Virus record (IMG/VR): IMGVR_UViG_3300031857_000007 | Reading direction: 5' to 3' (one strand) | Source of the DNA: a virus | Lineage: Duplodnaviria; Caudoviricetes | Length of the DNA stretch: 64,000 nucleotides | Program-made: the position numbers and the translations under genes | Shown here: positions 1-64,000 of the stretch, one piece after another | Numbering within the stretch: the first letter of the stretch is position 1 | Layout of the letters: every line of letters begins with the position of its first letter | Notes under the pieces: model-generated | The model's database searches: none | Seen by the model: the letters and a program-made list of their open reading frames with translations, nothing else | What the model was told of the DNA's origin: nothing

Positions 1-464
1 CCATCGAAATGGAGAAGAAGCATAGCGTAATGAATGACTTTCATCAAATCGCGCTTATTACGTCCATCCTTATCACCATAACGACTGCCATACTTAAGGA
101 TATTTGCTTGACAAAAATGTGTTGCCAGATCCTTCGCTGCCATCAGGTCGATAGTTTGCGTATTCTTATACGCTTCATTATGTCCACAATAATGACTACC
201 ATACGTGCTAGTCACATAATCCTGAATATCTTTCAGAATTTTATCCTCATTATATTTCCAAAGGTGGTTTTTAGTTTCGCTCATGTTCACAGGATTTTTT
301 GTTAGATTAAGCATTCCAGTCTCTTCATTTAGAGACATAGTAAATTGATTATAGGGAAGATTACGATCCCTATCATAATATTCTGGAGTGTGTTCTACCA
401 TCTCGGGATTAGAAGTTTTTGCATGATTAATTCCAAAGTTATTGGAATAAGGATACTCGTCCAT
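1..464 (-). CDS. DUF3310-like (T7 gp1.7 nucleotide-kinase-like) protein, 3'-truncated by the window edge
   Basis: Not in the ORF track. My translation from ATG at 464 (alternative ATG at 284) is open to base 1: ...WKYNEDKILKDIQDYVTSTYGSHY...FCQANILKYGSRYGDKDGRNKRDLMKVIHYAMLLLHFD. The N-x-x-K-Y-x-x-R...D-L-x-K-x-x-x-Y pattern is typical of DUF3310. Confidence 0.7.
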   Translation of the reverse strand, partial: MDEYPYSNNFGINHAKTSNPEMVEHTPEYYDRDRNLPYNQFTMSLNEETGMLNLTKNPVNMSETKNHLWKYNEDKILKDIQDYVTSTYGSHYCGHNEAYKNTQTIDLMAAKDLATHFCQANILKYGSRYGDKDGRNKRDLMKVIHYAMLLLHFD

Positions 465-467
465 AAT

Positions 468-497
468 AAAAAGGGGAAGTCATAATTAACCTTCCCC
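468..497 (-). terminator. Rho-independent terminator downstream of cobS
   Basis: Minus strand reads GGGGAAG-N11-CTTCCCC followed by TTTTT. Confidence 0.65.
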
Positions 498-498
498 A

Positions 499-527
499 AT
501 TATATCAGAAAGAGGTAGGTTGGTCAA
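499..527 (-). promoter_or_regulatory. Sigma70-like promoter for the DUF3310-like gene, inside the 3' end of cobS
   Basis: Minus strand TTGACC-N17-TATAAT, with TGA immediately before the -10 (extended -10). Confidence 0.7.
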
Positions 528-1626
528 CGTATTCTACAGTCAGTTCGGGACTAGTAGAAGGCATTTGGAAGTCGGCATCCACTTTATCGTAAAGTTCAAG
601 GAATGCTTGCTTGGTTTCGTCGTCAAATCGGTTCACACACACTTGGATTGCCTTTGCTTTGTCAGCAAAAATACTGTAAGCGCGAATGATATGCACAAGG
701 CGGCGAGTGCTAATGATTTCCTCAATACCACCGTCATAGAAGGTCTTACGAATAATGTCTGCCCAGTCCACCAGGCGCTTGCAGAAGTCACGATCCTCCA
801 CGCCAAGGTCCAGAGCGACACCCTCAAGGATCTTCTGCTCAGTTGCTGGAGAAGGATAGGACTGCTCAAAGGTCACAGGGAACCGCTCAAGGAATGCTTC
901 GTTGAGGACATTGGTTCCGATAAAGCGTCCGTCATCACTACCCTTTCCCTTAGTGTTAGCAGTAGCAACCACATTGAAACCAGCAGAAGGACTGACATAT
1001 TTACCAATCTTTTTAAGGAATACACCTTTACCTTCAAGTACAGATTGAAGACAAAGGATTTTGTTAGAGGCAAGGTCAATTTCGTCAAGAAGGAGAATTG
1101 CTCCTCGCTCTAGTGCTTCAATCACTGGACCATTATGCCACACAGTCTCGCCGTTGACGAGACGGAACCCACCAATCAGGTCATCCTCATCAGTTTCAAT
1201 AGTAATGTTTACACGGATCAGTTCACGTTTCAGTTGAGCACAAACTTGCTCAACACTGAACGTTTTACCGTTACCCGAAAGACCCGTAATGAACGTAGGA
1301 TAAAAAAGACGGGACTGAATAATTTTTTTAATATCGTTAAAATTACCAAACTTGACGAAGGTATCATCTTTAGTAGGAATAAGACTCTGTTCTACAGTAG
1401 GGAGGACGGCAGGAGCTTGATAAGAACGTTCGATTTCTTCCACTTTTTGTTGGGTTACTTCAAGATTCCATTTACCACGAGAAGTTTTAAAATTATCAAT
1501 TTTCTTAGTTACAGTCTGATAGTTTGCATCATTCATATTACACCAAGCACGAATATCTGCACTAGTAACATTATTTCCATAAAGTGCTTGGAGAGAAGTG
1601 CGAATGTAATCAGAGGAAAGAGACAT
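505..1626 (-). CDS. cobS: MoxR-type AAA+ ATPase (cyanophage CobS-like)
   Basis: Walker A GLSGNGKT, Walker B LLLDEID, IETDEDDLIGGF, sensor ATANTKG and Arg finger AFLERF; position downstream of gp46 as in T4-like cyanophages. Confidence 0.9.
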   Translation of the reverse strand: MSLSSDYIRTSLQALYGNNVTSADIRAWCNMNDANYQTVTKKIDNFKTSRGKWNLEVTQQKVEEIERSYQAPAVLPTVEQSLIPTKDDTFVKFGNFNDIKKIIQSRLFYPTFITGLSGNGKTFSVEQVCAQLKRELIRVNITIETDEDDLIGGFRLVNGETVWHNGPVIEALERGAILLLDEIDLASNKILCLQSVLEGKGVFLKKIGKYVSPSAGFNVVATANTKGKGSDDGRFIGTNVLNEAFLERFPVTFEQSYPSPATEQKILEGVALDLGVEDRDFCKRLVDWADIIRKTFYDGGIEEIISTRRLVHIIRAYSIFADKAKAIQVCVNRFDDETKQAFLELYDKVDADFQMPSTSPELTVEYVDQPTSF

Positions 1627-1651
1627 TGATTTGTTTTGTTTTGACTCTGTT

Positions 1652-1706
1652 ATTATAGGGCAAAAAGGGGGGATCTAAACCCCCCAGTGGTCAGTTCGCC
1701 AACTGG
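1652..1706 (-). promoter_or_regulatory. Early/middle promoter motif upstream of cobS: two inverted repeats plus a -10 box
   Basis: Minus strand CCAGTT-GGCG-AACTG-ACCACT, then GGGGGG-TTTAGAT-CCCCCC, a T-tract and TATAAT. Confidence 0.65.
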
Positions 1707-1876
1707 TTCCTCAGTTGATCCAAGTACTCCTGTGTAGCAATTCTCCCAACATATCCTGGATAATACTTTTTAACCAATGCGGGAATGCCCATAGCAGTTA
1801 TGCTACTAGAGCATTTAACCCACACTTCTTTAGTATCGTATTTTAATACGTGTTCAAATGGAAATTTTTGTTTCAT
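1691..1876 (-). CDS. Small conserved hypothetical protein (61 aa)
   Basis: ATGA-coupled to the upstream gene and fills the gap before cobS. Confidence 0.75.
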   Translation of the reverse strand: MKQKFPFEHVLKYDTKEVWVKCSSSITAMGIPALVKKYYPGYVGRIATQEYLDQLRNQLAN

Positions 1877-4062
1877 GCCACCAAAGAAATAAATTCACCA
1901 AGAACTTTCTTATTTAGTTTTTTGGTCTTAAAAGATTTAACAAAAGCAGATTTGATTTGAGATTTTGTAGCAGATTCTGCAACTTCAAATTCACTATCTT
2001 GAGATAGTGCATTTGCAGAGATTCCAAAGTAAGCATCATATCCAGAATTTGTAATAGTAAAACTCTTCAGTTTCTTCCAGTCATTCTGGATTTTTTCATA
2101 TTGCTTATCCAGTTGAGAGTGATAAAGACTAATAAAACGATTAGCAGAACCAGCTCCAAGAACCCGAATACCAATAAAATTAGTAGAGGAAAACTTATCC
2201 TTTAAATTTTTGAGAAGAGTATCAGTAAAAGTATGGTACCCATAATCAATTTGATATGTAGTTCCAAGCTTACGATCTCGAAGAAAAGTGCTATGGGGAT
2301 TTACATACCCACTACCAAGATAAGGAGTTTTTTCCCAATCACGCTTTACTTCTCTATGATAAGTAAGTTGATTTGCCTCACCATCAGTCAGGACAATGCA
2401 CTGAACTTTTTGCAGTTTATTTTCCTTCTGAAACTTAGGGAGAATTTGGTGAAGAGAAATCAATGCCTCATTCAATGGAGTGCCAGAAAGACACATGCGA
2501 TTGGGATAAGTATAATGAGAATGATATTGCCGTGCGAAACAATATGCAAGACGCCAAATATTGAGAAGTTGGTGCTCCATTTCTTTACCAGAAACTTTGC
2601 TAGTAAGAATATTCATCATAGAAAAAGTTTCATCTACGATTAAGAGACTTTCTTTCTTTTCATAATGAGGAGTTCTATCAGCTGCAACATAACGATCTTT
2701 CTCGTAATCATACTCACCACGACGCCATTCATTAGTGAAAGCATACACTTCAAAGGGAATGGAAACTTTCTTACAGAACCAAACAAGATTGAAGAGTTGC
2801 TTGCAAGTATCAAGCATTACTTCTGCCATAGAACCACTCCAATCCAATACAAATACCAGACCATGATTCTTTCCATCGGGAATCACAGAAACTTTTTTGA
2901 ACAAGTCTTCATTGTATTTGTAAGTGTGGAGACGAGCAGTATCGAGAACACCAGTGCGAGCAGTTGATGCGCGAGCATACTGATCTGCTGCCTTACGGCA
3001 CTCAAACTCTTTTACAAGATAATTGACTTCCTTTTGAGCGGAAGATTTGAACTTGCGAAACTCAATATCAGATTCATTATAAAGATTTGTTGGAATAATT
3101 TTTTTCTCAACAGCCCACTCATTGTGGAGTTTTTGCTGGTGATTAAATGAATTATCAATATCCTTATGAACCTCAGAATTTTTACCAATAACAGTATCCA
3201 GATTGAGTTGAGGAACTTCTACATAAGTATTCTCATATACATCATTTCCAACAAGATCACGAATTTTTTCTTCCAATGAATCTGCAGTACGAACTTCTGG
3301 TTCACTTTCTTCACCAGAAGATTTTACTTGAGTTTGGTCTCCCTGAGCAGTTCCACCGTAGGACCCATCATCCTGTTTAGGTTGTGAGTTATCACTCTCC
3401 CCATCTTGCTCAGAAGAAGAGTCATTAGTTTCTACAATCTCATTGGAAGGAGACTGGGAATTTCCTTGCTGCTCATGAGAATCAAAGTCAGCAACTTTTT
3501 GCTGCTGTTCTTTTTCTTTTTTACAATAATTATAAAGTGTCTCTGCAGCAATCAGAACATCAGCAAAAGTTTCTGTATCGGCAATTAGATTGATAATCTC
3601 AGTCTCTTCACCACGTTCAATTGGCACATACGTATAGTTGCCAATTTTGAACCACAAGTTCACACGATCTGCAAGATTGAACTTGGAAATATCTTCTTCT
3701 TTGATCTGGAAGAAATCCTCATCATTTAGTTCTTTATATCCATTGTAGAAGGTCTTTGCAAGTCCAGCATACTTGCGCTTCATTAGTTTCTCAATGCGAG
3801 CATCCTCAACAACATTGACAAACTGCTGAGGGACTTTCACTTTCTCCAACCAGTCTTCATCTGGAGTAAAAAGAGCATGTCCAACTTCATGTCCCACTAG
3901 AAGGTCATACACAAGACCACTTGCTTTCTCCCACAAGGGAAGAGTCAGAACACGAGTATGAACATTGAAGCAAGCAGTAGAAACTTTTTTGTGCTCAACT
4001 ACTAGATCTTCAGTAGCAAGTAGTTTTGCAAGTTGAGACTTGATTTCGTGGCGAACAGGCAT
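1873..4062 (-). CDS. Metallopeptidase-like N-terminal domain plus vWA domain protein (CobT-like partner of the AAA+ ATPase)
   Basis: HEVGH (HExxH) and NVVEDARIE at the N-terminus, an acidic linker, then vWA MIDAS elements VLDWSGSM, SGTPLN and IVLTDGE. Confidence 0.85.
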   Translation of the reverse strand: MPVRHEIKSQLAKLLATEDLVVEHKKVSTACFNVHTRVLTLPLWEKASGLVYDLLVGHEVGHALFTPDEDWLEKVKVPQQFVNVVEDARIEKLMKRKYAGLAKTFYNGYKELNDEDFFQIKEEDISKFNLADRVNLWFKIGNYTYVPIERGEETEIINLIADTETFADVLIAAETLYNYCKKEKEQQQKVADFDSHEQQGNSQSPSNEIVETNDSSSEQDGESDNSQPKQDDGSYGGTAQGDQTQVKSSGEESEPEVRTADSLEEKIRDLVGNDVYENTYVEVPQLNLDTVIGKNSEVHKDIDNSFNHQQKLHNEWAVEKKIIPTNLYNESDIEFRKFKSSAQKEVNYLVKEFECRKAADQYARASTARTGVLDTARLHTYKYNEDLFKKVSVIPDGKNHGLVFVLDWSGSMAEVMLDTCKQLFNLVWFCKKVSIPFEVYAFTNEWRRGEYDYEKDRYVAADRTPHYEKKESLLIVDETFSMMNILTSKVSGKEMEHQLLNIWRLAYCFARQYHSHYTYPNRMCLSGTPLNEALISLHQILPKFQKENKLQKVQCIVLTDGEANQLTYHREVKRDWEKTPYLGSGYVNPHSTFLRDRKLGTTYQIDYGYHTFTDTLLKNLKDKFSSTNFIGIRVLGAGSANRFISLYHSQLDKQYEKIQNDWKKLKSFTITNSGYDAYFGISANALSQDSEFEVAESATKSQIKSAFVKSFKTKKLNKKVLGEFISLVA

Positions 4063-4231
4063 CAGTTTTGTTTCGTATGGACCTACAATAAAACGAAAGG
4101 TCGCCTTTTGGGCGACCCATGTGACGCTTTTTGAACTGGGCGAGTCGTGCTTTCGCTTGCCTCAGTGCTTGCGGTTTAAGTTTTCGTTTCTGTTCTTTCT
4201 TGGAGTGATGCTGCCAATTTGGAGTGTTCAT
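4010..4231 (-). CDS. Small basic hypothetical protein
   Basis: Lys/Arg-rich N-terminus (PNWQHHSKKEQKRKLKPQALRQAK) starts right after the ugd stop; the 3' part overlaps a promoter motif and the next gene. Confidence 0.55.
   Translation of the reverse strand: MNTPNWQHHSKKEQKRKLKPQALRQAKARLAQFKKRHMGRPKGDLSFYCRSIRNKTDACSPRNQVSTCKTTCY
4085..4139 (-). promoter_or_regulatory. Second copy of the inverted-repeat promoter motif, upstream of the vWA/peptidase gene
   Basis: Minus strand CCAGTT-CAAA-AAGCG-TCACAT, then GGTCGCC-CAAAA-GGCGACC, a T-tract and TATTGT; same 55-bp span as 1652-1706. Confidence 0.6.
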
Positions 4232-5020
4232 TTAAGTAACAGGCCAGTCTATGACCTGACGAATCTGCTGATTGTAGGACCATACCGATTTTAGCATACT
4301 GGCGTCAAGACCGACCGATTCCATTTGAATTATGAGGGAATTAAGATCTTTAGGAAAACAGGTTCCTCCAAAACCTCTATCTCCGTCAATACCAGGAACC
4401 TTAGAATGAGATTTACCTATCCTACTATCGGAAATAACACCACCACAAACAACGTCATAATTCATACCATGCTTTTCACAAAAATCATACATTTTATTAA
4501 AATATGCCACTTTAAGCGACAAAAAGGTATTAGAAAAATACTTAATAGATTCACTTTCGTCGGAAGTTGTTATGATACTTGGAATATGTGGAAATAGACT
4601 TTCAAATAATTTTACAAAATTTTCACACAATTCTTTTTTGCCCCCAACAATATTTCTTTCGGAATTTTTAAAATCTTCTACAGCATTTCTTGCAGTTAAA
4701 AATTCTGGATTATGGATAACATTATATTTTTGCGAATATTTTTTAGTTGTTCCAACAGGAACTGTAGATTTTACAATAAATGTACTCTCAATATTTTTTG
4801 GTAGGCAATTAAAAAAATTATCTAATATTGAAAGATCACACTCTCCCGTAGATTTCATAGGAGTTGGCAAACAAACAAAAATAAAATTTTGCTCTAAAAC
4901 TTCATCAAGAGTGTTTGGGGATTTGCGAATATCAATATCGTATACTTTACAGGAAACTTTATCCTTCAAATTTTGATATACTGCGTTACCAACAAACCCA
5001 TTTCCAATAATTCCGATCAT
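4232..5020 (-). CDS. ugd: UDP-glucose/GDP-mannose 6-dehydrogenase, short form (262 aa)
   Basis: Rossmann motif IGIIGNGFVG, FVCLPTP, IVKSTVPVGTT, HNPEFL, IKYFSNTFL and catalytic GFGGTCFPKD. Confidence 0.88.
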   Translation of the reverse strand: MIGIIGNGFVGNAVYQNLKDKVSCKVYDIDIRKSPNTLDEVLEQNFIFVCLPTPMKSTGECDLSILDNFFNCLPKNIESTFIVKSTVPVGTTKKYSQKYNVIHNPEFLTARNAVEDFKNSERNIVGGKKELCENFVKLFESLFPHIPSIITTSDESESIKYFSNTFLSLKVAYFNKMYDFCEKHGMNYDVVCGGVISDSRIGKSHSKVPGIDGDRGFGGTCFPKDLNSLIIQMESVGLDASMLKSVWSYNQQIRQVIDWPVT

Positions 5021-6729
5021 ACAACCATCCTACTAAATCCTTTAATTTTCTCAAACTTTATTACACTTTCAAATTTGTCCTCAAGTCCTGTCTTGTGAGA
5101 AATAACAAAAATATTTGCGTCTTTAATAACGTAACGAATAATCTTAAGGAACTCCTCAGTCCCAAATCCATCAAGTGAAGAATCAAAAACCTCATCCATA
5201 ATCAGAAGATTTGTATTAACAGAATTCTTCATTCTTGCAACTTCTCTCCATGTGAAAAGAAGTGCTAGGTCAATTCTCATTTTTTCTCCTTCACTAAAAG
5301 AAGCATATGAGAAATCTTCATGAATAGGAGACTGAACGGTTTCGTTAAATTCCTCATCAAGAGTAAAGTTAATATAAAAGTCCATCATTTGCAAATAGCG
5401 ATTAACTTGCTGATTGATGAGTGGCAAATACTTCTTAATGATTTTGGATTTTACTCCACCGTCTTTAAGTAGACTATACGAAAAATCGTAATAGTTAATT
5501 GCGTCTTTTTTAGAAGAGAGTTCGTCGTATGTAGTTTTTAAATTGTCTTTGAAGGATTCTAACTTCTCATGTTCAGAATTTCTGTTTGCAAGGTTCTCGG
5601 TAAGAACTTGAATTTCTTGTTCAAGATTTCTGATTTGCTTTCGCAATCCATTAATCTTAATATTGTTTTGAGAAATGCCATTCGTTAAGTTTAAAATCTC
5701 CTTCGATAGAGTATTAAATTGACGCTCTCTCTCTTCTTCCTCTTTAATTGCCTCCTCTAGTTCTTTATAACCAGATTGCAACTCTTTTGCTTTATCTTGA
5801 GCGTCCTTAATTCTATTTATTCTGAAGGTCTCCTCAATAGACTGTGTACAAGTAGGGCATACCGTATTTTCGGTGAAGAACTTATGCTCTTTAGTAATAG
5901 TAGATACTTTTTGCGATATCTTACCTTTTAGATTTCCCAACTTACGGAGTTTATCTGTAGCACCTACATAATCTTCAAGTTCTTTTTGTAGAGTACACAA
6001 TCCATCTTCTACTACAGCATTATCGACCATATAAACACCAACTTCCCTATCAAGATTGGCAATCTTCTCTTTATTAGCGTTTATATTGGCATTACCACGA
6101 TTTTCCAACTCTTCAATAAAGTCTTCTTGCATTTTAACTTTATCATTAAGAGATTCTTTTTTAAGTTCAAGAGTTTTAATTTCTTCCTTAATAGATCGGA
6201 TCTTTTCTTTAATCACAAGATTCATAGAAGAAAAAATCTTAATATCTAAAAGATCCTCAATCACTTCACGGCGGTGAGATGCTGGAAGTTGCATAAAGGG
6301 AACAAAAGTACTTGACCCCAAAATAACAATTTGGGTAAAGGACTTGTAGTTCATTTTAAGAACATTTTGCTCCAACCACTTCTGCTGATCCAAAGCAGCG
6401 GCAGATTGATCCAGCAAAAGGTCGTCTCTATAAACTTCAAAAATATTTGGTTTGATTCCTCTTACAACTTTCCAAGAAATATTTCCAATATCAAACTCAA
6501 CCTCTACTCTACAATCTTTATCATTTGTAGAATTGATAAGTTGTGGTTTATTAATTTTGCGAAATGGTTTTCCAAACAAAGAAAAAGTAAGTGCATCAAG
6601 AACGGTGCTTTTTCCTGCTCCATTAGATCCAATTATTAAATTTGTTGAGTTTTTGGTAAAATCAATTTTGGTAAATTGATTTCCTGTACTCAAAAAATTC
6701 TGCCACTTGATAGTTTTAAAAATAATCAT
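5017..6729 (-). CDS. gp46: Recombination endonuclease subunit gp46 (Rad50/SbcC-like ATPase)
   Basis: GSNGAGKST, zinc hook CPTC, signature FSEGEK, Walker B LLIMDEVFD, long coiled coil. Confidence 0.97.
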   Translation of the reverse strand: MIIFKTIKWQNFLSTGNQFTKIDFTKNSTNLIIGSNGAGKSTVLDALTFSLFGKPFRKINKPQLINSTNDKDCRVEVEFDIGNISWKVVRGIKPNIFEVYRDDLLLDQSAAALDQQKWLEQNVLKMNYKSFTQIVILGSSTFVPFMQLPASHRREVIEDLLDIKIFSSMNLVIKEKIRSIKEEIKTLELKKESLNDKVKMQEDFIEELENRGNANINANKEKIANLDREVGVYMVDNAVVEDGLCTLQKELEDYVGATDKLRKLGNLKGKISQKVSTITKEHKFFTENTVCPTCTQSIEETFRINRIKDAQDKAKELQSGYKELEEAIKEEEERERQFNTLSKEILNLTNGISQNNIKINGLRKQIRNLEQEIQVLTENLANRNSEHEKLESFKDNLKTTYDELSSKKDAINYYDFSYSLLKDGGVKSKIIKKYLPLINQQVNRYLQMMDFYINFTLDEEFNETVQSPIHEDFSYASFSEGEKMRIDLALLFTWREVARMKNSVNTNLLIMDEVFDSSLDGFGTEEFLKIIRYVIKDANIFVISHKTGLEDKFESVIKFEKIKGFSRMVV

Positions 6730-7001
6730 TTAATTTCTGGAGGAATCACAATATCATTTGGAGTAATAATCGTATAATGACAATCATTCATTTCACATGT
6801 TTTTATTATTAGTTCGTCATCAACTTCAATAACATGCATTTCTGGATAATCTTTTTGTTCCAACATAATAGCATATCTAACGGCATCGTCTTCTTCTTCA
6901 AAGAGATATAGAACATGATCTCCATTCTCATTAGATACAGAATAAGCGCCTTCAGATTCTTTGCCGTTAACAGTTAATATATACATATCATACCATTTCA
7001 C
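6726..7001 (-). CDS. Conserved hypothetical protein between gp47 and gp46
   Basis: Overlaps both neighbours; acidic 91-aa protein in the usual cyanophage position. Confidence 0.75.
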   Translation of the reverse strand: MKWYDMYILTVNGKESEGAYSVSNENGDHVLYLFEEEDDAVRYAIMLEQKDYPEMHVIEVDDELIIKTCEMNDCHYTIITPNDIVIPPEIK

Positions 7002-8028
7002 ATGCCTCTTGATATATTTCTTGTATCATTTGTTTAATTACAAATTTATCAAGAGAAATTTCTGCCTCCTCAATATATCTATTCAATATAGTAATAGTAT
7101 CTTCACTTTCAGTTATTTCAAACTCCTGTGGATCTTGTATATCAAAATTTTCAATTACTTTAAGTTCTGCAATATTGGAGGCATATAATTTGTCAATGAA
7201 CTTTTCAAACTTTTTAGTATTTGATTTTTTTCTAACTATTACCTTTACAATTTTATTTTCATATTCACGACTATCAAACGTTTGATAGTCGTTATCCTCA
7301 TAATATATGTTATAAAATAACCGGAAAGGATTATTGATTGGTTCGTGTGTTATTGTTTCTGTGTCAAAAATATGAAATCCTCTTGTATCTCCAACATCAG
7401 TCCAAAACATTTCGTAAGGATTTCCTAGATAGAAGACTGTTCCATTATCCGATCTAGTGTGATAGTGTCCCGAGTAGACACTCTGGAACTTACCAAATAG
7501 TTTGCTCTCCAAACCGTGCTCCATTGTGATTTGTCGATTAACTCTAAATCCTTGGAGTTCAAGGTGCCCCATCGCACACGGGCAAGTTGTCTTTTGAATA
7601 AGTTTGAGAGTGCGTTCTTCATTTTCTTGATTAATCCATGGTATAAAAAGTGTAGGCAACTGACCCAACATTACTTCAGTTGGTTCAGAATAAACGGTTA
7701 CGTTATCATATTCACGCAGAAGAAGATCGACCGCATTTACCTGATTTGTGTTCTTGTAATATGCAGTATGGTTTCCTACGATTGTATGAACTTTTACCCC
7801 CATTTCTTGTAGACGGTCGTAGTAATTATTCTTAGCCCAAGATAAAGCGGAGAAATCGATTCCTTTACGACTATCAAAAGTATCTCCCATATCTACAACA
7901 GTGGTAATCCCTTGCTCTTCGAGTGTAGGGAAAAATACATCATTGTAGAACTTTAAGAAATAATCATGAAAGAGTTTGGAATTCTTTCGTGCTCCAAAGT
8001 GTTGGTCTGTAATAATTGCTACTTTCAT
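6988..8028 (-). CDS. gp47: Recombination endonuclease subunit gp47 (Mre11/SbcD-like)
   Basis: Phosphoesterase motifs ITDQHFG, MGDTFD, IVGNH, MGHLE, SGHYH. Confidence 0.97.
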   Translation of the reverse strand: MKVAIITDQHFGARKNSKLFHDYFLKFYNDVFFPTLEEQGITTVVDMGDTFDSRKGIDFSALSWAKNNYYDRLQEMGVKVHTIVGNHTAYYKNTNQVNAVDLLLREYDNVTVYSEPTEVMLGQLPTLFIPWINQENEERTLKLIQKTTCPCAMGHLELQGFRVNRQITMEHGLESKLFGKFQSVYSGHYHTRSDNGTVFYLGNPYEMFWTDVGDTRGFHIFDTETITHEPINNPFRLFYNIYYEDNDYQTFDSREYENKIVKVIVRKKSNTKKFEKFIDKLYASNIAELKVIENFDIQDPQEFEITESEDTITILNRYIEEAEISLDKFVIKQMIQEIYQEACEMV

Positions 8029-8523
8029 TCAATAACGAAGTTTGGAGTGTACAGCGTCTTTGATAGAATTATAATCGCTATAGTTGGATCCGTCAATAGT
8101 GTTGTCTTCGAATACTTCCGAATATCCTGTTCTTTCTAAAATTTTATTTTTAATTTCTAATTGACGCTTTTCTCTTTGGATTCTACGCAGGAAAGCAAAA
8201 TGAATAATTTGCGTGAAATATGCAAAGGGATTTTGTGATTTCTCTGGATTAAAGTTATGAATATACTGAACACAATTTTCAATGCCGTCACAAATCATGT
8301 CGTCTTTAAACATATAATTTACAAAATTTGGTTTAAAAGACAAGTGTGTTGCAATTTTCAAAAAGCATTCACCAAGATAATTGCTAATTCTTGGTTTTGG
8401 CAATCCTTTTAATTCTGCTATGGCAACCTTTTCTCGGTGCTCAATAAGGGCTGCCAAAAACTCTTTATTATTGACATAATGCTCAGACCTTTTTCTTTTT
8501 GTCATTACAGTCGTCGTTATCAT
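8029..8523 (-). CDS. gp55: Late-transcription sigma factor gp55
   Basis: HYVNNKEF...FVNYMFKDDMICDGIENC...NPFAYFTQIIHFAFLRRI. Confidence 0.95.
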   Translation of the reverse strand: MITTTVMTKRKRSEHYVNNKEFLAALIEHREKVAIAELKGLPKPRISNYLGECFLKIATHLSFKPNFVNYMFKDDMICDGIENCVQYIHNFNPEKSQNPFAYFTQIIHFAFLRRIQREKRQLEIKNKILERTGYSEVFEDNTIDGSNYSDYNSIKDAVHSKLRY

Positions 8524-8549
8524 TAGTTTTTCTCATTAATTATGTAGAT

Positions 8550-8578
8550 ATTATAACATTTAGAAAAATGCTTGACAA
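8550..8578 (-). promoter_or_regulatory. Sigma70-like promoter for gp55
   Basis: Minus strand TTGTCA-N17-TATAAT with an extended -10 (TGT-TATAAT). Confidence 0.8.
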
Positions 8579-8601
8579 GACCCCCGTAAACTGGATATAA
8601 T
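8572..8601 (+). promoter_or_regulatory. Consensus sigma70 promoter pointing antisense into the upstream operon
   Basis: Plus strand TTGACA (8572-8577)-N18-TATAAT (8596-8601). Confidence 0.65.
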
Positions 8602-8629
8602 AACCTTTGTCTGGGTTAATAAGTTAATA

Positions 8630-9031
8630 TTAGCTATTTCTATAAAGCTTCTCTAATATTTCTTTAGCATCATTAACACTAGAAATATATCCCATTTTTT
8701 TGCTAATATTTGTTTTCCTATCTTTTTTAGACGATCCGTTTTGAGATTCTCTTACATAGGATTGGTACATTATTATTATTTCAATATCTGAAGATTCGGA
8801 TATTGTTAGAACATCATCAAAGTTGATAATATACATATCTTCTTTACTTGTTTTAATCCATGGTTCTACTTTATATCCACCAAATCCAAATCTTGTTGTA
8901 ACTTCTGTAATTACAATCGGATTTGATAGGATCAGTAGAGTTCTATCTTCCTCTTCACTTGCAGCAACTTTTGCGAATATTTCTTCCCCAGACTTTAATT
9001 TAATTGTTGCATAAAAATCTTCTTCTATCAT
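8630..9031 (-). CDS. Conserved hypothetical protein (often labelled 'methylamine utilization protein' in cyanophages)
   Basis: EDFYATIKLKSGEEIFAKV N-terminus; conserved position between uvsW and gp55. Confidence 0.75.
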   Translation of the reverse strand: MIEEDFYATIKLKSGEEIFAKVAASEEEDRTLLILSNPIVITEVTTRFGFGGYKVEPWIKTSKEDMYIINFDDVLTISESSDIEIIIMYQSYVRESQNGSSKKDRKTNISKKMGYISSVNDAKEILEKLYRNS

Positions 9032-10500
9032 TTCTTTAATTGAATTGTAATTATTTCATAATTAAAATTTTCTTCATTATAAATTTTAATTCTTTCAATC
9101 ATATGATTTAGAGTATAGTTTTTTCTGGAATTAACTGTACAATCATCTGATATGTCGTATAAAAAAGCTTTTGTCTTATCTTTTCCTTTTCTAAGAACTC
9201 TTCCAATTGATTGGAGATTTCTTATTCTTGATTTGCTTGGTGAAGCAAAGATAACATTATGCAAATTTCGAATGTTAATTCCGGTAGAAAAAGTTCCGTA
9301 AGAAGCAACAATAATTGCATTATTTTCTCTTTCAGTAATTTCTCGAACCAATTCTCTTTCTTCAGCATCAACTCCACCATGTACAAAAAATACCTTACGG
9401 GTATCTTTCTTATTGCTATTTATTAAATTGAATAGTGGTTCTCCATGTGTAGAAACCCTACTATAAAGAACCAAAGTGTTTCCTTTTAAATCTAGAGCTA
9501 AATTTGATATGAATTTATTTCTTTGCTCATGACCGATTAGATATTGAATCTCATCTTCATAGGTCTCGAATTTTTGTGGTGGATGTTTTAATACAATACA
9601 GCGAATATCTAATTGAGAAAGATGTCCCTGCTTCATCAACTCGTCAGTTCTTGTTACCTTATATGAAGGACCAAATAATCCCTCTAGAACCCATTTATGA
9701 GTTTGTGTTCCGTCTAAAGTTCCAGTAAATCCAAAACGATACTTTGCGTGATGCAATTTAGTCATAATTTCAATTAGAGATTTGCTCTTGAATAGATGAG
9801 CTTCATCTCCTATAATTACGCTATAGTCTTCGAAAAATGAACGATCCAGTTTATAAACAGATTGCCAAGTAGTAATTGTTACTGGGTATTCGTTAGTTTT
9901 TTCTCTACCAGAATAAATACGGTGACAGTATGACTCAGCATCCCAACCATAATCTAAAAAATCCTTGTACATTTGCTCTACAAGAGATGTCGTTGGAACA
10001 ACTAGAAGAATTTTTTGCTTTTTTTCCACATAGTATCTTACAAGCGAATAAATCATTAGTGATTTACCGCTGGCAGTGGGACTTATCAATAATTTTCTAT
10101 TATGCCTTAGAGCATCATATACTCCCTCAATTTGATATTGCCTCGGAGAATGGGCACAAATAGATTTCATGTAATCTTTAACGCCTTCAAAAGATATGCC
10201 ATCATTGACTTCAAATGGCTGTCCATAAAATTTGTTATCTTCAAATTTGTAAGTATATCCGTATTGCTCACAAAAATTTACAATCTTATCCAAGAGTCCA
10301 ACATAAATTTGTTTGGTCCTCATATCGAATAGATGTATTTCTCCATTCCAATTTCTTTTCCTATATTGAGGCATGAATTTTGCAGACTCTACCTGAAAAG
10401 TGAATCGGTCTCTTAATTCATACTCAATATGTGGTTCTGTTTTTATCTTAAGAAAAACTTCGTTCGATTTTGAAATAACTAGATTTGCTGAATCAACCAT
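9028..10500 (-). CDS. uvsW: UvsW SF2 DNA helicase
   Basis: SPTASGKS, IIGDEAH, GFTGT, ASYGTFSTG, LQSIGRVLR. Confidence 0.96.
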   Translation of the reverse strand: MVDSANLVISKSNEVFLKIKTEPHIEYELRDRFTFQVESAKFMPQYRKRNWNGEIHLFDMRTKQIYVGLLDKIVNFCEQYGYTYKFEDNKFYGQPFEVNDGISFEGVKDYMKSICAHSPRQYQIEGVYDALRHNRKLLISPTASGKSLMIYSLVRYYVEKKQKILLVVPTTSLVEQMYKDFLDYGWDAESYCHRIYSGREKTNEYPVTITTWQSVYKLDRSFFEDYSVIIGDEAHLFKSKSLIEIMTKLHHAKYRFGFTGTLDGTQTHKWVLEGLFGPSYKVTRTDELMKQGHLSQLDIRCIVLKHPPQKFETYEDEIQYLIGHEQRNKFISNLALDLKGNTLVLYSRVSTHGEPLFNLINSNKKDTRKVFFVHGGVDAEERELVREITERENNAIIVASYGTFSTGINIRNLHNVIFASPSKSRIRNLQSIGRVLRKGKDKTKAFLYDISDDCTVNSRKNYTLNHMIERIKIYNEENFNYEIITIQLKK

Positions 10501-10933
10501 ATCCTGCCTGGAACTTTATAAATTCAATGGCATTCTTTATTTGATAAGTTCTATTTTGAATAACTTTAAGAATGCTCTCAATATAATTTAGGAGAGTTTC
10601 GTAGTACTCAATTTTCATGGCGACATTGGATAATTTTTCGTCAGAATCTAGATAACCCTGAAGCGTTTCTTTATCGCGAATTTTTTTGGGAAAGGGATTT
10701 TCTATGTAAATTTCTGGATCTGCCTTTCCTGTGAAGTATTCATACCTTTCATGGCGAATTCTTTTTTTCTGTTGCTCAGCTCTCTTTTTCAGTAAATTTA
10801 TATTATTGTATAAATCAAAATATTTTGCATGAAGAATTGGGATATTTAAAGATTCTGTATGCAAATTATCAATGTCTATTTTGGAATCTTTTTCCCACAT
10901 AGACTGAATTGTTTCAAGATCAAGACTCGCCAT
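10493..10933 (-). CDS. uvsY: UvsY recombination mediator
   Basis: LHTESLNIPILHAKY...NRTYQIKNAIEF; position between gp3 and uvsW. Confidence 0.9.
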   Translation of the reverse strand: MASLDLETIQSMWEKDSKIDIDNLHTESLNIPILHAKYFDLYNNINLLKKRAEQQKKRIRHERYEYFTGKADPEIYIENPFPKKIRDKETLQGYLDSDEKLSNVAMKIEYYETLLNYIESILKVIQNRTYQIKNAIEFIKFQAGYG

Positions 10934-11492
10934 AATACAATTTATTTCCAGATAAATCGGTTATATTGTAAATAGTATACTTGAAAGATACCTCTGCTGT
11001 AAAGTATTGAATATCAGTGTCAGTAGAATCAAATTGCAATGTTGATAGATCGTAGGGAAATAAATCAAAAAATTTTAATTTGAAATTTGGATTCATTTTA
11101 CTCGTCAAAACTTGTAGAGTTCCATCTGAGTATAAATTCAACTGACTTTTATTTGGCTGCTCCAAATTTCTATTGCTTTTTTGCAAATCATATATTTCTT
11201 CCAAACTTTCAGGATATCCTAGACCTCTTATCCAATTATAAATCTCCATATAATTTTCTAAGTTTTCATCTACAAGAAATCTTATAGTGAGATCTTCGAA
11301 TTGAATTTTATCGCCAGGTGTATCAATGTCTTTTAGGTATGAAGGTTGATTTGCAATCCCTAAAGTTATTCTTGGTATATTTGCTGAATTGCAAAAAAAT
11401 GCAACTTTCGGCGCTCTATTTAATGTAAATTTAAATCCTACAGGAGATAGAAAATTTCTATTTTCTATCTGATTATTAGATATGTTTGCCAT
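10920..11492 (-). CDS. gp3: Tail completion / sheath stabilizer gp3
   Basis: NRNFLSPVGFKF...FFCNSANIP...FEDLTIRFLVDENLENY; position after gp23. Confidence 0.88.
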   Translation of the reverse strand: MANISNNQIENRNFLSPVGFKFTLNRAPKVAFFCNSANIPRITLGIANQPSYLKDIDTPGDKIQFEDLTIRFLVDENLENYMEIYNWIRGLGYPESLEEIYDLQKSNRNLEQPNKSQLNLYSDGTLQVLTSKMNPNFKLKFFDLFPYDLSTLQFDSTDTDIQYFTAEVSFKYTIYNITDLSGNKLYYGES

Positions 11493-11502
11493 TTTTTCTA
11501 AT

Positions 11503-11510
11503 TATTTAGA
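11503..11510 (-). promoter_or_regulatory. Late promoter variant (TCTAAATA) for gp3
   Basis: TAAATA core 11 bp upstream of the gp3 start, just after the gp23 terminator. Confidence 0.55.
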
Positions 11511-11512
11511 AT

Positions 11513-11537
11513 AAAAAAGGGGGTCTTAGGACCCCCT
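11513..11537 (-). terminator. Rho-independent terminator after gp23
   Basis: Minus strand GGGGGTC-CTAA-GACCCCC followed by TTTTTT. Confidence 0.9.
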
Positions 11538-11557
11538 GGAATTTTATGTGAAATGGA

Positions 11558-12979
11558 TCACATAAGGTTCTTAACAGCAACTCTACGATAGTAGCGGTTT
11601 GCGTTAAGGTTAAGAGCGCCAAGACCCTGATTGGTTCCTTCTGCGAATGGGTTAGCAACAAGACCATAACGGGTCTTAAAGCCAATCTTAGGCTGGAAGG
11701 AGTTCTCACCAACGGCACGAACCATTTGGAGAGGAACATATGGGCAATAGAAGAGTCCAGCGTCATAAGGTGAAGAACCCTTATAACCAACAACATAATA
11801 CTGGTTGCCTGGGGTAGCATTACCTGAGGTCAGGTTAGCAGCATATGGGTCAATATAGACACGGAATTTGCCCATCAGAGTACCAGCAAAGGTGTTGCCG
11901 GTTTCATCAACGTTGAGGTTAGCGTTGAGTGCAGGGGTGTAGTCAAGAACACCAGCCATGGTCAGTGCTGAAGCAACGTCAGCAGAGCACATGATGATGT
12001 TGCCCTTTCCGCGACGAGTTCTTTGTGCAATTGCGTTTGCATCACGCTCGATTTGGAACAGAAGACCCTTGAACTTCTCAACAGACCAACGACCGTTTGA
12101 ATCAACGTCTAGGTCGAAGATACCTGGGGTTGCAACGTTCTGAACAGCACCTTGCTCAGCAACCTTGTAGATGGTACGAATGACTTCACGGTTGATCTCA
12201 GCAAGAATCTCAGTTGAGAGAATGTTTGCGAGTTCAGCCTCAGCATTCAGACCATGGATTGCCTTAAGGTCTTGAGCGAGTTCTAGTGAGTACTCAGCTT
12301 TCAGAGCGCGTGACTTTGCAGTAACAGTGACTTTCTCGATCGAGAATGCCATCTGGTTGAAAGCATCTGCACCAGTGCCGTCAAGATTCTCAGCAGAATC
12401 TGTACGGAGACCTTGACCTACGTTATATGGTGAAGGGTTAGTGGTTGCAGTTCCAACTGGGTTCAGAAGGGCAGGATTGCTACCACTCTGTGCAGTTGTA
12501 CCGAAACCAACAGCACCGTCACTAAATCCAGCAGCGTCATCGCGTCCAGCTGGTTGACCAGAGAATGCTGAATCAACTTCGTTGAAGAATGTTTCGGTTC
12601 CGCTCTGATTGGTGTAGCGGGAACGCATTGCGAAGATAAGTCCAGTAGGACCGCTCATTGGTTGAACGCCTGCGAGGTCATAAGCGACCAGGTTAGGCAT
12701 TGAACGACGAATGAGTGAAATTAGAACAGGATCAAAACCTGCAGTAGGACCTGCAGCAGTAGCTGAACCAGTAAATCCACCATTGCCTACAGCATTGGTT
12801 GGTGCTTCAGTTAGGAATGAACCTGCGGTTTCGAAAGCAGATTGCTCGCGAAGGAATTTTTCTTGGTTTTCGAGCAGGACAGCGGTTACAGCTCTACGAT
12901 GTGAATCTTTGATTGCGTCAAGACCCTGATAATCGAGAAGTGGTGCCCACTTTTCCTGCAGATGCTCGGATTGGAACAT
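11558..12979 (-). CDS. gp23: Major capsid protein gp23
   Basis: FDPVLISLIRRSMPNL, VQPMSGPTGLIFAMR, SRALKAEYSLELAQDLKAIHG, FQPKIGFKTRYG. Confidence 0.99.
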   Translation of the reverse strand: MFQSEHLQEKWAPLLDYQGLDAIKDSHRRAVTAVLLENQEKFLREQSAFETAGSFLTEAPTNAVGNGGFTGSATAAGPTAGFDPVLISLIRRSMPNLVAYDLAGVQPMSGPTGLIFAMRSRYTNQSGTETFFNEVDSAFSGQPAGRDDAAGFSDGAVGFGTTAQSGSNPALLNPVGTATTNPSPYNVGQGLRTDSAENLDGTGADAFNQMAFSIEKVTVTAKSRALKAEYSLELAQDLKAIHGLNAEAELANILSTEILAEINREVIRTIYKVAEQGAVQNVATPGIFDLDVDSNGRWSVEKFKGLLFQIERDANAIAQRTRRGKGNIIMCSADVASALTMAGVLDYTPALNANLNVDETGNTFAGTLMGKFRVYIDPYAANLTSGNATPGNQYYVVGYKGSSPYDAGLFYCPYVPLQMVRAVGENSFQPKIGFKTRYGLVANPFAEGTNQGLGALNLNANRYYRRVAVKNLM

Positions 12980-13024
12980 TTGCGTTTACCTTGTGTGATT
13001 GTTTACGTTTGATTAATATTAAAT

Positions 13025-14167
13025 TCAGTTTTTGGCGAATGCTGAAATAGTCTTCAGGTATGAAGCCATTGTTCCAGACATTGATTCTGGAGCAGAGTCT
13101 ACTCCCTCAGAGAGAGTTTCAGATTTTGCCTTTGGAGTTCTATTTGTTGGGAAATATGATTCCCTCAGTGTCTCCAGCTTGTCACGATATTCTTCTTCAC
13201 TTTCAAACTCAACACTTTCGGCAAGTGAAGCGAGCTTGTCTTTCTGAGTGTCTGCTAGACCATCAGCGACCTGTTCAAAGATTCCATCAGCAACCGACTC
13301 TGCGAGACGCTTGTTGAGTGAAACGTTTTTCTCAATCTGCTCGTTGAGTTTTGTTTCCATTTCATCAAGTTTTTCTACCATGCTCTCTAGCACATCATAT
13401 TTATCTTCAGGGATTGATACATAATGATCTTCAAAAAGACCCTTCATTCCTTGTAGGAATGATTCGGTCATTTCGGTCTTAAGACCGTTTTCAACTGCAA
13501 GCGCATTTTCTTGCATCCATTCATCGGCAACATACTCAAGATATGAATCTACACGCTCAGAAAGTGTAGATTTAATTTCTTCAACTTCTTCTGCAAGTGC
13601 ATCTGCATACTGCTCTTCCATTGCCTCTTGAATTTGAGAAACCTTGGAGCGAAGAGCAGCCTCGAAAATGGTACGTGCCTTCTCTTGGAACTCTTCAGAT
13701 AGTTCTTCACCTTCTAAAAGAGCATTGACATCTTCTTCGATGTCATACTCTTCTTTCATTTCGTCTTCATCTTCGTCTTCTTCTTCTTTTTTGCCTTTCT
13801 TCTTTCCGTCCTCTTCTTCTTCTTTTTCTTCTTCCTCAGCGGCTTCTAAGAGTTCTTCGTCTTCATCATACTCAAACTCTTCGTCCTCTTTCATTCCCTT
13901 CATTGCCTCAGCAGGCTTAGCACCCTTATTTACAACATCCTTAACTTGCTTAAGGGTTGCTCCGGGGGTTTTTAATTTCGCTGAATCATCATCTGGACGA
14001 TAGTTTGAAGGATCTGGTCCGCCAAGATCTTCCCATCCTGTAGTTTGTCCAGGGGGAATATTTCCTGACAAATGTGGCATTGCGTCCGCTGCTTTGGCAT
14101 TGGCATTTACAGCGGTTTTGGATTGCTTTGTGCCTACTTCCATTTCTTGTAAATCTCCACGAGACAT
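13025..14167 (-). CDS. gp22: Prohead core scaffold gp22
   Basis: Very acidic coiled-coil protein (FQEKARTIFEAA, YLEYVADEWM) directly upstream of gp23. Confidence 0.93.
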   Translation of the reverse strand: MSRGDLQEMEVGTKQSKTAVNANAKAADAMPHLSGNIPPGQTTGWEDLGGPDPSNYRPDDDSAKLKTPGATLKQVKDVVNKGAKPAEAMKGMKEDEEFEYDEDEELLEAAEEEEKEEEEDGKKKGKKEEEDEDEDEMKEEYDIEEDVNALLEGEELSEEFQEKARTIFEAALRSKVSQIQEAMEEQYADALAEEVEEIKSTLSERVDSYLEYVADEWMQENALAVENGLKTEMTESFLQGMKGLFEDHYVSIPEDKYDVLESMVEKLDEMETKLNEQIEKNVSLNKRLAESVADGIFEQVADGLADTQKDKLASLAESVEFESEEEYRDKLETLRESYFPTNRTPKAKSETLSEGVDSAPESMSGTMASYLKTISAFAKN

Positions 14168-14207
14168 TTGAACTCTCCGATTAACCTTTAGTAATTTAAT
14201 CTATATT

Positions 14208-14215
14208 TATTTATA
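14208..14215 (-). promoter_or_regulatory. T4-type late promoter TATAAATA for gp22-gp23
   Basis: Exact consensus in the intergenic gap. Confidence 0.85.
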
Positions 14216-14225
14216 AATTAAGAAA

Positions 14226-14879
14226 TTACAATGAATTTAAAAAATCATTAAATAACTTAATTTTATTTTCCTGTAAACGTCTTTGGTCTACAAGAGTGTT
14301 AATTCTGCGTTTTGTATTCTCTGCAGACCTCTCCCTAAGCATTCCACCATCCCAAATCCACTCTTTTCCTTCCATAATTCCTTGAACAAAGGCATCGGGG
14401 GCAGAAGGATCCGCTACAATATCAGCAGCGGTCGCAAGCATAAAATCTTCACCGACTTCAGTATAACCTTCGTTATTTGGTTTTACTGAACCAATACCAC
14501 GAGAAGAAACGCCAAGAGTTACTCCTTCTTTGAGTAATGATTCTGCAATCTTACCCATTGGAGTGGAAAGAATCTGTGCTTTACCAATGAAATTATTTCC
14601 TTCACGTTGAAGCGAAACAATCTTGTGAGAAACACGATCAAGATTTACAGTTGGTCCGTCTGGGTGACCAAGTTCTCCAAGAGCACGACCTTTATTCACA
14701 TACTGCTCAGTGTAACGCTTTACCTCTCTTTCCATAACAGGTAGACGATACATTCTACCATTTCTGTTTACTACTTCAGTTTGAAGGAAAGGACCTTGAA
14801 TGTAAAGTGTCTTTTTACCATTAACTGTTTCTGTAAGAACTTCTACCTGTTCGATTTCTTCGGTGATTAGTTTCATCAT
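14226..14879 (-). CDS. gp21: Prohead protease gp21
   Basis: NRNGRMY, ALGELGHP, LGVSSRGIGS, ADIVADPSAPDAFV. Confidence 0.97.
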   Translation of the reverse strand: MMKLITEEIEQVEVLTETVNGKKTLYIQGPFLQTEVVNRNGRMYRLPVMEREVKRYTEQYVNKGRALGELGHPDGPTVNLDRVSHKIVSLQREGNNFIGKAQILSTPMGKIAESLLKEGVTLGVSSRGIGSVKPNNEGYTEVGEDFMLATAADIVADPSAPDAFVQGIMEGKEWIWDGGMLRERSAENTKRRINTLVDQRRLQENKIKLFNDFLNSL

Positions 14880-15421
14880 GCTTGTCCTGAAATTTGTACT
14901 TGTTGTGCGTATAATGTACCAGCACCACCTTCTGTTCTTGCAGCCAATCTATATGACAATGATACAGTTGCATCTGGTGAAGTAAATGCCGTTAATATGC
15001 CACTAGAGTTATAATTTACAGTAAACCTTCTCTGATAATATCCATCAACACTAGAAGATGTATTCACAGAAATAACTTCGGCATGAGTAAAGTTATGATA
15101 TTGTGATCCAGAAAGAGTTACAAAATCGCCAACACCAAAAGGTGCTTGGGTACCTTCCGGACAATCAATAATTGTTGTAGTTCCAGTAGTTACACCAACA
15201 ACTCTATTCGATGCTTTTGTAATTGCTAAAGTTGATGAAGATCCTGCTGGGATATAATAGTCTGAAGTTGTAGCTGATGGATTTGTTCCTATTGCAACAA
15301 ATGCCCCTGCAGTTACGGCAACAACTCTTACCACATTTGTTTGTGCAGTAAAAGAAGTTGTCATTGATGATGCTGCACCAGTTGTTAATGAAATTCCCGC
15401 ACCTATTGGTCTATGAGCCAT
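14876..15421 (-). CDS. Conserved hypothetical head-region protein
   Basis: 181-aa small-residue-rich beta protein between gp20 and gp21, with a late-promoter variant upstream. Confidence 0.75.
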   Translation of the reverse strand: MAHRPIGAGISLTTGAASSMTTSFTAQTNVVRVVAVTAGAFVAIGTNPSATTSDYYIPAGSSSTLAITKASNRVVGVTTGTTTIIDCPEGTQAPFGVGDFVTLSGSQYHNFTHAEVISVNTSSSVDGYYQRRFTVNYNSSGILTAFTSPDATVSLSYRLAARTEGGAGTLYAQQVQISGQA

Positions 15422-15444
15422 TATTTTTATAATACATTTTTAGT

Positions 15445-15452
15445 TATTTATT
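15445..15452 (-). promoter_or_regulatory. Late promoter variant AATAAATA
   Basis: Intergenic, upstream of the gene starting at 15421. Confidence 0.55.
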
Positions 15453-15477
15453 ATTTGATCAAATTAAGATAAAATAT

Positions 15478-15654
15478 CTATTGATCTTCTGAGGTTTCAT
15501 TATTCGAATCATTAAATCCAAACAATGAATTGGAAATTGATGGGCGTATAGCTTCTATTTTTTCTGTTGATTTTGCAAATAACAGATCTTTAATTTTATC
15601 GCTAATTTGAGATGGTGATTCATCCGCAGCAATCATGTCAAGAAGTTCTTCCAT
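15478..15654 (-). CDS. Small acidic prohead-region protein (58 aa, at the gp67/gp68 position)
   Basis: Not in the ORF track. My translation: MEELLDMIAADESPSQISDKIKDLLFAKSTEKIEAIRPSISNSLFGFNDSNNETSEDQ*. Preceded by a perfect late promoter. Confidence 0.8.
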   Translation of the reverse strand: MEELLDMIAADESPSQISDKIKDLLFAKSTEKIEAIRPSISNSLFGFNDSNNETSEDQ

Positions 15655-15678
15655 TTTAATTAAATTTGAAATTTTTTA

Positions 15679-15686
15679 TATTTATA
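15679..15686 (-). promoter_or_regulatory. Late promoter TATAAATA
   Basis: Exact consensus 25 bp upstream of the ATG at 15654. Confidence 0.8.
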
Positions 15687-15691
15687 TTTGA

Positions 15692-17380
15692 TTAGATCTT
15701 TCCACCTTTAGGTGGTTCCATTCCTTTATCAGATACTTCAACTTGAGCAGCATCTGCGTTCAAATCTGGTTCCATAACTGGTTCTCCTAGATTTGCATCC
15801 ATGCCTTGATCCATTGGCATTCCTGTAGCGGGATCTACGGGTGCATTTGGATCCGGAATTATTCCTGATTCGATTTCTTTTTGGATAATTTTATCTTCTT
15901 CAATAATTTCCAAATCAGTTTGTCTAAGAATTTTTCTTCTTACATAATCTTGTGAGAAATATTTTCCGACATATGGTTCTGCTGTAGCAACCAAATTCAA
16001 TCTTTCCGTAAGTAGTTCTGCATCCTTTAATTCAGAGAAATGATTGTCATATAGGAAATTGTATTGAATATGCTCACCCATTTTATCCCAATCGCTTGGA
16101 GTAATAATATTCTTTAATATTAATTGAGTTTTGAGCATATCATTGAACAAATAAGAGAATCTCTTTCTCAATCTCGCTACAAATTTTGTAAATTTGAGTT
16201 CATCTCTTAATATTTCAGAAGAACGTCCCAAATTAAATCCACTTTCTCCACCAATTCTTGTTGGGGGAACGTTCAATGAACGATATAATTTTTCTTGGAA
16301 ATACTTAATGTCAGTAATTTCTCCAAGATTTTGTCCACCTGGAAGTGTAGTAATTTCAGTTCCTCTACCACCTTCACGACGAGGAAGCCAAAAATCTTCA
16401 AGCATACTCACAAATTTCTTATCATCTCTGATTTCTCCAGTGGAAGCATCATATACCAGTTTATTACGATATCTCATCATAACGTCACGGAGGTATTGCT
16501 CTGCTTTTACTTTTGGTAGATTGCCAACGTCAATATAAAAAATACGACGTTCTGGTGCGCGTGACAAACGGTAGATAACTAACGAATCTTCAATCATTCT
16601 TAACTGATTGAGAGATTTGATTGCCTTGTGAAGATATGAAAGTGTTGATCCTTTATTTCTATCAACCAATCCAGAAGTGCAGTATGCAATGGAATCTCTA
16701 GAAAATTTGATTCCACCAATGCCACCAAGGCTAGATGGATTGTTGGCAGGATAGTTCATTTTTGGATTATAAATGAAATATTCCTGAATTTCTGGGAATT
16801 CATAATCCATTGGATCATCGACGTTCACATTTGCAAGTCGATATAATTTTTTATCTTCTTCTTTTTTCTTTTGTTGCCTTACATATCGCATTTTCATTGC
16901 GTCTATGTATCTAAGTTCTTGAATTCCTGCCTGAGGATTTTTTAAATCAATTACTTTGTGGTAGTAAAGTCTTCCATCGATGTACCAATTTCTATAAATC
17001 TCATGAGATTTCCTATCAAAATCCAATAATTCTAGTATATACTTAAACTCTTCTCTTATTTTTTTCTTGATTCCATCACTTGCATTGAGATTTGAAAGTT
17101 CAATCTCTACAGGAGAATCATTTGAATCTGAGACTATAGCCTCATTTACTATATCTTCAATGGCACTATCACACTCTGGGTGAAGTGCCATTTCTCGATA
17201 TCTTTTTATCAAATCAAATTCAGTTCTATAAACACCTTCAATATCTACATAAGATCCAAAAAAACCAGAACTTAAATAATGATCAACTTCGTCCTCGTTA
17301 TTTGGTGGAACGGGGGACAAAGTTGAAGGTGTTAAATTATTAGAGCTATCTTCAATAGAAAAACCGAATAACTTCGACAT
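15692..17380 (-). CDS. gp20: Portal protein gp20
   Basis: YREMALHPECDSAI, WYIDGRLYY, IYRLSRAPERRIFYIDVGNLPK, EDFWLPRREGGRGTEI. Confidence 0.99.
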   Translation of the reverse strand: MSKLFGFSIEDSSNNLTPSTLSPVPPNNEDEVDHYLSSGFFGSYVDIEGVYRTEFDLIKRYREMALHPECDSAIEDIVNEAIVSDSNDSPVEIELSNLNASDGIKKKIREEFKYILELLDFDRKSHEIYRNWYIDGRLYYHKVIDLKNPQAGIQELRYIDAMKMRYVRQQKKKEEDKKLYRLANVNVDDPMDYEFPEIQEYFIYNPKMNYPANNPSSLGGIGGIKFSRDSIAYCTSGLVDRNKGSTLSYLHKAIKSLNQLRMIEDSLVIYRLSRAPERRIFYIDVGNLPKVKAEQYLRDVMMRYRNKLVYDASTGEIRDDKKFVSMLEDFWLPRREGGRGTEITTLPGGQNLGEITDIKYFQEKLYRSLNVPPTRIGGESGFNLGRSSEILRDELKFTKFVARLRKRFSYLFNDMLKTQLILKNIITPSDWDKMGEHIQYNFLYDNHFSELKDAELLTERLNLVATAEPYVGKYFSQDYVRRKILRQTDLEIIEEDKIIQKEIESGIIPDPNAPVDPATGMPMDQGMDANLGEPVMEPDLNADAAQVEVSDKGMEPPKGGKI

Positions 17381-17410
17381 AATTAAATATTAAACCCTAC
17401 AGACTTGTAC

Positions 17411-17418
17411 TATTTATC
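17411..17418 (-). promoter_or_regulatory. Late promoter variant GATAAATA for gp20
   Basis: Located at the gp19 stop, about 30 bp upstream of gp20. Confidence 0.6.
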
Positions 17419-18037
17419 AGGCACCACTACCCGCTTTTTCTGGGTAGAAGTATTGTACTTGGAACTCTACTGTGAATTCTTCAATAGTATCTGTGGAATC
17501 ATATGAGAGATCAATTTGAGAAACATTTGTTGGGAAAATGTCTACAAACTTGTACTGTGCAAGAATGTTTGCATTTCCGCCAGCAGATGCATTTGAAGGT
17601 CCTTCTTTTGTAACAGCTCCTCTTCCAAGCTGATAGACAGTTGCTTGACCCATATAGTCATTAGGATTTGTTAATCCAGTATGATTTGAATATTGGGCAA
17701 CACTTTGCATCCAAGATTCAAATGATCTTCTATGGGAAAAGTTTTCGTCATTGATAATAGTTACTGTCCAAGTATCAAATGTACGATCACCTGCAACTTT
17801 TAGGATTCTACCTCTAAAAGGTACATCGATAGGTGCTACATTAGAAGCTGGTAAAGCCGCTGCTTTACACAAAAATCTAAAATTATTTGCGTCAAACCCA
17901 CCAGATCCATCACCCTGAATGTTTGTTGGTAGAGAGTTTGGAAATGCTACTTGAACTTCGAATAAGTTAGGGCGGGCACCGCCACCAATCAGTGCCCCCT
18001 TCATTGCTGAGATTCCTCTTGCTGGGATAGTTGCCAT
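17417..18037 (-). CDS. gp19: Tail tube protein gp19
   Basis: GGARPNLFEV, FRGRILKVAGDRTFDTWTVTIINDE, IEEFTVEFQVQY; strong SD AAAGGAGG. Confidence 0.97.
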   Translation of the reverse strand: MATIPARGISAMKGALIGGGARPNLFEVQVAFPNSLPTNIQGDGSGGFDANNFRFLCKAAALPASNVAPIDVPFRGRILKVAGDRTFDTWTVTIINDENFSHRRSFESWMQSVAQYSNHTGLTNPNDYMGQATVYQLGRGAVTKEGPSNASAGGNANILAQYKFVDIFPTNVSQIDLSYDSTDTIEEFTVEFQVQYFYPEKAGSGA

Positions 18038-18073
18038 TTTACTTTCCTCCTTTGTGGTTAATTAAAGTTTAAA

Positions 18074-20260
18074 TCAAACCCTACCAGCAACTTCTTCAAA
18101 GCTGACACCAGTACGAGTAGCTACGAATGTCAATGTTACATAATTAATTGATTTGGTTGGCTTCAGGAATATATCTGCTCTAAATTCATTGTTATCAATA
18201 ACATCAGGAGTATTATTAGTTTCATCGCAGATAACCAAGAAGTCATAAAGACCTCTCTTTGCTTGAATATCACGTAAATATGGCTCAATGATATTGACAA
18301 AGTTTGCTCTAGTAATTTGATCGTTTAATTCAAACAACTGTGCTTGAGCAGCTCTTTCCAGTGCTTGTTCGATTGTGAGGAATAAACGACGAACGTTAAT
18401 TCTATCGAATGCAGAAGCATATGCAAGACCAGTTTTATCACCAAATAGAAGTGTTCCCACTCCTGGTTGAGTTACAATGGAGTTAACTCTTGCAGTATAG
18501 AGTTGATCTCTTTGTGATTTTGAAGGATTGTATGCAAGCTTGATTGCATTATTAAGAATTCCTCTTTGCTGTCCTGCAGGAGAGAACCAAGGATATGCAA
18601 CAATATTTGTTCTCATCATTAAACCAGCAATGTCAGCATTGCATGGTATGTATCTGAATAGATTGTTGAATCTGTCATAAGTATACTTATATCCACTGTC
18701 AAATACAGCATATGATGAAGAACTCAATGAACTAAAGAAATTAATGATATTATTTGTTTGTGTAGTTGTATTTGTCAAATCTACAACATTTGCTCTGTGT
18801 GGAGAAATGACTGCCATGCAATCTTTTCTCAATTCGGCAATTGCAATCAGTTTGTTTGCTTTTGCTTGAGACTCGAATTCTGAATCTAATCCAGGACCAC
18901 AAATTAGATAATCTACTGCAACTTGATCTTTATTTGAGAAAAGATCGTATGCGGTTGAAAGATCTCCTAGAGTTGTCTTAAGACCATTCAATGATGAATA
19001 ATCTTTACCGCCAATTAGAGTGTATGTTTTATTTCCAATTGCACTGAAAACAACTCCTTGTGCATTTGAACCCCAAAGACCTTGATTTGTGGTATATGGA
19101 GTAAATCCACTATAGAATCCAGTAGCTACTGGATTTGTTCCGTGGTATGCATCGTATGCGGAAGACGGATTTTTTCCAGCATAAACATAAGAAGAGAATC
19201 CGGCAAGATAATTCTTATACCAAATTTTTTGTGGGGAATTTACTTGCGAGACCGAATCAGCAGCTTTTGAAAGTCCAATATGCTTCTCTAGAATATTTCC
19301 TCTAACTCCAGTTATTGCTCCAGAATCGTCAACGACAACGATATGCATCGCGTCATTTTTTCCATTTCTTTCGAGAGAATAGTTATTTGATACTGGTTTT
19401 GGTGCAATAGAGGACCAATATACAGTACTATTTGTCAATCCAAGAGTTTGGTTATCGTACCAATCAGCAATTGAAGTTGCTGTGGATGATCCTGTAGTTA
19501 TTCCTGAATTATTGACAAAAGTAAGAGTGTCATTTGCTTCAAATGCAGACAGAGAATTTCCTCTGCTGTAGTTAATTAAAGATTCTGTACCTGCAGAAGA
19601 AACTCTAGAAACGATTTTTATATCGATAGTACTTGAACCATTGACGGCATCTGTACTTACACCAGTAATAATTGCTTTTAAATATCCATTAAATGACGAG
19701 GTTGATCCCGCACCAGCAACAATTGCATTGGTTATTGCAGTGGTAACACCATATCCAACAATAGCACCCAATGCTCCGGGATTTGTTGTTGCAATTCCGA
19801 TAGTTTGGTCTGCTTTGTCGTCAATAAAACAAACTTTTAAATCGTTCGCCCAAGTTCCAGCATTCTTAGAAGAAAATGTATATCCTACAGCATCTGAAGA
19901 GTGATTTGTGTTGTAGTCGTCAAAATTCTTTATATTTAAAGTAGTGGAATATGCAGAACCAACACCAGCATTTGCACAATTTAGTGTTGCACCATTAGTT
20001 CTAACTACTTTTAGAACACCACCATAAGAAAGATATGTAGAAGCACTCATCCAATATTCATATTGAGCATCTGTTGTCTTTGGTTTTCCAAAAACATTTA
20101 CTAACTCTTGCTCTGTGCTGATATCAATAGGTTGTTCTACTGGACCTTGAACGAAAGGACCCGCAATAGCTCCGATGTTATCTAAAACATTATCAGCTCT
20201 CCCAACTGTTAAATCAACTTCCCTCGTAAGTACACCGGGAGATAATTGAGGAGTCGCCAT
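18074..20260 (-). CDS. gp18: Tail sheath protein gp18
   Basis: SPGVLTREVDL, YPWFSPAG, LFGDKT, FDRINVRRLF, FRADIFLKP. Confidence 0.98.
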   Translation of the reverse strand: MATPQLSPGVLTREVDLTVGRADNVLDNIGAIAGPFVQGPVEQPIDISTEQELVNVFGKPKTTDAQYEYWMSASTYLSYGGVLKVVRTNGATLNCANAGVGSAYSTTLNIKNFDDYNTNHSSDAVGYTFSSKNAGTWANDLKVCFIDDKADQTIGIATTNPGALGAIVGYGVTTAITNAIVAGAGSTSSFNGYLKAIITGVSTDAVNGSSTIDIKIVSRVSSAGTESLINYSRGNSLSAFEANDTLTFVNNSGITTGSSTATSIADWYDNQTLGLTNSTVYWSSIAPKPVSNNYSLERNGKNDAMHIVVVDDSGAITGVRGNILEKHIGLSKAADSVSQVNSPQKIWYKNYLAGFSSYVYAGKNPSSAYDAYHGTNPVATGFYSGFTPYTTNQGLWGSNAQGVVFSAIGNKTYTLIGGKDYSSLNGLKTTLGDLSTAYDLFSNKDQVAVDYLICGPGLDSEFESQAKANKLIAIAELRKDCMAVISPHRANVVDLTNTTTQTNNIINFFSSLSSSSYAVFDSGYKYTYDRFNNLFRYIPCNADIAGLMMRTNIVAYPWFSPAGQQRGILNNAIKLAYNPSKSQRDQLYTARVNSIVTQPGVGTLLFGDKTGLAYASAFDRINVRRLFLTIEQALERAAQAQLFELNDQITRANFVNIIEPYLRDIQAKRGLYDFLVICDETNNTPDVIDNNEFRADIFLKPTKSINYVTLTFVATRTGVSFEEVAGRV

Positions 20261-20295
20261 GTTTTTCTCCGTAAAATCTCAGTTTATCTACAAAA

Positions 20296-20303
20296 TATTT
20301 ATT
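20296..20303 (-). promoter_or_regulatory. Late promoter variant AATAAATA for gp18-gp19
   Basis: Intergenic, upstream of gp18. Confidence 0.6.
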
Positions 20304-20344
20304 AAAAAGATACTTTACAAGGAAGAAAACGTGACGTGAACTAC

Positions 20345-20590
20345 TTACCAATCTGGATATTCATAAGTATCTGGAGAATATTTTTTCTTTTTAGAACTTA
20401 TAACCCTTTTAATTGAACATTCCTTGCATTCATAAGAATATGAAGATACCACAGGACCTTTATCTTTTCTTGTTCTGTAAAAATTTTCTATTAAATTTTT
20501 TATCTCTCCACATGTTCTGCATTTTCTATCAGTAAGCAATAAGTGACCTAATCTAATTTGCTTATCTAAATCCATTATAGGTATTCCCAC
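20345..20590 (-). CDS. Small CxxC...CxxC zinc-ribbon protein
   Basis: CRTC...YECKEC; overlaps the gp17 stop. Confidence 0.75.
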   Translation of the reverse strand: MGIPIMDLDKQIRLGHLLLTDRKCRTCGEIKNLIENFYRTRKDKGPVVSSYSYECKECSIKRVISSKKKKYSPDTYEYPDW

Positions 20591-22218
20591 ATATAAGATC
20601 TATCTCCATATTCATCAGTAAACCATCTATCGCCATCAACATCAACAAAACTTTCAGAATCTATTCCAGTAGAAACAAATCCAAATGGTGCCATATCTTG
20701 TTCTATTTGGTTTTTTTGTTCTTCGTAAAGCCTTTTTCGAACATCTTGATCTGTCAATTCTTTGAAATAGTCTTGTAAAACTAACCATGCATATATGACT
20801 AAACACATTGCCAAGTCGTCATTACATCCTTCCTCAGCTTCAAATGAATTATGTTTTTGAATAAAAGTTGTTAACTCGCTAATAATATCATAATCTTTTA
20901 TTAGTAGTTTATCTTCTTCTATAAGAGTCTTAAGATTTAAACAACCAACTTTTTTTACAGTCTTAGACATTTTGACTCCAAGTTGAGTCTTTTTACCGGA
21001 AAATCCTTGACCAACAATTTGACCAGCTCTTCCCCTCATGGAGCACATGAGAACATTTTGATATTCTAAATCATAGTTTAAAATTGAAGCTACTTGATCA
21101 CCAACGTCATTAACTTCACACAATATAAATGCCTTATTATAATTCTTGGCAATTTCATGTATAATGCTAGGAAATAACATTGGCTTTATTTCGTTGTTTT
21201 TATATTTTGCAACTACTTTATGCGGAAATGTTGTAATGTCAACGACAACGAAAGCGGAATAATCATTACCAACTCCTCTGGCAACGTCAACCGTTATCAA
21301 GTATTCATGATCTTCAATAACATCTTCGTATATATCTAAACCTGCACTTTTTGTAATAGCACTCTCATAAACCATATTTCTAAGTTTACTTGGTGCGATT
21401 AGAGTATCGACAGATCCTAGAAATTCGCATTCAAATTCAACTTTAAATTGTTGTTCTGAAGTGTTAGCAATTGTTTGTTGCTTCCATTTTTCATCCCTTC
21501 CGGGTACCTCAGACCAATGAACGTCGGTAGGAATGTATTCATTTTTCTTTCTTTCTGCATCATGCCAAATTTTATAAAAATGATTCATCCCGTGAGGGGT
21601 AGAAACAATAATTACTTTAGTATTCTTACCAGAAGAAATAGTAGGATAAACTGAACTGAAAAACTGATCAGCAATATGATTGGGAATAAAAGCAAATTCG
21701 TCGAGGAAGATAATGTTATATGATCCACCACGAACTGCGGATGCTGATGTAGAAGCAGCAATAATTTTTGATCCATTTTCTAACTCCAAAGACGCTTTGT
21801 TCCATGTCATAACACCCTGTTGTAACCACTTTGGGAGGTTCTCGTAAGCGGTCTGAAGGCGGTCTAAGAGATCTTTTGCGGTAGATGCCTTGTTAGCAAG
21901 TATTGCAATGTTAACGTTGTCATTGAAGATCGCATAATAAAGTAAATAAGATACAACAATCGTCGATTTTCCTGACTGACGAGGTAGTTTACATACATTA
22001 AATCTATAGTTGTGAAACCTCTCAATCATATTTTCTTGGAATGGATATGGCCTAAAGGGCTGCAATCCATGATCCAAAGTTACAATTTGAATATAATTCT
22101 TAGCAAAATATAATGGATCATTCTGACATCTAGCAAATTCTAAAACCTGATCTTCAGTAAATTCGACAATAGTATTTGCTTTTTTTAAAAGCGGATTGCC
22201 AAGATAATGTTCAGCCAT
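20575..22218 (-). CDS. gp17: Terminase large subunit gp17
   Basis: PRQSGKST, IIFLDEFAF, IIVSTPHG, nuclease TVDVARGVGNDYSA, NDDLAM. Confidence 0.98.
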   Translation of the reverse strand: MAEHYLGNPLLKKANTIVEFTEDQVLEFARCQNDPLYFAKNYIQIVTLDHGLQPFRPYPFQENMIERFHNYRFNVCKLPRQSGKSTIVVSYLLYYAIFNDNVNIAILANKASTAKDLLDRLQTAYENLPKWLQQGVMTWNKASLELENGSKIIAASTSASAVRGGSYNIIFLDEFAFIPNHIADQFFSSVYPTISSGKNTKVIIVSTPHGMNHFYKIWHDAERKKNEYIPTDVHWSEVPGRDEKWKQQTIANTSEQQFKVEFECEFLGSVDTLIAPSKLRNMVYESAITKSAGLDIYEDVIEDHEYLITVDVARGVGNDYSAFVVVDITTFPHKVVAKYKNNEIKPMLFPSIIHEIAKNYNKAFILCEVNDVGDQVASILNYDLEYQNVLMCSMRGRAGQIVGQGFSGKKTQLGVKMSKTVKKVGCLNLKTLIEEDKLLIKDYDIISELTTFIQKHNSFEAEEGCNDDLAMCLVIYAWLVLQDYFKELTDQDVRKRLYEEQKNQIEQDMAPFGFVSTGIDSESFVDVDGDRWFTDEYGDRSYMWEYL

Positions 22219-22233
22219 AATAAAACCTATTTT

Positions 22234-23982
22234 TTAATTACAATTCCAACGTCTTAATGCTTTATTGATTCTTGAATCTGGATCTCTTGAAGTTTCTGCA
22301 GAAGTTAATTTTGACTTCATACCCTTCATTCTGCGGCAAAAAGACTTACGACGATCAGCTCTTTTTCCTGTGGGATTTTTTTCAGTTACTGCAGTTTGTA
22401 ACTTTGAACCTGGATTTTCTTTGCGATATGCATTGACTGCTTTTTGACTTAAACCGTCAGTTTTATCTTTACGGTTGACTGATTGCCAATCTTCTCCAAG
22501 TTCAACTTCTTCCCCCATAGGTTTTACATAATTTTTATTTGGACCTAATTTTGCATAACTTGCCCCATTTGGTGCAATTGTTTGTATTAGGGGTTGATTT
22601 GAAGAGATTTCAGAAACCGAATAATAAAGTATAGAAGAACCCGGATATATCTTTTGAAGCTCGATATTTATTTCTTTTCTCGTTGGTAATTTTATTTGTG
22701 GAAAAAATATTTTTATAGAATAATATTTTCCTCTCCAAGTAAGAGTAACTTCAACAACATTTCCTGATTGTGGTGCCAATCTTGTAGCTTCCTCTAATTT
22801 ATTTTCATCGGAAACAATAGGATCTGGAGTTATTAAATCTATAATCTCAGCAAATGTATTTCCATCAGCATCTTCAATTGTTACGTTTTCTTTTTTGACG
22901 CATTTATTATATTTTTTGCCAAATAGTTTTTGAGTTCCTTTCTTTTCATATCCAGACCAACATTTCATTTCATCGAGTATTTTATTTACCAGTGTTTGTT
23001 CTTCCATTTCTCCGCTGGCAACATAATCTGCTGCAGTATCAATATAATCTGCTGCTTTTGTAATCTTGGACTGTACCCATGCTTCAAGATTTCCTTCACC
23101 TTTTCCCACTTTTGCATTTAGTCTCTTTGCTGCATTCATAAGTGTTTCAAGTTCTGATCTAACCATTGAATATTCTTCATCTTTAACAGAAACTTTGTCC
23201 CATGCTTTTTCTCCATAAGAGCATTCGGATCTTGTTTCTCTTTTATTGCACAGAGGACAATATCTTTCTTCTTCTTGCATGGTTTCTTCCGATTTAGTTC
23301 CCCAGTTTGAAGCGCCAACTTTACGACATTTGACAAGTGCTCCAGATGCATATGCACTTGGCCAAACGTCATAACGTGACTTTACTTTATGATAACAAGC
23401 ATCCTTTTTGCCACTACCTTTGCTTGGTTTATCTTTTACTTCTTGTAAGTTCATTTCTTCGGTTTTGACATTGGTTGGTTTAGATCCGCCAGTTTTTTCT
23501 GGCTGATTAGGATCTAGTCTATTCTTTCTTCTTCTTGCTGCTTCTTCTTCATCCTTAGAAAGTGCTCTTTTCATTTTAGAACTACCACACTTTGGTGTAG
23601 AAGTTTGTCCTGGTTGACGAGCGCATGGTTTTCCTGCCCATTTTCCACCAAGTTGAACCCACCCACTTTTTCCATCTGAAGATTTTGATTTATTAAACCA
23701 ATCATGAAGACCATCATCACCGGATTTAGTTTCTTCTTTTACATCTTTAAACTTTTTGTGGTGTTTCTTGGCATCCGCTTCCATTTTTTTCAAACGAGTG
23801 TAATAATCTGGAATTTCATCAAGATGTTGCAAAGCAATATCTCTTGCAAGATCATGGTCTTTTGTATGCTCATGCTCAATAGGCTCTCCCATTTTCAATT
23901 GCTTTTCTATAAAACTTACATCTAACCGATGTTTCTTAGCAATCTGTTCAACTGTTTTATGGGACTTTAATTTAGTAGGCAT
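22234..23982 (-). CDS. Multi-module basic protein (DUF5661-like N-terminus, DUF6321-like C-terminus); putative internal virion protein
   Basis: A string of 30-90 aa Lys/Arg/Cys/His-rich modules joined at Glu-Glu junctions; perfect late promoter upstream. Domain names are from memory. Confidence 0.7.
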   Translation of the reverse strand: MPTKLKSHKTVEQIAKKHRLDVSFIEKQLKMGEPIEHEHTKDHDLARDIALQHLDEIPDYYTRLKKMEADAKKHHKKFKDVKEETKSGDDGLHDWFNKSKSSDGKSGWVQLGGKWAGKPCARQPGQTSTPKCGSSKMKRALSKDEEEAARRRKNRLDPNQPEKTGGSKPTNVKTEEMNLQEVKDKPSKGSGKKDACYHKVKSRYDVWPSAYASGALVKCRKVGASNWGTKSEETMQEEERYCPLCNKRETRSECSYGEKAWDKVSVKDEEYSMVRSELETLMNAAKRLNAKVGKGEGNLEAWVQSKITKAADYIDTAADYVASGEMEEQTLVNKILDEMKCWSGYEKKGTQKLFGKKYNKCVKKENVTIEDADGNTFAEIIDLITPDPIVSDENKLEEATRLAPQSGNVVEVTLTWRGKYYSIKIFFPQIKLPTRKEINIELQKIYPGSSILYYSVSEISSNQPLIQTIAPNGASYAKLGPNKNYVKPMGEEVELGEDWQSVNRKDKTDGLSQKAVNAYRKENPGSKLQTAVTEKNPTGKRADRRKSFCRRMKGMKSKLTSAETSRDPDSRINKALRRWNCN

Positions 23983-24003
23983 TTAAACAAAATCGACCAT
24001 TAT

Positions 24004-24011
24004 TATTTATA
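24004..24011 (-). promoter_or_regulatory. Late promoter TATAAATA
   Basis: Exact consensus 22 bp upstream of the ATG at 23982. Confidence 0.85.
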
Positions 24012-24023
24012 GATAGATCTTAC

Positions 24024-24836
24024 TTAACGCCAAAATTCATATCCTTTATATTTGCTTAAAATATATGGAGATAAAATAGATTTTGGATCTACTGACTTTT
24101 TTTCTAATTTTTTTCTAACATCATGTAAACCTTCTATGCCGTAAATCAAATCATTTGGTTTATTTTTTTGACGTATATTATTAAAGTCATGTTTAAAGTA
24201 TTCTAATCCCAAAAAATCATATACACCTTTTATAGTAGATTCTGGATCGCTAGTTAAATCGTTGTATTCTATCAAATGAAATTTATTTTTATTTTCCGGA
24301 AGCAAAGATTGACTCAAAGAAAATAATTCTTGATCCATTGGATTTTTTGGAGACATTAAAAAATCACATCTAACATCATCTACCGGTCTATAAAAAAACA
24401 TTTCTGCTTTAGAAATGTCTCTGTCAATTACTGATTGTAAACTTGGATTTTTGTGTACTAAACTAATGAAAGAAGATAAGATTTCTAATATATCCCTTAC
24501 TGGACATAAAATTTTCACATCTTCAGTAATAAACCTTTCAATCATTTGCAAATTAAAAGGTGTTCCCCAAGATCTTTGCTTATCAATAATATATTTTTTG
24601 TCAATATGAGAATAATAATTTTCTATAATAGAGGAACATACCTTTTTATATCCTAAAAAATTTTCATCGGCAGCATATTGCTCAGAAGATTCGAATGTTT
24701 TGTGAGTATTAAACATTAAATCACAAACAGGAGAGTCATTGCTCGCATAAATGTTTGGATTCTGATTTAAAATTGCAGCAAGAAGTGTTGATCCACTCCT
24801 TGGCAATCCTGCCATAAAAAAATAAGTTTTCTTCAT
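24024..24836 (-). CDS. PAPS-dependent sulfotransferase
   Basis: 5'-PSB loop FMAGLPRSGSTLL, IDK, 3'-PB VRDILEILSS, and YNDLTSDPESTIKGVYDFLGL. Confidence 0.88.
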   Translation of the reverse strand: MKKTYFFMAGLPRSGSTLLAAILNQNPNIYASNDSPVCDLMFNTHKTFESSEQYAADENFLGYKKVCSSIIENYYSHIDKKYIIDKQRSWGTPFNLQMIERFITEDVKILCPVRDILEILSSFISLVHKNPSLQSVIDRDISKAEMFFYRPVDDVRCDFLMSPKNPMDQELFSLSQSLLPENKNKFHLIEYNDLTSDPESTIKGVYDFLGLEYFKHDFNNIRQKNKPNDLIYGIEGLHDVRKKLEKKSVDPKSILSPYILSKYKGYEFWR

Positions 24837-24862
24837 AATTTCAATAATATAGAAATTGTAGT

Positions 24863-25081
24863 TTATTTTTTAGAATTTTCTTGAGTATTAGTTGCTTCCT
24901 TTGCATCTCCAGAGCCAGAGGTATCTTGAACAAGCATACTCAAAACGTCTCTAGATCCTAAAAGACGTACAAACCTTTCTTTTAGTGAAGATAGTTTCTG
25001 CTCTTCTAAAGTGATTTCTTTTTGAAGTTCTTCTAGTTGTTGTTGAACAGTATCAAAAAGTTGTTGATGATTTTGTTCCAT
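24863..25081 (-). CDS. Small coiled-coil hypothetical protein (72 aa)
   Basis: Heptad pattern LFDTVQQQLEELQKEITLEEQKLSSLKERF; late-promoter variant upstream. Confidence 0.7.
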   Translation of the reverse strand: MEQNHQQLFDTVQQQLEELQKEITLEEQKLSSLKERFVRLLGSRDVLSMLVQDTSGSGDAKEATNTQENSKK

Positions 25082-25121
25082 GTCGTTTACCTATTAATTA
25101 ATAATAATTAAAATTCAATAC

Positions 25122-25129
25122 TATTTATC
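25122..25129 (-). promoter_or_regulatory. Late promoter variant GATAAATA for the coiled-coil ORF and sulfotransferase
   Basis: TAAATA core at the stop of the upstream ORF. Confidence 0.55.
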
Positions 25130-25562
25130 AGTCTTCTATAGCATCCTTATAATATTCTGTAGTTTTCAGGTGATTATATGCCTGGGTTAAAATAGAATCG
25201 GGACTATCCGGATCTATGAAGAATAAAACCTTAAAGTCTTTGCCAGACGTTGCAAATTGACAATCAACGTTCACTTCAGTTGGTGAAGTTGCCAAGGCTC
25301 CTATTGGTTTTTTTCCATCAGTTCTTGCTTGCTTTGAAGAATAAACCTCAATTGCAATTCTTCCAATGTATCCAGATTTCCAATAAACAAATTGAGATTC
25401 ATCCGTATCGTCTCTAACACTCAGACCACTTGGTTGGGTGGGATCTGGTGGTGGTAAAATATCACTAAGTCTTTTTTCTGTGGCAACATTTACTATAATA
25501 TGATATGCATCATTTACAACAAGTCCACTTCCAGGAATTTCAAAGTCTCTAATCAATGCCAT
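25128..25562 (-). CDS. Fibre-associated hypothetical protein (144 aa)
   Basis: Directly follows the S74 fibre gene; MAL...DAYH...QAYNHLK pattern seen next to phage fibre genes. Confidence 0.65.
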   Translation of the reverse strand: MALIRDFEIPGSGLVVNDAYHIIVNVATEKRLSDILPPPDPTQPSGLSVRDDTDESQFVYWKSGYIGRIAIEVYSSKQARTDGKKPIGALATSPTEVNVDCQFATSGKDFKVLFFIDPDSPDSILTQAYNHLKTTEYYKDAIED

Positions 25563-25566
25563 TTTA

Positions 25567-28014
25567 TTATTCTCCTAGTTTGCTTTTTAAAATTTCAATT
25601 TCTTCCTTCAATGTATTTATTATTTCAGTCTGTTCTTTAAATGCTTCTATGAATAGACCTGCAAAGTTTCCATAAGAAACGCCATATTCGTCAATATCTT
25701 TTGCATGAGTTACTACTTCGGGAAGAACCATTTCAACTTCTTGTGCAATAACTCCAATTTGACGTGTTTTTGTTTCATCGTCGATTTTATTATAAAATAC
25801 ACCTCTTAATTTGGATATAGTGTCTAATGCATTATCAACAGTAACTATATTTTCTTTCTTTCTTACATCAGAATATGCAACAATATTTGCTGTTGAATAA
25901 ATTCCTTTATCTACATATAATCCATATGAAGATGAAGTTGTGGAAGTATTGATTCCCATACAAACATTGGATAGGAGGTAATATGCATACCATCTCCCAC
26001 TTCCTTCTCTATACCAACCACCATTTCCACCACTATCCCACATATCAGCAACGCCACCATGGCTATACCAAATACCGGTATATCCATTCCTATTTCCGTC
26101 AACTCTCCATGCGGCATAACTACTACCAGTGTTGGGATAAATGTGAGCACTATTGGTATCCGAATAAAATCCAGTAGTATTGGTATACAACCAATTATAC
26201 TTGTACATGTAGTTTGAACCCCCATTAATTTGGAAGACCAAAGTATCATCATTATAATCTCTCTTAAACCTTATGCCATCATATCCAGAGTTTGCTGCCA
26301 TAGTAACTCCAGTATGATACTGGACTATGAGATCTGGATATGGATATGACCATCCACCAGTTTCTTGGAATCCAAGACTATATGGATATGAAGATCTTGT
26401 CCACCCACTGTTACCACCAGGCACATAAGGTGTTATTGGCCCAGTATTGACAATTTGATAATTTTGAAGTTGAAGTTCTCTTGTATAAAGAGTTTTGTAA
26501 ATTTCTGCTGATGATGTTGTTGTTCTGTAAGACCAGTTACCGGCAGAATCTAATAAACCAAAACCACTAGTGTCATGATAGACATAACCATAAATTGTGC
26601 TTCCATATCCAGCTCTAAATCTAATACCACCAGTAGTACTGCTACTAGTTGCGCTGTTCCAATAATTTGCAGAATCTGAATACCAATGAAGGGCAGTTGC
26701 TTGATTATATAATCCTTCACCTGAATCATTATTTCGGAACCAACCATTATTATAAATGTCATTACCAGTTCCACTTGATGCTGCAATAGCGTATGATGTA
26801 TAATTTGAAGAATCTAGGACAGCTCTCCAAGATTGCCAAGTTCCATTATTTTTTCCTCGTATTGCAATTTGACCAGTTCTATAGTCTCCATAAATTTGAT
26901 GAATCCAGTTCGAACTATATGCCTGTGAGTATAGTGCTCCATCAGTTTGGCTGTATAGTGAAATATTGGTATTGACGTAAGCAAGACCATTATTTGTTAC
27001 ACTATCTGCTGCTACTGGATTTGAACTGTTAGAATTTGTAAATCCAGATAAGTTGGAAGCAGTTGTTGCAGTTGTTGAGTTTCCACTTAAAGTAGCTGTA
27101 ATTGTTCCTGCACTAAAATTCCCAGATCCATCACGCTGAACAACAAAATTTGCAGTATTTGCACTAGTTGCATTGATACCAATAGTAACTGCTGACGAAT
27201 TATTATATGAAGTTCCAGTTAATGGTGAAGATATTGTTAAAGTATTTGCTAGCGGCCTTTGCCATACTCCAGAATCATTCCAAAGTAGTAAATCACTAGC
27301 AACGTTCCAAGATGAAGTTCCATTATTTGACGCATACCATTTTACGCCACTACCTGGACTTAATGCAAATAATTGGTTATCATTATCTCCGGAAGGAGCA
27401 GATTGTACCCAAGAACCATCCTGATAATAAGTATTGGAGCTTAAATATATTTCTCCATTCCAAGCAAGAACTCCAAATGAAGATTGTGATGGCTTTTTAA
27501 TTAAAAGTTGAGAATCATTATCTCCAACAGTACCATTAACAACTAATGGTGAAGATCCCAAAGCAGTTCCGTTACCAGCAACTAAAACTGCAGCAGTAGT
27601 TATTCCTGAAGAGTTTATGTTGGAAAATACACCATTTGTACTTGATAAGTTTGAAATGGTGGTTATTCCAGAAGTAAATAAACTATTACCCAAAACATGA
27701 AGTTTTGAGGTTGCTCTAGTGTGACCTATTGCTACATTCGAACTATATGCACCAAGACTTACATTTCCATTTGCATTTACATCAATACTGGGAATACCGG
27801 AAACATCATTTACAGAAAAAATGCTTCCTGCGGTAAGGTTGTTACTTATAGAAAATAATTGACCAGCAGATCCTTCAAAACTTAAAGTTCCGTATGAATC
27901 GTCTAAGACTTTAAGAGAAATTGTAGTATTGCCAAATCCAGTAAAATCAATTTCTGGTTGAGCAGATTGATTTTTATTCGGAGTTATGACTATATTTTTA
28001 TCAGAATTAGCCAT
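25567..28014 (-). CDS. Tail fibre / receptor-binding protein with C-terminal peptidase S74 intramolecular chaperone
   Basis: G/S/T/N/Y/W-rich body; C-terminus YSDVRKKENI...ALDTISKLRGVFY...IGVIAQEVE..LPEVV...VSYG...IEAFKE followed by a coiled coil. Confidence 0.9.
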   Translation of the reverse strand: MANSDKNIVITPNKNQSAQPEIDFTGFGNTTISLKVLDDSYGTLSFEGSAGQLFSISNNLTAGSIFSVNDVSGIPSIDVNANGNVSLGAYSSNVAIGHTRATSKLHVLGNSLFTSGITTISNLSSTNGVFSNINSSGITTAAVLVAGNGTALGSSPLVVNGTVGDNDSQLLIKKPSQSSFGVLAWNGEIYLSSNTYYQDGSWVQSAPSGDNDNQLFALSPGSGVKWYASNNGTSSWNVASDLLLWNDSGVWQRPLANTLTISSPLTGTSYNNSSAVTIGINATSANTANFVVQRDGSGNFSAGTITATLSGNSTTATTASNLSGFTNSNSSNPVAADSVTNNGLAYVNTNISLYSQTDGALYSQAYSSNWIHQIYGDYRTGQIAIRGKNNGTWQSWRAVLDSSNYTSYAIAASSGTGNDIYNNGWFRNNDSGEGLYNQATALHWYSDSANYWNSATSSSTTGGIRFRAGYGSTIYGYVYHDTSGFGLLDSAGNWSYRTTTSSAEIYKTLYTRELQLQNYQIVNTGPITPYVPGGNSGWTRSSYPYSLGFQETGGWSYPYPDLIVQYHTGVTMAANSGYDGIRFKRDYNDDTLVFQINGGSNYMYKYNWLYTNTTGFYSDTNSAHIYPNTGSSYAAWRVDGNRNGYTGIWYSHGGVADMWDSGGNGGWYREGSGRWYAYYLLSNVCMGINTSTTSSSYGLYVDKGIYSTANIVAYSDVRKKENIVTVDNALDTISKLRGVFYNKIDDETKTRQIGVIAQEVEMVLPEVVTHAKDIDEYGVSYGNFAGLFIEAFKEQTEIINTLKEEIEILKSKLGE

Positions 28015-28035
28015 TTTTTAATACTTTCCTAAATT

Positions 28036-28043
28036 TATTTATG
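28036..28043 (-). promoter_or_regulatory. Late promoter variant CATAAATA
   Basis: Intergenic, 22 bp upstream of the ATG at 28014. Confidence 0.55.
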
Positions 28044-28063
28044 GATTGTGTTTGATGCTGGAA

Positions 28064-31000
28064 TTAATATTCAACTATTAGTCTTTCAACGTCTTTTCTT
28101 TCACCATAAACAACAAAGAAATATTCAATTGGACCATTTTCTTTTGAAAATACGTAAACTTTATTGTTATCAATCTTTAAGACTCTTGGAGTCGGACTGT
28201 TACCGATTGGGGTTAAAGATACTGTTATACTATCGTCATGTACAAGTTCTGTCCAATAATCTGGAAGTTCAATCACGGTTTCTGTTGATTTTCCTCTTAC
28301 ATATACTCCGTTTTCTGGACCTTCAAGAGATCCATAACGTAGAGTCATTCCCTCTTTAGTTGGGTGTGGAATTACGAAAGATTTTGTGGTTGCATTTAAT
28401 GCTCCAGTGATTGTTAGACCACTAGATTGCCATGTTCCCCAATTTCCACTTGCACCAAAATAAAGATTGCTGGTTCTTCTATATCCAAAGTACAAGCTTC
28501 CAGTTCCACCCAAAGCACCTGCATTAATCTCATTAGAGAATAGAGAAACGCCACCGGAAGCATTAACTTCAAAAGCTCTATCTGTTGAAGGAACAGTTAT
28601 CGATGCTGCCACACTAAATGCACCAGCACCAGTCAAAGTTGCTGCTAAAGTAGTGCCACCATACCACTTAAATTGTTCAGAAGTTGTTGGAACAGAATTC
28701 CACAATGTGGATCCTTCAATACCCAATGCATAATCTACTGCAGAAGCTGCAATATTGTTATAAAGAACGATCTTAGTGCCGGCACTTCTTGTTGTAAATG
28801 CAGGAGCAGCAACACCAGTTGTACCAAAGTTTATCCAATTGTTTGTTGCTCCACTAAATGTTAACTGAGCAGAACTGGTTGATCCAGAACCATTTAAAGT
28901 TAAACCAGATGCTGTAACAGATCCAGCACTAAAGTTGCCCGAACCGTCTCTTCTAACAATTCTATTTGCAGTATTTGCAGTATCAGTAACATACCCCTCT
29001 AACTGAGAAGCATTTAGGTTAGTAACCTGTGTTGTTGAGCTAACAACTAGTGGAGCAGTTCCTGTGGAAACTGTAGACACAAACTGAGATGCTGTTGATA
29101 TGCCAGAATAATTTGAGTTTGTTCCACTAACTGCAGTTATTATACCAACGTTGGCATATGCATTATTTGTATAAACATTGGTAAAGTTTCCATTAGTAAA
29201 TGTTGCTCCAACACCAGTAGCATTTCCTGATAAAGTTGCAGTTACTGTTCTTGCAGCAAAATCTCCATTAGAGTCTCTTCTAACAATTCTATTTGCTGTA
29301 TTTGCAGTATCTGTCACGTATCCTTCAAGATATGAAGCATTCAGATTTGTAACTTGTGTAGTTGAAGTTACTGTAAGTGGAGCAGTTCCCGATGCTATAT
29401 TAGAAATTAATCTTGTACCTTCAACAGTTCCAGTTATCGTGAGATTGCTGGAATTGTCTAGTGTCATTGCTACGGAACCACCAGATCCTGGATCATTCTG
29501 ACTATCACTATGCGATCCGCCACGATGCCAAGAGAATCTAGAAGCAGATCTAAAGTATAATGTACTGCTTTGTACACCCAATCCATAATCGGTGCTCCAA
29601 AGATTAAGCATCTGTCTAGTGGCAGATCCAAACGACAATGATGCAGGATTAGATATGGTAACGTTGTCAGTAAATGCTCCTGTAGTTCCAGTGATATCAG
29701 CAGCAACTAATCCTCCAGTTGCATTTCTTAGTGCAATAGTATTTGAAGTTGCTGATGCCGAAGAAGAATACCCATTAAGATATTGTGTATTTAAATTTGT
29801 AACCTGTGTTGTTGAGCTAACAACTAATGGGGCAGTTCCAGTAGAAACTGTGGAATGTATAGTTGTTGCTGATATTGAACCACCAATAGAAACGTTTCCA
29901 GAAGAATCTAATGTAAGTCTGTTTGTTCCAACAGAGTTTCTTGCAATTAAGTTGCTAGTAAACTGTAAGTATAGGTTATTTGAAGAATACTGAATTTTTG
30001 CTGCCTTTTCACCTGTCCAAGTTCCTGATGTAAATATAATATCTTTGTTTGCAGGAACTGCAAAAGACGCAGTTACGGTTCCACCAATTGAAGGATTCGT
30101 TGTTAATTCATATGCAGAACCATTTCCAACAAGAATTGCGCCGTCTGATGGAAGAGCTGATAATCCAGTTCCACCCTTTGTGATAGGAATATTTCCAACT
30201 AAATTGTTCGTGTCGAGATAATATGATCCAGATTGTCCACCTAAAGTTGCAGCATCAACATCACCCGTTGCAGAATTTTTAATAGAAACTTGTCCGTCGT
30301 CACCTATACTGAAAGTTGAAGTTTTAAACTTAGATACACCAAGAGTTGAGAAACTATCTAGAGTTTGCTCTACTCTGTTTAGTTTCAAATTTAAATCTCC
30401 ATAGTGTGTTGTAACTCCAGAAGCGGATTCAAAACTAGAACCAACAATGGTTACTGGTTCGGTCGTTGCAATTCCTACGGATTTTACTACTTTTCTGTAA
30501 CTAGAGTCTCCGGACAAGAATGTATCTGAGTTTGCACTTCCACTACCCAATCTTGTTGGTGAGATTGTACCACTGGTTATGTTTGCAGCGTCAATACTAC
30601 CCGATGCCAGAATACTCCAGTTATTTGGATCAGCAGAAGAAGTATTTACGGTTGACTCATATGCAACATTTTGTTTTGTGAATGTTACAAATCCAGAAGA
30701 AGGAACTGCAGTAATATTAACTGGATTATAAAGAAGTCCATTAATCGATACTAAAGATGCTGCTTGTGTTGTATGTAGTGTAAATGAGTTGGTTGTTGCA
30801 GATCCGACAAAGTAGAAACTATTTGTATTGATTCCTGTTGGGGTTGCACCACTAGCTCTTACTGCATCACCAACACTAAACCCATGATTTACAAATACTA
30901 TCTGATCAGTATCAACATTGACTCCTCTTCTCGTTAGGGAATGAGTTCCTGTTCCGCTAGTAGCTAGGTCTTTCTTAGTAGAAAGTGCATAAGTTGTATA

Positions 31001-34000
31001 AAGTTCAACAGAACTGATTCCAACCTTTTTGACATAATATGTCGTACCATTAATCAGATCTCCTAAAAGATTTCCACCTCCTGTAGAATAAACAACTGGA
31101 TCTCCATCGGCAAAACTTGTAACACCAACAATAATCCTGTCATTTGCAAAGTCTATATCGCCACCAGTAGAAAAATCGGTTGGATCAAATGTCACTGAAT
31201 AATTTGCTGCTACAGTAGTTGCTATACCAACAGCATCTCTATCTTCAATATAATCTGTAATTAAATTCGAACCTGGGAATTTCTGATTATTTGTTAACTT
31301 CAAATAAAGTCTAGTTTCTACAGTATTGACAGAAACTGTAAAATCAGATCCACCACTTCTACCACCAATTAAAACCGGATTATTTACAGTTAGACTATCT
31401 CCCTGAACATATCCTCTTCCACCATAATCAATATCGACACTTGTGACAGTTCCTCCACCACCAACTGTAATCGTCGCTCTTGCACTTGTTCCAATTCCAG
31501 TAATACTATTCAGTGTTACGCCAGTATAAATTCCTGGATTTGTATATCCAGATCCTCCAACCAAACTGGTTGTTGTTAACAACACACCTTTAACAAGTCC
31601 AGTTGTTCCATATCCAACCGAAGTTGGTGTGGTAACAATACCAATGGCACCACCCGCAGATGTTGTACTCGTAACTATATCTCCATTTTGGAAGTTATAA
31701 TTTCTTGTGTTGTTATTTAAAATTAAATACTGACCATATACGTCGGATATGAGAACATATCCACTATCGGGTTCAATTACAGTATCACCATTTGCCAAAT
31801 TAATTGCTGGAATTTGATCAACTAAAGTAGTTCTTCCGCCAGAAACATTTGCCCTATAGTAGTTAACAACCTTAGGTGGTATAAGATCCGGATTAATTTG
31901 ACCAATAGAATTTAGTTGAACAATAGAACTTGGGACAGCATTAGTTGAAACTGACTTATCGATAAAGTCGCCAAGTCTATTGTTCAGGAAAGAACGAACT
32001 GCTTTTTGTGTTGAAACACGACTGTCTAATGGACCTCCAATTTCATTATCTCCCAGTCCCACATCTGTAGAGAATTCTTCAATAGCAACGCCACCAGAAA
32101 GACTTAATCTAAGAGAATCTAACTGACCAATAGAGACTTTATTATTGAATACAATATTTCCAGTTCTGTTATATGCAACAATAAACTGACCAATCTTAAA
32201 GTCTCCGAGTTCATTTGTTCCTGAAGTATAAACTCTTCCTCCAAGAGAATAAACTTGCTCAGATGCTGGATCTGTTTTGCCACCATTTTGTGGTAATGCA
32301 TTATAATCAATTCCTGATCCCGAAAATTCCCAGGTGTGAGAAGAAGAGTTGACAATAGAGGGTCTATGGAAATGAATTTTATAATCTTCTACAAGGTTTG
32401 CAATATTCAATATTTGATTCCCTGTTTCTGTAGAATCGACCTTAAATTCTATGGTGCAGAATGTAGTTATTCCCGTTACTGAGGTTATTGCAATTGATAC
32501 TGGAGATCCACTATGATCTAAAATAGTAGAATTGGTTCCAATTCCAGTAACACCAAAATTATTTCTTATTCCTCCAACCTTTTCAACAGAAACTATCAGT
32601 TCTCTTGAAGAACTATTGTAGGTATATGCATATCCTACTGCTGTTCCACCATTAACAGACTGAGTTACTTGTCTTCCTGGAACAAAATTTAAAGTGCTCG
32701 ATGTAGAAGCAATACCAATTCTTTGATATGATCTATGTGTGTCAATTGTTTCATAATTAAAGAATTCTTGATTTCCTTTTTGGAAAGTATTAATACCTGT
32801 TGTGACAGAAGTTAAATCTACTAACCTTGTTAAGCTCTCGTCTTCACATAGTTGGAAGTTATCAATATCAACAAACCTTACATAGTATTCGTTTTGGTTT
32901 GTGAGTCCACCAATTACTTGAGCAGGTATTACACCTTCATGTCCTAGATATACTACTTTATCTCCTTGCGTAAATCCATGACTTGCAATACCTATAGTAT
33001 CTGTTGTTGTGTTAACACCAACTGCAATATTAACAGTTTTTGAGACTACTGCTTGTTTAAATGCGGATGTTTGATCTATATTATTTCCGTCAAAGAATCT
33101 TAGAACATAAAGTTCTTGATCTGTTCTTCCTAAACCAATAACTTTCAAGGTCTGAAGACCACCACTTGTACCTGTTGCAGCAGCTATACCTCTATCAAAC
33201 ACATAGGATCTTTGATTGAATCCTGTTGATTTGAGGGCATAATATCCAAAGTTAGTCGCAGAGTTTGTGATTGACAAGTATCCACCAGACTGAGCTAGTG
33301 ATCCATAACGACAGAAGATTTGGAAGCAAGAAACAACCTGAGAATATCCATCATTAATAACACGCCAACCAATTCCACCAAACGAAACCATGGTAAATGC
33401 ATTAGCAACCATGGACTTACCAAATTCTGGTTGTGGACCAATTACAGGATTTTCAGCTTCTTCAGGTATAATTGCTGTATTTGGAGTTAATACTTTAGAT
33501 CCATCAACTAAAATACCATTTCCACCTAAGAATGATAAGATAGAGCAGTTTTGGATGTATGGAGATCTTGTAATAATTGGTTTTGTTGTTTTGACTGCGT
33601 ATCCAGTTCTTGAAGCAGTTGAGTCTGCAGGATCGTCAAATGCAACAGCATAATCAAAAGTATATTGTGGAATACCAGCGGCATCCACATAATCTTTCAT
33701 TGCGAATCCTGTCACATAGCAACCATTTCTAACTCTAAATAAATCTTTTCCGGCATTTAATGGTCGTATAATAGTATTTCTTAAGTTGTCTCCAACAACT
33801 GCTACGTCTTCATAAAGAAGAATTGGGTTGTCCTCTACATACTCTCCAGCTTCAACAAAAATGCATACTGGATTTGATTTTACCGTAGGTAAAGTAACAG
33901 AAGGAGCAGCTGTTGTTCCAATACCAATAATGCTAGTAACAATACCAACATAAGATCCAATTGCACTCCAAACATCTGCACAACAATTTTCACTATATGC

Positions 34001-37000
34001 ATTTGGATTGCATGAATCATCATATGCAAGAGTTAAATCAAATGATTGGGATATTGTATTTTGATAAGTTGTTGGTATTCCAACATTATTAATGATATAT
34101 TTTGAAATGTCGATAATATAGCGATATGCCGCCACTGTTTCTGTTGTTTCTCCAGCAACATAACTAGTTCCAGCATTCCAATATGCTAAACCTGCCTGAA
34201 CGGTCTTTGAATTACCTCCATATGATAGGTCATAAACTATTGCGTCTACAATATATCCAATATCTCTTTTGCAAGTAGTTTCATCATATTGTGGATCTGT
34301 AAGAAGAGCTGGGTATGTAGTTGTTGTGAACCCAATAACCTCTGCTTTAATGAATTCTTTATTTGCCTCAAGTAAATTTGCAGCATCTAAATATCTTCCG
34401 CCAGGTAATACAAATGACTCAAACGATGCTAATTGTGCCGCTCTCTTGAGTGTAGCAACTGGAGCTGCTTTACCGTCGTTTGCATCATTACCGTTTGCAG
34501 TCGAAACATAAATTCTATTTTCATAAAGACCAGTATTTTCAAATGATAATCTTCCTCCAGGATTTAGTGTTAAAACTTGTCCAGGAATTCCTAAGTTTGG
34601 AGGCAGAGTTAATGTGTATGATTGTGAATTAGTTGCTGCAGATCCAACAAATCTATAAGTATTAATTCCACTTGTTTGAGTGTTAATTCCAATAAATTTT
34701 AAGTCATTGTTTAAGATTAAATTGTCGTAAGTTGCTTGTATACCACTTAATGTTGTTATAATTCCAGAATTTGCATTAAATGTTGATACACCACTTAAAA
34801 CGTTTGAAATGCCATTTATTGTTACTGATCCTGATCCAACTGTTAAGACTCCACTTATTCTAGCATCTCCAGTAACAATTAAAGTTGTATTGCCAAATCC
34901 AACTTTAACGTTACCAATTGTGCCCACTCCAGAATAATTTAAGTCTGTTCCAGATATGGTTTGAATTTGTGCGGTTGTAATTATTCCTGTGACAGAATTA
35001 ATAATTGTTGCCGTAGCAATTCCAGAATAATTTAAATTAGTGCCACTTAAATTTGTTATTGTACCTACACCAGAATAGTTGATATTTGTACCATTCAGGT
35101 TTGTTAGTGTTGATATTCCAGAGTAATTAATATCAGTTCCCCTTAGAGCCTGTATATTAGCGTCTGTTGCGTTGAAATTGATTATAGTACCAACACCAAT
35201 ATACTCTAAATTAGTACCTGAAATTTCGGTAATTAGACCAACATTAGAAAATGTGTTATCATAATATAAAGTATTTCCTCTCAAACTACTAATACTTGCA
35301 ACTCCAGATAGTGTGAAGTCTGTAGCAAACAATTCATTGACCGTTGAAATTCCAGAATAGTTTAAATTTGTACCATTTAGATTTTGGATACTTCCATTTC
35401 CAGAATAGTCAATATTCGTTCCATACAAGGAATCTATAGTTCCGATACCAGTGTACTTAACATTTGTTCCTAATAGAGTTGAAACAGTTCCTACACCAGA
35501 ATAATTTAAGTTGGTTCCCCTCACATATGCAATATTTGAATCATCGGAATTTAAATTGGAAATCGTTCCAATTCCGGAGTAACTAATGTTAGTACCTGTT
35601 AGGTTTGGAATAGTTCCAAATCCAGAAACATTAATATCTGACGAATTTAATGTTGTAAATGTTCCAACACCAGAATAGTTAATATCTGTACCGGATATGC
35701 TAGAAATTGTACCTATACCAGAATAATTTAAGTTAGTCCCAATTATATTTGCAATAGATCCAATTCCAGCATATTCTAAATTTGTACCTTTAAGTTCTGG
35801 AATAGTTCCAATTCCAGAGGAATTTAAATTTATTGTCGTTACGTCGTCAAAGGATCCTTCTAAAAATGTTGCAGTATCTCCATCTAATGTGGTTACTGTT
35901 CCACTAGAATAATTTAAAGTACTTCCGCTAATGTCAGAAATATTTGCTGTGGTACTGTTAAGAGTTGCAATAGTACCAATACCAGAATAATTTATGTTAG
36001 TTCCTTCTAAGTATTGGAGTGTGCTTATTCCAGAATAATTGATATTGGTACCAGATAAGGTATCGATTGTTCCAATTCCAGAATAGTTTAGATTTGTTCC
36101 TCTTAAAGTATCTAGTGAAGAAATGCCAACATTTTCAATATCAGTTGTTTTTAATTGAGATATTGTACCAACACCAGAATAATTTAAATTTGTACCATTT
36201 ATCGTTGCAAAACTACTTATTCCACTGTAGTTTATGTTAGTGCCATTTAAATCTGCGACAGTACCAACACCAGAATAATTTAGATTTGTTCCATTTAAAT
36301 ATGCTAATGTGCTTACTCCAACATACTCTATGTCAGATCCTTTAAGATTTGATACTGTACTTAATCCAGTATAATTTAATGTTGATCCTTCAAGTGTAGA
36401 AATTGTTGCAATTCCACTTATTACAATATCTGTCGAAGCAACAGATGTAAAGTTTGCATTATTATAGGTTATTTGATCTCCACTAAGAGTTGGTATATCT
36501 GCGCTTGCAAATGTCGCTATTCCACTGTAGTTTATATCTACACCATTTAGTGAGGATATTGTTCCTATACCAGTATAAGATAGATTAGATCCTCTTAAAT
36601 CTGATAATGTGCTTACCCCAGAATAATACAAATCTGTACCTATTAATCTGGATATTGTTCCTACACCAGAGTAATTTAGGTTCTCTCCAATTAACGTTGT
36701 AACACTTCCAACACCAGAATAATTGATATTTGTACCAGATAAGGTATCAATTGTTCCAATTCCAGAATAGTTTAGATTTTCTCCAGTTAGAGTATTAATT
36801 GTGGAAATACCTGAATAATTTAGGTTTTGTCCATTTATTTTACCAATATATCCATCTGAATATGACAATCCTATGCCACTTATTGTTGTAATTATACCAA
36901 CACCAAAATTACCAATAGATGCATAAATATCCGAACTAAGTCCAACGGAAGTTGCATTTATACTTCCAAAAGTTCCAACTCCACTATAGGTTAAAAACGT

Positions 37001-37603
37001 TCCTGAAATATTGGTAACTACACCAACAGCGGACCTTAGATTTTGTAAAGTAGAAATACCAGAATAATTTGCATTTACTCCAGTTAAGTTTGTAATAATT
37101 CCTACGTTATATTCTAATCCTGATCCAGATAAAGAAGTTATAATTCCGACCGAATAATTTAATTCATATCCTTGTAAGGTATTTGCAATACCAACACCAT
37201 ATGTTAAAGTATCTACAGAAAGAGTACCAATAGTACCAACACCAGTAGCAACAATATTTGTCGATTGTACTGAAGTTGTTTCAACTAAATTTGTGAGTAC
37301 AGTATTTGCAGCAAGAGCTGATGGGTCCAAATAACTGCTACCAGTTTTATATGTTGTATTGGTAATGGTTATACCAGAACCAATTCTTATCTCTCCACCA
37401 TCTCCGTCAAGAGTAACTGTATTCCCAGAACCAAAAGTCGCTATTCCAGAAACCTTTGCTGTACCAAAAACTTCTAAATCAGAAGAAGCATTATTGGTTT
37501 TTATACCAACCCTACCAATAGTTGTAATTACAGTGTTATTCTCTGTAAAAGAACTTACACCAACATTTAACTGAGATTTTCTTCCGCTTAGAAATTTGTC
37601 CAT
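28064..37603 (-). CDS. Giant tail fibre/spike protein (3179 aa): repeat shaft, pectin-lyase-like beta-helix, C-terminal chaperone-like domain
   Basis: Many GTNLNYSGIGTI-type repeats, NGNDANDG...YVEDNP...VVGDNLR beta-helix entry, SPYIQNCS, and C-terminal KSFVIPHP...LEGPENGVYVRG domain. Confidence 0.85.
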   Translation of the reverse strand: MDKFLSGRKSQLNVGVSSFTENNTVITTIGRVGIKTNNASSDLEVFGTAKVSGIATFGSGNTVTLDGDGGEIRIGSGITITNTTYKTGSSYLDPSALAANTVLTNLVETTSVQSTNIVATGVGTIGTLSVDTLTYGVGIANTLQGYELNYSVGIITSLSGSGLEYNVGIITNLTGVNANYSGISTLQNLRSAVGVVTNISGTFLTYSGVGTFGSINATSVGLSSDIYASIGNFGVGIITTISGIGLSYSDGYIGKINGQNLNYSGISTINTLTGENLNYSGIGTIDTLSGTNINYSGVGSVTTLIGENLNYSGVGTISRLIGTDLYYSGVSTLSDLRGSNLSYTGIGTISSLNGVDINYSGIATFASADIPTLSGDQITYNNANFTSVASTDIVISGIATISTLEGSTLNYTGLSTVSNLKGSDIEYVGVSTLAYLNGTNLNYSGVGTVADLNGTNINYSGISSFATINGTNLNYSGVGTISQLKTTDIENVGISSLDTLRGTNLNYSGIGTIDTLSGTNINYSGISTLQYLEGTNINYSGIGTIATLNSTTANISDISGSTLNYSSGTVTTLDGDTATFLEGSFDDVTTINLNSSGIGTIPELKGTNLEYAGIGSIANIIGTNLNYSGIGTISSISGTDINYSGVGTFTTLNSSDINVSGFGTIPNLTGTNISYSGIGTISNLNSDDSNIAYVRGTNLNYSGVGTVSTLLGTNVKYTGIGTIDSLYGTNIDYSGNGSIQNLNGTNLNYSGISTVNELFATDFTLSGVASISSLRGNTLYYDNTFSNVGLITEISGTNLEYIGVGTIINFNATDANIQALRGTDINYSGISTLTNLNGTNINYSGVGTITNLSGTNLNYSGIATATIINSVTGIITTAQIQTISGTDLNYSGVGTIGNVKVGFGNTTLIVTGDARISGVLTVGSGSVTINGISNVLSGVSTFNANSGIITTLSGIQATYDNLILNNDLKFIGINTQTSGINTYRFVGSAATNSQSYTLTLPPNLGIPGQVLTLNPGGRLSFENTGLYENRIYVSTANGNDANDGKAAPVATLKRAAQLASFESFVLPGGRYLDAANLLEANKEFIKAEVIGFTTTTYPALLTDPQYDETTCKRDIGYIVDAIVYDLSYGGNSKTVQAGLAYWNAGTSYVAGETTETVAAYRYIIDISKYIINNVGIPTTYQNTISQSFDLTLAYDDSCNPNAYSENCCADVWSAIGSYVGIVTSIIGIGTTAAPSVTLPTVKSNPVCIFVEAGEYVEDNPILLYEDVAVVGDNLRNTIIRPLNAGKDLFRVRNGCYVTGFAMKDYVDAAGIPQYTFDYAVAFDDPADSTASRTGYAVKTTKPIITRSPYIQNCSILSFLGGNGILVDGSKVLTPNTAIIPEEAENPVIGPQPEFGKSMVANAFTMVSFGGIGWRVINDGYSQVVSCFQIFCRYGSLAQSGGYLSITNSATNFGYYALKSTGFNQRSYVFDRGIAAATGTSGGLQTLKVIGLGRTDQELYVLRFFDGNNIDQTSAFKQAVVSKTVNIAVGVNTTTDTIGIASHGFTQGDKVVYLGHEGVIPAQVIGGLTNQNEYYVRFVDIDNFQLCEDESLTRLVDLTSVTTGINTFQKGNQEFFNYETIDTHRSYQRIGIASTSSTLNFVPGRQVTQSVNGGTAVGYAYTYNSSSRELIVSVEKVGGIRNNFGVTGIGTNSTILDHSGSPVSIAITSVTGITTFCTIEFKVDSTETGNQILNIANLVEDYKIHFHRPSIVNSSSHTWEFSGSGIDYNALPQNGGKTDPASEQVYSLGGRVYTSGTNELGDFKIGQFIVAYNRTGNIVFNNKVSIGQLDSLRLSLSGGVAIEEFSTDVGLGDNEIGGPLDSRVSTQKAVRSFLNNRLGDFIDKSVSTNAVPSSIVQLNSIGQINPDLIPPKVVNYYRANVSGGRTTLVDQIPAINLANGDTVIEPDSGYVLISDVYGQYLILNNNTRNYNFQNGDIVTSTTSAGGAIGIVTTPTSVGYGTTGLVKGVLLTTTSLVGGSGYTNPGIYTGVTLNSITGIGTSARATITVGGGGTVTSVDIDYGGRGYVQGDSLTVNNPVLIGGRSGGSDFTVSVNTVETRLYLKLTNNQKFPGSNLITDYIEDRDAVGIATTVAANYSVTFDPTDFSTGGDIDFANDRIIVGVTSFADGDPVVYSTGGGNLLGDLINGTTYYVKKVGISSVELYTTYALSTKKDLATSGTGTHSLTRRGVNVDTDQIVFVNHGFSVGDAVRASGATPTGINTNSFYFVGSATTNSFTLHTTQAASLVSINGLLYNPVNITAVPSSGFVTFTKQNVAYESTVNTSSADPNNWSILASGSIDAANITSGTISPTRLGSGSANSDTFLSGDSSYRKVVKSVGIATTEPVTIVGSSFESASGVTTHYGDLNLKLNRVEQTLDSFSTLGVSKFKTSTFSIGDDGQVSIKNSATGDVDAATLGGQSGSYYLDTNNLVGNIPITKGGTGLSALPSDGAILVGNGSAYELTTNPSIGGTVTASFAVPANKDIIFTSGTWTGEKAAKIQYSSNNLYLQFTSNLIARNSVGTNRLTLDSSGNVSIGGSISATTIHSTVSTGTAPLVVSSTTQVTNLNTQYLNGYSSSASATSNTIALRNATGGLVAADITGTTGAFTDNVTISNPASLSFGSATRQMLNLWSTDYGLGVQSSTLYFRSASRFSWHRGGSHSDSQNDPGSGGSVAMTLDNSSNLTITGTVEGTRLISNIASGTAPLTVTSTTQVTNLNASYLEGYVTDTANTANRIVRRDSNGDFAARTVTATLSGNATGVGATFTNGNFTNVYTNNAYANVGIITAVSGTNSNYSGISTASQFVSTVSTGTAPLVVSSTTQVTNLNASQLEGYVTDTANTANRIVRRDGSGNFSAGSVTASGLTLNGSGSTSSAQLTFSGATNNWINFGTTGVAAPAFTTRSAGTKIVLYNNIAASAVDYALGIEGSTLWNSVPTTSEQFKWYGGTTLAATLTGAGAFSVAASITVPSTDRAFEVNASGGVSLFSNEINAGALGGTGSLYFGYRRTSNLYFGASGNWGTWQSSGLTITGALNATTKSFVIPHPTKEGMTLRYGSLEGPENGVYVRGKSTETVIELPDYWTELVHDDSITVSLTPIGNSPTPRVLKIDNNKVYVFSKENGPIEYFFVVYGERKDVERLIVEY
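28930..29870 (-). repeat. Three degenerate copies of the TAPLVVSSTTQVTNLN...NTANRIVRRD module
   Basis: Visible three times in the translation; boundaries approximate. Confidence 0.8.
34920..37110 (-). repeat. Degenerate ~15-aa tandem repeats (T-L-x-G-T-N-L/I-N-Y-S-G-I/V-G-T-I)
   Basis: Read from the translation of 28064-37603; boundaries approximate. Confidence 0.85.
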
Positions 37604-37644
37604 TTTTTATATAAAGTCCTACTTTAATAATAGTTTGTTAATTA

Positions 37645-37989
37645 TTAGTTGAGTGTTTCTAAAACACTTGCTATAAATTTTAAATTTCCTGTGGATCCTA
37701 CACCTGTTATATTTAACTTATCTCCGGATTCAAGTACTAGTTTTCCGGATATTAAATTTGCAGAATCATTTGAAGGAATTGCAAAATCCTTTACAATCTC
37801 AGTTGTTACTGCAGTTCCTGAAACAGATCTTTCGTGCGAAAATGTGATCGTATGTGATTCGGTGTCAACATTTGCAACCTGTGCAAGAAGAACAACACCA
37901 GAGTATCCTACAGGTGCAGTATATATCCCAACTTTATTTGGAGTAACTGCGTGTGTTACTGTTTTGAATACGTTTAAAGCTAATGCCAT
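37645..37989 (-). CDS. Small structural beta-sandwich protein associated with fibres
   Basis: IYTAP...LLAQVAN...KLVLESGDKL pattern; lies between two fibre genes. Confidence 0.65.
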   Translation of the reverse strand: MALALNVFKTVTHAVTPNKVGIYTAPVGYSGVVLLAQVANVDTESHTITFSHERSVSGTAVTTEIVKDFAIPSNDSANLISGKLVLESGDKLNITGVGSTGNLKFIASVLETLN

Positions 37990-37992
37990 TTT

Positions 37993-39573
37993 TTATCCTC
38001 CTAGTGCTAAAATAAATGGAGTCATTGTAGTAAATAAACTCTTTGAATAGAAGTTTCCTGATATTGTTCCGGTTTGTTGATTTACCGTAACCCCATCACC
38101 TATTCTAAAGTTTCCAGACTGATCAGTAGACGTGTATACAACTAATCCACCATTTCTCGCATCTGTTTCATTTTCTTGTATTGGTATTCCTCCTGCTGAA
38201 GGAAGAGCACTAGAAATTGTTATGCCAGAACCTACATATTCAAATGAGTGACCAGAAGCCAATATTCTACTTTGTTTAAAGAATGGGACTGTTGATCCAA
38301 CACCAACAGAATATGGAACATTATCACTTAATGTAATTGTCGAAATTCCTGAAGAAATTGGCGTGGAACTTTCGATCACATAATACGTCGGTAATATAGA
38401 TGCAATTGCTGTTGCGGTATTGATCCCAACATCTGGTGAAGATATTGTTATCGTTGGAACAGATTCATATCCTCTGCCACTGGAGACGACTTGAATATTA
38501 ATAACACTACCATTATCAATTTCTGCTACTGCCTGTGCTTGTATTCCCCAAGAAGTTGATGGTGGAGAAATTGTTACTGTTGGTGCAGAAGTATAACCTG
38601 TACCACCTGCCGAAACAGTAACTTTTTCGACGGTACTGTACAATTTATCGAAATAAACTACTTGACCATCATATGGTCTCGTATTACTAAGTCCTGAAAT
38701 AACAAATTCATTGCTGTTTGCGGATGCATATGAAGTTACAATACCAGTAAATTGAGTAGAACTTACTCCATCTGCAACCAATGCATAGTTCCCAAACGAA
38801 GAGTTTGAGTTTGTCAGATCACATGCTCCACCCGATCCACAATAGACTGCAATATCGTTACAAATAGTGAATAGAGAAACTAATTGTGCATAACCACTGT
38901 TAGTAATAGAGACACCTATTCCACCTTGATTGTACTGAGTATAGCTATCAAGGACCATTGATTTTAAATTGCCACTTGCATGATTTCCATCAATTTTCAT
39001 TCCAATGCTATTTGGAATGAAATTAGTACAATTTTGAATATATGGTGATTGTGTAATTGTTCCTGCACCTACTGGATTAAATGCAAATATTGCTTTTCCA
39101 GAATTTAGAGTGCCTGTATAAGACATCTCTGCAACATAGTTTCCATTTGTCACATAAAATAAATCAGAAGTTGCATTTTGTGGAGATACTGATACTTCTC
39201 TTAAACTATCTCCAATTATTGATACTTGTTCTGGAATTGAAAGAGGGTTATTCTCTAGATAAGATCCAGCACTAACTTTAATAACTGTTCCTGTTGTTGC
39301 TGCTGTGAGTGCTGCTCCGATTGTTCTTTTCGCGTCTCCAAGTTTTTTTCCTGTGTTTGTATCGCTTCCGTCTTGTGTGACATAAAGAATATTAGTAACT
39401 GTTGCTCCAGCACCAAGTCTTACAATATCGGTGCCAATTCCTGTTCTTTCTCTGCGGGCATATAACTCTGCATCATATGTATTAAGTCCAAGTTCTCCCA
39501 AAGGCAAATCACTTATCTGCGGTGATTTACCGGGAACTGCGGATCTTTTAATTCTAATTATAGGGGATGCCAT
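37993..39573 (-). CDS. Fibre/spike protein with Mtd_N-like N-terminus and pectin-lyase-like beta-helix
   Basis: IKRSAVPGKSP...LGELGLNTYD anchor; GSDTNTG...YLENNP...IIGDSLR; SPYIQNCT. Confidence 0.78.
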   Translation of the reverse strand: MASPIIRIKRSAVPGKSPQISDLPLGELGLNTYDAELYARRERTGIGTDIVRLGAGATVTNILYVTQDGSDTNTGKKLGDAKRTIGAALTAATTGTVIKVSAGSYLENNPLSIPEQVSIIGDSLREVSVSPQNATSDLFYVTNGNYVAEMSYTGTLNSGKAIFAFNPVGAGTITQSPYIQNCTNFIPNSIGMKIDGNHASGNLKSMVLDSYTQYNQGGIGVSITNSGYAQLVSLFTICNDIAVYCGSGGACDLTNSNSSFGNYALVADGVSSTQFTGIVTSYASANSNEFVISGLSNTRPYDGQVVYFDKLYSTVEKVTVSAGGTGYTSAPTVTISPPSTSWGIQAQAVAEIDNGSVINIQVVSSGRGYESVPTITISSPDVGINTATAIASILPTYYVIESSTPISSGISTITLSDNVPYSVGVGSTVPFFKQSRILASGHSFEYVGSGITISSALPSAGGIPIQENETDARNGGLVVYTSTDQSGNFRIGDGVTVNQQTGTISGNFYSKSLFTTMTPFILALGG

Positions 39574-39624
39574 TTAATGCAAATCGGTATATACCTCAAA
39601 GTTCAGTATAAATGAACTTTTATA

Positions 39625-39632
39625 TATTTATC
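39625..39632 (-). promoter_or_regulatory. Late promoter variant GATAAATA
   Basis: At the stop of the 68-aa ORF, upstream of the gene starting at 39573. Confidence 0.55.
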
Positions 39633-39837
39633 AATAATCTTCAGTCTGCTGAGAATCTTCAATTAAAGATTTTAAAGCCCTATTTTCTTCCGTTATACTT
39701 TCTATAATAGTTTTTAATTGATTTATCTGTGCCTCTAAAACAACGTTTTTAGTCAAAAGTTCAAAAGTTTTTTGTTGATAAACATTAATAACTTCTTTCA
39801 GGTCATTTTCATTCATATTAGTAAGTTCCGCAGTCAA
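39631..39837 (-). CDS. Small coiled-coil hypothetical protein (likely start ATG near 39816)
   Basis: YQQKTFELLTKNVVLEAQINQLKTIIESITEENRALK heptads. Confidence 0.7.
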   Translation of the reverse strand: MTAELTNMNENDLKEVINVYQQKTFELLTKNVVLEAQINQLKTIIESITEENRALKSLIEDSQQTEDY

Positions 39838-42800
39838 CTGTAATATTTTCTAATAATCTTTCTGTGCCTGAACAATTTATTATTGCTGATTGTCCAGCAC
39901 AATCATTAATCCATATAGTAGAAACCTCTATTGGTGCATAGGAGGAAACTGTTATTTGTGGACTTGTTGTTCCAACTCCAACACTTTCTGATATTTGAGA
40001 TCCAAATTTAAATCTAGAATCTGTTTGTTCCCAAATAAATGCTGACTTTTTAGATGAAGTTTGATAATAGTTGAATAAAATCCCCAAATCCCAAGTAGTA
40101 GTTGTGGATGGAGCAGATCCATCAACTACCCCAAGTTCAATTGTGCGGTCCTCTACTGTGATTGATGTTGTATTTACTTGAGTAGTTGAACCATTAACGT
40201 ATAGATTTCCACTAACAGTAAGGTCTGAAGTGGTTTGTACATTTCCTGTAGAATTGGATATGCTAATTGCAGAAGTTCCATCACTGGCTTTTAGATATTG
40301 AGATCTTACCTCTCCAAAGGTGCCTATTCCACTATAAGATATATTTGTTCCAGATAGATTAGTTACAACTCCTACAGTACTGAATAGATTTTGAACCGTT
40401 GCAATTCCACTTACATTTAAATTTGTTGCAGTTGCATTTGTAATGGTTGAATTTGTATAATTTAAAGTCGTTCCACTTAAGTTGGTTGCTGTAGAAACTC
40501 CAGTATAATTTAAATTGGTTCCTCTTAGTGATGTAATATCTGCAACTGTATAATTTAAAGTCGTTCCACTTAAGTTAGTTGCAGTAGAAATTCCGGAATA
40601 ATTTAAATTAGTTCCTCTTAGTGATGTAATATCTGCAACTGTATAATTTAAAGTAGTCCCAGTTAGAGTTTCTATTGTCCCAATTCCAGAATAATTTAGA
40701 TTAGATCCTCTAATATTTGAAATCGTACTTACGCCAGTGTATAGTAAATTGTCTCCAGTTGCGGCATAAATGTTTCCTAAGTCAAAATTTAAAGTTGTAC
40801 CATTTAGTGTAGAAATTGTACCTACACCAATAAAACTGTAATTAGTTCCTCTTAATGTAGTTACAATACCAATATTGGAATATAGATTAACAAAGTCTGC
40901 TGTTGTTCCATCAATAGTTGGTAAAGTTGCTATTCCCGAATAATTTAAATTAGTACCAGTTAATGTTGTTATGATTCCAACATTAGAATAGACAGTTGTA
41001 AAATCGGCAGTTGTACCATCAATAGTTGGTAAAGTTGCTATTCCTGAATAATTTAAATTAGTACCTACCAAGTTTGCTACAGTTCCTACACCAGAATAAT
41101 TTAAATTGGTACCTACCAAGTTTGATACAGTTCCTACACCAGAATAATTTAAATTGGTACCAGTTAATGTAGTTACAATTCCAACGTTAGAGTAAACAGT
41201 CGTAAAGTCTGCTGTTGTACCATCAATAGTTGGTAAAGTTGCTATTCCAGAATAATTTAAATTAGTACCAGTAAGAGTTGGAATTGTGCCCACACCAGAA
41301 TAATTTAAATTGGTACCTACCAAGTTTGATACAGTTCCTACACCAGAATAATTTAAATTAGTTCCTCTTAATGTAGTTACTATGCCAGTATTTGAATATA
41401 GATTAACAAAGTCTGCTGTTGTACCATCAATAGTTGGTAAAGTTGCTATTCCAGAATAATTTAAATTAGTACCAGTAAGAGTTGTGACTGTAGTAATTCC
41501 AGAAACATTCAGATTTGTAATATTTGAATTTGTGTAAGTAGCTGTAGTTCCTGATATTGTAGTAACCACACCAGTAACAATATTACCGGTTGTAAAATTG
41601 CCTGTATTATAGGTCGCCGTGGTGCCAGATAAAGTTGTAACTACACCAGTAACAATATTGCCTGTAGTGGCATTTAATGTGGTTAGATTGCCGGTATTAT
41701 AGTTTGCGGTAGTTCCTGATATTGTGGTAACTACGCCAGTGACAATATTACCTGTAGTGGCATTTAGTGTAGTTAGATTGCCGGTATTATAGGTCGCTGT
41801 GGTACCAGATAAAGTTGTAACTACACCAGTAACAATGTTGCCAGTAGTTGCATTTAATGTAGTTAAGTTACCAGTATTATATGTTGCCGTAGTTCCTGAT
41901 AGTGTTGTGACTACTCCAGTGACAATGTTACCGGTAGTGGCATTTAATGTAGTTAAGTTACCAGTATTATAGTTTGCGGTAGTTCCTGATAGTGTTGTGA
42001 CTACTCCAGTGACAATGTTACCGGTTGTAAAATTACCGGTATTATAGTTTGCGGTAGTTCCTGATATGGTAGTAACCACACCAGTAACAATATTGCCTGT
42101 AGTGGCATTTAATGTGGTTAAGTTACCAGTATTATACGTCGCTGTGGTACCAGATAAAGTTGTGACTACTCCGCTTACAATATTTGCATTGGTTATATTT
42201 GAAGTTGTGCTATCTAAAGTTGTGATTGTCCCCAATCCACTTACTTTGAGATTCACTAATGTCAAATCTGTAGCTGTAACTACACCTAATGTGGATATAC
42301 CCGAAACTACATGTATTCCAGAAGCAAAAGTTGCTATTCCAATAAATGTAGATATTCCACTTATTTTTAAATCAGTAAATGTATTTGGTGCATTTGAAAC
42401 TGCCGTTTCAATTGTATTGATTGTAATAGCATCTAAAGATAATATATTTTGTAATTGTCTTTCGTTACTAATTACCTGAGTAGATCCAATGCTTACAGAA
42501 AATGCTGTCAGTATTCCTGTAGCAGAAATATTTCCATTAGGATCTAATCTTATATTAGTTATAGATGTTGATGGACCAACTCTAACAAATCCTTTATTGT
42601 ATTGATTTCCATTGTAATCAACATACCAAGATGGTGAACCTACATTATTTAAATAGTAACCACCAGTTGTGGAATTTGTAATTACTGTGCCCGATTCTGG
42701 ATAAAATAAACTTCCAGGAATCGAATCTGATCCATCAGTTATTCGACCTACGCTTAATTTTGCAACGGATCCATAACTTGCAATTCTTGTGTCTTTATAT

Positions 42801-43774
42801 AAAGTTATAGAATCGCTTGGATTATTTGTAGAAATTCCTACAAATCCATTTGAAGACGCAGAAATTATGGTTCCGCCAACACCAACATTAAACGAACCTT
42901 GAACCGTTCCTATTCCAGAATAATTTAAATTGGTACCTCTAACATTTGAAATTGTACCTACACCAGAATAATTTAAATTAGTACCAGTTAATGTAGTTAT
43001 GATACCAGTATTTACAAATAAATTTGTGTTGTATAAAGTGGAAACATTTGAAACTGTAGAATATAAAGTTTCTATAGTACCAATTCCACTATAACTTATA
43101 TAAGTTCCACTTAAATTAGTTACAATACCTGTATTAATGTTTGAATATGTTGAGTTAAATGAAGCAATAGTGCCAATACCAGAATAATTTAAATTTAATC
43201 CTCTTACATGTTGAATTGTTGAATATTCACTATTAAATAATGGAATAGTTCCTATTCCAGCAACAGTAAAATTATTACCTACATTTAAATTTGTGCCTAT
43301 ATTTACACTTTTCTCTACACCCAATCCACCCTCAATTATTACAGCTCCAGTATCTTTGCTATAAGAATCTGCTGGATTTGTGAATGTTACAATTCCACTT
43401 AAAATTGGAATATTTGTTACCCAAGATAATGATCCGCTTCCATCATTAAGTAAAACGCTATTTGCTGTTCCTTGATCAGCTGGAAAATAATATGTTACTG
43501 CAGAACCAACAGCAGAAGGTGCAGCGAGAGTTATGTAATTTGAACCGTTTGTTGAAGCCTCTACAAGATTAATTCCACTGCCGCGTGTGCTTTCGTCTTC
43601 TCTTGTCCAATATCTATGAGATCCAAAGAATTTATTTCCAGATACAGTGGTATTAAAACCTACAAAAAGATCAAAGTTATTAAGAGAGAAAGCTGGTTCA
43701 CCGGGCTTTAATGCGGGAACTGTGCCACCAATCCCAGCATTGCCCCTTTTAAACCGAAGTAGTGATGAGGCCAT
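39818..43774 (-). CDS. Long tail fibre protein (1318 aa) with Mtd_N-like N-terminus and repeat shaft
   Basis: LRFKRG...ALKPGEPAFSLNNFDLFVG anchor; GTNLNYSG and NIVTGVVTT repeats. Confidence 0.85.
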   Translation of the reverse strand: MASSLLRFKRGNAGIGGTVPALKPGEPAFSLNNFDLFVGFNTTVSGNKFFGSHRYWTREDESTRGSGINLVEASTNGSNYITLAAPSAVGSAVTYYFPADQGTANSVLLNDGSGSLSWVTNIPILSGIVTFTNPADSYSKDTGAVIIEGGLGVEKSVNIGTNLNVGNNFTVAGIGTIPLFNSEYSTIQHVRGLNLNYSGIGTIASFNSTYSNINTGIVTNLSGTYISYSGIGTIETLYSTVSNVSTLYNTNLFVNTGIITTLTGTNLNYSGVGTISNVRGTNLNYSGIGTVQGSFNVGVGGTIISASSNGFVGISTNNPSDSITLYKDTRIASYGSVAKLSVGRITDGSDSIPGSLFYPESGTVITNSTTGGYYLNNVGSPSWYVDYNGNQYNKGFVRVGPSTSITNIRLDPNGNISATGILTAFSVSIGSTQVISNERQLQNILSLDAITINTIETAVSNAPNTFTDLKISGISTFIGIATFASGIHVVSGISTLGVVTATDLTLVNLKVSGLGTITTLDSTTSNITNANIVSGVVTTLSGTTATYNTGNLTTLNATTGNIVTGVVTTISGTTANYNTGNFTTGNIVTGVVTTLSGTTANYNTGNLTTLNATTGNIVTGVVTTLSGTTATYNTGNLTTLNATTGNIVTGVVTTLSGTTATYNTGNLTTLNATTGNIVTGVVTTISGTTANYNTGNLTTLNATTGNIVTGVVTTLSGTTATYNTGNFTTGNIVTGVVTTISGTTATYTNSNITNLNVSGITTVTTLTGTNLNYSGIATLPTIDGTTADFVNLYSNTGIVTTLRGTNLNYSGVGTVSNLVGTNLNYSGVGTIPTLTGTNLNYSGIATLPTIDGTTADFTTVYSNVGIVTTLTGTNLNYSGVGTVSNLVGTNLNYSGVGTVANLVGTNLNYSGIATLPTIDGTTADFTTVYSNVGIITTLTGTNLNYSGIATLPTIDGTTADFVNLYSNIGIVTTLRGTNYSFIGVGTISTLNGTTLNFDLGNIYAATGDNLLYTGVSTISNIRGSNLNYSGIGTIETLTGTTLNYTVADITSLRGTNLNYSGISTATNLSGTTLNYTVADITSLRGTNLNYTGVSTATNLSGTTLNYTNSTITNATATNLNVSGIATVQNLFSTVGVVTNLSGTNISYSGIGTFGEVRSQYLKASDGTSAISISNSTGNVQTTSDLTVSGNLYVNGSTTQVNTTSITVEDRTIELGVVDGSAPSTTTTWDLGILFNYYQTSSKKSAFIWEQTDSRFKFGSQISESVGVGTTSPQITVSSYAPIEVSTIWINDCAGQSAIINCSGTERLLENITVDCGTY
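41530..42184 (-). repeat. Tandem array of 30-aa and 25-aa units (order 30,25,30,30,30,30,25 plus a partial unit)
   Basis: NIVTGVVTT(L/I)SGTTA(T/N)YNTGNLTTLNATTG and NIVTGVVTT(L/I)SGTTA(T/N)YNTGNFTTG counted in the translation; 90/75-bp DNA units with synonymous variation. Confidence 0.92.
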
Positions 43775-43792
43775 ATTATTCTATCTTTTAAA

Positions 43793-43800
43793 TATTTATT
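43793..43800 (-). promoter_or_regulatory. Late promoter variant AATAAATA
   Basis: 19 bp upstream of the ATG at 43774. Confidence 0.6.
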
Positions 43801-43802
43801 GA

Positions 43803-44135
43803 CTAGAATACTCCACCATCTACATCAATGCGATTATCGAGATCTGCATCTAAAGTGTTTAAGAAATCTTCTGGTAAACCGGGTTGCACACTTGCTGTAG
43901 TTGAAGCTGCAGAAAGAACTCCATCGGGGTCAACAATTGTAAATTTATTCAATACACTATCATATACTACTACATAACTATTTTTGTTTGAATTTGGATT
44001 GTCCTTAGATATTCCTGGAAAAGATACATCCAACAATTCCTGAAAGTAATTTGAAGCCATGGCTTTTTCTCTGGTTACCTTAAACCCGGATGTTTTATTA
44101 AATTTTACATTATATGACATGCTTCCTATAGTCAT
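43803..44135 (-). CDS. Hypothetical protein (true start may be MASNYF near 44060)
   Basis: Fills the gap between genes; ends with LDADLDNRIDVDGGVF. Confidence 0.6.
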   Translation of the reverse strand: MTIGSMSYNVKFNKTSGFKVTREKAMASNYFQELLDVSFPGISKDNPNSNKNSYVVVYDSVLNKFTIVDPDGVLSAASTTASVQPGLPEDFLNTLDADLDNRIDVDGGVF

Positions 44136-44470
44136 TATGCAGATACCGTTGGTGATACTAGGGCCATTCCTTCAATAACTCTTGTTTTTTGTCCATATCC
44201 AGTAGATATAATTACAATATCATAATAGTTTCTTCCCTCAGATAACTCGCTAGTTATTGTACTGCCCATGGATATGAGTATTTTACCAATTGCAGGTGTA
44301 ATAGAAACTGAAAAGGACTTTGAAATTGTTGATGAAGGAAATTTTTTTATTTTTGCCACGGCAGTATATCCAGATAAATTGAATGCAGATCCGTCTGGAT
44401 TTGATATTGTGAATGAATTTTCAAAGTCAACACCTTTTTCTATTGTAATATTGACTGCTGGTACTGCCAT
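44135..44470 (-). CDS. Small structural beta-sandwich (BppU-like) protein
   Basis: NITIEKGVDF...FNLSGYTAVAKIKK...GRNYYDIVI...RVIEG pattern. Confidence 0.6.
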   Translation of the reverse strand: MAVPAVNITIEKGVDFENSFTISNPDGSAFNLSGYTAVAKIKKFPSSTISKSFSVSITPAIGKILISMGSTITSELSEGRNYYDIVIISTGYGQKTRVIEGMALVSPTVSA

Positions 44471-44482
44471 TTGTTTTTTTAA

Positions 44483-44932
44483 TTATTTATCATCATCTTC
44501 TTTGGATCTTTTCTTTAACAACTTTGATAACTCTGCGGTAGATCCAACAAACAATGCGTTTGTGACATTTGTTGGTCCATTTGGTTGTTTAACCTGTTCT
44601 ATATCTTTTAATTTCTTTTGCAAATCCATTAATTTGTCTGTTGCGTCCGCAACATTTTTTATCAATTGACCAGCAACTTCATATGCTCGTGCTTGTTCAG
44701 TTTCTTGAGCTAATTCTAAAATTCCATTTATTGCTTCTTGTCCTTTTTCAATAATAGAATACAAATTTCCTCTAGTATATTCATAATCTTTTTTTACATC
44801 ATTGGAAAAGGATTCTATCTTCTTTTCCTTATCAATTTGTATTGAATTATCAACTTCTACATCAACATGTACAATTTCGTCCGAAACGTTGAATGTATTA
44901 TTTAAATCTTCAAATTTTTTTGTCATTTTCAT
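44483..44932 (-). CDS. gp16: Terminase small subunit gp16
   Basis: DYEYTRGNLYSIIEKGQEAI...RAYEVAGQLIK...NALFVGSTAEL; follows gp15. Confidence 0.9.
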   Translation of the reverse strand: MKMTKKFEDLNNTFNVSDEIVHVDVEVDNSIQIDKEKKIESFSNDVKKDYEYTRGNLYSIIEKGQEAINGILELAQETEQARAYEVAGQLIKNVADATDKLMDLQKKLKDIEQVKQPNGPTNVTNALFVGSTAELSKLLKKRSKEDDDK

Positions 44933-44933
44933 T

Positions 44934-45938
44934 TTATGCTATCGAATCGCTAAATCCAAAATCATCTCCAACTTCAATTAAAGCATTATCTGCTTGAGTA
45001 ATTTTGTTTATAACAGATCCAAGAACATGTGGAGATGCAATTGTTGAATCTGATCCACGTACAACTTTTAATGTATTTCCAGTAATAGATTTTACATACA
45101 TCTCTTCTTGATCAATTGTTATGTAATCTCCTTCGGATATGGAAGAAGAACTCTCAACATTTATGGAAGTTTGATCTGATGTAATATCCTGGGACAAATT
45201 GGTTATACTATTGTTTGTATAACTCTGTGTTGCTCTAGGTTCAACCGCATAAGTAATTTCTCTTGTAGGAGTTTTTGTAGTATCTCCTGCAACATATCCA
45301 ATAGAAACTTTTTTGATAATATCTGAAGAAACTGAAGTAGAAACTGGTCCAAACAAATAAGTTTTTGCAGTAAATCTTAACGTATAGATCAAAACCCTTC
45401 TTGAAGAGTAATCGCCTTCATAATTATCTTGCATTTGAATTCCTTCGAATACGATAGGAATATCCCTTTTTTCTCCAATTTCATCTACTAAATCTATAGA
45501 CAAATTATATGAAGGTTGAAAATATGGTAAAATTTGTTCCACTATTTGTAACATATCATCGTTTAATCTTGTAAATATACTCAATTCAAAATACAAGTTA
45601 TATGGAACTGGCATATATGCCTTTCTTTTATCACTTTGATTTGAAGCGGAACTTGTTAAAAATGTTTGAACCGTAGATACTTTTCTTGCAGAATCATATG
45701 ATATGCCATTAAGTTCAAATGACATTCTTGGCACGGTAATTTGTATTGGCTTGTTTAGATCAGGAACTTGCTCAAGCCTTGCTAAGAATTTTTGTGTCGG
45801 ACCATATGCAAGAGGTACTTTAATCAAACTTACTGTTTGATCTTGGTCATTTTTATGTTTTATTCTTATTTCGTTAAATATTGATCCGAATCCGATGATT
45901 GTTTTTCTTAGAATCTCGTGATAAAAATATTCAAACAT
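44934..45938 (-). CDS. gp15: Proximal tail sheath stabilizer / tail terminator gp15
   Basis: YFYHEILRK...VPLAYGP...PRMSFE...PVPYNL...QILPYFQP. Confidence 0.95.
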   Translation of the reverse strand: MFEYFYHEILRKTIIGFGSIFNEIRIKHKNDQDQTVSLIKVPLAYGPTQKFLARLEQVPDLNKPIQITVPRMSFELNGISYDSARKVSTVQTFLTSSASNQSDKRKAYMPVPYNLYFELSIFTRLNDDMLQIVEQILPYFQPSYNLSIDLVDEIGEKRDIPIVFEGIQMQDNYEGDYSSRRVLIYTLRFTAKTYLFGPVSTSVSSDIIKKVSIGYVAGDTTKTPTREITYAVEPRATQSYTNNSITNLSQDITSDQTSINVESSSSISEGDYITIDQEEMYVKSITGNTLKVVRGSDSTIASPHVLGSVINKITQADNALIEVGDDFGFSDSIA

Positions 45939-45987
45939 TTTTTGTTCTCTTACTTATTAATGATTTGAAATCATTATAATTGTAACC

Positions 45988-45995
45988 TATTTATA
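45988..45995 (-). promoter_or_regulatory. Late promoter TATAAATA for gp15-gp16
   Basis: Exact consensus in the intergenic gap. Confidence 0.8.
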
Positions 45996-46004
45996 CTAAT
46001 AAAA

Positions 46005-47393
46005 TTATGCTTCTCCAAAAGGATTTGTTTCAGTAAAATCAAAAATATTATCTGATTCGGATTCTATTTCTTCATTCTGTGCATATGGATCACTAAATTC
46101 ATCTATTGGTGCATTGCTTACCTTATATGAAGCATTGCTCGTAGACCCAACTATCAATTCTCCCAGTTTAAATGTGCCAGTAACATTAGAAATTTTTAAT
46201 TTAGATGTAGTAGAATTCCATTCCCTAACTATCGCTTTAGTTCCACTAATACTGCCAATTATTTCTTCATTAAATGTATAAGTTCCAACCCCTACCATAT
46301 CTGGAGAGGAGAATGTTATTGTTGGATTTGAAGCATATCCAGTACCTCCGTCTCTTATTCTTATTGAGGTTATCTTTCCAGAAGAATCTATTACTGCAAT
46401 AGCTTTAGCTGTAACTCCTGTACCAACTGGTCCACTTATAGTAACCGTAGGTGCAGTAGAATATCCAGATCCACCAGAAACTAAGGTCACAATACCAACA
46501 ATTCCATTTCCTATTGTCGTGGTTGCAGCTGCTCCAACTCCACCACCACCAACAAATACAACGTTTGGTGCTACCGTATATCCTGCACCTGCATTGATAA
46601 TATCAACACCTTGAACTCGTAATGATTTAGATCCATTGCAATTTACAATATTTCCTATCATTGTTGCAATTCCAGTTGCATTGACACCACCCTGAGCAGC
46701 TGGAACCGCTGAAGATATTGCCACAATTGGAACACTTGTATAACCTTCTCCCCTATTAGTCACAGTTATGGATCTTAGTCCTCCATTAACAATATGTGCA
46801 GTTGCCACAGGAGTTGATCCTACACCAACCAAAGATAAAGTTTGAATCTGTCCATATTCGACAATATTATTATCTAATTCTTCTATGCCAGTATCGATAA
46901 TTTCGTCTTCGTATATAAACAGTTCACAAGTTAATTCATAGACATAATTTTTTTGTAATTGGTAGAATGGCTTTTCATGCTCTACAAATTTTATTTCAAA
47001 TAATCTATCACCTAAAGGAAAATAAACTAAATCACCTTCTTTAGGTCTTGTTGAAAGTTCAATATTTGGTTGACCATTAATTAATGGTGTAATGTAAGAT
47101 TCGAATCTTTCCTTTGAAATTACGAGGGATAATTCATTAATTGGCTGGACACCAAATTTTGACAATAAAGTTCCTGGTCCACCATATCCGTCATATGTAT
47201 TTACATAAGCTTCCAAAGGATATGCACTAGTAAATTCTGATTCTATTAATTCCTTTATGATTGATTTTTTTGTTATATATTTTCTGGGAACATAGTATAT
47301 TTCCACACCATACATTCTTAGTTGCTCATTTATGAGATCTTGTATTAGACCTTGCTCACTTGCCGAACCTTGAAGAAAAAATGGATTTAACAT
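46005..47393 (-). CDS. gp14: Neck protein gp14 with C-terminal G-x-GY repeat extension
   Basis: QDLINEQLRMYG...RPKEGDLVYFPLGDRLFEIKFVEHEKPFYQL...YELTCELF. Confidence 0.93.
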   Translation of the reverse strand: MLNPFFLQGSASEQGLIQDLINEQLRMYGVEIYYVPRKYITKKSIIKELIESEFTSAYPLEAYVNTYDGYGGPGTLLSKFGVQPINELSLVISKERFESYITPLINGQPNIELSTRPKEGDLVYFPLGDRLFEIKFVEHEKPFYQLQKNYVYELTCELFIYEDEIIDTGIEELDNNIVEYGQIQTLSLVGVGSTPVATAHIVNGGLRSITVTNRGEGYTSVPIVAISSAVPAAQGGVNATGIATMIGNIVNCNGSKSLRVQGVDIINAGAGYTVAPNVVFVGGGGVGAAATTTIGNGIVGIVTLVSGGSGYSTAPTVTISGPVGTGVTAKAIAVIDSSGKITSIRIRDGGTGYASNPTITFSSPDMVGVGTYTFNEEIIGSISGTKAIVREWNSTTSKLKISNVTGTFKLGELIVGSTSNASYKVSNAPIDEFSDPYAQNEEIESESDNIFDFTETNPFGEA

Positions 47394-47399
47394 ATAACA

Positions 47400-48239
47400 T
47401 TAACCTACCATATCTAAAGGAGGTAATTCGTATGTACTTGACATTTTATCCATTAGAACATCAATCTCTCTCTGAGCGTCGTCATATATCTGCCTACCAT
47501 TCAATTCTACTCCACCTGGCAATTTAACACCTTGGAACTTAATCAAATTCTGCCCCCACTGCTTTTTAATTAATGAAGTCAAATATGGTTTGAGGAAAGA
47601 ATCATTCCAAACCCTACTATAATCGTTAGGATCTAGTGTGGTGTAACAATCAATAACAAAAAATGTATCTGGACTAACACTTGACCAATCTATATCCAAA
47701 TATAATCTGTCTTGTCTTTTATTAAATCTTATCTGTTTTTGAGTTGTCAATAACCAATTCAAATCTTCAAGATAAGTTTTGACCATTGCATAACTCAAAA
47801 GTTCTGTTGTTCCCCAATAATAAATATCATTTAAAAATAATTGATATTTAACACTAAACATATTGTGGGTTATAGTGTTGGCACCGTCAAAATGGAAAAT
47901 TTTATTGACACCTATTACAGACGGAGGAATTTGTAAATAATTGCTATTTTCATAATAAGTAAATGTCGTTGCAGTACCAACTATATTTGTTGTTGCACTT
48001 GTACTTGCAACTCCAACACCACCAACTTTTGCTCTTCCTCGATCAATATCATTTTGATTGACTTTATATTTAAAAAACGTAGGATAAACGCCGTCAAAAT
48101 GTCTTTCTTGGAAAAACTGTATCGCATCATCTACTAGGTCTTCAATTTGTTCATCCGCAACGTTAATTTCCAAAACAGGATAACCTAGTTTTCTCTTGCA
48201 ATAATCAATTAATTCTTGTCTGCTGGTTGGTTGTGCCAT
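47400..48239 (-). CDS. gp13: Neck protein gp13
   Basis: SRQELIDYCKRKLGYPVLEINV...KKQWGQNLIKFQGVKLPGGVELNG. Confidence 0.95.
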   Translation of the reverse strand: MAQPTSRQELIDYCKRKLGYPVLEINVADEQIEDLVDDAIQFFQERHFDGVYPTFFKYKVNQNDIDRGRAKVGGVGVASTSATTNIVGTATTFTYYENSNYLQIPPSVIGVNKIFHFDGANTITHNMFSVKYQLFLNDIYYWGTTELLSYAMVKTYLEDLNWLLTTQKQIRFNKRQDRLYLDIDWSSVSPDTFFVIDCYTTLDPNDYSRVWNDSFLKPYLTSLIKKQWGQNLIKFQGVKLPGGVELNGRQIYDDAQREIDVLMDKMSSTYELPPLDMVG

Positions 48240-48242
48240 TTT

Positions 48243-48407
48243 CTATAAGTTACAAACGACCTCTTGTTGTTTTAGATATAATTTTAAATAGCACTTAAGC
48301 ATTAATTTTACTTTTTCAATATCCTCTATACTATCTATCTCTCTACACATTTTCTCATATTCAAACAACTTGGTAATATTTTCTAATTCAATTGTACTAG
48401 GATCCAT
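48243..48407 (-). CDS. nblA: NblA-like phycobilisome degradation adaptor (54 aa)
   Basis: Not in the ORF track. My translation: MDPSTIELENITKLFEYEKMCREIDSIEDIEKVKLMLKCYLKLYLKQQEVVCNL*. It fills the gap between the 74-aa ORF and gp13; size and residue pattern match NblA by eye. The confidence reflects the functional call; the ORF itself is more secure. Confidence 0.62.
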   Translation of the reverse strand: MDPSTIELENITKLFEYEKMCREIDSIEDIEKVKLMLKCYLKLYLKQQEVVCNL

Positions 48408-48621
48408 TTAAAAATCTCCTTAATAAACCTTTAATTTCTTCAAGATCTGTTTTTATAGAATTGACATCCTCCTCAAGATTTTTTATTTTTTGTGATTCTA
48501 ACTCTTTTAATGCTTTTTGTTGCAAATAAGTATGATATTCGGAAATATTTGTATTTAGAATAGCGCCACTATTTTCATCTCTCACATAACTTGCATTTTC
48601 TTTTACTTTTATGTGCGTCAT
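48397..48621 (-). CDS. Small hypothetical protein with C-terminal coiled coil (74 aa)
   Basis: YVRDENSGAILN...IKNLEEDVNSIKTDLEEIKGLL. Confidence 0.75.
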   Translation of the reverse strand: MTHIKVKENASYVRDENSGAILNTNISEYHTYLQQKALKELESQKIKNLEEDVNSIKTDLEEIKGLLRRFLNGS

Positions 48622-48623
48622 AA

Positions 48624-51128
48624 TTAGGCAAGTGCAATAACTCTTAATTGTCTAAATCTTGGAGGGTATGTTTGATTTGTTGAAGTTCCTATTAACTTAA
48701 CACTAAAATATCTAAATGCCGGTAATTGGTCTATAGTAAATTCATGCTCAATAAATTCAAGTTGATTGGCAAAAAATCCTCTTTTAGTGCTTTTTGGTCT
48801 TTTTCTGTCCGGTCTTCCACTATTTTTTGATGTATCGACAACTTTTTTGATAGTTTCTGGACTTGGAGAAATTGAAGTTTCTCCGACTATTGATAGATTG
48901 TCATATCCTGGGAATGGATAATAAATCAGTTCTTCTTTTGGATCGTTAGCAATTGCAAATAAAGCCCTTATATCACTATCCACATTTACATATGCATTTA
49001 CATATAATTTAATGGAAGTTGCTGGAGTTTCTAGTGAAATTGGTTTCGTTGCATATACAAATGCGGTTGGATCATCTTTAAGAGTAGACACTCTCTCATC
49101 TTCTACATAATCTTCAATGACATTATTAATTCTATTAGACGTTAAAATCATACCAGATCTATGAAGATCTATAACTGGAGAAATATAAGTATTTGCTGTC
49201 AATAGTCTCATATTTAAAGTAAATGATTTTTTGCCTGGCAGTGTAGACAGTTTACTATTTTCATTTACTTTAGAGCATATTAATCTTGGCGAATTTAAAT
49301 AATTGTTCGCATTTAAATTAATTTCTTCAAAACCCTGATCTGAGAAAGACTCTTCATTTCCGCTTACACTTGTTCCACTAACAGTTCTTATTGAAGCATT
49401 TATTTTAGTTCCATTAAGAGTTAATGTTTCGATATTTGGTCTAATAATTTCATATTGTATATTTTGTGATGCATTAACTCTAGATCCACCTGCAGATTTT
49501 GTTTCATTCAAATATAACTTAGGAAAACTTGCTCCTGTAGATCTATCAATGCCATTAGAACTAGTATCTATTTTTATATGATAATGATCAAGTCCTATAG
49601 ATTCACTAACAGTAGAGTCGCCAAGACTATGATCTTTATTAATCCTCCTCAATGAAACTGATCCAAGTTCATATTTGTATATTTGAGTTCCTGTTGTATA
49701 AGAAGACGCAACGGTTTGGTCAACGGATCTTGTTATTCCAGTTAAAGCGCCAGTAGAAGTTCCTGAGTATGAAATAATTTCATCTCCAATTCTTGCGTAT
49801 CCTAAATTGGATGTTCCAACTCCAACATTTTCAAATGTACCAAATACTGATTCATCTTCGACTAAGATATCTGCAGTTGAAGATAGATCATAATTTGCCA
49901 TTAATTTTGACGGAATTGTATCTGGCAAAACATTTGAAATCGAAACAGTATTTGTAGGTGAGTGCATTCCATGATTTTTGTGATTTACTTTAATATGTAA
50001 ACCATCACTTTGAAGTTCGATTGTACTTGCAAGAACGTTAGATCCCGTTGCCTTTAGATCCGTAGTTATTCCAGAATTATTTACATACTGCAAAGTATTT
50101 CCTACACCAGTCAAAAATTCTCCTTGAACCTGGTCTACGATAAGTTCATTAATTCCTGATAGAGAACTTACCGATAATCTAATATTTCTTCCTAATGTAT
50201 CATTTCCAATTTGATTTGCGGTTAGGATATCACCAACAATATATCCTGTTCCGCCAGATTGAATTGTTGCAGCAACAGCAACACCATTAGATATATGAAT
50301 ATTTGCTGTCGCATTTTTGCCGGTACCAGTCACACTAGTTAAAGCTACTCCAGCAAAAGTTCTATTTCCCGAAGACGGTGTATATCCAATTCCAGCATTT
50401 ACAATTGTTAAATTTCCACTGCAAGATCCTGCATATCCAACATAATTAGCAGTTACACTAGAATTTCTTTGGACAATTGTATTTCCTAGTGTTGGTAGAT
50501 CACTTGTCGATAAAGTTGTCCCCAATCCAACTTTAACTTTCCTCGAATTTAAAAATAGTGGTCTTTTTACTAATCTTGCTACTTCTCCATTTCCTGTAGA
50601 TAAATCTGGATTGTAAAAATTTACATCTCCAATTACACCAAAACTAGCTCTATAAAGTTTGAACTTTAAATCGTCAAAATCACTTGGATTCCAAGTTATT
50701 CCATTTTGTGATTTAAAAATAGAACCAGAAAGAGGTTGTTTTGTTACTACAATTTGTTTAGATTCTAGTTGAGTTTGTGACTCGGTATCAATCTCTCCCA
50801 ATCTAGATAACCAGACTAGATACTCACTTGAGTTTGATAACAAACATATACAATGAAATTCTGATCCAGATAGATAAATCGGTGACTTGAATGTTACTCG
50901 CGTGGCCACTGATCCATCGTCGGATACATTTACATCTTTAGGATCTACTACAATCTCACTAAATGGATATACTTTATTCGATGGAAACCCCAAATTCATT
51001 GGTCTCAATTGAACCGTTACTGGAAGTTCCGGATCTTTGGAGAAAAAATAAAGATCAACAGAAGTTACAAATATTCCACTCTTTGGCTCTACATAAAAAG
51101 ATTGTGCTAATGGATCTACTAGTTTCAT
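48624..51128 (-). CDS. Virion structural protein, C-terminal part of a DUF4815-like family (834 aa)
   Basis: Starts MKLVDPLAQSF...TSVDLYF...LPVTVQLR, a motif I recognise as internal in full-length homologues; ends PPRFRQLRVIALA. Confidence 0.75.
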   Translation of the reverse strand: MKLVDPLAQSFYVEPKSGIFVTSVDLYFFSKDPELPVTVQLRPMNLGFPSNKVYPFSEIVVDPKDVNVSDDGSVATRVTFKSPIYLSGSEFHCICLLSNSSEYLVWLSRLGEIDTESQTQLESKQIVVTKQPLSGSIFKSQNGITWNPSDFDDLKFKLYRASFGVIGDVNFYNPDLSTGNGEVARLVKRPLFLNSRKVKVGLGTTLSTSDLPTLGNTIVQRNSSVTANYVGYAGSCSGNLTIVNAGIGYTPSSGNRTFAGVALTSVTGTGKNATANIHISNGVAVAATIQSGGTGYIVGDILTANQIGNDTLGRNIRLSVSSLSGINELIVDQVQGEFLTGVGNTLQYVNNSGITTDLKATGSNVLASTIELQSDGLHIKVNHKNHGMHSPTNTVSISNVLPDTIPSKLMANYDLSSTADILVEDESVFGTFENVGVGTSNLGYARIGDEIISYSGTSTGALTGITRSVDQTVASSYTTGTQIYKYELGSVSLRRINKDHSLGDSTVSESIGLDHYHIKIDTSSNGIDRSTGASFPKLYLNETKSAGGSRVNASQNIQYEIIRPNIETLTLNGTKINASIRTVSGTSVSGNEESFSDQGFEEINLNANNYLNSPRLICSKVNENSKLSTLPGKKSFTLNMRLLTANTYISPVIDLHRSGMILTSNRINNVIEDYVEDERVSTLKDDPTAFVYATKPISLETPATSIKLYVNAYVNVDSDIRALFAIANDPKEELIYYPFPGYDNLSIVGETSISPSPETIKKVVDTSKNSGRPDRKRPKSTKRGFFANQLEFIEHEFTIDQLPAFRYFSVKLIGTSTNQTYPPRFRQLRVIALA

Positions 51129-51170
51129 TTTTTTATCTGTTGATTTTTACTCAAGTTTATTACTATTAAT

Positions 51171-51178
51171 TATTTATT
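51171..51178 (-). promoter_or_regulatory. Late promoter variant AATAAATA for the 834-aa gene
   Basis: Intergenic, 43 bp upstream of the ATG at 51128. Confidence 0.6.
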
Positions 51179-51185
51179 TTTCTAG

Positions 51186-51587
51186 TTAAATAAAATTTTC
51201 AGCATTTTCTTCTCCATAATTTAAAGTCAATTCCTCACCAGCATCAATATCCCTAATAGCATAATGCCTCATTACTTCATTTACTTTATCTATTTCATAA
51301 TCTACATTTGGATCAAAACTATGATTATACAATCCACAAAAACCCATTCCTATAATACTAAATTCATTATCTAAATTGTAACTATAACTTACACAAGAAG
51401 GAGCATTATTTAATTCTTCTAAAGGTACTTTAAAGTAAGGAAATTCCTCTAAAATTTCATATTTTTTTATTGAATCTTTTGCAAAAACTCCCCATCTATG
51501 TATATTTGATCTTTGGACTATCATTTTTTCCGAAAATATCAAATCATTTAAATGCATTGACTTGAAAGACTCAACATTTCTTCTCAT
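51186..51587 (-). CDS. SET-domain methyltransferase (minimal, 133 aa)
   Basis: SNIHRWGVFAKDSIKKYEILEE, YNHSFDPN and AIRDIDAGEELTLNYG are the canonical SET motifs. Confidence 0.9.
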   Translation of the reverse strand: MRRNVESFKSMHLNDLIFSEKMIVQRSNIHRWGVFAKDSIKKYEILEEFPYFKVPLEELNNAPSCVSYSYNLDNEFSIIGMGFCGLYNHSFDPNVDYEIDKVNEVMRHYAIRDIDAGEELTLNYGEENAENFI

Positions 51588-51853
51588 ATAGTTTGACCAA
51601 TAATTTTTTTTAATGAATCCATCTCTTGCTTCATTTCCTTTAATGCTTCAATGATAACAGGAATTAGTTGTTTGTAATCAACAGCAAGATATCCATTATC
51701 TTGCATTTCGACCATTTCAGGAAATTCTTTTTGGACTTCTTGTGCTATAACTCCATAAGAATTTCCTGTCACACCGGTTATTTCTTTCATTTTATTATTC
51801 CACTCATAATATTTTCCATTTAATCTTGTTATTTTATCAAGATACAATCCCAT
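51584..51853 (-). CDS. Stand-alone C-terminal part of a peptidase S74 chaperone domain
   Basis: LDKITRLNGKYYEW...YGVIAQEVQKEFPEMV...LAVDYKQLIPVIIEALKE plus coiled coil; lacks the S-D-x-x-x-K start. Confidence 0.88.
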   Translation of the reverse strand: MGLYLDKITRLNGKYYEWNNKMKEITGVTGNSYGVIAQEVQKEFPEMVEMQDNGYLAVDYKQLIPVIIEALKEMKQEMDSLKKIIGQTI

Positions 51854-54800
51854 TATTTCAGATTAATACTAAACAATCTATTTAGTGCATTATTGATAGG
51901 TTGAATGTTGGTTTTTAAATTAATGTCACTCATACCCATACCACCACCACCACTACTACCGCCGCCACTGCTGCCGCCACTCATTCCTCCACCACTGCTA
52001 CCACCACTACTACCGCCGCCACTGCTGCCGCCACTCATTCCTCCACCACTGCTACCACCACTACTACCGCCGCCACTGCTGCCACCACTGCTGCCGCCAC
52101 TCATTCCTCCACCACTGCTACCTCCGCCACCGCCGCTCATAGAAGCTCCGCCAGCAGATCCGCCATTATTTCCACCACCACCACCACTCATAGAACCACT
52201 AGAATTTCCTCCTCTATTGCTCGAATTTGAATTGGAAGTCACAAATCCACCAGAACCAGAACTCATATTACTTCCACCACCCATAGAACCACCTGATATA
52301 ACAATACTTGTACCAACAGATCTAGTATTATTTTTGCCAACAAATCCGTCTTTAGATCTTTGAGTAGTCGTAACTTGTTGACCTACAGTAACTGACCTAT
52401 TAGTTCCTCCAGTTCTACTTACATTTGCAATAACTTTAGTATCAGTATTTCTAGATTTTACTCCAGACTGACTTAAAATATTATTCAGTTTTTCATCGCT
52501 AACAATTCTAGCATCTAACTTATCTTGTCTAATATCCTTATCTCGGGTCTTCCTCTCAAATCTTATATCGGCTGCAGTAAGAGTAACACCTTGTTGAGCG
52601 AATATTTGTTTAGCCTCTTGGGTGGAAATGCTCTTCTTAGATTCAAGTTCAGCATAGTTGTATTCTTTTCCTTGATATGTAACGGTTTGAAGTTCAACGG
52701 CAACTGTTTTTCCAGTTCCTCTTGCAGTTGTCAATAGGTACTCTACACCAGTTGTTGGTGCGACTGGAGGATTGGGAACATCAACTGGTTTAGATAGAGG
52801 AGTATCATTATCACCTCTTCCACCACCACTAACTGGTGCGGGAGAAGGAGGAATTGAAGGAACATTGATTGGAGTAGTTTCTACAACAGTATATCCATCA
52901 GAAACAACCGAAGTTGCATCGATGACTGTTTGGTTTTCAACTCTAACATTTCTTAAAGAAAGAACATTTTCTTGAGCCTTATTAACTTTACCTTCTGCAT
53001 AGAATTTTTCTTCTGCACTAGTAATACTTCCCTGTACTTGAGAATTTAGATTGCTACTTGTCAATCTGAATAATTTTGTTCCTGTTGTAAAATAAGGATT
53101 TGTATTGATGTTTGGATTTGGAATATAGAAAGATCCTATTATAACCCCAATACTATCAGTAATTAATCTGACATCTGCAACTGTTGCTTCAGCTCCGCTA
53201 GTTTGTCCTTTTAACTTCATTCCTGGAAGAACATATCCATAATATAAACCCTGTGATTGATATGCTAAACTATATGTGTCTACATTTAGAGTAGTTGAAG
53301 TTGTAGAATACTCAGAAGGTAAAAATTCGTTTCTATTATATGGATTTGAAACATAGATATCTGAAGGATTATTATATGGACCATACTTATGATTAGAAGA
53401 ACTTACTCTAAAAGATATTGAAGGACTTTCTTGAGTATCTTGTGAAGAACCTTCGATATAACCTTTAACAGTTTCTCCAACTACAAATGATCCAAACTGC
53501 ATAGAAACTTCAATTAGTTTTGGAACAATAAATCTATTAATATCCTTTCCGTCAAAAAACGCATATACTCTTGTAGAGGGTTTTAATCTCTTTGCAACAA
53601 ATTCAATATTTCTAGATCTCATGTATGGAATTATATCCGTACTTAGAATCTTATCGCCAAGAGAAACTGTACTAAATTCTGCTTTAGTGCTAGTTCTTAA
53701 TCCTTTTCTAGCGGCTGTTCCACTAGCCAATGTAATATCATACGTTTCTTGGAAAGTATTGCCATACTCATCTTGAACAACTTCAGTTTGAGTTTGTTTA
53801 GTGGTTCCTGTCCAATTAGTTTCCCAAGATCCCCAAATTACGGGTCCAAAACCAGTTTGCTTATCTAAATCAGCAATGCTGATTTGAGAGAAAGTTTCTG
53901 TATAATTGCCTTGTACATTAATATTATTCGCTGACAATCTTACAGTATCAACCCAAATATCAGAAGAAGGTGTTAACTCTATGGTACCATTGTAATAAGC
54001 AACTCTATATGGAGCAACACTTTCAACTCTTGTGCCATAAGGTTGATCTATTTCTAAAACCTCAGTATAATCTAGTGTTATTACATCGCCAGTTCTCTTA
54101 ATTCCAGTTCCAATCAAATCGGTCACATATCCAAGATCTGCTGTTGGATCATATACTCCATCAATTCCAACAAATGAAGTTGATCCTAAAAGTAAGTCAA
54201 TTGAAGTTGTATAAGGAGAAGGTCTTAGTTCTGAGTTTTTGACATCAATACTATTCTTTACTATCGTTTTCTTTAGTTGAGACTTAGTATCTGAAAAATC
54301 ATCGACAAAGAAACCGCACTTAAATCGGTTCAATCCATTTGTGTCTCTAATTTGTAGATTGGAAGTATCACTTTCCAGAAGAGACAATGAAGTATAGTAT
54401 TCTAGATTTTTAATTCTATTTTCTAAACTAGAGATATCAACCATTCTATATCTCTTATGCTCCATCATGCTTATGTTAATGGAACTTAGATCACACAAAT
54501 ATGCGGGAAGTAGCATTGTTGCAACTTCTATAGCATCATCTGCTGGTAGTGGTGGTTGAGGATTATCTGAGGGTTCTCCTTTACTTAACTGCAAATATCC
54601 TTCTTTAGTTAAGAAAATTTTATCTATTCTAGGCAAATAATAAGAATAATCTAATAGTATTGACTCATCTGAAGCTAAAATATTAGATGCAGAATTTCCG
54701 CTAGAAGTAAATGATCTTGCCAAAAACTCAAATGGTGATCTGGATCCAGAAGTTACGGAATAATTTGATACTCTAGGTCTAATATCAATAATATCACTTG

Positions 54801-57800
54801 ACTTAACTCCATTAATTGCAGGTAAATCACAATAATCAAATTGGTTATATGAATTTATTATTGTAATATCCCCAGTGTCTGATGGCAGATAACTTGCAGA
54901 CTCAAACAATATCTTCAATCTTCTTGTTGGCTCTGAAGATGTAGTCTTTCTTACTATTCTGGAGTAATCATAAATCGTATTTGTCTGACCATTTTCAAAA
55001 GTAAAACTATTTGTAATATTCTGATCTCCAGATTCTACTTCTGTTATTATTGCTTGTATTCCAGATTCTTTAAATTTTACGGTTTCACCAACTTTAAATC
55101 TATTCTCGTTTAAGTATATTAAAGAAATTTTTAGATCATTTAGTTTTTCAGAATAGATAGCTACTGCATTACTTTCTTTTCCTACAATTTCTTCTCCAAT
55201 CAATAAATCGCCAGTTTTATTTGTTGGACCGGAAAGAGATATCATACTAATCGCAGGAAGATCTGGATTAGATGTATCATTGGACTCAAAAATACCAATT
55301 ATTTTGGTTACATCTGGTTCCATCAAGCATATGTCACTATCCTGAACTCTAGTGCCATATGGATAATTTCCATATGTCAATCCGTCATTAAATGTAGTTG
55401 ATCCGATTCCAGATCCTTCGTATTTTGATTTGTCAATTATAATTGATCTTACTCTATTTCTATTCTTAACCTTTTCTTTGATGTTAACTTTTCTTAGAGT
55501 TGCTATTAATCTAGCAGTTGTATTTGACCCTAATCCATTTATTGTAAGTTCTGTAGATCCGGAAGTAAATACAAATTTATCTGCACTTAAATTTTCTGTT
55601 TGTCCATCATATCTTATCAATACGTATCTTTCTTCATCAAATGGTAAAAAGGTTTCATTACTTCCAGCAACTATAGTTCCCGTTGAATTTGATGTGATAT
55701 TGACAATAAATTCTTTTCTGATGGTTAAATTTGAATTCTCTAAATCTACAGAAGATATGTTTTGATTTGGTAATACTGTATATAAAGTATTATCGGTTGA
55801 AGACTGGAATCTTGAAGTTAAGATATTAAAATCGCTAGGATTAATAATTGTTGTTGGCAAATCTCCTTCACATACACCAATAACTTTGTTTACTGCACTA
55901 ATTCGGATAGAATTTTGAAATACTGCCTCTATTCTTGCGTATGAGACTGTGGACAACCCAGGATTAGAGTAAGATACAATATTTCCTACTGTAGCTATAC
56001 CGGAAAATATAAATGACGAGGAAGAAACAGTGCTTATTCCACCACTTCCTGCAGTTATATTTACTTGTCCAATATTAATAGAAGGATATTGTTTTACATC
56101 TGCAGTAAAAGTTGAAGCAGAACCAACAACTCCATACAGAGATTTGATGTCATTTGGATAATAATCCGTTATTGCTGTAGAAACTCTGCTTATACTTTCG
56201 GTACCATTGAATATAATTTTTTCGCCAACTATAAAATTACCTTTGGTATTGTATGCAGTAATGATACCAGAATTGCTAGCATCAAATCTTAAAAATCCAA
56301 CAGCTCCGCTAGATTTTCCTTTAATATGAACAGAATTACTTAAAGATATTGGTTCATTTAAAAATATTTCAGTATATGTTTGAATATCATAAAGAGATAT
56401 ATCCCACTCATTAATATCTGGATATGCTGTACTATATGATCCCGATTCTAAAGCAAAATCATATACTCTTGCGAGTCCAATCTCTTTTCCTGAAGCAGTT
56501 TTTTGATCAGATCCAATCCTAGAATTTCTTAAACTTAAAGTATATGAAGTTGCAATCCCTAAGCTTGGGGATCCATAAACTCTATTTAAGGTAAATGTTG
56601 GTCCGGTTACATAATTAATACTTCTATTTTGTAATTTTTTAGTTGTCCTAGGCTTTTCAAAATCAATAAAAGTTGGAGATATGGTTTCTATCTCATATCC
56701 TCTAACAAAAGCTTTTAGTGGAGATATTTTGTAAGTACCAAGATCCTCTGAAGGTACTTTTCCATCATATGTTATCTGATCTTCTGTAAATAACCCATTG
56801 TTGCCCTTAAGATCGTTTAATGATTCTTGTACACTTAGTTTTGGTTGTACTACATAATAATCACCAGACTCTTCATAAGTCCTTCTGGCAAGTTCTTTTT
56901 GTAAAATATTATATTGTGGAGTATTAGATACTGATCTAAGAACACCATTCTCAACTTCTAGAAGTTGAACAAAATTTTCAACATCTTTTACACCTAAAGG
57001 AACCTTAGAAATTACTGCTTTTATAGATAATCTATCGGCACCTGGAGCAGAATAATTCGAAAATCCCTGTGCATTATCATTCAGCGATTTATCTTTATCT
57101 GAAGTAATAATATCTTCAAAGATTTCAAATCCAACTTTATAACTAGGAGTATTTGAGTATTGGTCTAATAGTATTGTTTGTTCTGGTACTTCAACAAAAC
57201 AACCTCTTAAAAAGTAAACTCCAGAAGAAATTATAACCGCAGAAGAAGGTGAATTACAATCTACAGAAATTGTGGACGCAATTCCCTCTCCATCTTGAAA
57301 TATTACTGATTGTTCTCTATTTAAAGAACTTTTTGTTGTTAGTGCCCCTTCAATTAATAAAATTTCTCCATCAGCAAATCCTTCATAACTATTAGTTTGA
57401 GAATCTGAATTTAAATAGTTTACATATAATGTATTATTTCCTCGATCCGAATTTGTAAAGTCTAGTACACCAATTACGGTTGCTCTTACTCCAGAATTCT
57501 GGCCCCTAAGAGTTCTTCCAATTAAACTTGGCAAATATGCAATAACATTGGTTCCCAAATACAAATTCTGAAGTTCAACAGCTTTATAACTATCAACATA
57601 GTTTACGCCACCAGGAATTACAACAGAACCTTCCTTGAAAAAATGATTTCCAAATTGTTCAATTTGATTTTGTAAAATGGATTGAATTGTTGTTAATTCT
57701 CTAGCTTGTACAGGGTACCCTGGTTTAAATAGTACCCTATAGTATCCATTTATTGCATCAAAATCATCAAAATAAGGTGATACATTGAGATTAGTTTCCT

Positions 57801-57807
57801 GGGGCAT
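51853..57807 (-). CDS. Large virion structural protein, N-terminal part of a DUF4815-like family (1984 aa), ending in a Gly/Ser linker and an S74 start motif
   Basis: MPQETNLNVSPYFDDFD...VQARELTTIQSILQNQ; APGADRL; directly after gp8; C-terminus ...GGGMGMSDINLKTNIQPINNALNRLFSINLK. Confidence 0.8.
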   Translation of the reverse strand: MPQETNLNVSPYFDDFDAINGYYRVLFKPGYPVQARELTTIQSILQNQIEQFGNHFFKEGSVVIPGGVNYVDSYKAVELQNLYLGTNVIAYLPSLIGRTLRGQNSGVRATVIGVLDFTNSDRGNNTLYVNYLNSDSQTNSYEGFADGEILLIEGALTTKSSLNREQSVIFQDGEGIASTISVDCNSPSSAVIISSGVYFLRGCFVEVPEQTILLDQYSNTPSYKVGFEIFEDIITSDKDKSLNDNAQGFSNYSAPGADRLSIKAVISKVPLGVKDVENFVQLLEVENGVLRSVSNTPQYNILQKELARRTYEESGDYYVVQPKLSVQESLNDLKGNNGLFTEDQITYDGKVPSEDLGTYKISPLKAFVRGYEIETISPTFIDFEKPRTTKKLQNRSINYVTGPTFTLNRVYGSPSLGIATSYTLSLRNSRIGSDQKTASGKEIGLARVYDFALESGSYSTAYPDINEWDISLYDIQTYTEIFLNEPISLSNSVHIKGKSSGAVGFLRFDASNSGIITAYNTKGNFIVGEKIIFNGTESISRVSTAITDYYPNDIKSLYGVVGSASTFTADVKQYPSINIGQVNITAGSGGISTVSSSSFIFSGIATVGNIVSYSNPGLSTVSYARIEAVFQNSIRISAVNKVIGVCEGDLPTTIINPSDFNILTSRFQSSTDNTLYTVLPNQNISSVDLENSNLTIRKEFIVNITSNSTGTIVAGSNETFLPFDEERYVLIRYDGQTENLSADKFVFTSGSTELTINGLGSNTTARLIATLRKVNIKEKVKNRNRVRSIIIDKSKYEGSGIGSTTFNDGLTYGNYPYGTRVQDSDICLMEPDVTKIIGIFESNDTSNPDLPAISMISLSGPTNKTGDLLIGEEIVGKESNAVAIYSEKLNDLKISLIYLNENRFKVGETVKFKESGIQAIITEVESGDQNITNSFTFENGQTNTIYDYSRIVRKTTSSEPTRRLKILFESASYLPSDTGDITIINSYNQFDYCDLPAINGVKSSDIIDIRPRVSNYSVTSGSRSPFEFLARSFTSSGNSASNILASDESILLDYSYYLPRIDKIFLTKEGYLQLSKGEPSDNPQPPLPADDAIEVATMLLPAYLCDLSSINISMMEHKRYRMVDISSLENRIKNLEYYTSLSLLESDTSNLQIRDTNGLNRFKCGFFVDDFSDTKSQLKKTIVKNSIDVKNSELRPSPYTTSIDLLLGSTSFVGIDGVYDPTADLGYVTDLIGTGIKRTGDVITLDYTEVLEIDQPYGTRVESVAPYRVAYYNGTIELTPSSDIWVDTVRLSANNINVQGNYTETFSQISIADLDKQTGFGPVIWGSWETNWTGTTKQTQTEVVQDEYGNTFQETYDITLASGTAARKGLRTSTKAEFSTVSLGDKILSTDIIPYMRSRNIEFVAKRLKPSTRVYAFFDGKDINRFIVPKLIEVSMQFGSFVVGETVKGYIEGSSQDTQESPSISFRVSSSNHKYGPYNNPSDIYVSNPYNRNEFLPSEYSTTSTTLNVDTYSLAYQSQGLYYGYVLPGMKLKGQTSGAEATVADVRLITDSIGVIIGSFYIPNPNINTNPYFTTGTKLFRLTSSNLNSQVQGSITSAEEKFYAEGKVNKAQENVLSLRNVRVENQTVIDATSVVSDGYTVVETTPINVPSIPPSPAPVSGGGRGDNDTPLSKPVDVPNPPVAPTTGVEYLLTTARGTGKTVAVELQTVTYQGKEYNYAELESKKSISTQEAKQIFAQQGVTLTAADIRFERKTRDKDIRQDKLDARIVSDEKLNNILSQSGVKSRNTDTKVIANVSRTGGTNRSVTVGQQVTTTQRSKDGFVGKNNTRSVGTSIVISGGSMGGGSNMSSGSGGFVTSNSNSSNRGGNSSGSMSGGGGGNNGGSAGGASMSGGGGGSSGGGMSGGSSGGSSGGGSSGGSSGGGMSGGSSGGGSSGGSSGGGMSGGSSGGGSSGGGGMGMSDINLKTNIQPINNALNRLFSINLK
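51925..52280 (-). repeat. Gly/Ser/Met low-complexity linker with an exact 54-bp tandem duplication
   Basis: Unit gccactgctgccgccactcattcctccaccactgctaccaccactactaccgcc starts at 51964 and again at 52018; a degenerate third copy follows. Confidence 0.9.
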
Positions 57808-57813
57808 AACCGT

Positions 57814-59367
57814 TTAGAATTGCAAAATAACTTTTATATCTTCTTTTTGATTTGAAGACCTTGTTATTGAAGGTCTATTGTCAACATAAATTATATTTCC
57901 AGAATATTTTTTAACTTCTGGATCAGAAACTCCATCGACAAAAGTTTGTCCAAGATAATATGTCCTACTATTTATTGTAGTTGAGACACCACTAAAACTT
58001 GTGTCTATACCTAGATTGACACTTCCTCCATAAATTGTTAGCGAACCTCCGGATATTGGATTTGCACTAAATTCATTCATATCATATCCATAGATTGGTG
58101 TCGTATTTCTTGATCCATCACTATTAAAACCAACAAGAGTTCTATCTTGCCAGTATTTAAGAACTCCAGTGTCTTGGTCATAGAAAACAACCCTACCAAC
58201 AGCCGTTATGCCAAGACCTATAGTTTGAGTAATAAAACTATTTTCAGTAAAGACCGCTGTGCTATATCCACTACCAACAAGTTTTAATGCTGACAAACAA
58301 CTTGCTTTAGATAAAGTCAATATTGAATCCGAATTAAAACTTTCTGGATTTTCTATAATTCCAATTCTAGCAATCTTATTGCCTACAACAAAATCTGGAT
58401 TTTGTATATCATTTTCAATTCTAGAATAAATTAAGATATTGTATGCGCCCAGTTCTCGGTATATGTCATATCCATGTCCACCTTTTGGTGGAATTATTAA
58501 ATCAAACGTTGGTCTTGTAGAACCAGTTGGAACATTTCCAGATTCCAAATCAATTGTTCCGTATGTATATCCAGATCCACCTTTAGTTATCGTAACAGTA
58601 TCAACTTTAGAATCATTATTGACCACAATAGTAGCTTCTGCTCCAGATCCATCACCCTTAATAGGAACCCTGGTATAAACTCTATTTGCAGTTCCTATAC
58701 CAATACCTCTATTGGTAATAACTGCAATTTTTAGTTGACCACTAGTAGAAGCATTGTCCCTAACTGCAAAATTTTCTGCACTATTTTCCCAATCTGTTGG
58801 AACGGGAATAAAATTAATAGAATCAAATTTTACAATGTCACTTGGTTTAATTGTATAGAGATATTTCCACACATATCCATCTCCACTAGAACCTGCAGAT
58901 CTTGGTTCTAAGTCCGTAAATGTTGGTTCGTCTAAAGATGGTCTTCCTGTAGGATTTTCTGGATCTGTTCCATTATGTAGACAAATATACACTCTAAAAT
59001 CACTATTTACAACATAAAAATTTGAAGAATATATACTAGTAGCATTTGAAGGTTTAGATGTATTTGTCCTGCTAATATCATGACGATACATATCATAAGT
59101 GGTTCCGGAAGACCATGTTATTTTTCTAACCACTTGACGCACATCGTCACTTCCAATTTTTTTTAATGCTACGATAGTATCCCAATAATCGGATTCTTCG
59201 TTAAAATTATCTTTAGGTGCAAGTGGTGAAGTATCCCAAGTGGAACTATAATCTGTTGCATTGGTCAAACCAACAAATGCATAATAAGAATTTGCTGAGG
59301 AAGTTGCTGCAGAAACAAAATTTTTTGCATTTAATATTCTAAATTGATCAGTTATAATTGCAGACAT
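57814..59367 (-). CDS. gp8: Baseplate wedge subunit gp8
   Basis: MSAIITDQFRILNA, YDMYRHD, DGYVWKYLYTI, C-terminal KYSGNIIYVDNR...QKEDIKVILQF. Confidence 0.92.
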   Translation of the reverse strand: MSAIITDQFRILNAKNFVSAATSSANSYYAFVGLTNATDYSSTWDTSPLAPKDNFNEESDYWDTIVALKKIGSDDVRQVVRKITWSSGTTYDMYRHDISRTNTSKPSNATSIYSSNFYVVNSDFRVYICLHNGTDPENPTGRPSLDEPTFTDLEPRSAGSSGDGYVWKYLYTIKPSDIVKFDSINFIPVPTDWENSAENFAVRDNASTSGQLKIAVITNRGIGIGTANRVYTRVPIKGDGSGAEATIVVNNDSKVDTVTITKGGSGYTYGTIDLESGNVPTGSTRPTFDLIIPPKGGHGYDIYRELGAYNILIYSRIENDIQNPDFVVGNKIARIGIIENPESFNSDSILTLSKASCLSALKLVGSGYSTAVFTENSFITQTIGLGITAVGRVVFYDQDTGVLKYWQDRTLVGFNSDGSRNTTPIYGYDMNEFSANPISGGSLTIYGGSVNLGIDTSFSGVSTTINSRTYYLGQTFVDGVSDPEVKKYSGNIIYVDNRPSITRSSNQKEDIKVILQF

Positions 59368-59380
59368 TTTTAACGTTTTT

Positions 59381-59388
59381 TATTTATT
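59381..59388 (-). promoter_or_regulatory. Late promoter variant AATAAATA for gp8
   Basis: At the gp7 stop, 14 bp upstream of gp8. Confidence 0.55.
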
Positions 59389-62300
59389 TATGAATTATAA
59401 TTAAAGTATCTCAATGGATTTAATCTAATTAAAATTGGATTAGTTGACAAACCAGTTGTTCCATTGTTATTGTACGAATTAAATGCTGTTGGATTAGTTC
59501 TGCTATTTGTAGAAACTTTTCCCCAACTATAATTGCCATAGTATCCTGTGTTAGCAATTCCTGTTAACCCATTATAAGAAGAAACTGAAGTTATGACTCT
59601 TGAAACATAAGTTACACCTATACCAGGTATACTTCTTGTTACATTAGAAACAGAAATAACCTCATAAACATTGTCCAGAAACTCCGTGCCAACGCCAACG
59701 ATAGATTTATCTCTCCTTAAAGAAGTTACACCATTTCCAACATTTGATTTATTTACTACGAAATAATATCCAGTAGAAATTCCACTAATTGTTATTGCTG
59801 TTCCTACAATCGAAGAATTTCTCAATATTGAATTTTGTGGAATATAGAAATCAAATGCAATAGCAGTGGAAGCAACTCCAACTACTGAAGTTGTTGCAAC
59901 ACCAACAATTCTTCCAAAATCACCCTCATATGAAACATATTCAATAATCTCTGAAATTGGTTCTGGATCTTCAATTAAAACAACAGGAGGATTTGTTGTT
60001 GTATATCCAATTCCACCATAATTTATTTGAATTGAAGTTACTACTCCCGCAGAAATAAATGCATTTGCAGAAGCTCTTAGAGTGGTGCCCAATCCGACAG
60101 GATTTGCAATAGTAACTGTTGGATTTGTTGAGTATCCAATTCCGCCACTTGTAATATTAATAGAACTTATCGTTCCTGCAATTGATACTATTGCGGTACT
60201 AGCAGCCGATACTTTTTGATCTTGTGAAGTCAATTTGACTGTGTAGTAGATTGAAGAAGATGTATTCTCCTTAGCACTATCAAAGAATGACTTAACACTT
60301 TCCACAAAAATAAATGTAGATCCTACTCCAACACTTTGTATTATATTTGTTGATGGATTTACTAAGGGTTCATACCATTCTCTGTTTTTGGAAATTTGTA
60401 TGCCGTCAATAATAACATCCTCTGTTTGTCTGCACCAGATTACAGGTCTTAAAAGATTTCTATTTGAAGAAACACCAATATTAGAATATGGGTTTGTCAA
60501 AACACTATCCGAAGAATTAACTCTTGTGACCAATCTATTTGTTTGATTTAAACTAAGATCTTCACTATAAATTCTTAACTGATCTCCAACTTTAACAGTT
60601 TCTAAAATATCAACAGAAACTACATCGACACCTTCAGTTCCCTTATAGAAAAGAATTTTAGAAGTATCTCCTGCTCTAGGTGCTTCTACAAACTTGATAA
60701 TGCTTCCACCTTCAAATATGTAGGATTGTCCTGGTGTTTGTAAAATATCATTTATAAACACTAGCAGTGTAGATTCTACATTAATGTTTGATCCTTTTTT
60801 GGATCTTATTGACTGTTGAACTCCATCAATTTTTATTGGGAAAGTATTAACTTGACCATCAAATAATTCATCTATATTATCAATAACTTGAAAACTTCCA
60901 AGAGACCAACCATTAAACTGGTCATTATAAATTCTATCGATTGATAATTCAAATGGTTGAAGATTCTTTGTTATATCTGTTGGAATGCCAGTGGATCCAC
61001 CATACTCAATAGTTAATTTTTCACCCTGACCGTATCCATACCCATTATTTTGTATCTCAAAGTCAATGATACTTGATCCTTGTCCAACTACAATACTAAT
61101 AGTTGCTCCAGTACCAAATCCAGGAGTTGAATTTGTGGAATAAACTAAAGGAATATTTGAATATGATAATGGAGAATCAAAAATTACCTTTGGTGGATTA
61201 CTTGAAGTATATCCAATTCCAGGATTTGTTATTGAGACACGAACAATATTTCCATTACTAACTGAAGCAAATCCAACATAGGTTATATTTGTAGAAGTTA
61301 ATGATTCTGTATACACACCAACATTAACAGTTGTTTGAATTCCAGATCTATATCCAGATCCACTATTTCCAATACTTATTGCTGAGATTGTTCCTGCAGA
61401 AGAAACGATTGCAGTTCCACCTGCAGCAACAAGAGGTTGATATCCAAAACCTTTAGTGGAACCAACAGAAACAATCTGTCCTCCGAATGGTAAATTTGTG
61501 CTAGTAATATCATCTGGATCATATGATCCATTAAATGTTATTGAAGTTATACCTGCATTTTCTGTTAATGTATAGTCTCCTACAATATCAACTACTCCAA
61601 GTCTTTGTGGTCCTTGGAATATTTGATTGATCAGAATTACCGCATTATCTGAAGAAATTCCTGAGATATTTTTGCCTTCTGATCTTAATGTAAATGTTGA
61701 CTTAATTCCAGTAAACCCTTCAGAAATATCGTCAAAAATATAATTTTTACTATAAGGATCACTTGTAGAATTTGTAGCGGAAGACCTCATAAAAGATCTA
61801 CCACTAAATGTTGAATGAGTAGTTATTCCTGTATAGTCTCTATCATCTGGTCTATTACTATCAGTTCCTATAGGAGATTTTCCATAAGGTGCTTTAAAGA
61901 AATTAATAGTATTTCCAACAATATTATAATCTCCTAATATCTTTTTAATTAAACTGCCAACAGTGTGAATTCCAATATTTGTACCCATCCAACCACGTTG
62001 GACTTGTACAATATTAGTACTTCCAAGTCCTACAGTATTCAATCTCATAATTTCATCATCGACCATAATTAAGTCATCGCTGAAGAATGAAGTAATTCCT
62101 GAGAATTTGACTCTATCATCAACGATTTCAACTGTTTTCGCGCATGTCGTAGTAATAGAAGAACCAACAATAGGAGATTGAATTACATTATCAATTGTCA
62201 CTAATACTCTAGAATTTTGTCTCTTAGAAGTAAATGAGTGAACAGTTCCGATACCAAGTGAATTTAATTGCAGTGGAATTGGAACAGCCTTTAAAGCATC

Positions 62301-64000
62301 TGTTGCAGAAGCAGCAACTCTTATATCTAAGTCACTTACTTTAATTGCATAAATTGATCCTGGCAATTTATTGGTTATTCCTATTCCGGGAATTGATATT
62401 GCAGTTGTAATTCCAATAGATTGAGTATTTCCAATTCCAGGAGAAGAATATTGGAGTTCTTCGCCAGTAACAAAATAATGTTCTGGAATTCTTATAGTAT
62501 TATTTGTAATATTAACAACGCTTGAATCGGTGCCGTCAAAATAACGCTTAAAGATTTCTCTACCGCTGCTAGTTAATTCAAAAGATCTTCTAACATCTCT
62601 TTCAGTACCTTCATATGATCCATAATTACTCTTTATAAATCCATTATTCAAATCAATATTATTTGTTGCTATTCCCTCATCCAATGGTTTCATTGCAACT
62701 TGGAATATTCTAACCTGTGCATTAATATTTGGATTTGGCGTAAAGTATAAATTAGTTTGATTTCCTGAAATGTCAGATCCAAAAGTTCCAAGTCCACTAT
62801 GAGTTTCTACAATTCCAAATTCTGTAATTGAGGTTGTATTGAAAACTGTCTCATCAACAACAACCAATTCTGAAATCTGATATCTACTATTGGTTGTATC
62901 TTCGACAGAAGCAATATAATATGCACCAGAATAATCACTAGAATAACTTGAAACTAAGTTTTGAGTTGGGGCAGATGTAGAAGCTATAGAGACATAATTA
63001 GAACTTAATGAAGATGTGCTCAATATTGCAGTTCCTGTACCAACAGAACCACTTGTATTTGCCGCAAAAGATATTGCCATAGTGTTTATGGTTGCAGCTA
63101 CTCCTGGATTTGGTATAAATTCTACTATTAGTCCAGGACCAGACAAATATGCATTATATGTACCCAGACCACTACTTGCATATGCATTTCTTGAGTGATT
63201 TGTAATTTGACCATATTCTAAGAGATCTACATTTGTTCCATCGTGAATAGCAGTTAGTTCATCGTATTCATATATGTCATTATTAGATTCTATTTGTACT
63301 AATATTTTTGTTGAACGATATGTAGATGCTATCGATACGATTGTTGAGGGAGTGGACGAAGAAGCATTAACATTACTGGTCGATAATCTTATAATATCTC
63401 CAAAATAAGAGGTAGAAGTTGCTGTAACGTCGTCTTTTAAATTAAATGACAGAAGACTAATATTATAGTCATTAACTGTATACTTAGAAGGATAAAATAG
63501 TAAATTGCCCTCATCGCCATTTACAGTGAAGTCAAATGATCCCAGATCTTCTAGATAACTTTCGACTCTTCCGTATTGATTTAAATACCCAAAATCATTA
63601 TCATATAGTAAAGAAACTAATAGAATTTGTCTATCCGAACTAAATCTCTTATCTCTTACATATGTAATATATTTTCTAGATCTGGAGTCATTCATTCTAA
63701 ATGTATCAACAATAGAAAATGGAGTTGATCTAGGAACACTCTTGAATGTGTCACTAAAATCATCTATCTCTAATACTCTATTTCCTATTGATTGGAGATA
63801 ATCTTGTATCTCTTTCGATGTAAAGACTATATCAGTTGAAATTATATTATTATCATTATTGATCGTTTCTTCAAAAACTAAATCATAATCGTAAATGTGA
63901 TTTAGATTAATTGTAGAAGAAAAATCGCAGATTCCATAAAAATCTCCATTATCTTGAGAGGTTTGTATGCCAACATAATCCAAATCTCTTGTTTCTATAA
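59388..64000 (-). CDS. gp7: Baseplate wedge initiator gp7-like protein, 5'-truncated by the window edge
   Basis: The frame is open to base 64000 (the track's TTG start at 63983 is internal). Large protein directly upstream of gp8 with G-x-GY repeat domains, as in cyanophage gp7. Confidence 0.75.
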   Translation of the reverse strand, partial: IETRDLDYVGIQTSQDNGDFYGICDFSSTINLNHIYDYDLVFEETINNDNNIISTDIVFTSKEIQDYLQSIGNRVLEIDDFSDTFKSVPRSTPFSIVDTFRMNDSRSRKYITYVRDKRFSSDRQILLVSLLYDNDFGYLNQYGRVESYLEDLGSFDFTVNGDEGNLLFYPSKYTVNDYNISLLSFNLKDDVTATSTSYFGDIIRLSTSNVNASSSTPSTIVSIASTYRSTKILVQIESNNDIYEYDELTAIHDGTNVDLLEYGQITNHSRNAYASSGLGTYNAYLSGPGLIVEFIPNPGVAATINTMAISFAANTSGSVGTGTAILSTSSLSSNYVSIASTSAPTQNLVSSYSSDYSGAYYIASVEDTTNSRYQISELVVVDETVFNTTSITEFGIVETHSGLGTFGSDISGNQTNLYFTPNPNINAQVRIFQVAMKPLDEGIATNNIDLNNGFIKSNYGSYEGTERDVRRSFELTSSGREIFKRYFDGTDSSVVNITNNTIRIPEHYFVTGEELQYSSPGIGNTQSIGITTAISIPGIGITNKLPGSIYAIKVSDLDIRVAASATDALKAVPIPLQLNSLGIGTVHSFTSKRQNSRVLVTIDNVIQSPIVGSSITTTCAKTVEIVDDRVKFSGITSFFSDDLIMVDDEIMRLNTVGLGSTNIVQVQRGWMGTNIGIHTVGSLIKKILGDYNIVGNTINFFKAPYGKSPIGTDSNRPDDRDYTGITTHSTFSGRSFMRSSATNSTSDPYSKNYIFDDISEGFTGIKSTFTLRSEGKNISGISSDNAVILINQIFQGPQRLGVVDIVGDYTLTENAGITSITFNGSYDPDDITSTNLPFGGQIVSVGSTKGFGYQPLVAAGGTAIVSSAGTISAISIGNSGSGYRSGIQTTVNVGVYTESLTSTNITYVGFASVSNGNIVRVSITNPGIGYTSSNPPKVIFDSPLSYSNIPLVYSTNSTPGFGTGATISIVVGQGSSIIDFEIQNNGYGYGQGEKLTIEYGGSTGIPTDITKNLQPFELSIDRIYNDQFNGWSLGSFQVIDNIDELFDGQVNTFPIKIDGVQQSIRSKKGSNINVESTLLVFINDILQTPGQSYIFEGGSIIKFVEAPRAGDTSKILFYKGTEGVDVVSVDILETVKVGDQLRIYSEDLSLNQTNRLVTRVNSSDSVLTNPYSNIGVSSNRNLLRPVIWCRQTEDVIIDGIQISKNREWYEPLVNPSTNIIQSVGVGSTFIFVESVKSFFDSAKENTSSSIYYTVKLTSQDQKVSAASTAIVSIAGTISSINITSGGIGYSTNPTVTIANPVGLGTTLRASANAFISAGVVTSIQINYGGIGYTTTNPPVVLIEDPEPISEIIEYVSYEGDFGRIVGVATTSVVGVASTAIAFDFYIPQNSILRNSSIVGTAITISGISTGYYFVVNKSNVGNGVTSLRRDKSIVGVGTEFLDNVYEVISVSNVTRSIPGIGVTYVSRVITSVSSYNGLTGIANTGYYGNYSWGKVSTNSRTNPTAFNSYNNNGTTGLSTNPILIRLNPLRYFNYNS

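What the first reader, a model, noticed from the sequence alone, without database searches (positions are those of the whole stretch)
48243..48407. Hidden NblA-like gene inside the neck/baseplate operon
Seen: a 54-aa ORF below the track's size cut-off overlaps the upstream stop and ends 3 bp before gp13. Its pattern EL...FEYEKxxRxIDxxxDxExxxxxxKxxLxxYxxQ matches my recollection of picocyanobacterial and viral NblA. Known: NblA targets phycobilisomes for Clp proteolysis and is carried by some cyanophages. Inference: a late-expressed antenna-dismantling factor wired into the structural operon; if real, it also points to a phycobilisome-bearing host.
Basis: partly seen in the sequence, partly recalled or inferred. 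Interest (0 to 1): 0.72.

Follow-up and report, generated by a model that had tools for sequence, protein, structure and literature searches.

The report
NblA-like gene beside phage neck genes
A real, conserved 54-residue gene just upstream of the neck gene gp13 of an uncultured freshwater T4-like cyanophage belongs to a cyanomyovirus family that the literature already predicts to be a distant relative of NblA, the adaptor that sends the cyanobacterial light-harvesting antenna to the Clp protease; nobody has yet tested its activity.

Summary
The ORF is real and lies at 48243-48407 on the minus strand. It has an AAGGAG ribosome-binding site, overlaps the upstream 74-aa virion-protein gene by 11 nt and ends 3 nt before gp13. 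It is under purifying selection (dN/dS 0.15-0.20) and matches phrog_27081 (E 1e-22).

Orthologues sit at the same place in Synechococcus phages S-SM2, Bellamy and S-SRM01 and in uncultured relatives. Wang et al. 2022 (PMC9602691) already called S-SM2 gp101, Bellamy gp115 and S-SCSM1 ORF237 distant NblA homologues by HHpred (95-97%).

Tests run here:
- Pfam NblA (PF04485) does not match the ORF.
- Profile-profile similarity to classical NblA is weak (P 1.3e-3), but well above shuffled controls.
- AlphaFold models of the ORF and of a 40%-identical relative are helix-loop-helix hairpins. In all-against-48,161-chain searches their two best matches are NblA crystal structures; the third NblA representative ranks 6-7.
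- A homodimer is predicted.

Verdict: most likely a divergent NblA-type proteolysis adaptor, probably co-transcribed with late structural genes. Function, timing and substrate are untested. It is a new member of a known, only computationally predicted group, so interest is modest.

The parts
48243..48407 (-). 54-aa NblA-like ORF (member of phrog_27081; helix-loop-helix, predicted homodimer)
48416..48421 (-). Shine-Dalgarno AAGGAG, 8 nt upstream of the ATG, lying inside the 3' end of the upstream gene
   Evidence: read directly from the sequence
48397..48621 (-). 74-aa virion structural protein gene (phrog_473, E 2e-21). Its last 11 nt overlap the NblA-like ORF, which suggests translational coupling.
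   Evidence: the same pairing is seen in S-SM2, Bellamy, S-SRM01, L026 and L028
47400..48239 (-). gp13 neck protein / head-tail adaptor Ad2; starts 3 nt after the ORF's stop
48624..51128 (-). 834-aa C-terminal VrlC/DUF4815-like virion protein (phrog_358, E 1.5e-185); first gene of the presumed transcription unit
51171..51178 (-). AATAAATA, a T4-type late-promoter-like motif 49 nt upstream of the 834-aa gene. It is the nearest such motif upstream of the ORF. The next one (TATAAATA, 45988-45995) precedes gp15.
   Evidence: ATAAATA occurs 22 times on the gene strand against 3 on the other. No terminator-like site lies between 51128 and 47400 on the minus strand. Function is inferred, not shown.

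Best explanation
The ORF encodes a divergent member of the NblA family, in the subgroup carried by T4-like cyanomyoviruses (S-SM2 gp101, Bellamy gp115, S-SCSM1 ORF237, S-TIM5 gp189). The protein folds as a short helix (residues 11-25), a loop and a long helix (30-53), and pairs into a symmetric dimer. By analogy with characterised NblAs, the dimer would bridge host phycobiliproteins to the host ClpC chaperone, so that ClpC-ClpP degrades the phycobilisome. That shuts down light harvesting and frees amino acids. L54, the last residue, superposes on Nostoc NblA L51, one of two positions reported to mediate phycobiliprotein binding. In this lineage the gene is wedged between a virion-protein gene and gp13, overlaps the former and has its own strong ribosome-binding site. 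It is therefore probably made from the late structural transcript, when demand for amino acids for virion proteins peaks. Shown here: a real gene under purifying selection, family membership, conserved synteny, an NblA-like predicted fold and a predicted dimer. Inferred: homology-based function, substrate and partner, and late timing.
For: (1) Direct sequence relatives. tblastn gives 61% identity to S-SCSM1 ORF237 (annotated nblA) and 50% to S-TIM5 gp189. Syntenic orthologues occur in S-SRM01, S-SM2 and Bellamy. The literature reports HHpred 95-97% to solved NblAs for exactly these proteins.
(2) Fold. The AF2 model has pLDDT 85 and is helix-loop-helix. In the VIA-align search against 48,161 chains, rank 1 is 2q8v_A (Z 5.9, rmsd 2.3, 48 of 53 residues), rank 2 is 1ojh_A (Z 5.8, rmsd 1.8, 47 of 52) and rank 7 is 3cs5_A (Z 4.8, rmsd 1.0); all three are NblA. 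This was replicated with a model of a roughly 40%-identical relative, P0440: 1ojh_A rank 1 (Z 5.6, rmsd 1.4, 48 of 52), 2q8v_A rank 2 and 3cs5_A rank 6.
(3) Sequence signal above null. hhalign of the family (271 sequences) against 120 PF04485-annotated NblAs scores 21.6 (P 1.3e-3). The reversed alignment scores 11.3, and 60 column shuffles give mean 9.1, sd 2.2, max 15.7. A classical-NblA HMM scores 12 of 320 family members at 8 bits or more (max 15.2, aligning IELeSISKMFEYEKMARTIDELSENQAKDF to ieL.sLEqefsLrtfadqvqqmsreQAqef), against 0 of 640 decoys.
(4) Dimer. Complex prediction gives score 0.55, with the best of 3 controls at 0.01. That mark was reached by 20 of 30 proteins solved as pairs of one chain and 1 of 23 solved as single chains. 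The runs agree in at least 92% of contacts and partner pLDDT is at least 71. NblA dimers have been solved, so this may reflect likeness only. A natural 134-aa tandem of two such domains exists (P0053).
(5) L54 is L, I, F or M in 250 of 271 family members.
(6) Distribution. Every isolate hit is a cyanophage isolated on Synechococcus. The gene sits in different genome modules in different lineages: the replication module in L022, between gp16 and gp17 in S-SCSM2R, and small-ORF islands in S-TIM5 and S-SKS1. That is how an auxiliary gene behaves, not a fixed structural part.
(7) The phage DNA is found in freshwater and lake metagenomes, where picocyanobacteria carry phycobilisomes (general knowledge).
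Against: Pfam PF04485 gives no hit to the ORF or to any frame of the 94.9-kb record, and the ORF scores -0.1 bits against my classical-NblA HMM. Only 2-3 relatives reach E about 0.006, below the gathering score. The hhalign probability is only 18.7%, and there is no alignment to T7-like cyanophage NblAs, including the experimentally validated S-TIP37 protein. A helical hairpin is a simple, common fold, and Z below 6 is within the range the tool warns can mean only a common arrangement. The family's strongest motif (K42-L-Y-x-K-Q-Q-E49) has no counterpart in classical NblA. The second reported phycobiliprotein-binding position (Nostoc K53) lies beyond the C-terminus. No member of this myovirus subgroup has been tested experimentally in the papers I read.
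Confidence: 0.62

Rival explanations
1. It is an NblA-derived adaptor that has been retargeted. It still recruits the host Clp machinery, but to substrates other than, or in addition to, phycobilisome proteins, using the family-specific KLYxKQQE surface.
For: The strongly conserved K42, L43, Y44, K46, Q47, Q48 and E49 (each at least 221 of 271) are absent from classical NblA. The Nostoc K53 equivalent is missing. The S-TIP37 NblA study reports NblA-dependent cleavage of many non-phycobilisome proteins and expects other targets in Prochlorococcus phages (PMC12695635).
Against: All isolates with this family were isolated on phycobilisome-bearing Synechococcus. The L51-equivalent hydrophobic residue is conserved. 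There is no direct evidence for any substrate.
Confidence: 0.17
2. It is a small helical protein of virion morphogenesis, for example a chaperone or minor component acting with the 74-aa virion protein, VrlC or the neck. Its likeness to NblA would then be convergence on a simple helix-hairpin dimer.
For: It is embedded in and overlaps structural genes, in a position conserved across S-SM2, Bellamy, S-SRM01 and uncultured relatives. In S-SCSM2R it lies between the two terminase genes. The structural Z-scores are low in absolute terms and the sequence evidence is sub-significant.
Against: The same family also sits outside structural modules: in the replication and auxiliary-gene region of L022-L024, in small-ORF islands in S-TIM5 and S-SKS1, and next to a helicase in S-SCSM1. 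tblastn finds it only in cyanophages, although gp13-gp15 modules occur in about 1900 T4-like phage records. S-SCSM1 ORF237 carries no 'virion protein' note, unlike its neighbours, which come from that paper's virion proteome. All three NblA representatives rank in the top 7 of 48,161 chains, twice over, which is hard to attribute to chance.
Confidence: 0.12
3. It is a spurious ORF, or merely a translational-coupling spacer with no protein function.
For: It is very short and overlaps the upstream gene.
Against: dN/dS is 0.15-0.20. It has a strong ribosome-binding site. Hundreds of diverged homologues keep the frame and the motifs. The PHROG match is E 1e-22.
Confidence: 0.01

Closest known systems
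Cyanomyovirus 'nblA homologues' of Wang et al. 2022: S-SCSM1 ORF237 (QFG06501.1), S-SM2 gp101 (YP_004322257.1, T4-like gene cluster 1205), Bellamy gene 115 (YP_009791272.1), S-SKS1 YP_007674584.1, S-B43, S-B05; also S-TIM5 gp189 and S-SCSM2R ORF118
   Same: It is the same protein family (50-61% identity; phrog_27081) of the same size. In S-SM2, Bellamy and S-SRM01 the gene sits in the same slot: VrlC-like gene, then an approximately 70-aa virion protein gene, then this gene with a 11-14 nt overlap, then gp13.
   Different: This copy comes from an uncultured freshwater lineage (gp15 is at most 58% identical to any isolate). It lacks the 128-aa 'tail fibre assembly' gene that separates the ORF from gp13 in S-SM2, Bellamy and L028. 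In S-SCSM1, S-TIM5, S-SKS1 and S-SCSM2R the gene sits elsewhere in the genome. In the sources I read, none of these has been tested experimentally.
Classical cyanobacterial NblA (Pfam PF04485; structures 1OJH Nostoc PCC 7120, 2Q8V/2QDO T. vulcanus, 3CS5 S. elongatus)
   Same: It has the same length and the helix-loop-helix fold, superposing over 43-48 residues at 1.0-2.3 A. A homodimer is predicted. It shares the N-terminal P-x-IEL...F start, a hydrophobic-polar helix-2 cap (ID-SIED against VQ-MSxxQ) and a hydrophobic residue at the Nostoc L51 position. Some close relatives carry the same S-x-x-QAKDF segment as Nostoc NblA.
   Different: There is no significant HMM match. The LSLEQxF motif is replaced by IELEN..K.FEYEK, with two extra residues. 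A distinctive KLYxKQQE motif occupies helix 2. The protein ends before Nostoc K53 and lacks the C-terminal W-containing tail.
T7-like cyanophage NblA (S-TIP37; experimentally shown to drive phycobilisome degradation, Nature 2025, PMC12695635)
   Same: It is a small viral NblA-type gene that overlaps its neighbours and is carried by a picocyanobacterial phage. It also lacks the Lys at the K53 position (T66 in S-TIP37).
   Different: No detectable sequence similarity was found here. S-TIP37 NblA resembles classical NblA much more closely (hhalign P 1e-5). It lies in the DNA replication and metabolism cluster downstream of the exonuclease gene, not in a structural operon.

Membership tests
NblA (PF04485 / IPR007574) | Small protein (about 50-65 aa) built as helix-loop-helix | tested here: met
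   54 aa. The AF2 model has pLDDT 85 with helices 11-25 and 30-53. The relative P0440 has pLDDT 85.6 and the same hairpin.
NblA (PF04485 / IPR007574) | Fold superposes on solved NblA structures | tested here: met
   NblA chains rank 1, 2 and 7 of 48,161 (Z 5.9, 5.8, 4.8; rmsd 2.3, 1.8, 1.0; 48, 47, 43 residues aligned). For a second family member they rank 1, 2 and 6. The absolute Z values are low, as expected for a 54-residue hairpin.
NblA (PF04485 / IPR007574) | Forms a dimer (four-helix arrangement) | tested here: met
   This is a prediction only. The score is 0.55 against a best control of 0.01. The mark was reached by 20 of 30 known homodimers and 1 of 23 monomers. At least 92% of contacts are shared between runs and partner pLDDT is at least 71. 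The result may reflect likeness to solved NblA dimers. A natural tandem-domain protein, P0053, exists.
NblA (PF04485 / IPR007574) | Sequence match to the Pfam NblA model above its gathering score (25 bits) | tested here: not met
   There is no hit for the ORF at E<=10 and none in six frames of the whole 94.9-kb record. The best hit among 39 or 80 relatives is E 0.0063. Nadel et al. report that experimentally active marine viral NblAs also score poorly against PF04485 (10.1101/494369). This is therefore a detection limit rather than a structural criterion.
NblA (PF04485 / IPR007574) | Profile-profile similarity to bona fide NblA | tested here: inconclusive
   hhalign gives score 21.6, P 1.3e-3 and probability 18.7%, about 5.7 sd above column-shuffled controls. 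The literature reports HHpred at 95-97% for orthologues. I could not run HHpred with secondary-structure scoring.
NblA (PF04485 / IPR007574) | Residues reported to mediate phycobiliprotein binding (Nostoc L51 and K53) | tested here: inconclusive
   The structural and anchor-based alignments put L54 on L51, and this position is hydrophobic in 250 of 271 relatives. K53 has no counterpart because the protein ends first. The validated S-TIP37 NblA also lacks it (T66).
NblA (PF04485 / IPR007574) | Binds ClpC and phycobiliproteins; its expression causes phycobilisome loss (bleaching) | not testable with these tools
   This needs expression, pull-down and spectroscopy.
NblA (PF04485 / IPR007574) | Occurs in cyanobacteria, plastids or their viruses | tested here: met
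   All phage-isolate hits are cyanophages. The four hits in species genomes are mis-binned cyanophage contigs with the same synteny.
phrog_27081 / T4-like gene cluster 1205 (cyanomyovirus NblA-like proteins) | Full-length profile match and conserved neighbourhood | tested here: met
   E 1e-22 over residues 1-53 of a 59-position profile. Synteny is shared with S-SM2 gp101, Bellamy gp115, S-SRM01 gp198, L026 and L028.

The most novel reading that the evidence does not exclude
The cyanomyovirus NblA-like proteins may be a functionally distinct branch. Their invariant KLYxKQQE face, and their repeated placement inside late morphogenesis operons (before gp13 here; between gp16 and gp17 in S-SCSM2R), could mean that they deliver a different substrate set to the host Clp protease late in infection. 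Alternatively they could be packaged with the neighbouring virion protein and act on entry. Either way they would not be simple copies of host NblA.
Probability: 0.15. Interest if true: 0.6.

Novelty: new member of a known kind. Interest (0 to 1): 0.3.

Why it matters
Phycobilisomes can make up half of a cyanobacterium's soluble protein. A recent study showed that a T7-like cyanophage NblA depresses oceanic photosynthesis. T4-like cyanophages are at least as abundant, but their NblA-like genes are known only from remote-homology predictions. This ORF shows that the family extends to freshwater T4-like phages, is large (hundreds of 50%-identity clusters), is under selection, and has an NblA-type predicted fold and dimer. 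It also shows a recurring placement in late structural operons that has not been discussed. It offers a clear, cheap experimental target, but not a new principle.

Tried and rejected
- Foldseek against the PDB gave only 9 weak rows at E>6, none of them NblA. This was superseded by the exhaustive VIA-align search.
- The ESM-Atlas fold search returned only viral hypothetical hairpins and a T4 Y07B-domain cluster, with no NblA clusters.
- The Atlas feature search gave leads only: a viral cluster auto-named 'phycobilisome degradation protein family' at 0.88, and a cluster with PF04485 on 12% of members at 0.77.
- HMM profiles of the family against PDB sequences found no NblA at E<=10.
- hhalign of the family against single NblA sequences or a 5-sequence alignment was weak (E 0.003, probability about 10%).
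- hhalign against six T7-like cyanophage NblAs gave nothing.
- The genome-contig scan was limited to the exact motif KLY[LM]KQQE. It found only four loci, all phage contigs in MAGs. It cannot show that hosts lack homologues.
- I found no way to fetch picocyanobacterial NblA genes, so the reported clustering of this group with picocyanobacterial NblAs (PMC9602691) was not re-tested.
- No RNA holder was listed among the sequencing runs, and read laying was not used.
- Pfam scans of longer fused or tandem relatives (P0053, P0059, P0071, P0080, P0088) gave no informative domain.
- No supplementary files are held for the Nature 2025 paper.
- The sigma-70 promoter and terminator scan was no better than shuffles.

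Full report
**1. Observation**

The ORF lies on the minus strand at 48243..48407 and encodes 54 aa. Reading the minus strand shows the following:
- AAGGAG at 48421-48416, then 8 nt, then the ATG at 48407.
- The upstream 74-aa ORF ends with TAG at 48399-48397, so the two genes overlap by 11 nt.
- The ORF's own TAG is at 48245-48243, followed by 'aaa' and the ATG of the next gene at 48239.

That next gene is gp13 (phrog_211, E 1e-46; PF26809 on its orthologue). It is followed by gp14 (PF11649) and gp15 (PF16724). Upstream lie a 74-aa 'virion structural protein' gene (phrog_473) and an 834-aa VrlC-like C-terminal fragment (phrog_358). Every gene in the window is on the minus strand.

**2. Is it a gene?**

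Yes.
- It matches phrog_27081 at E 1e-22 over its full length.
- It has 52 close homologues in a 5.8-billion-protein collection.
- A family profile finds 230 representatives at E<=1e-3, 93 of them at E<=1e-10, among 1.84 billion 50%-identity cluster representatives.
- The same profile finds 2541 proteins at E<=1 in the 90%-identity collection.
- Against two relatives' DNA, dN/dS is 0.155 and 0.196. The neighbouring 74-aa gene gives 0.145 and gp13 gives 0.021.
- All other frames contain stops.
- The record holds a single copy.

**3. What phage, and where?**

The window is part of a 94.9-kb IMG/VR virus record, estimated 44% complete, with about 34% G+C. Its gp15 is at most 58% identical to any isolate. 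The nearest isolates are Synechococcus phages S-SM2, SynMITS9220M01, Bellamy, S-B43/S-B05 and S-SCSM1. Near-identical DNA occurs in freshwater and lake metagenomes from 15 studies. It is therefore an uncultured freshwater T4-like cyanomyovirus.

**4. Relatives and synteny**

tblastn against 50,697 phage records hits only cyanophages isolated on Synechococcus.

In S-SRM01 (freshwater), S-SM2, Bellamy and SynMITS9220M01 the homologue occupies the same slot. The order is a VrlC-like gene, then an approximately 70-aa virion protein gene, then this gene with a 14-nt overlap, sometimes followed by one or two small genes (a 128-130-aa gene in S-SM2, Bellamy and L028/L029; two genes in S-SRM01), then gp13. 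Uncultured relatives show the same order (L026-L029). So do four contigs mis-binned into non-cyanobacterial MAGs.

Elsewhere the family sits in quite different places:
- beside a helicase and 2OG-Fe(II) oxygenases in S-SCSM1;
- in small-ORF and tRNA islands in S-TIM5 and S-SKS1;
- between gp16 and gp17 in S-SCSM2R;
- in the gp45/gp44 replication module, next to NdhS and 2OG-oxygenase genes, in an abundant marine lineage (L022-L024).

A gene that hops between modules but stays within cyanophages behaves like an auxiliary gene, not like a fixed virion part.

**5. What the literature already says**

Wang et al. 2022 (PMC9602691) annotated S-SCSM1 ORF237 as nblA on the basis of HHpred (95.5% and 95% to Nostoc and S. 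elongatus NblA, E about 0.25; Table S2). Their Table S4 lists homologues with 96.4-97.3% HHpred probability to T. vulcanus NblA: S-B43, S-B05, S-SM2 YP_004322257.1, Bellamy YP_009791272.1 and S-SKS1 YP_007674584.1. The S-SM2 and Bellamy proteins are exactly the syntenic orthologues seen.

According to the same paper, Nadel et al. had predicted NblA in S-TIM5. S-SCSM2R ORF118 is also deposited as NblA. So an NblA-like gene before gp13 in T4-like cyanophages is already in the record as a computational prediction.

Experimental proof exists for other viral NblAs. These are freshwater Ma-LMM01-type and PaV-LD proteins, the metagenomic G1/G1b proteins, and the T7-like S-TIP37 protein (PMC12695635; 10.1101/494369). 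I found none for this myovirus subgroup.

**6. Independent tests here: sequence**

PF04485 does not hit the ORF or any frame of the record. Among relatives, 3 of 39 and 2 of 80 reach sub-threshold E-values, the best being 0.0063.

I collected 120 PF04485-annotated NblAs and six T7-like cyanophage NblAs, including S-TIP37.

hhalign of the family against classical NblA scores 21.6 (P 1.3e-3, probability 18.7%). It aligns the N-terminal helix and the loop (M-p--I-L-slsK-FeYEK-sReID to M-q-i-L-sLEQefsLRsfsDqvq). Controls are much lower: the reversed alignment scores 11.3, and 60 column shuffles give mean 9.1, sd 2.2, max 15.7.

A classical-NblA HMM scores 12 of 320 family members at 8 bits or more (top 15.2), against 0 of 640 reversed or shuffled decoys. 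The ORF itself scores -0.1 bits.

Family against T7-like NblA gave nothing, whereas classical against T7-like gave P 1e-5.

Overall, the sequence signal is real but weak, and undetectable for this ORF on its own. Nadel et al. note that active marine viral NblAs also score poorly against PF04485. The Nature paper adds that picocyanobacterial NblAs are 'substantially divergent' in sequence yet keep the dimeric architecture.

**7. Independent tests here: structure**

AlphaFold2 with 39 homologues gives pLDDT 85.3, with helices at 11-25 and 30-53. Foldseek found nothing.

The exhaustive VIA-align search of 48,161 representative chains placed NblA from T. vulcanus first (Z 5.9, rmsd 2.3, 48 of 53 residues) and NblA from Nostoc second (Z 5.8, rmsd 1.8, 47 of 52). 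NblA from S. elongatus came seventh (Z 4.8, rmsd 1.0, 43 of 48).

I repeated this with a model of a roughly 40%-identical relative from the replication-module lineage (P0440, pLDDT 85.6). NblA again ranked 1, 2 and 6, with Z 5.6, 5.5 and 4.6.

The Z-values are small, as they must be for about 50 residues, and the tool warns that such values can mean only a common arrangement. Even so, all three NblA representatives reach the top 7 of 48,161, each covering nearly its whole chain, in two independent models. That is strong evidence for the same fold.

Both structural alignments, and a sequence anchor in close relatives (S-x-x-QAKDF, shared with Nostoc NblA), place the ORF's last residue L54 on Nostoc L51. 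L51 is one of the two positions reported to mediate phycobiliprotein binding. Position 54 is L, I, F or M in 250 of 271 relatives. The second position, K53, lies beyond the C-terminus; the validated S-TIP37 protein has T there.

**8. Dimer**

Complex prediction with two copies gives score 0.55, with the best of 3 controls at 0.01. The mark was reached by 20 of 30 proteins solved as pairs of one chain and by 1 of 23 solved as single chains. The runs share at least 92% of contacts and partner pLDDT is at least 71. The interface is symmetric and centred on helix-2 residues 30, 33, 37, 40 and 44. NblA dimers have been solved, so this may show likeness rather than binding. A natural 134-aa protein carrying two such domains in tandem (P0053) fits a dimeric working unit.

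**9. Expression context**

There is no sigma-70-like promoter or terminator signal above background around the ORF. The T4 late-promoter octamer TATAAATA occurs four times in the window. All four are on the gene strand, each just upstream of a gene start, including one before gp15. The relaxed ATAAATA occurs 22 times on the gene strand against 3 on the other, and includes AATAAATA 49 nt before the 834-aa gene.

The simplest reading is a late transcript covering the 834-aa gene, the 74-aa gene, the NblA-like ORF, gp13 and gp14. The ORF would be translated from its own AAGGAG and possibly coupled to the 74-aa gene. This is inference; no RNA data were available.

**10. Interpretation**

The best explanation is a divergent NblA-type adaptor (confidence 0.62). 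It would dimerise, bind phycobiliproteins and ClpC, and trigger Clp-dependent antenna breakdown, here probably late in infection.

The rivals are:
- an NblA-derived adaptor with other substrates (0.17);
- a morphogenesis factor with a convergent fold (0.12);
- no function (0.01).

The host inference needs care. nblA genes also occur in phages of phycobilisome-less Prochlorococcus, so the gene alone does not diagnose the host. The freshwater habitat and the Synechococcus-only isolate distribution nevertheless fit a phycobilisome-bearing picocyanobacterium.

**11. Novelty**

This is a new member of a known, computationally predicted kind. Three things go modestly beyond the literature I could read: the freshwater lineage, the size and constraint of the family, and the recurrent placement within late morphogenesis operons. 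Searches agree with both.

Noticed in passing
L007, L008, L009, L010 (genome-contig loci): Contigs binned into MAGs labelled Crocinitomicaceae, Pirellulaceae, Methanobacteriota and Acetobacteraceae carry this gene. In the two I checked (L007, L009) it sits between a VrlC-like gene (phrog_358) and gp13 (phrog_211). They look like mis-binned T4-like cyanophage fragments.
   Followed up: partly
P0053 (134 aa): A natural protein holds two NblA-like domains in tandem, effectively a covalent 'dimer' of the family. Its genomic context was not examined.
   Followed up: no
P0071, P0080, P0088: In some relatives the NblA-like domain is fused, at the N- or the C-terminus, to an approximately 70-80-aa domain (motif ...VTFVGG.KEQ..WG...) with no Pfam match. 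This could be a real fusion or read-through of a neighbouring gene.
   Followed up: partly
window 45988-45995, 24004-24011, 15679-15686, 14208-14215 (minus strand): All four exact TATAAATA octamers in the window lie on the gene strand just upstream of gene starts. About 10 would be expected on both strands by chance. This is consistent with T4-type late promoters and counter-selection elsewhere.
   Followed up: partly
L022-L024 (marine metagenome contigs): In another cyanomyovirus lineage the NblA-like gene lies in the gp45/gp44 clamp-loader region, next to an NdhS-domain gene, a D12 methyltransferase and 2OG-Fe(II) oxygenases. That is an early or middle-module placement, in contrast to the late-module placement here.
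   Followed up: no
window 51186-51853 (minus strand): A 133-aa gene and an 89-aa gene sit between the 1984-aa and 834-aa virion genes. Earlier notes of this scan describe them as a SET-domain methyltransferase and a split S74 chaperone. I did not re-examine them.
   Followed up: no

Follow-up and report, generated by a model that had tools for sequence, protein, structure and literature searches.

A minimal SET-domain gene inside a split baseplate gene of a T4-like phage, and a lysine-to-methionine switch in the tails of its neighbours

Introduction

To our knowledge, SET-domain enzymes have been studied almost solely as eukaryotic chromatin writers, together with a few bacterial effectors. 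In a T4-like myovirus, a gene for such an enzyme lies between the parts of a baseplate gene. This setting raises the question of what the enzyme acts on and how it is connected to the structural proteins encoded around it. The original prediction, made from this DNA, described a minimal SET domain coupled to structural genes and proposed as possible substrates the adjoining Lys/Arg-rich tail of a 1984-aa protein, a different protein of the virion, or a protein of the host late in infection.

The source record is a 95-kb fragment, and the window analysed here is a 64,000-nt stretch of it. The nearest cultured relatives of the source phage are Synechococcus phages of the Kyanoviridae, with approximately 40-52% protein identity. 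Freshwater (lake) metagenomes from about 15 studies carry the source-phage sequence. The photosystem gene psbA was looked for in the 95-kb record and is not found there, so the record does not itself point to a cyanobacterial host. All long ORFs of the window are on the minus strand. Positions 50900-51975 are identical to the last letter in contigs from independent lake metagenomes, and the frame changes in this region are therefore not assembly errors. The features of the locus are listed in Table 1.

Table 1. Features of the SET locus and its surroundings (window coordinates).
Feature	Position	Strand	Description
SET-domain methyltransferase gene	51186..51587	-	133 aa, no internal stops; identified by Pfam SET, profile and fold
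SET GxG motif	51483-51500	-	HRWGVF, residues 30-35
SET NHSF motif	51315-51326	-	residues 88-91, within YNHSFDPN (87-94)
SET ELTLNYG motif with catalytic Tyr	51213-51233	-	residues 119-125, preceded by E (EELTLNYG)
VrlC C-part (VrlC-C)	48624..51128	-	834 aa; aligns to S-SM2 VrlC 1699-2519
Late-promoter-like ATAAATA	51171..51177	-	43 nt 5' of the VrlC C-part start, in the post-SET spacer
89-aa ORF (S74C)	51584..51853	-	S74 intramolecular-chaperone profile positions 17-57; Pfam Peptidase_S74 2.5e-9
S74 first 25 residues	51856..51930	-	SDINLK..., Ser/Lys site; C-terminus of the 1984-aa protein; subthreshold match to Pfam S74 positions 1-25
Gly/Ser/Met low-complexity tract	51931..52296	-	122 aa: 60 Gly, 40 Ser, 9 Met, 0 Lys
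Variable Lys/Arg-containing insert segment	52297..52749	-	residues ~1687-1837; candidate substrate of the original prediction
Pro-rich linker	52750..52887	-	homology to unsplit VrlC stops here
VrlC N-part (VrlC-N)	51853..57807	-	1984 aa, DUF4815; residues 1-1626 align to S-SM2 VrlC 1-1664
gp8-like baseplate wedge gene	57814..59367	-	first cistron of the inferred unit
Two overlapping late-promoter-like ATAAATA	59381..59391	-	upstream of gp8

Results

The SET protein

The 133-aa protein matches Pfam SET (PF00856) with 52.2 bits (E 9e-14; curated cut-off 22.4 bits) over profile positions 2-105 of 105. With HRWGVF, NHSF and ELTLNYG also present, the predicted minimal SET domain with all core motifs is borne out. 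The protein contains two cysteines only (residues 65 and 84), so it has no pre- or post-SET zinc cluster, in agreement with the predicted absence of post-SET cysteines. The prediction also drew attention to NHSF in place of NHSC. The NHSF motif is present, but it carries no significance because its fourth position is free to vary across the family (F, C, L, T, V, S or A, and K in vSET).

A database search finds 111 relatives of 83-157 aa, most of them 125-150 aa long. In an alignment of 25 of these, with identities down to approximately 30-45%, G33, N88, H89, E119 and Y124 are invariant. In SET enzymes these positions bind SAM and carry out catalysis. The relatives are not degenerate, a state that would have spoken against the original prediction. 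The phage SET copies are 45-77% identical to one another, and a single profile scan confirms 322 SET loci in viral contigs. Across hundreds of phage contigs the gene is under purifying selection. Residues 1-21 are conserved in the relatives, and residue 22, which is Met in the window, is Leu there. The database gene call (112 aa, start at M22) is therefore too short.

When the family profile is compared with solved structures, the top match is Schizosaccharomyces pombe Set7 (2e-21) and the second is vSET of the chlorovirus PBCV-1 (Paramecium bursaria chlorella virus 1; 2.3e-20). The AlphaFold model of the protein is confident, with a pLDDT of 86.5 and a pTM of 0.78. The top Foldseek match of this model is vSET (E 1.4e-9, 32% identity, TM 0.86 on the target). 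Foldseek returns 346 PDB matches at E <= 0.001, and 50 of 50 among the matches listed are SET-domain enzymes. A homodimer prediction scores 0.40, with the mark at 0.42, and is given no weight for or against a dimer. Among 109 longer candidates, none scores as a fused form of SET, which is a weak negative result. An apparent fusion of SET with its neighbour in locus L053 is rejected: it is an open alternative frame in high-GC DNA, and a stop follows SET.

The product of 51186-51587 is an intact, single-domain SET protein of the vSET type that is predicted to transfer methyl groups. It could be argued that the protein is not a lysine methyltransferase but is inactive, binds only, or acts on another nucleophile (His, N-terminal amine) or a non-protein substrate, as its domain is minimal and lacks a post-SET region. 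This is very unlikely. The SAM-binding and catalytic motifs are all invariant in relatives down to 30-45% identity, and vSET, which has the closest fold and a similar size and also lacks a post-SET region, is yet an active lysine methyltransferase (PMC7019647). The phage enzyme can be added to the minimal SET family as a new and well-supported case; its fold is ordinary and its genomic setting unusual.

The cellular SET proteins of Bacteria and Archaea share the Pfam SET domain and a similar length with the phage enzyme. They differ from it in sequence, with at most 38% identity, and in setting, as a Gly/Met tract of the kind described below adjoins none of 78 cellular SET loci. The closest chromosomal relatives (30-38% identity) are mostly from Acidobacteriota MAGs. 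A single-protein scan of 185,579 prokaryote genomes finds no close SET relatives, and a profile scan of prokaryote genomes finds more than 40% identity in just two contigs, both of which are mis-binned phage.

The split VrlC gene

VrlC is counted among the components of the baseplate (PMC4621102, PMC7029224). It is a single gene in the cultured cyanophages S-SM2 (2519 aa) and S-SCSM1 (2603 aa). In the window, the first two thirds of PHROG 358 are matched by the 1984-aa protein and the last third by the 834-aa protein. Because these two halves align to S-SM2 VrlC 1-1664 and 1699-2519, SET lies inside an insert of 1.75 kb that falls at a linker between domains. This insert consists, in order, of the Pro-rich linker, the Lys/Arg segment, the Gly/Ser/Met tract, the first 25 residues of S74, the S74C ORF and SET. 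A 57-nt spacer separates SET from VrlC-C.

The Gly/Ser/Met tract is partly a 54-nt tandem repeat, and its GMGM end is directly before the S74 serine. It is the sole Gly/Met tract of the 64-kb window in six frames. The first S74 piece is 93% identical in relatives. S74C comprises the C-terminal two thirds of the Peptidase_S74 domain. It overlaps the upstream stop by one base (TAATG), and the ATGA overlap with the SET start that was originally noted is real. Among SET-plus relatives S74C is 73-85% identical and is always a separate ORF with its own ATG.

Several other observations concern this region. The second S74 piece is better conserved (73-85%) than SET or VrlC. The S74 domain is split into two ORFs in every relative, with SET present or absent (L004-L026, L180-L204; window 51853-51935). 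The second piece starts at a conserved ATG (MG[F/L]YL...), and approximately 10 residues are duplicated between the pieces. A programmed frameshift joining the two pieces is rejected on the basis of the piece's own conserved ATG, this duplication, and an offset of -1 in the window vs +1 in relatives.

The VrlC linker of S-SCSM1 carries a PRP repeat. In one SET-plus subclade (L004:5258-6733, also L005 and L006), the linker insert contains a HINT/intein-like domain (Pfam PT-HINT 2.1e-5, just below cut-off). This HINT-like domain is a second self-processing module in the L004 linker, and L202 has a similar ...SHN motif before its tract. Metagenome contigs break inside the Gly/Ser/Met repeat (window 51975-52190). 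In two runs, contigs connect 52002 to 52190 through 67 letters, vs 187 in the window, which suggests natural length variants of the tract that are approximately 40 residues shorter.

Late expression

The motif ATAAATA resembles a late-promoter signal of the T4 type and can be used for operon mapping in the source phage. In the window it is on the coding strand in 22 of 25 copies, mostly 20-45 nt 5' of gene starts. All four full TATAAATA copies are on the coding strand, just 5' of gene starts. Between the motifs upstream of gp8 and the end of SET, the sole ATAAATA (57969-57975) is within the gp8 coding sequence. From the ATGA and TAATG overlaps and this placement of ATAAATA, we infer a late unit of gp8, VrlC-N, S74C and SET. 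SET would be its last cistron and would be made late, alongside baseplate proteins.

Genomic settings of phage SET genes

The neighbourhoods of phage SET genes are not random and are mostly late or structural. In lineage A, which is made up of low-GC T4-like myoviruses, the order is always S74C, SET, VrlC-C, with 4-nt overlaps or gaps of at most 19 nt. Lineage B comprises approximately 55 contigs of high GC, several of them about 41 kb long; here tail-fibre-like and virion structural genes are on one side of SET and a gene for a 700-950-aa protein is on the other. In lineage C (GC 0.43-0.50), SET ends a co-directional block; next comes a protein of either 200-360 aa or 968 aa and, beyond it, the large terminase. 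In lineage D, a marine phage group, a lone SET is found among small genes near DNA polymerase A. A megaphage copy has 38% identity. The predicted coupling to structural genes thus holds for lineages A, B and C but not for lineage D, where SET stands alone near the DNA polymerase. No Gly/Met tract is beside SET in lineage D or in the megaphage.

The large downstream neighbours (VrlC-C, the 787-aa protein and the 968-aa protein) share no homology beyond low complexity. The 968-aa neighbour in lineage C1 (L030:6494-9400) has a Gly/Met N-terminus and otherwise consists almost entirely of degenerate repeats of approximately 22 residues (ERLGIETTGAQQR...QERFAGETGL); it belongs to no known family. 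One lineage-B neighbour (L065:6362-8725) ends in a hydrophobic tail rich in Gly, Met, Ala and Ile that resembles a glycine-zipper membrane segment. Such a tail would fit an ejection protein or an internal virion protein.

Tails of the neighbouring proteins

In six frames of 1.0 Mb of phage loci, a tract was called wherever a 30-aa stretch was free of stops and contained at least three Met and no less than 40% Gly. Of 97 loci, 61 have a tract on the strand of SET and no more than 600 nt away from it. Among the 12 other tract calls in the 1.0 Mb, six overlap the SET end and the others are 2-2.5 kb downstream, two of them ending the same neighbour protein. In lineage A the tract forms the C-terminal tail of the upstream protein, and in lineages B and C it forms the N-terminus of the downstream protein. 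The tract-bearing neighbours of the three lineages are not homologous to each other.

In lineage A, all 13 distinct SET-plus tails end in a GMGM-type motif (one is GGMM) before the S74 serine, and Lys is absent from the last 60 residues in nine of the 13. The tails of the SET-minus sisters end in GGKK (KK directly before SD), GRGR, GSGR or GKR. One SET-minus tail is poly-Gly with Arg and Lys at places where its SET-plus relatives carry Met. Some lineage-A members have a Pro/Ala tract, with the Met motif limited to a terminal GGMGM. As the tract, S74 and SET together take up no more than 0.8 kb and may travel as a single block, linkage could account for the co-variation in this lineage.

The lineage-B neighbours share an anchor motif. 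In the 21 SET-plus N-termini that could be anchored, 50-92 aa precede this motif, with 9-18 Met and no Lys. In the 12 SET-minus members, a stretch of 9-11 aa similar to MGKKKKSKQ stands before the same anchor; it contains 4-5 Lys and, apart from its start, no Met. The lineage-B tree has one SET/tail change, on a short branch. Ser directly follows Met at 82% of 436 sites in the lineage-B tracts. The repeat unit of the tracts is [A/G]-M-S, and some lineage-B tracts are Gly-free and made of AMS units alone. The sequence MSAPA, equal to residues 27-31 of H3K27M, is present in 12 of 34 distinct lineage-B tracts.

In lineage C2, the SET-plus neighbours begin with Gly/Met arrays and the SET-minus homologues begin with MPKKDK, MSKGKN or MGKKKK. 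In lineage C1, the residue after Met is Gly and not Ser.

In three lineages, then, the presence of SET co-varies with a switch of the neighbouring tail from Lys/Arg-rich to Lys-free and punctuated by Met. This comparative signal seems not to have been described by anyone, and a search of one literature library finds no paper on a phage SET enzyme.

Gly/Met tracts (…GGGGMGGM, …GGMGGGGGK) are also found before S74 in other phage types, with no SET within 4 kb (L194:825-1067, L202, L203:4001-4237); these loci depart from the association with SET.

Candidate substrates

The Lys/Arg-rich tail of the 1984-aa protein does not fare well as a substrate. The segment at residues ~1687-1837 is not conserved even among close SET-plus relatives, and neither phmmer (window residues 1690-1850) nor a clade profile finds relatives of it. 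The 122 residues nearest to SET contain no Lys, and SET-plus tails have lost Lys in three lineages. As the enzyme is conserved and the segment is not, the segment is an unlikely substrate. A small helical, Lys-bearing domain common to the window insert and the lineage-B and lineage-C neighbours was considered and rejected, as phmmer is empty even for close relatives. A profile of a subclade motif matches lineage-A members alone and not the window, and Pfam gives just subthreshold HTH matches. A host protein or another virion protein is a possible substrate.

SET could instead methylate lysines of the structural proteins that the phage produces alongside it (baseplate, fibres, ejection proteins). 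The neighbouring tail, being flexible and exposed, would then have shed its Lys solely to escape unwanted methylation, with no docking of the enzyme. The late structural context in three lineages, the translational coupling, and the Lys-free SET-plus tails vs the Lys-rich tails of relatives are consistent with this. Avoidance predicts a change of Lys to Arg or Gln, or deletion, and not the growth of a 10-aa tail to 50-130 aa with regular Met-Ser units. In addition, no conserved Lys-bearing partner segment is found beside SET, and one phage group has SET in its replication module. This explanation is unlikely.

SET as an optional gene

An S74C scan finds ten loci in sister myoviruses (L192, L193, L195-L201, L204) in which VrlC and S74 are split alike and VrlC-C is directly after S74, with no SET. 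The split of the baseplate gene by the S74 element is therefore older than SET or independent of it. No SET is found anywhere in five SET-minus contigs, one of which, from lineage B, is 88% complete. On the VrlC-C tree, phages with and without SET are intermixed, and branches with good support require two changes or more. SET is an optional cassette gene.

A gene of this kind could be a free-standing moron aimed at a host protein and be unrelated to the Met tracts, if accessory genes and repeat-rich tails simply collect at shared module junctions and are passed on together in linked blocks. The two or more gains or losses on the VrlC-C tree are congruent with this, as are the solitary SET of the marine phage group, the SET-less Gly/Met tracts of L194 and L202, and the general hypervariability of VrlC linkers (the S-SCSM1 PRP repeat, the L004 HINT-like domain). 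Unrelated tracts do not account for the same Lys-to-Met direction in three lineages, with non-homologous neighbours and on either side of SET, or for the near absence of tracts elsewhere in a 1.7-Mb six-frame translation. The moron explanation is considered unlikely.

Discussion

Some functional link between SET and the tail of its neighbour is likely. The best reading, advanced tentatively, is that SET is made late and would dock to a protein of the virion by way of that protein's pseudo-substrate tail. K-to-M histones trap SET enzymes in a SAM-dependent manner, with Met filling the lysine channel (PMC5030085). EZHIP is a natural K27M-like protein that inhibits PRC2 likewise (PMC6513997). In the phages, the flexible tail of the neighbour may place its [A/G]-M-S units in the lysine channel of SET, in the manner of K-to-M histones and EZHIP with eukaryotic SET enzymes. 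This occupancy would dock SET on the virion protein or keep it silent there. A docked SET could travel with the particle, as vSET does in PBCV-1, and upon entry it could methylate a lysine of a host protein.

Among readings that account for the adjacency of the two genes, the direction of change, the expansion of the tract and the regular Met-Ser units, a pseudo-substrate tail is the simplest. The more specific form, in which the [A/G]-M-S units sit in the lysine channel as a multivalent pseudo-substrate and dock or silence the enzyme, is possible but carries rather low confidence. It is possible, but less likely than not, that phages independently evolved multivalent K-to-M tails of [A/G]-M-S arrays on virion proteins, which would capture their own SET by its lysine channel for particle loading and host delivery or for silence until release. 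The docking reading is weakened by the possible linked block in lineage A, the single change in lineage B, the Met-Gly order in lineage C1, the SET-less tracts of L194 and L202, the Pro/Ala tracts of some lineage-A members, and the absence of a tract in lineage D and in the megaphage. The residue preceding Met, which is Ala or Gly and not Arg as in H3, is a further point against it.

The closest known system is vSET (A612L of PBCV-1; PDB 1n3j / 3kma), which is likewise a virus-encoded single SET domain of approximately 120-130 aa without zinc clusters. PBCV-1 encodes vSET and carries it in its particles (PMC7019647), and packaging of this kind is proposed for the phage enzyme. Unlike vSET, the phage enzyme has an extra conserved N-terminal stretch of approximately 20 residues, and its gene is inside a split baseplate gene. 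A bacterial host is without histones, which excludes H3K27 as the target of the phage enzyme. S. pombe Set7 (5h6z) and Plasmodium falciparum PFL0690c (4rz0) are also minimal SET proteins with the same motif set (TM 0.79-0.80 on the target). They are cellular chromatin enzymes, unlike the phage enzyme, and are 22-34% identical to it.

The oncohistones (H3K9M, H3K27M, H3K36M) and EZHIP resemble the phage tails in having Met where related proteins carry Lys, within a flexible segment. In the phage tails Met is usually followed by Ser, as in K9-S and K27-S of H3. The phage tails are unlike the oncohistones in having many tandem units vs a single site, and in being encoded by the gene adjoining that of the enzyme; they are putative ligands. 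A further likeness is to Alt of T4, a protein-modifying enzyme that is made late with the structural proteins and delivered with the DNA. Alt has an unrelated fold and ADP-ribosylation chemistry, and the packaging of SET is hypothetical.

The locus belongs to a SET family of aquatic phages that is large, conserved and unstudied, with 322 viral contigs found by a single scan. The pattern across lineages makes the substrate question concrete, as it sets the Met-studded tail of a virion protein against the SET active site. The Lys-rich tails of SET-less relatives suggest the type of sequence that the enzyme recognises, which may aid a search for host targets. If the tail binds the SET active site, the lysine-mimic trick of cancer histones and EZHIP would be an old and recurrent viral device. 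The tail would then provide a route for loading a modifying enzyme into the phage particle, and it would supply minimal SET domains with natural ligands in the form of small peptides. The pair would be the first natural SET pseudo-substrate partnership outside mammals, where EZHIP is known, and the enzyme would be the first virion-tethered lysine methyltransferase in a bacteriophage.

What the first reader, a model, noticed from the sequence alone, without database searches (positions are those of the whole stretch)
51584..51935. Naturally split peptidase-S74 'intramolecular' chaperone that may act in trans
Seen: the 1984-aa protein ends with the S74 start and its Ser/Lys motif (SDINLKTNIQPINNA-LNRLFSINLK*). 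The next ORF begins at a TAATG overlap with MGLY-LDKITRLNGK-YYEW and contains the rest of the domain. The ten residues LNRLFSINLK and LDKITRLNGK align, so this segment is duplicated and diverged rather than broken by a single-base error. Known: S74 domains normally fold trimeric fibres in cis and self-cleave at S-D-x-x-x-K. Inference: a two-piece chaperone/autoprotease that reassembles by fragment complementation, conceptually like a split intein, on a protein that is not a typical fibre.
Basis: partly seen in the sequence, partly recalled or inferred. Interest (0 to 1): 0.8.

Follow-up and report, generated by a model that had tools for sequence, protein, structure and literature searches.

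The report
Split self-cleaving phage chaperone domain
In a group of uncultured freshwater and marine T4-like phages, a fold-and-self-cut domain that normally sits in one piece at the end of tail proteins is encoded in two pieces: a 25-residue tag on a large baseplate protein and a separate 89-residue protein. This gives a natural system for testing whether the domain works in trans.

Summary
On the minus strand, a 1984-aa ORF ends in the first 25 residues of a Peptidase_S74 (ICA) domain, including the Ser/Lys dyad. An 89-aa ORF starting at a TAATG overlap carries the rest of the domain, and one short helix is present in both pieces.

It is not an error. Contigs from four independent studies bridge the junction unchanged. 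Twenty-two distinct related junctions, plus one more distant pair, show the same split, with the small ORF in either alternative frame. Both pieces are under purifying selection, and Ser and Lys are invariant in 21 tails. The split forms make one clade apart from the fused S74 domains. A 3:3 model scores 0.84 against 0.00 for the best control, though likeness to solved ICA trimers may inflate that.

New context: the module sits at the hinge of a VrlC/DUF4815 baseplate gene that is a single ORF in cultured cyanophages. Here that gene is cut into an N part (with linker and tag) and an 834-aa C part. The same tag-plus-partner pair also serves an unrelated client family.

Cleavage and chaperoning are inferred, not shown. 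I found no published description. Earlier notes of this scan report split S74 tags in other genomes. Verdict: a real, conserved new variant of a known domain.

The parts
51853..57807 (-). Client gene (1984 aa). It is the N part of a VrlC/DUF4815-type baseplate protein, followed by a low-complexity linker and the S74 tag.
   Evidence: PF16075 DUF4815 E 1.9e-56 and phrog_358 profile positions 1-1411 of 2056. Residues 1-1675 align to residues 1-1703 of the single 2603-aa gene of Synechococcus phage S-SCSM1. PDB hit to the 1152-aa DUF4815 protein of the Staphylococcus phage 812 baseplate.
51931..52890 (-). Linker of about 320 residues (Pro-rich, then Gly/Ser-rich) between the conserved N part and the tag. 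It includes a 54-nt tandem repeat at 51946-52130.
   Evidence: Relatives have Gly-, Pro- or KGDG-rich linkers of different sequence. Public contigs break in the repeat.
51856..51930 (-). S74 tag ('cable'): 25 residues from the catalytic Ser (P0001 residue 1960) with Lys at +5. The TAA stop follows at 51853-51855.
   Evidence: PF13884 positions 1-25. S, D, L, K, N, I, I and L are invariant in 21 tails. pN/pS 0.14-0.28.
51865..51885 (-). Helix copy A (LNRLFSI) at the end of the tag.
   Evidence: Aligns to fused-HMM positions 16-22. The LNRL motif is conserved in most tails. It lies in the confident interface of the complex model.
51584..51853 (-). Partner gene (89 aa): the rest of the S74/ICA domain, comprising helix copy B, the beta 'donut' and a C-terminal coiled-coil helix.
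   Evidence: PF13884 positions 17-57, E 2.5e-9. 76 clusters of stand-alone 59-150 aa relatives, mostly 83-96 aa. AlphaFold model pLDDT 84.4. Foldseek top hit is MyRF ICA 7dc3 (TMq 0.78, E 9e-5), followed by endoNF 3gw6/3gud.
51821..51841 (-). Helix copy B (LDKITRL) at the N-terminus of the partner.
   Evidence: Fused-HMM positions 16-22. dN/dS 0.17-0.33. Confident helix at residues 3-8 in the monomer model. Residues 1-9 are not in the confident interface with the tag.
51186..51587 (-). SET-domain gene (133 aa), joined to the partner gene by an ATGA overlap. It is an accessory present in only one subclade.
   Evidence: PF00856 E 9e-14. Present in the window, L004 and L007-L018 and absent in L019-L031.
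48624..51128 (-). C part (834 aa) of the same ancestral VrlC/DUF4815 gene, now a separate gene starting MKLVDPLAQSF.
   Evidence: phrog_358 profile positions 1421-2055. Aligns to S-SCSM1 residues 1782-2603 and S-RIM2 residues 1643-2402. It follows the partner gene in all 22 VrlC-type loci except L021.
57814..59367 (-). gp8-like baseplate wedge gene, upstream context.
   Evidence: PF09215 and phrog_438. Cultured Kyanoviridae have the same order: gp8, then the VrlC gene.

Best explanation
This is a conserved two-gene version of the S74 intramolecular chaperone / autocleavage (ICA) domain. The client protein is the N part of a VrlC/DUF4815 baseplate protein. It ends in a long flexible linker and a 25-residue tag that holds the catalytic Ser-x4-Lys 'cable' and a short helix. 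The next gene is translationally coupled to the client gene and makes the remainder of the domain: a helix, the beta 'donut' and a C-terminal coiled coil. Inferred mechanism: three partner subunits trimerise through their coiled coils, and each donut takes up one client tag. This rebuilds an ICA trimer and ties three client chains together at their C-termini. The Ser/Lys dyad then cuts the chain just before the Ser, releasing the mature client. The tag peptide stays with the partner, so the partner is probably used once, which fits 1:1 coupled translation. What is shown: the split, its conservation, selection on both pieces, the invariant dyad, the ICA fold and a confident in-silico 3:3 interface. 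What is inferred: binding in the cell, trimerisation help and cleavage. Origin (inferred): a linker-plus-S74 module was placed at the hinge of an ancestrally single VrlC gene, cutting it into N and C genes. The S74 domain itself became split, with a duplicated helix.
For: Real and conserved: 76 clusters of stand-alone relatives, nearly all 64-96 aa, at 61-85% identity. All 25 closest IMG/VR loci and 2 metagenome loci are split, and every relative at 53% identity or less is fused. The start codon (21 ATG, 1 GTG) lies -17 to +7 nt from the client's stop, with the small ORF in the +1 frame (9 loci) or the +2 frame (13 loci). Contigs from four studies are identical across the junction. Selection: cable pN/pS 0.14-0.28, partner body dN/dS 0.06-0.15, partner helix 0.17-0.33, tail helix about 0.5. 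Catalysis-related residues: Ser and Lys are invariant in 21 tails. Y16 and W18 of the YYEW strand are invariant in 35 partners; these correspond to MyRF Y615/Y617 next to the cleavage site (PMC8326128). Single origin: the split forms lie on one side of a 99/99 branch, and no fused form above 57% identity was found. [quoted passage not shown] Complex model: score 0.84, best of 3 controls 0.00. That mark was reached by 58 of 80 solved complexes and 2 of 110 mismatched pairs; the counts hold only roughly because I used my own alignments and multi-copy chains. The runs agree in at least 72% of contacts, and partner pLDDT is at least 83. The Ser and Asp of the tag contact partner residues 36-38 and 55-58, and the Lys region contacts residues 16-19. 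Portability: the same pair follows an unrelated GP38-like/Hint client in L005 and L029/L030. Gene interruption.
Against: No experiment, RNA or proteome data bear on it. The complex model may score high from memory of solved ICA trimers, as halves of a split domain tend to, so it shows likeness rather than binding. About 320 disordered residues separate the folded N part from the tag, so the classical role of nucleating a triple beta-helix directly upstream cannot apply as such. Why both pieces keep the helix is unexplained. In the model only the tag's copy is in the confident interface, yet a divergent pair (L089) has almost lost the tag's copy.
Confidence: 0.72

Rival explanations
1. The tag and the 89-aa protein assemble but do not cut. 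The reconstituted trimer would stay on the virion as a permanent trimerisation knot at the end of the linker, like a foldon.
For: Binding is what the model supports; cleavage was never tested. The long linker means removal is not obviously needed. In one search, MyRF mutants other than S587A/K592A still cleaved, most of them partially, so residues can be conserved for structural reasons.
Against: Ser and Lys are invariant in all 21 tails across 61-85% partner identity, as are the aromatic residues next to the scissile bond. In characterised S74 domains these two residues are the catalytic dyad.
Confidence: 0.13
2. The small protein is a free trans-acting chaperone whose main clients are other proteins, such as the 834-aa C part or other fibres. 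The tag on the 1984-aa protein would be secondary.
For: The C-part gene follows directly in 21 of the 22 VrlC-type loci (all but L021). The module occurs with two unrelated client families.
Against: Every small ORF examined has a tag-bearing ORF ending within 17 nt upstream. Five related virus records and the window's own record each hold exactly one tag and one partner. The C part has no S74 motif.
Confidence: 0.08
3. Programmed recoding (frameshift, hop or read-through) joins the two ORFs into one ordinary S74 domain.
For: T4-type phages are known for gene 60 bypassing (my own knowledge). In the window, the last sense codon AAA recurs at codon 14 of the small ORF.
Against: The small ORF is in the +1 frame in 9 loci and the +2 frame in 13. 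Distances range from -17 to +7 nt. 12 of 22 loci have no matching landing codon. All have their own ATG or GTG start. The partner's N-terminal helix, which a hop would skip, is conserved at the protein level (dN/dS 0.17-0.33).
Confidence: 0.02
4. It is an assembly or sequencing artefact, or a decaying pseudogene.
For: Assemblies do break in the nearby Gly/Ser repeat.
Against: Four independent studies give the same junction. There are 22 distinct junctions with the same architecture, and both pieces are under purifying selection.
Confidence: 0.02

Closest known systems
Peptidase S74 / C-terminal intramolecular chaperone (ICA, CIMCD) domain: K1F endosialidase endoNF (PDB 3GW6/3GUD), phage T5 and S16 fibres, MyRF ICA (PDB 7DC3)
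   Same: Sequence family PF13884, the Ser-x4-Lys dyad, the aromatic strand beside the cleavage site, the fold (Foldseek 7dc3 TMq 0.78) and the C-terminal coiled coil. The predicted cable-in-donut arrangement also matches.
   Different: It is encoded as two polypeptides with the break between the cable/helix and the donut. One helix is present in both pieces. It sits behind a disordered linker of about 320 residues rather than directly after a beta-helix. It lies at the break of a split baseplate gene rather than at the end of a fibre.
Separately encoded tail-fibre chaperones placed just downstream of the fibre gene (T4, R-type pyocins, Alteromonas phage V22 gp27; PMC7289586)
   Same: A small downstream gene expected to help trimerisation from the C-terminal end and not to stay in the final structure.
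   Different: Per the discussion in PMC7289586, those chaperones are unrelated to S74 and involve no autoproteolysis. Here the helper is the missing part of the client's own self-cleaving domain.
Split inteins / fractured genes
   Same: A self-processing domain naturally divided into two polypeptides that must reassemble to act.
   Different: Unrelated fold and chemistry (Ser/Lys hydrolysis, no ligation). The client keeps only a 25-residue piece. The analogy is functional only.
VrlC-like virion structural protein of Kyanoviridae (S-SCSM1 gp19, 2603 aa; S-RIM2 _092, 2403 aa) and the DUF4815 protein of the Staphylococcus phage 812 baseplate (PDB 9EUF and others)
   Same: The client's N part and the 834-aa C part are collinear with these single proteins, and the gene sits in the same place after gp8.
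   Different: Here the gene is cut at the hinge before DPLAQSF, and the linker, tag and partner (plus or minus SET) are inserted there. That the 812 protein is the trimeric 'tripod' protein is my inference; the paper's text does not use the name DUF4815.
   Same: The same idea of a split S74 domain with a portable tag. I also find two unrelated client families.
   Different: The piece lengths differ (35+73 against 25+89), and it did not share sequence words with my protein. Whether it is the same clade was not tested.

Membership tests
Peptidase_S74 / ICA domain (PF13884) | Sequence match above the Pfam gathering score | tested here: met
   Partner 37.7 bits (cut-off 22). The tag scores 23.0 bits as a 45-aa piece but 16.6 bits within the whole protein. 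Together they cover model positions 1-57 of 58.
Peptidase_S74 / ICA domain (PF13884) | Catalytic Ser and Lys spaced S-x4-K at the start of the domain | tested here: met
   SDINLK in the window. Ser and Lys are invariant in 21 tails and also present in the divergent L089.
Peptidase_S74 / ICA domain (PF13884) | ICA fold: beta donut plus C-terminal trimerising helix | tested here: met
   Model pLDDT 84.4 with helix 60-88. Foldseek hits: 7dc3 at E 9e-5 and TMq 0.78; 3gw6/3gud next, though not significant by E-value (0.28-0.47; prob 0.75-0.91).
Peptidase_S74 / ICA domain (PF13884) | Intramolecular: the whole domain is in one chain with its client | tested here: not met
   A stop codon and a new start divide the domain in all 27 loci of this clade and in L089. 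No fused close relative was found. Hence it is filed as a variant, not a standard member.
Peptidase_S74 / ICA domain (PF13884) | Trimer with each cable held by a donut | tested here: inconclusive
   The 3:3 model scores 0.84 against 0.00 for the best control (58 of 80 solved complexes and 2 of 110 mismatched pairs reach the mark). This is in silico only and possibly from memory of solved trimers.
Peptidase_S74 / ICA domain (PF13884) | Autocleavage before the Ser, and chaperone dependence of client folding | not testable with these tools
   Needs expression with Ser and Lys mutants.
Split inteins | Hint fold and protein splicing | tested here: not met
   Neither the tag nor the partner has a Hint match. 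The likeness is functional only.
VrlC / DUF4815 baseplate protein (phrog_358) | Collinear match over the whole profile in one gene | tested here: not met
   The profile is covered at positions 1-1411 by the 1984-aa ORF and at 1421-2055 by the 834-aa ORF. Cultured relatives have one gene.

The most novel reading that the evidence does not exclude
The duplicated helix is a built-in placeholder. In the free 89-aa protein, its own N-terminal helix (copy B) would occupy the groove that the tag's helix (copy A) takes in the complex, keeping the partner soluble and closed until a client tag displaces it. That would be a helix-exchange step like donor-strand exchange in pilus assembly. If so, tag plus partner would be a portable, gated trimerise-then-self-cut module that phages move between unrelated virion proteins. 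It could also convert a covalent link between two halves of a baseplate protein into an assembly-controlled one.
Probability: 0.2. Interest if true: 0.8.

Novelty: new variant of a known kind. Interest (0 to 1): 0.62.

Why it matters
S74/ICA domains are the textbook case of a chaperone that acts only within its own chain and then cuts itself off. A natural, conserved two-chain version lets three questions be tested directly. Can the fold-and-cut activity be supplied in trans? Which part carries catalysis and which carries trimerisation? Is the partner reusable? It also suggests a compact tool: a 25-residue self-removing tag that works only when an 89-residue helper is present. For phage biology, it shows how a large baseplate gene that is single in cultured cyanophages can be cut in two at a hinge and still persist in many lineages. 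It also shows that the tag-partner pair can move to other virion proteins.

Tried and rejected
- **Cultured relatives:** blastn and tblastn against 50,697 phage records found no close relative. The best hit to the partner is 45.6% identical and fused, so no cultured phage carries this split.
- **'Longer' homologue search:** only 4 distant fused proteins, none above 57% identity.
- **Exhaustive profile search:** 72,115 S74 proteins at E<=0.001. The long proteins that scored near the top are ordinary fused proteins with two S74 domains, not fused intermediates. The short ones I checked are fragments, apart from P0087 and P0095.
- **Recoding:** no common frame and no consistent take-off and landing codons. 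Rejected.
- **Orphan tags:** the window's record and 5 related records each hold one tag and one partner. There is no sign here of one partner serving many tags, but all of these records are only 22-44% complete.
- **Expression:** no RNA holder listed.
- **Literature:** searches on S74, intramolecular chaperone, split, in trans and DUF4815 returned nothing describing a split S74 domain. The library lacks most subscription journals, so this is weak evidence of absence.
- **Shared domain in the linker:** blastp found nothing beyond the tag itself.
- **Tail-partner distance correlation:** Mantel r 0.70, 0 of 5000 permutations as high. This shows co-inheritance; I do not count it as evidence of co-evolution.
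Full report
**1. What is there**

All genes discussed are on the minus strand.
- A 1984-aa ORF (51853..57807) ends with a Gly/Ser-rich linker, then Met-Ser-Asp-Ile-Asn-Leu-Lys and 19 more residues, then TAA.
- The A of that stop starts an 89-aa ORF (51584..51853).
- An ATGA overlap leads from that ORF into a 133-aa SET-domain ORF (51186..51587).

Pfam PF13884 (Peptidase_S74) matches the tail at model positions 1-25 of 58 and the 89-aa ORF at positions 17-57. The two pieces together make one domain, and positions 17-25 occur twice. The window is part of a 94.9-kb IMG/VR virus record judged 44% complete. It has 34.5% G+C. The surrounding genes form a T4-type structural module: gp8-like wedge, neck proteins, sheath stabiliser, small and large terminase, sheath and portal. 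The same record also has an ordinary, unsplit S74 domain at the end of an 815-aa fibre.

**2. It is not an error**

The stretch 51100-52400 is held nearly word for word by 20 public runs from 15 studies, most labelled as lake, freshwater or fungus metagenomes. Contigs from four runs in four studies cross the junction with no differences and no gaps. Assemblies break only in the Gly/Ser repeat further upstream.

**3. It is conserved**

A word-indexed search found 76 clusters of stand-alone proteins, nearly all 64-96 aa, 61-85% identical to the 89-aa ORF. In IMG/VR, 408 stretches encode relatives. Of the best 80, the 25 at 61% identity or more are all split, and all those at 53% or less are ordinary fused domains at the end of long proteins.

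For 22 distinct junctions, I extracted the upstream ORF. Every one ends with a low-complexity linker followed by S-D-x-x-L-K-x-N-I-x-x-I, usually then x-x-A-L-N-R-L, and stops 22-30 residues after the Ser. Every small ORF starts with Met plus 1-4 residues, then L-[DNEK]-[KR]-[IL]-x-x-[IL]-x-G-x-x-[YF]-x-W.

The start codon (21 ATG, 1 GTG) lies between 17 nt before and 7 nt after the end of the client's stop codon. The small ORF is in the +1 frame in 9 loci and the +2 frame in 13. This pattern fits translational coupling. It argues against a frameshift, a hop (12 of 22 loci have no matching landing codon) or read-through.

A more distant stand-alone relative found by the exhaustive profile search (P0095) is also preceded by an ORF ending in S-D-R-R-L-K plus 12 residues.

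**4. Both pieces are under selection**

Pairwise Nei-Gojobori counts over 20 junctions gave these values:

| Partition | Value |
|---|---|
| First 15 tag codons | pN/pS 0.14-0.28 |
| Tag's helix | dN/dS about 0.5 |
| Partner's helix | dN/dS 0.17-0.33 |
| Rest of the partner | dN/dS 0.06-0.15 |

Ser and Lys of the dyad are invariant in 21 tails. In 35 partners, Y16 and W18 of the first strand are invariant. In the MyRF ICA structure, the equivalent tyrosines sit next to the scissile bond and are needed for correct cleavage (PMC8326128).

**5. The duplicated helix**

I built an HMM from 40 fused relatives only. It aligns each tail to positions 1 to 18-24 and each partner from positions 14-16 to 93-96. 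So about eight residues (consensus L-D-K-I-E-E-I-R) are present in both pieces across the main clade. In the divergent L089 pair, the tail stops after 18 residues, so the tag's copy can be cut short.

**6. One origin**

In a tree of 21 split and 43 fused domains, the split forms lie on one side of a branch with 99/99 support. The tree is unrooted and rests on few columns. A search for longer proteins found no fused form above 57% identity. The long high-scoring proteins in the exhaustive search carry two ordinary S74 domains each and are not intermediates.

**7. Fold and complex**

The partner alone models with mean pLDDT 84.4: helix 3-8, five short strands and two short helices, and a long helix 60-88. 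Its best structural matches are MyRF ICA (7dc3, E 9e-5, TMq 0.78) and then the endosialidase chaperone (3gw6, 3gud).

In MyRF, the chain is cut just before the Ser. The 'cable' carrying that site comes from the neighbouring subunit and threads through a 'donut' of strands, and the C-terminal coiled coil drives trimerisation. The natural break here falls exactly between the cable-plus-helix and the donut.

A 3:3 model (40-residue tail piece, 89-aa partner, my own alignments) gave a score of 0.84 against 0.00 for the best of 3 controls. That mark was reached by 58 of 80 solved complexes and 2 of 110 mismatched pairs in the tool's calibration, and these counts hold only roughly for this kind of job. 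The runs agree in at least 72% of contacts, and partner pLDDT is at least 83. In the model:
- The tag's Ser and Asp touch partner residues 36-38 and 55-58.
- The Lys region touches residues 16-19.
- The tag's helix touches the partner, including the start of the coiled coil.
- Partner residues 1-9 (its own helix copy) are not in the confident interface.

Because solved ICA trimers exist, this pass may reflect likeness to them. It supports binding but does not show it.

**8.

PHROG family 358 (2056 profile positions) is covered at positions 1-1411 by the 1984-aa ORF and at 1421-2055 by the 834-aa ORF that follows the SET gene. In cultured Kyanoviridae, the gene after gp8 is a single ORF: 2603 aa in S-SCSM1 and 2403 aa in S-RIM2. 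The two window ORFs align to it end to end: 1-1675 with 1-1703, and 5-834 with 1782-2603. In S-RIM2 the corresponding spans are 1-1631 and 1643-2402.

The break falls at a hinge just before a conserved D-P-L-A-Q-S-F motif. S-SCSM1 has a long Pro/Arg-rich spacer at the same place. In 21 of the 22 VrlC-type split loci, the order is N part with linker and tag, then partner, then (in one subclade only) SET, then the C part. So the split S74 module sits where an ancestrally single baseplate gene has been cut in two.

The N part is related to a 1152-aa DUF4815 protein in the phage 812 baseplate structures. I infer this is the trimeric tripod protein, though the paper's text does not say so. A trimeric client would fit a trimerising module.

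The same tag-partner pair also ends an unrelated client in L005 and L029/L030. That client is a GP38-like Gly-rich protein carrying one or two Hint-like domains. The module is therefore portable.

**9. Mechanism, with the status of each step**

Shown:
- two genes
- a start-stop arrangement that fits translational coupling
- conservation and purifying selection on both pieces
- an invariant dyad
- the ICA fold

Supported in silico only:
- the 3:3 assembly with the cable in the donut

Inferred:
- The partner trimerises and gathers three client C-termini.
- The dyad then cuts before Ser1960.
- The 25-residue peptide stays with the partner.

The classical role, seeding a beta-helix immediately upstream, cannot hold as such, because about 320 disordered residues of variable composition lie in between. 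I therefore favour a role in bringing three chains together, followed by self-removal. Why the helix is kept twice is not explained; the placeholder idea is given under the novel case.

**10. Comparison, novelty and prior notes**

By sequence, dyad and fold, this is an S74/ICA domain. It fails the one defining feature of being intramolecular. I found no description of a split S74 domain in the searchable literature.

This scan has noted split S74 arrangements before on other DNA:
- e1-3447529: a 35-residue tag plus a 73-residue partner in cyanophages.
- e1-5403534, e1-5403549 and e1-5403560: first-reader notes on a 567-aa ORF plus an 84-aa ORF that shares sequence words with my protein.

I treat these as leads only. 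My own data independently show the family, its portability and the gene interruption.

Verdict: a real, conserved new variant of a known kind. Its function is still inferred.

Noticed in passing
window 51186-51587 (-): Minimal SET-domain gene (133 aa, PF00856 E 9e-14) joined by an ATGA overlap to the S74 partner gene, inside the virion structural module. It is present only in the subclade made up of the window, L004 and L007-L018. Its target is unknown.
   Followed up: partly
window 51946-52130 (-) within the 1984-aa ORF: A 54-nt tandem repeat (3.4 copies, 91% matches) encodes the Gly/Ser linker. Public contigs from four runs all break here, so the repeat number in the window may not be exact.
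   Followed up: partly
L005:3758-5536 and L029:5544-6995: Second client family for the split S74 tag. It has a GP38-like Gly-rich N part, then two (L005) or one (L029) Hint/intein-like domains that start with Cys and end in S-H-N followed by Leu or Ile rather than Cys/Ser/Thr. These are flanked by Pro-rich linkers. A protein with two kinds of self-processing module.
   Followed up: partly
window 25567-28014 (-): An 815-aa fibre-like protein with a complete, unsplit S74 domain (62 bits, model positions 1-58) in the same genome. The phage therefore uses both the fused and the split form.
   Followed up: partly
L021:1-2836: The end of a VrlC N part, with tag and partner, is followed here by unrelated ORFs (one of 409 aa looks terminase-like by eye) instead of the C part. 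This is a different genomic arrangement of the same module.
   Followed up: no
L024:7001-7333: The partner ORF is 110 aa, with a C-terminal extension of about 25 residues not seen in the others.
   Followed up: no
window 28064-37603 (-) and 59388-63983 (-): Very large structural genes: 3179 aa (tail-fibre family phrog_5342) and more than 1531 aa (baseplate wedge family phrog_2885). The second runs off the window.
   Followed up: no
L087 (S-SCSM1) locus positions about 8700-9000: The single VrlC gene of the cultured phage S-SCSM1 carries a long Pro/Arg-rich spacer exactly at the hinge where the window's gene is cut. The hinge seems to tolerate insertions.
   Followed up: partly
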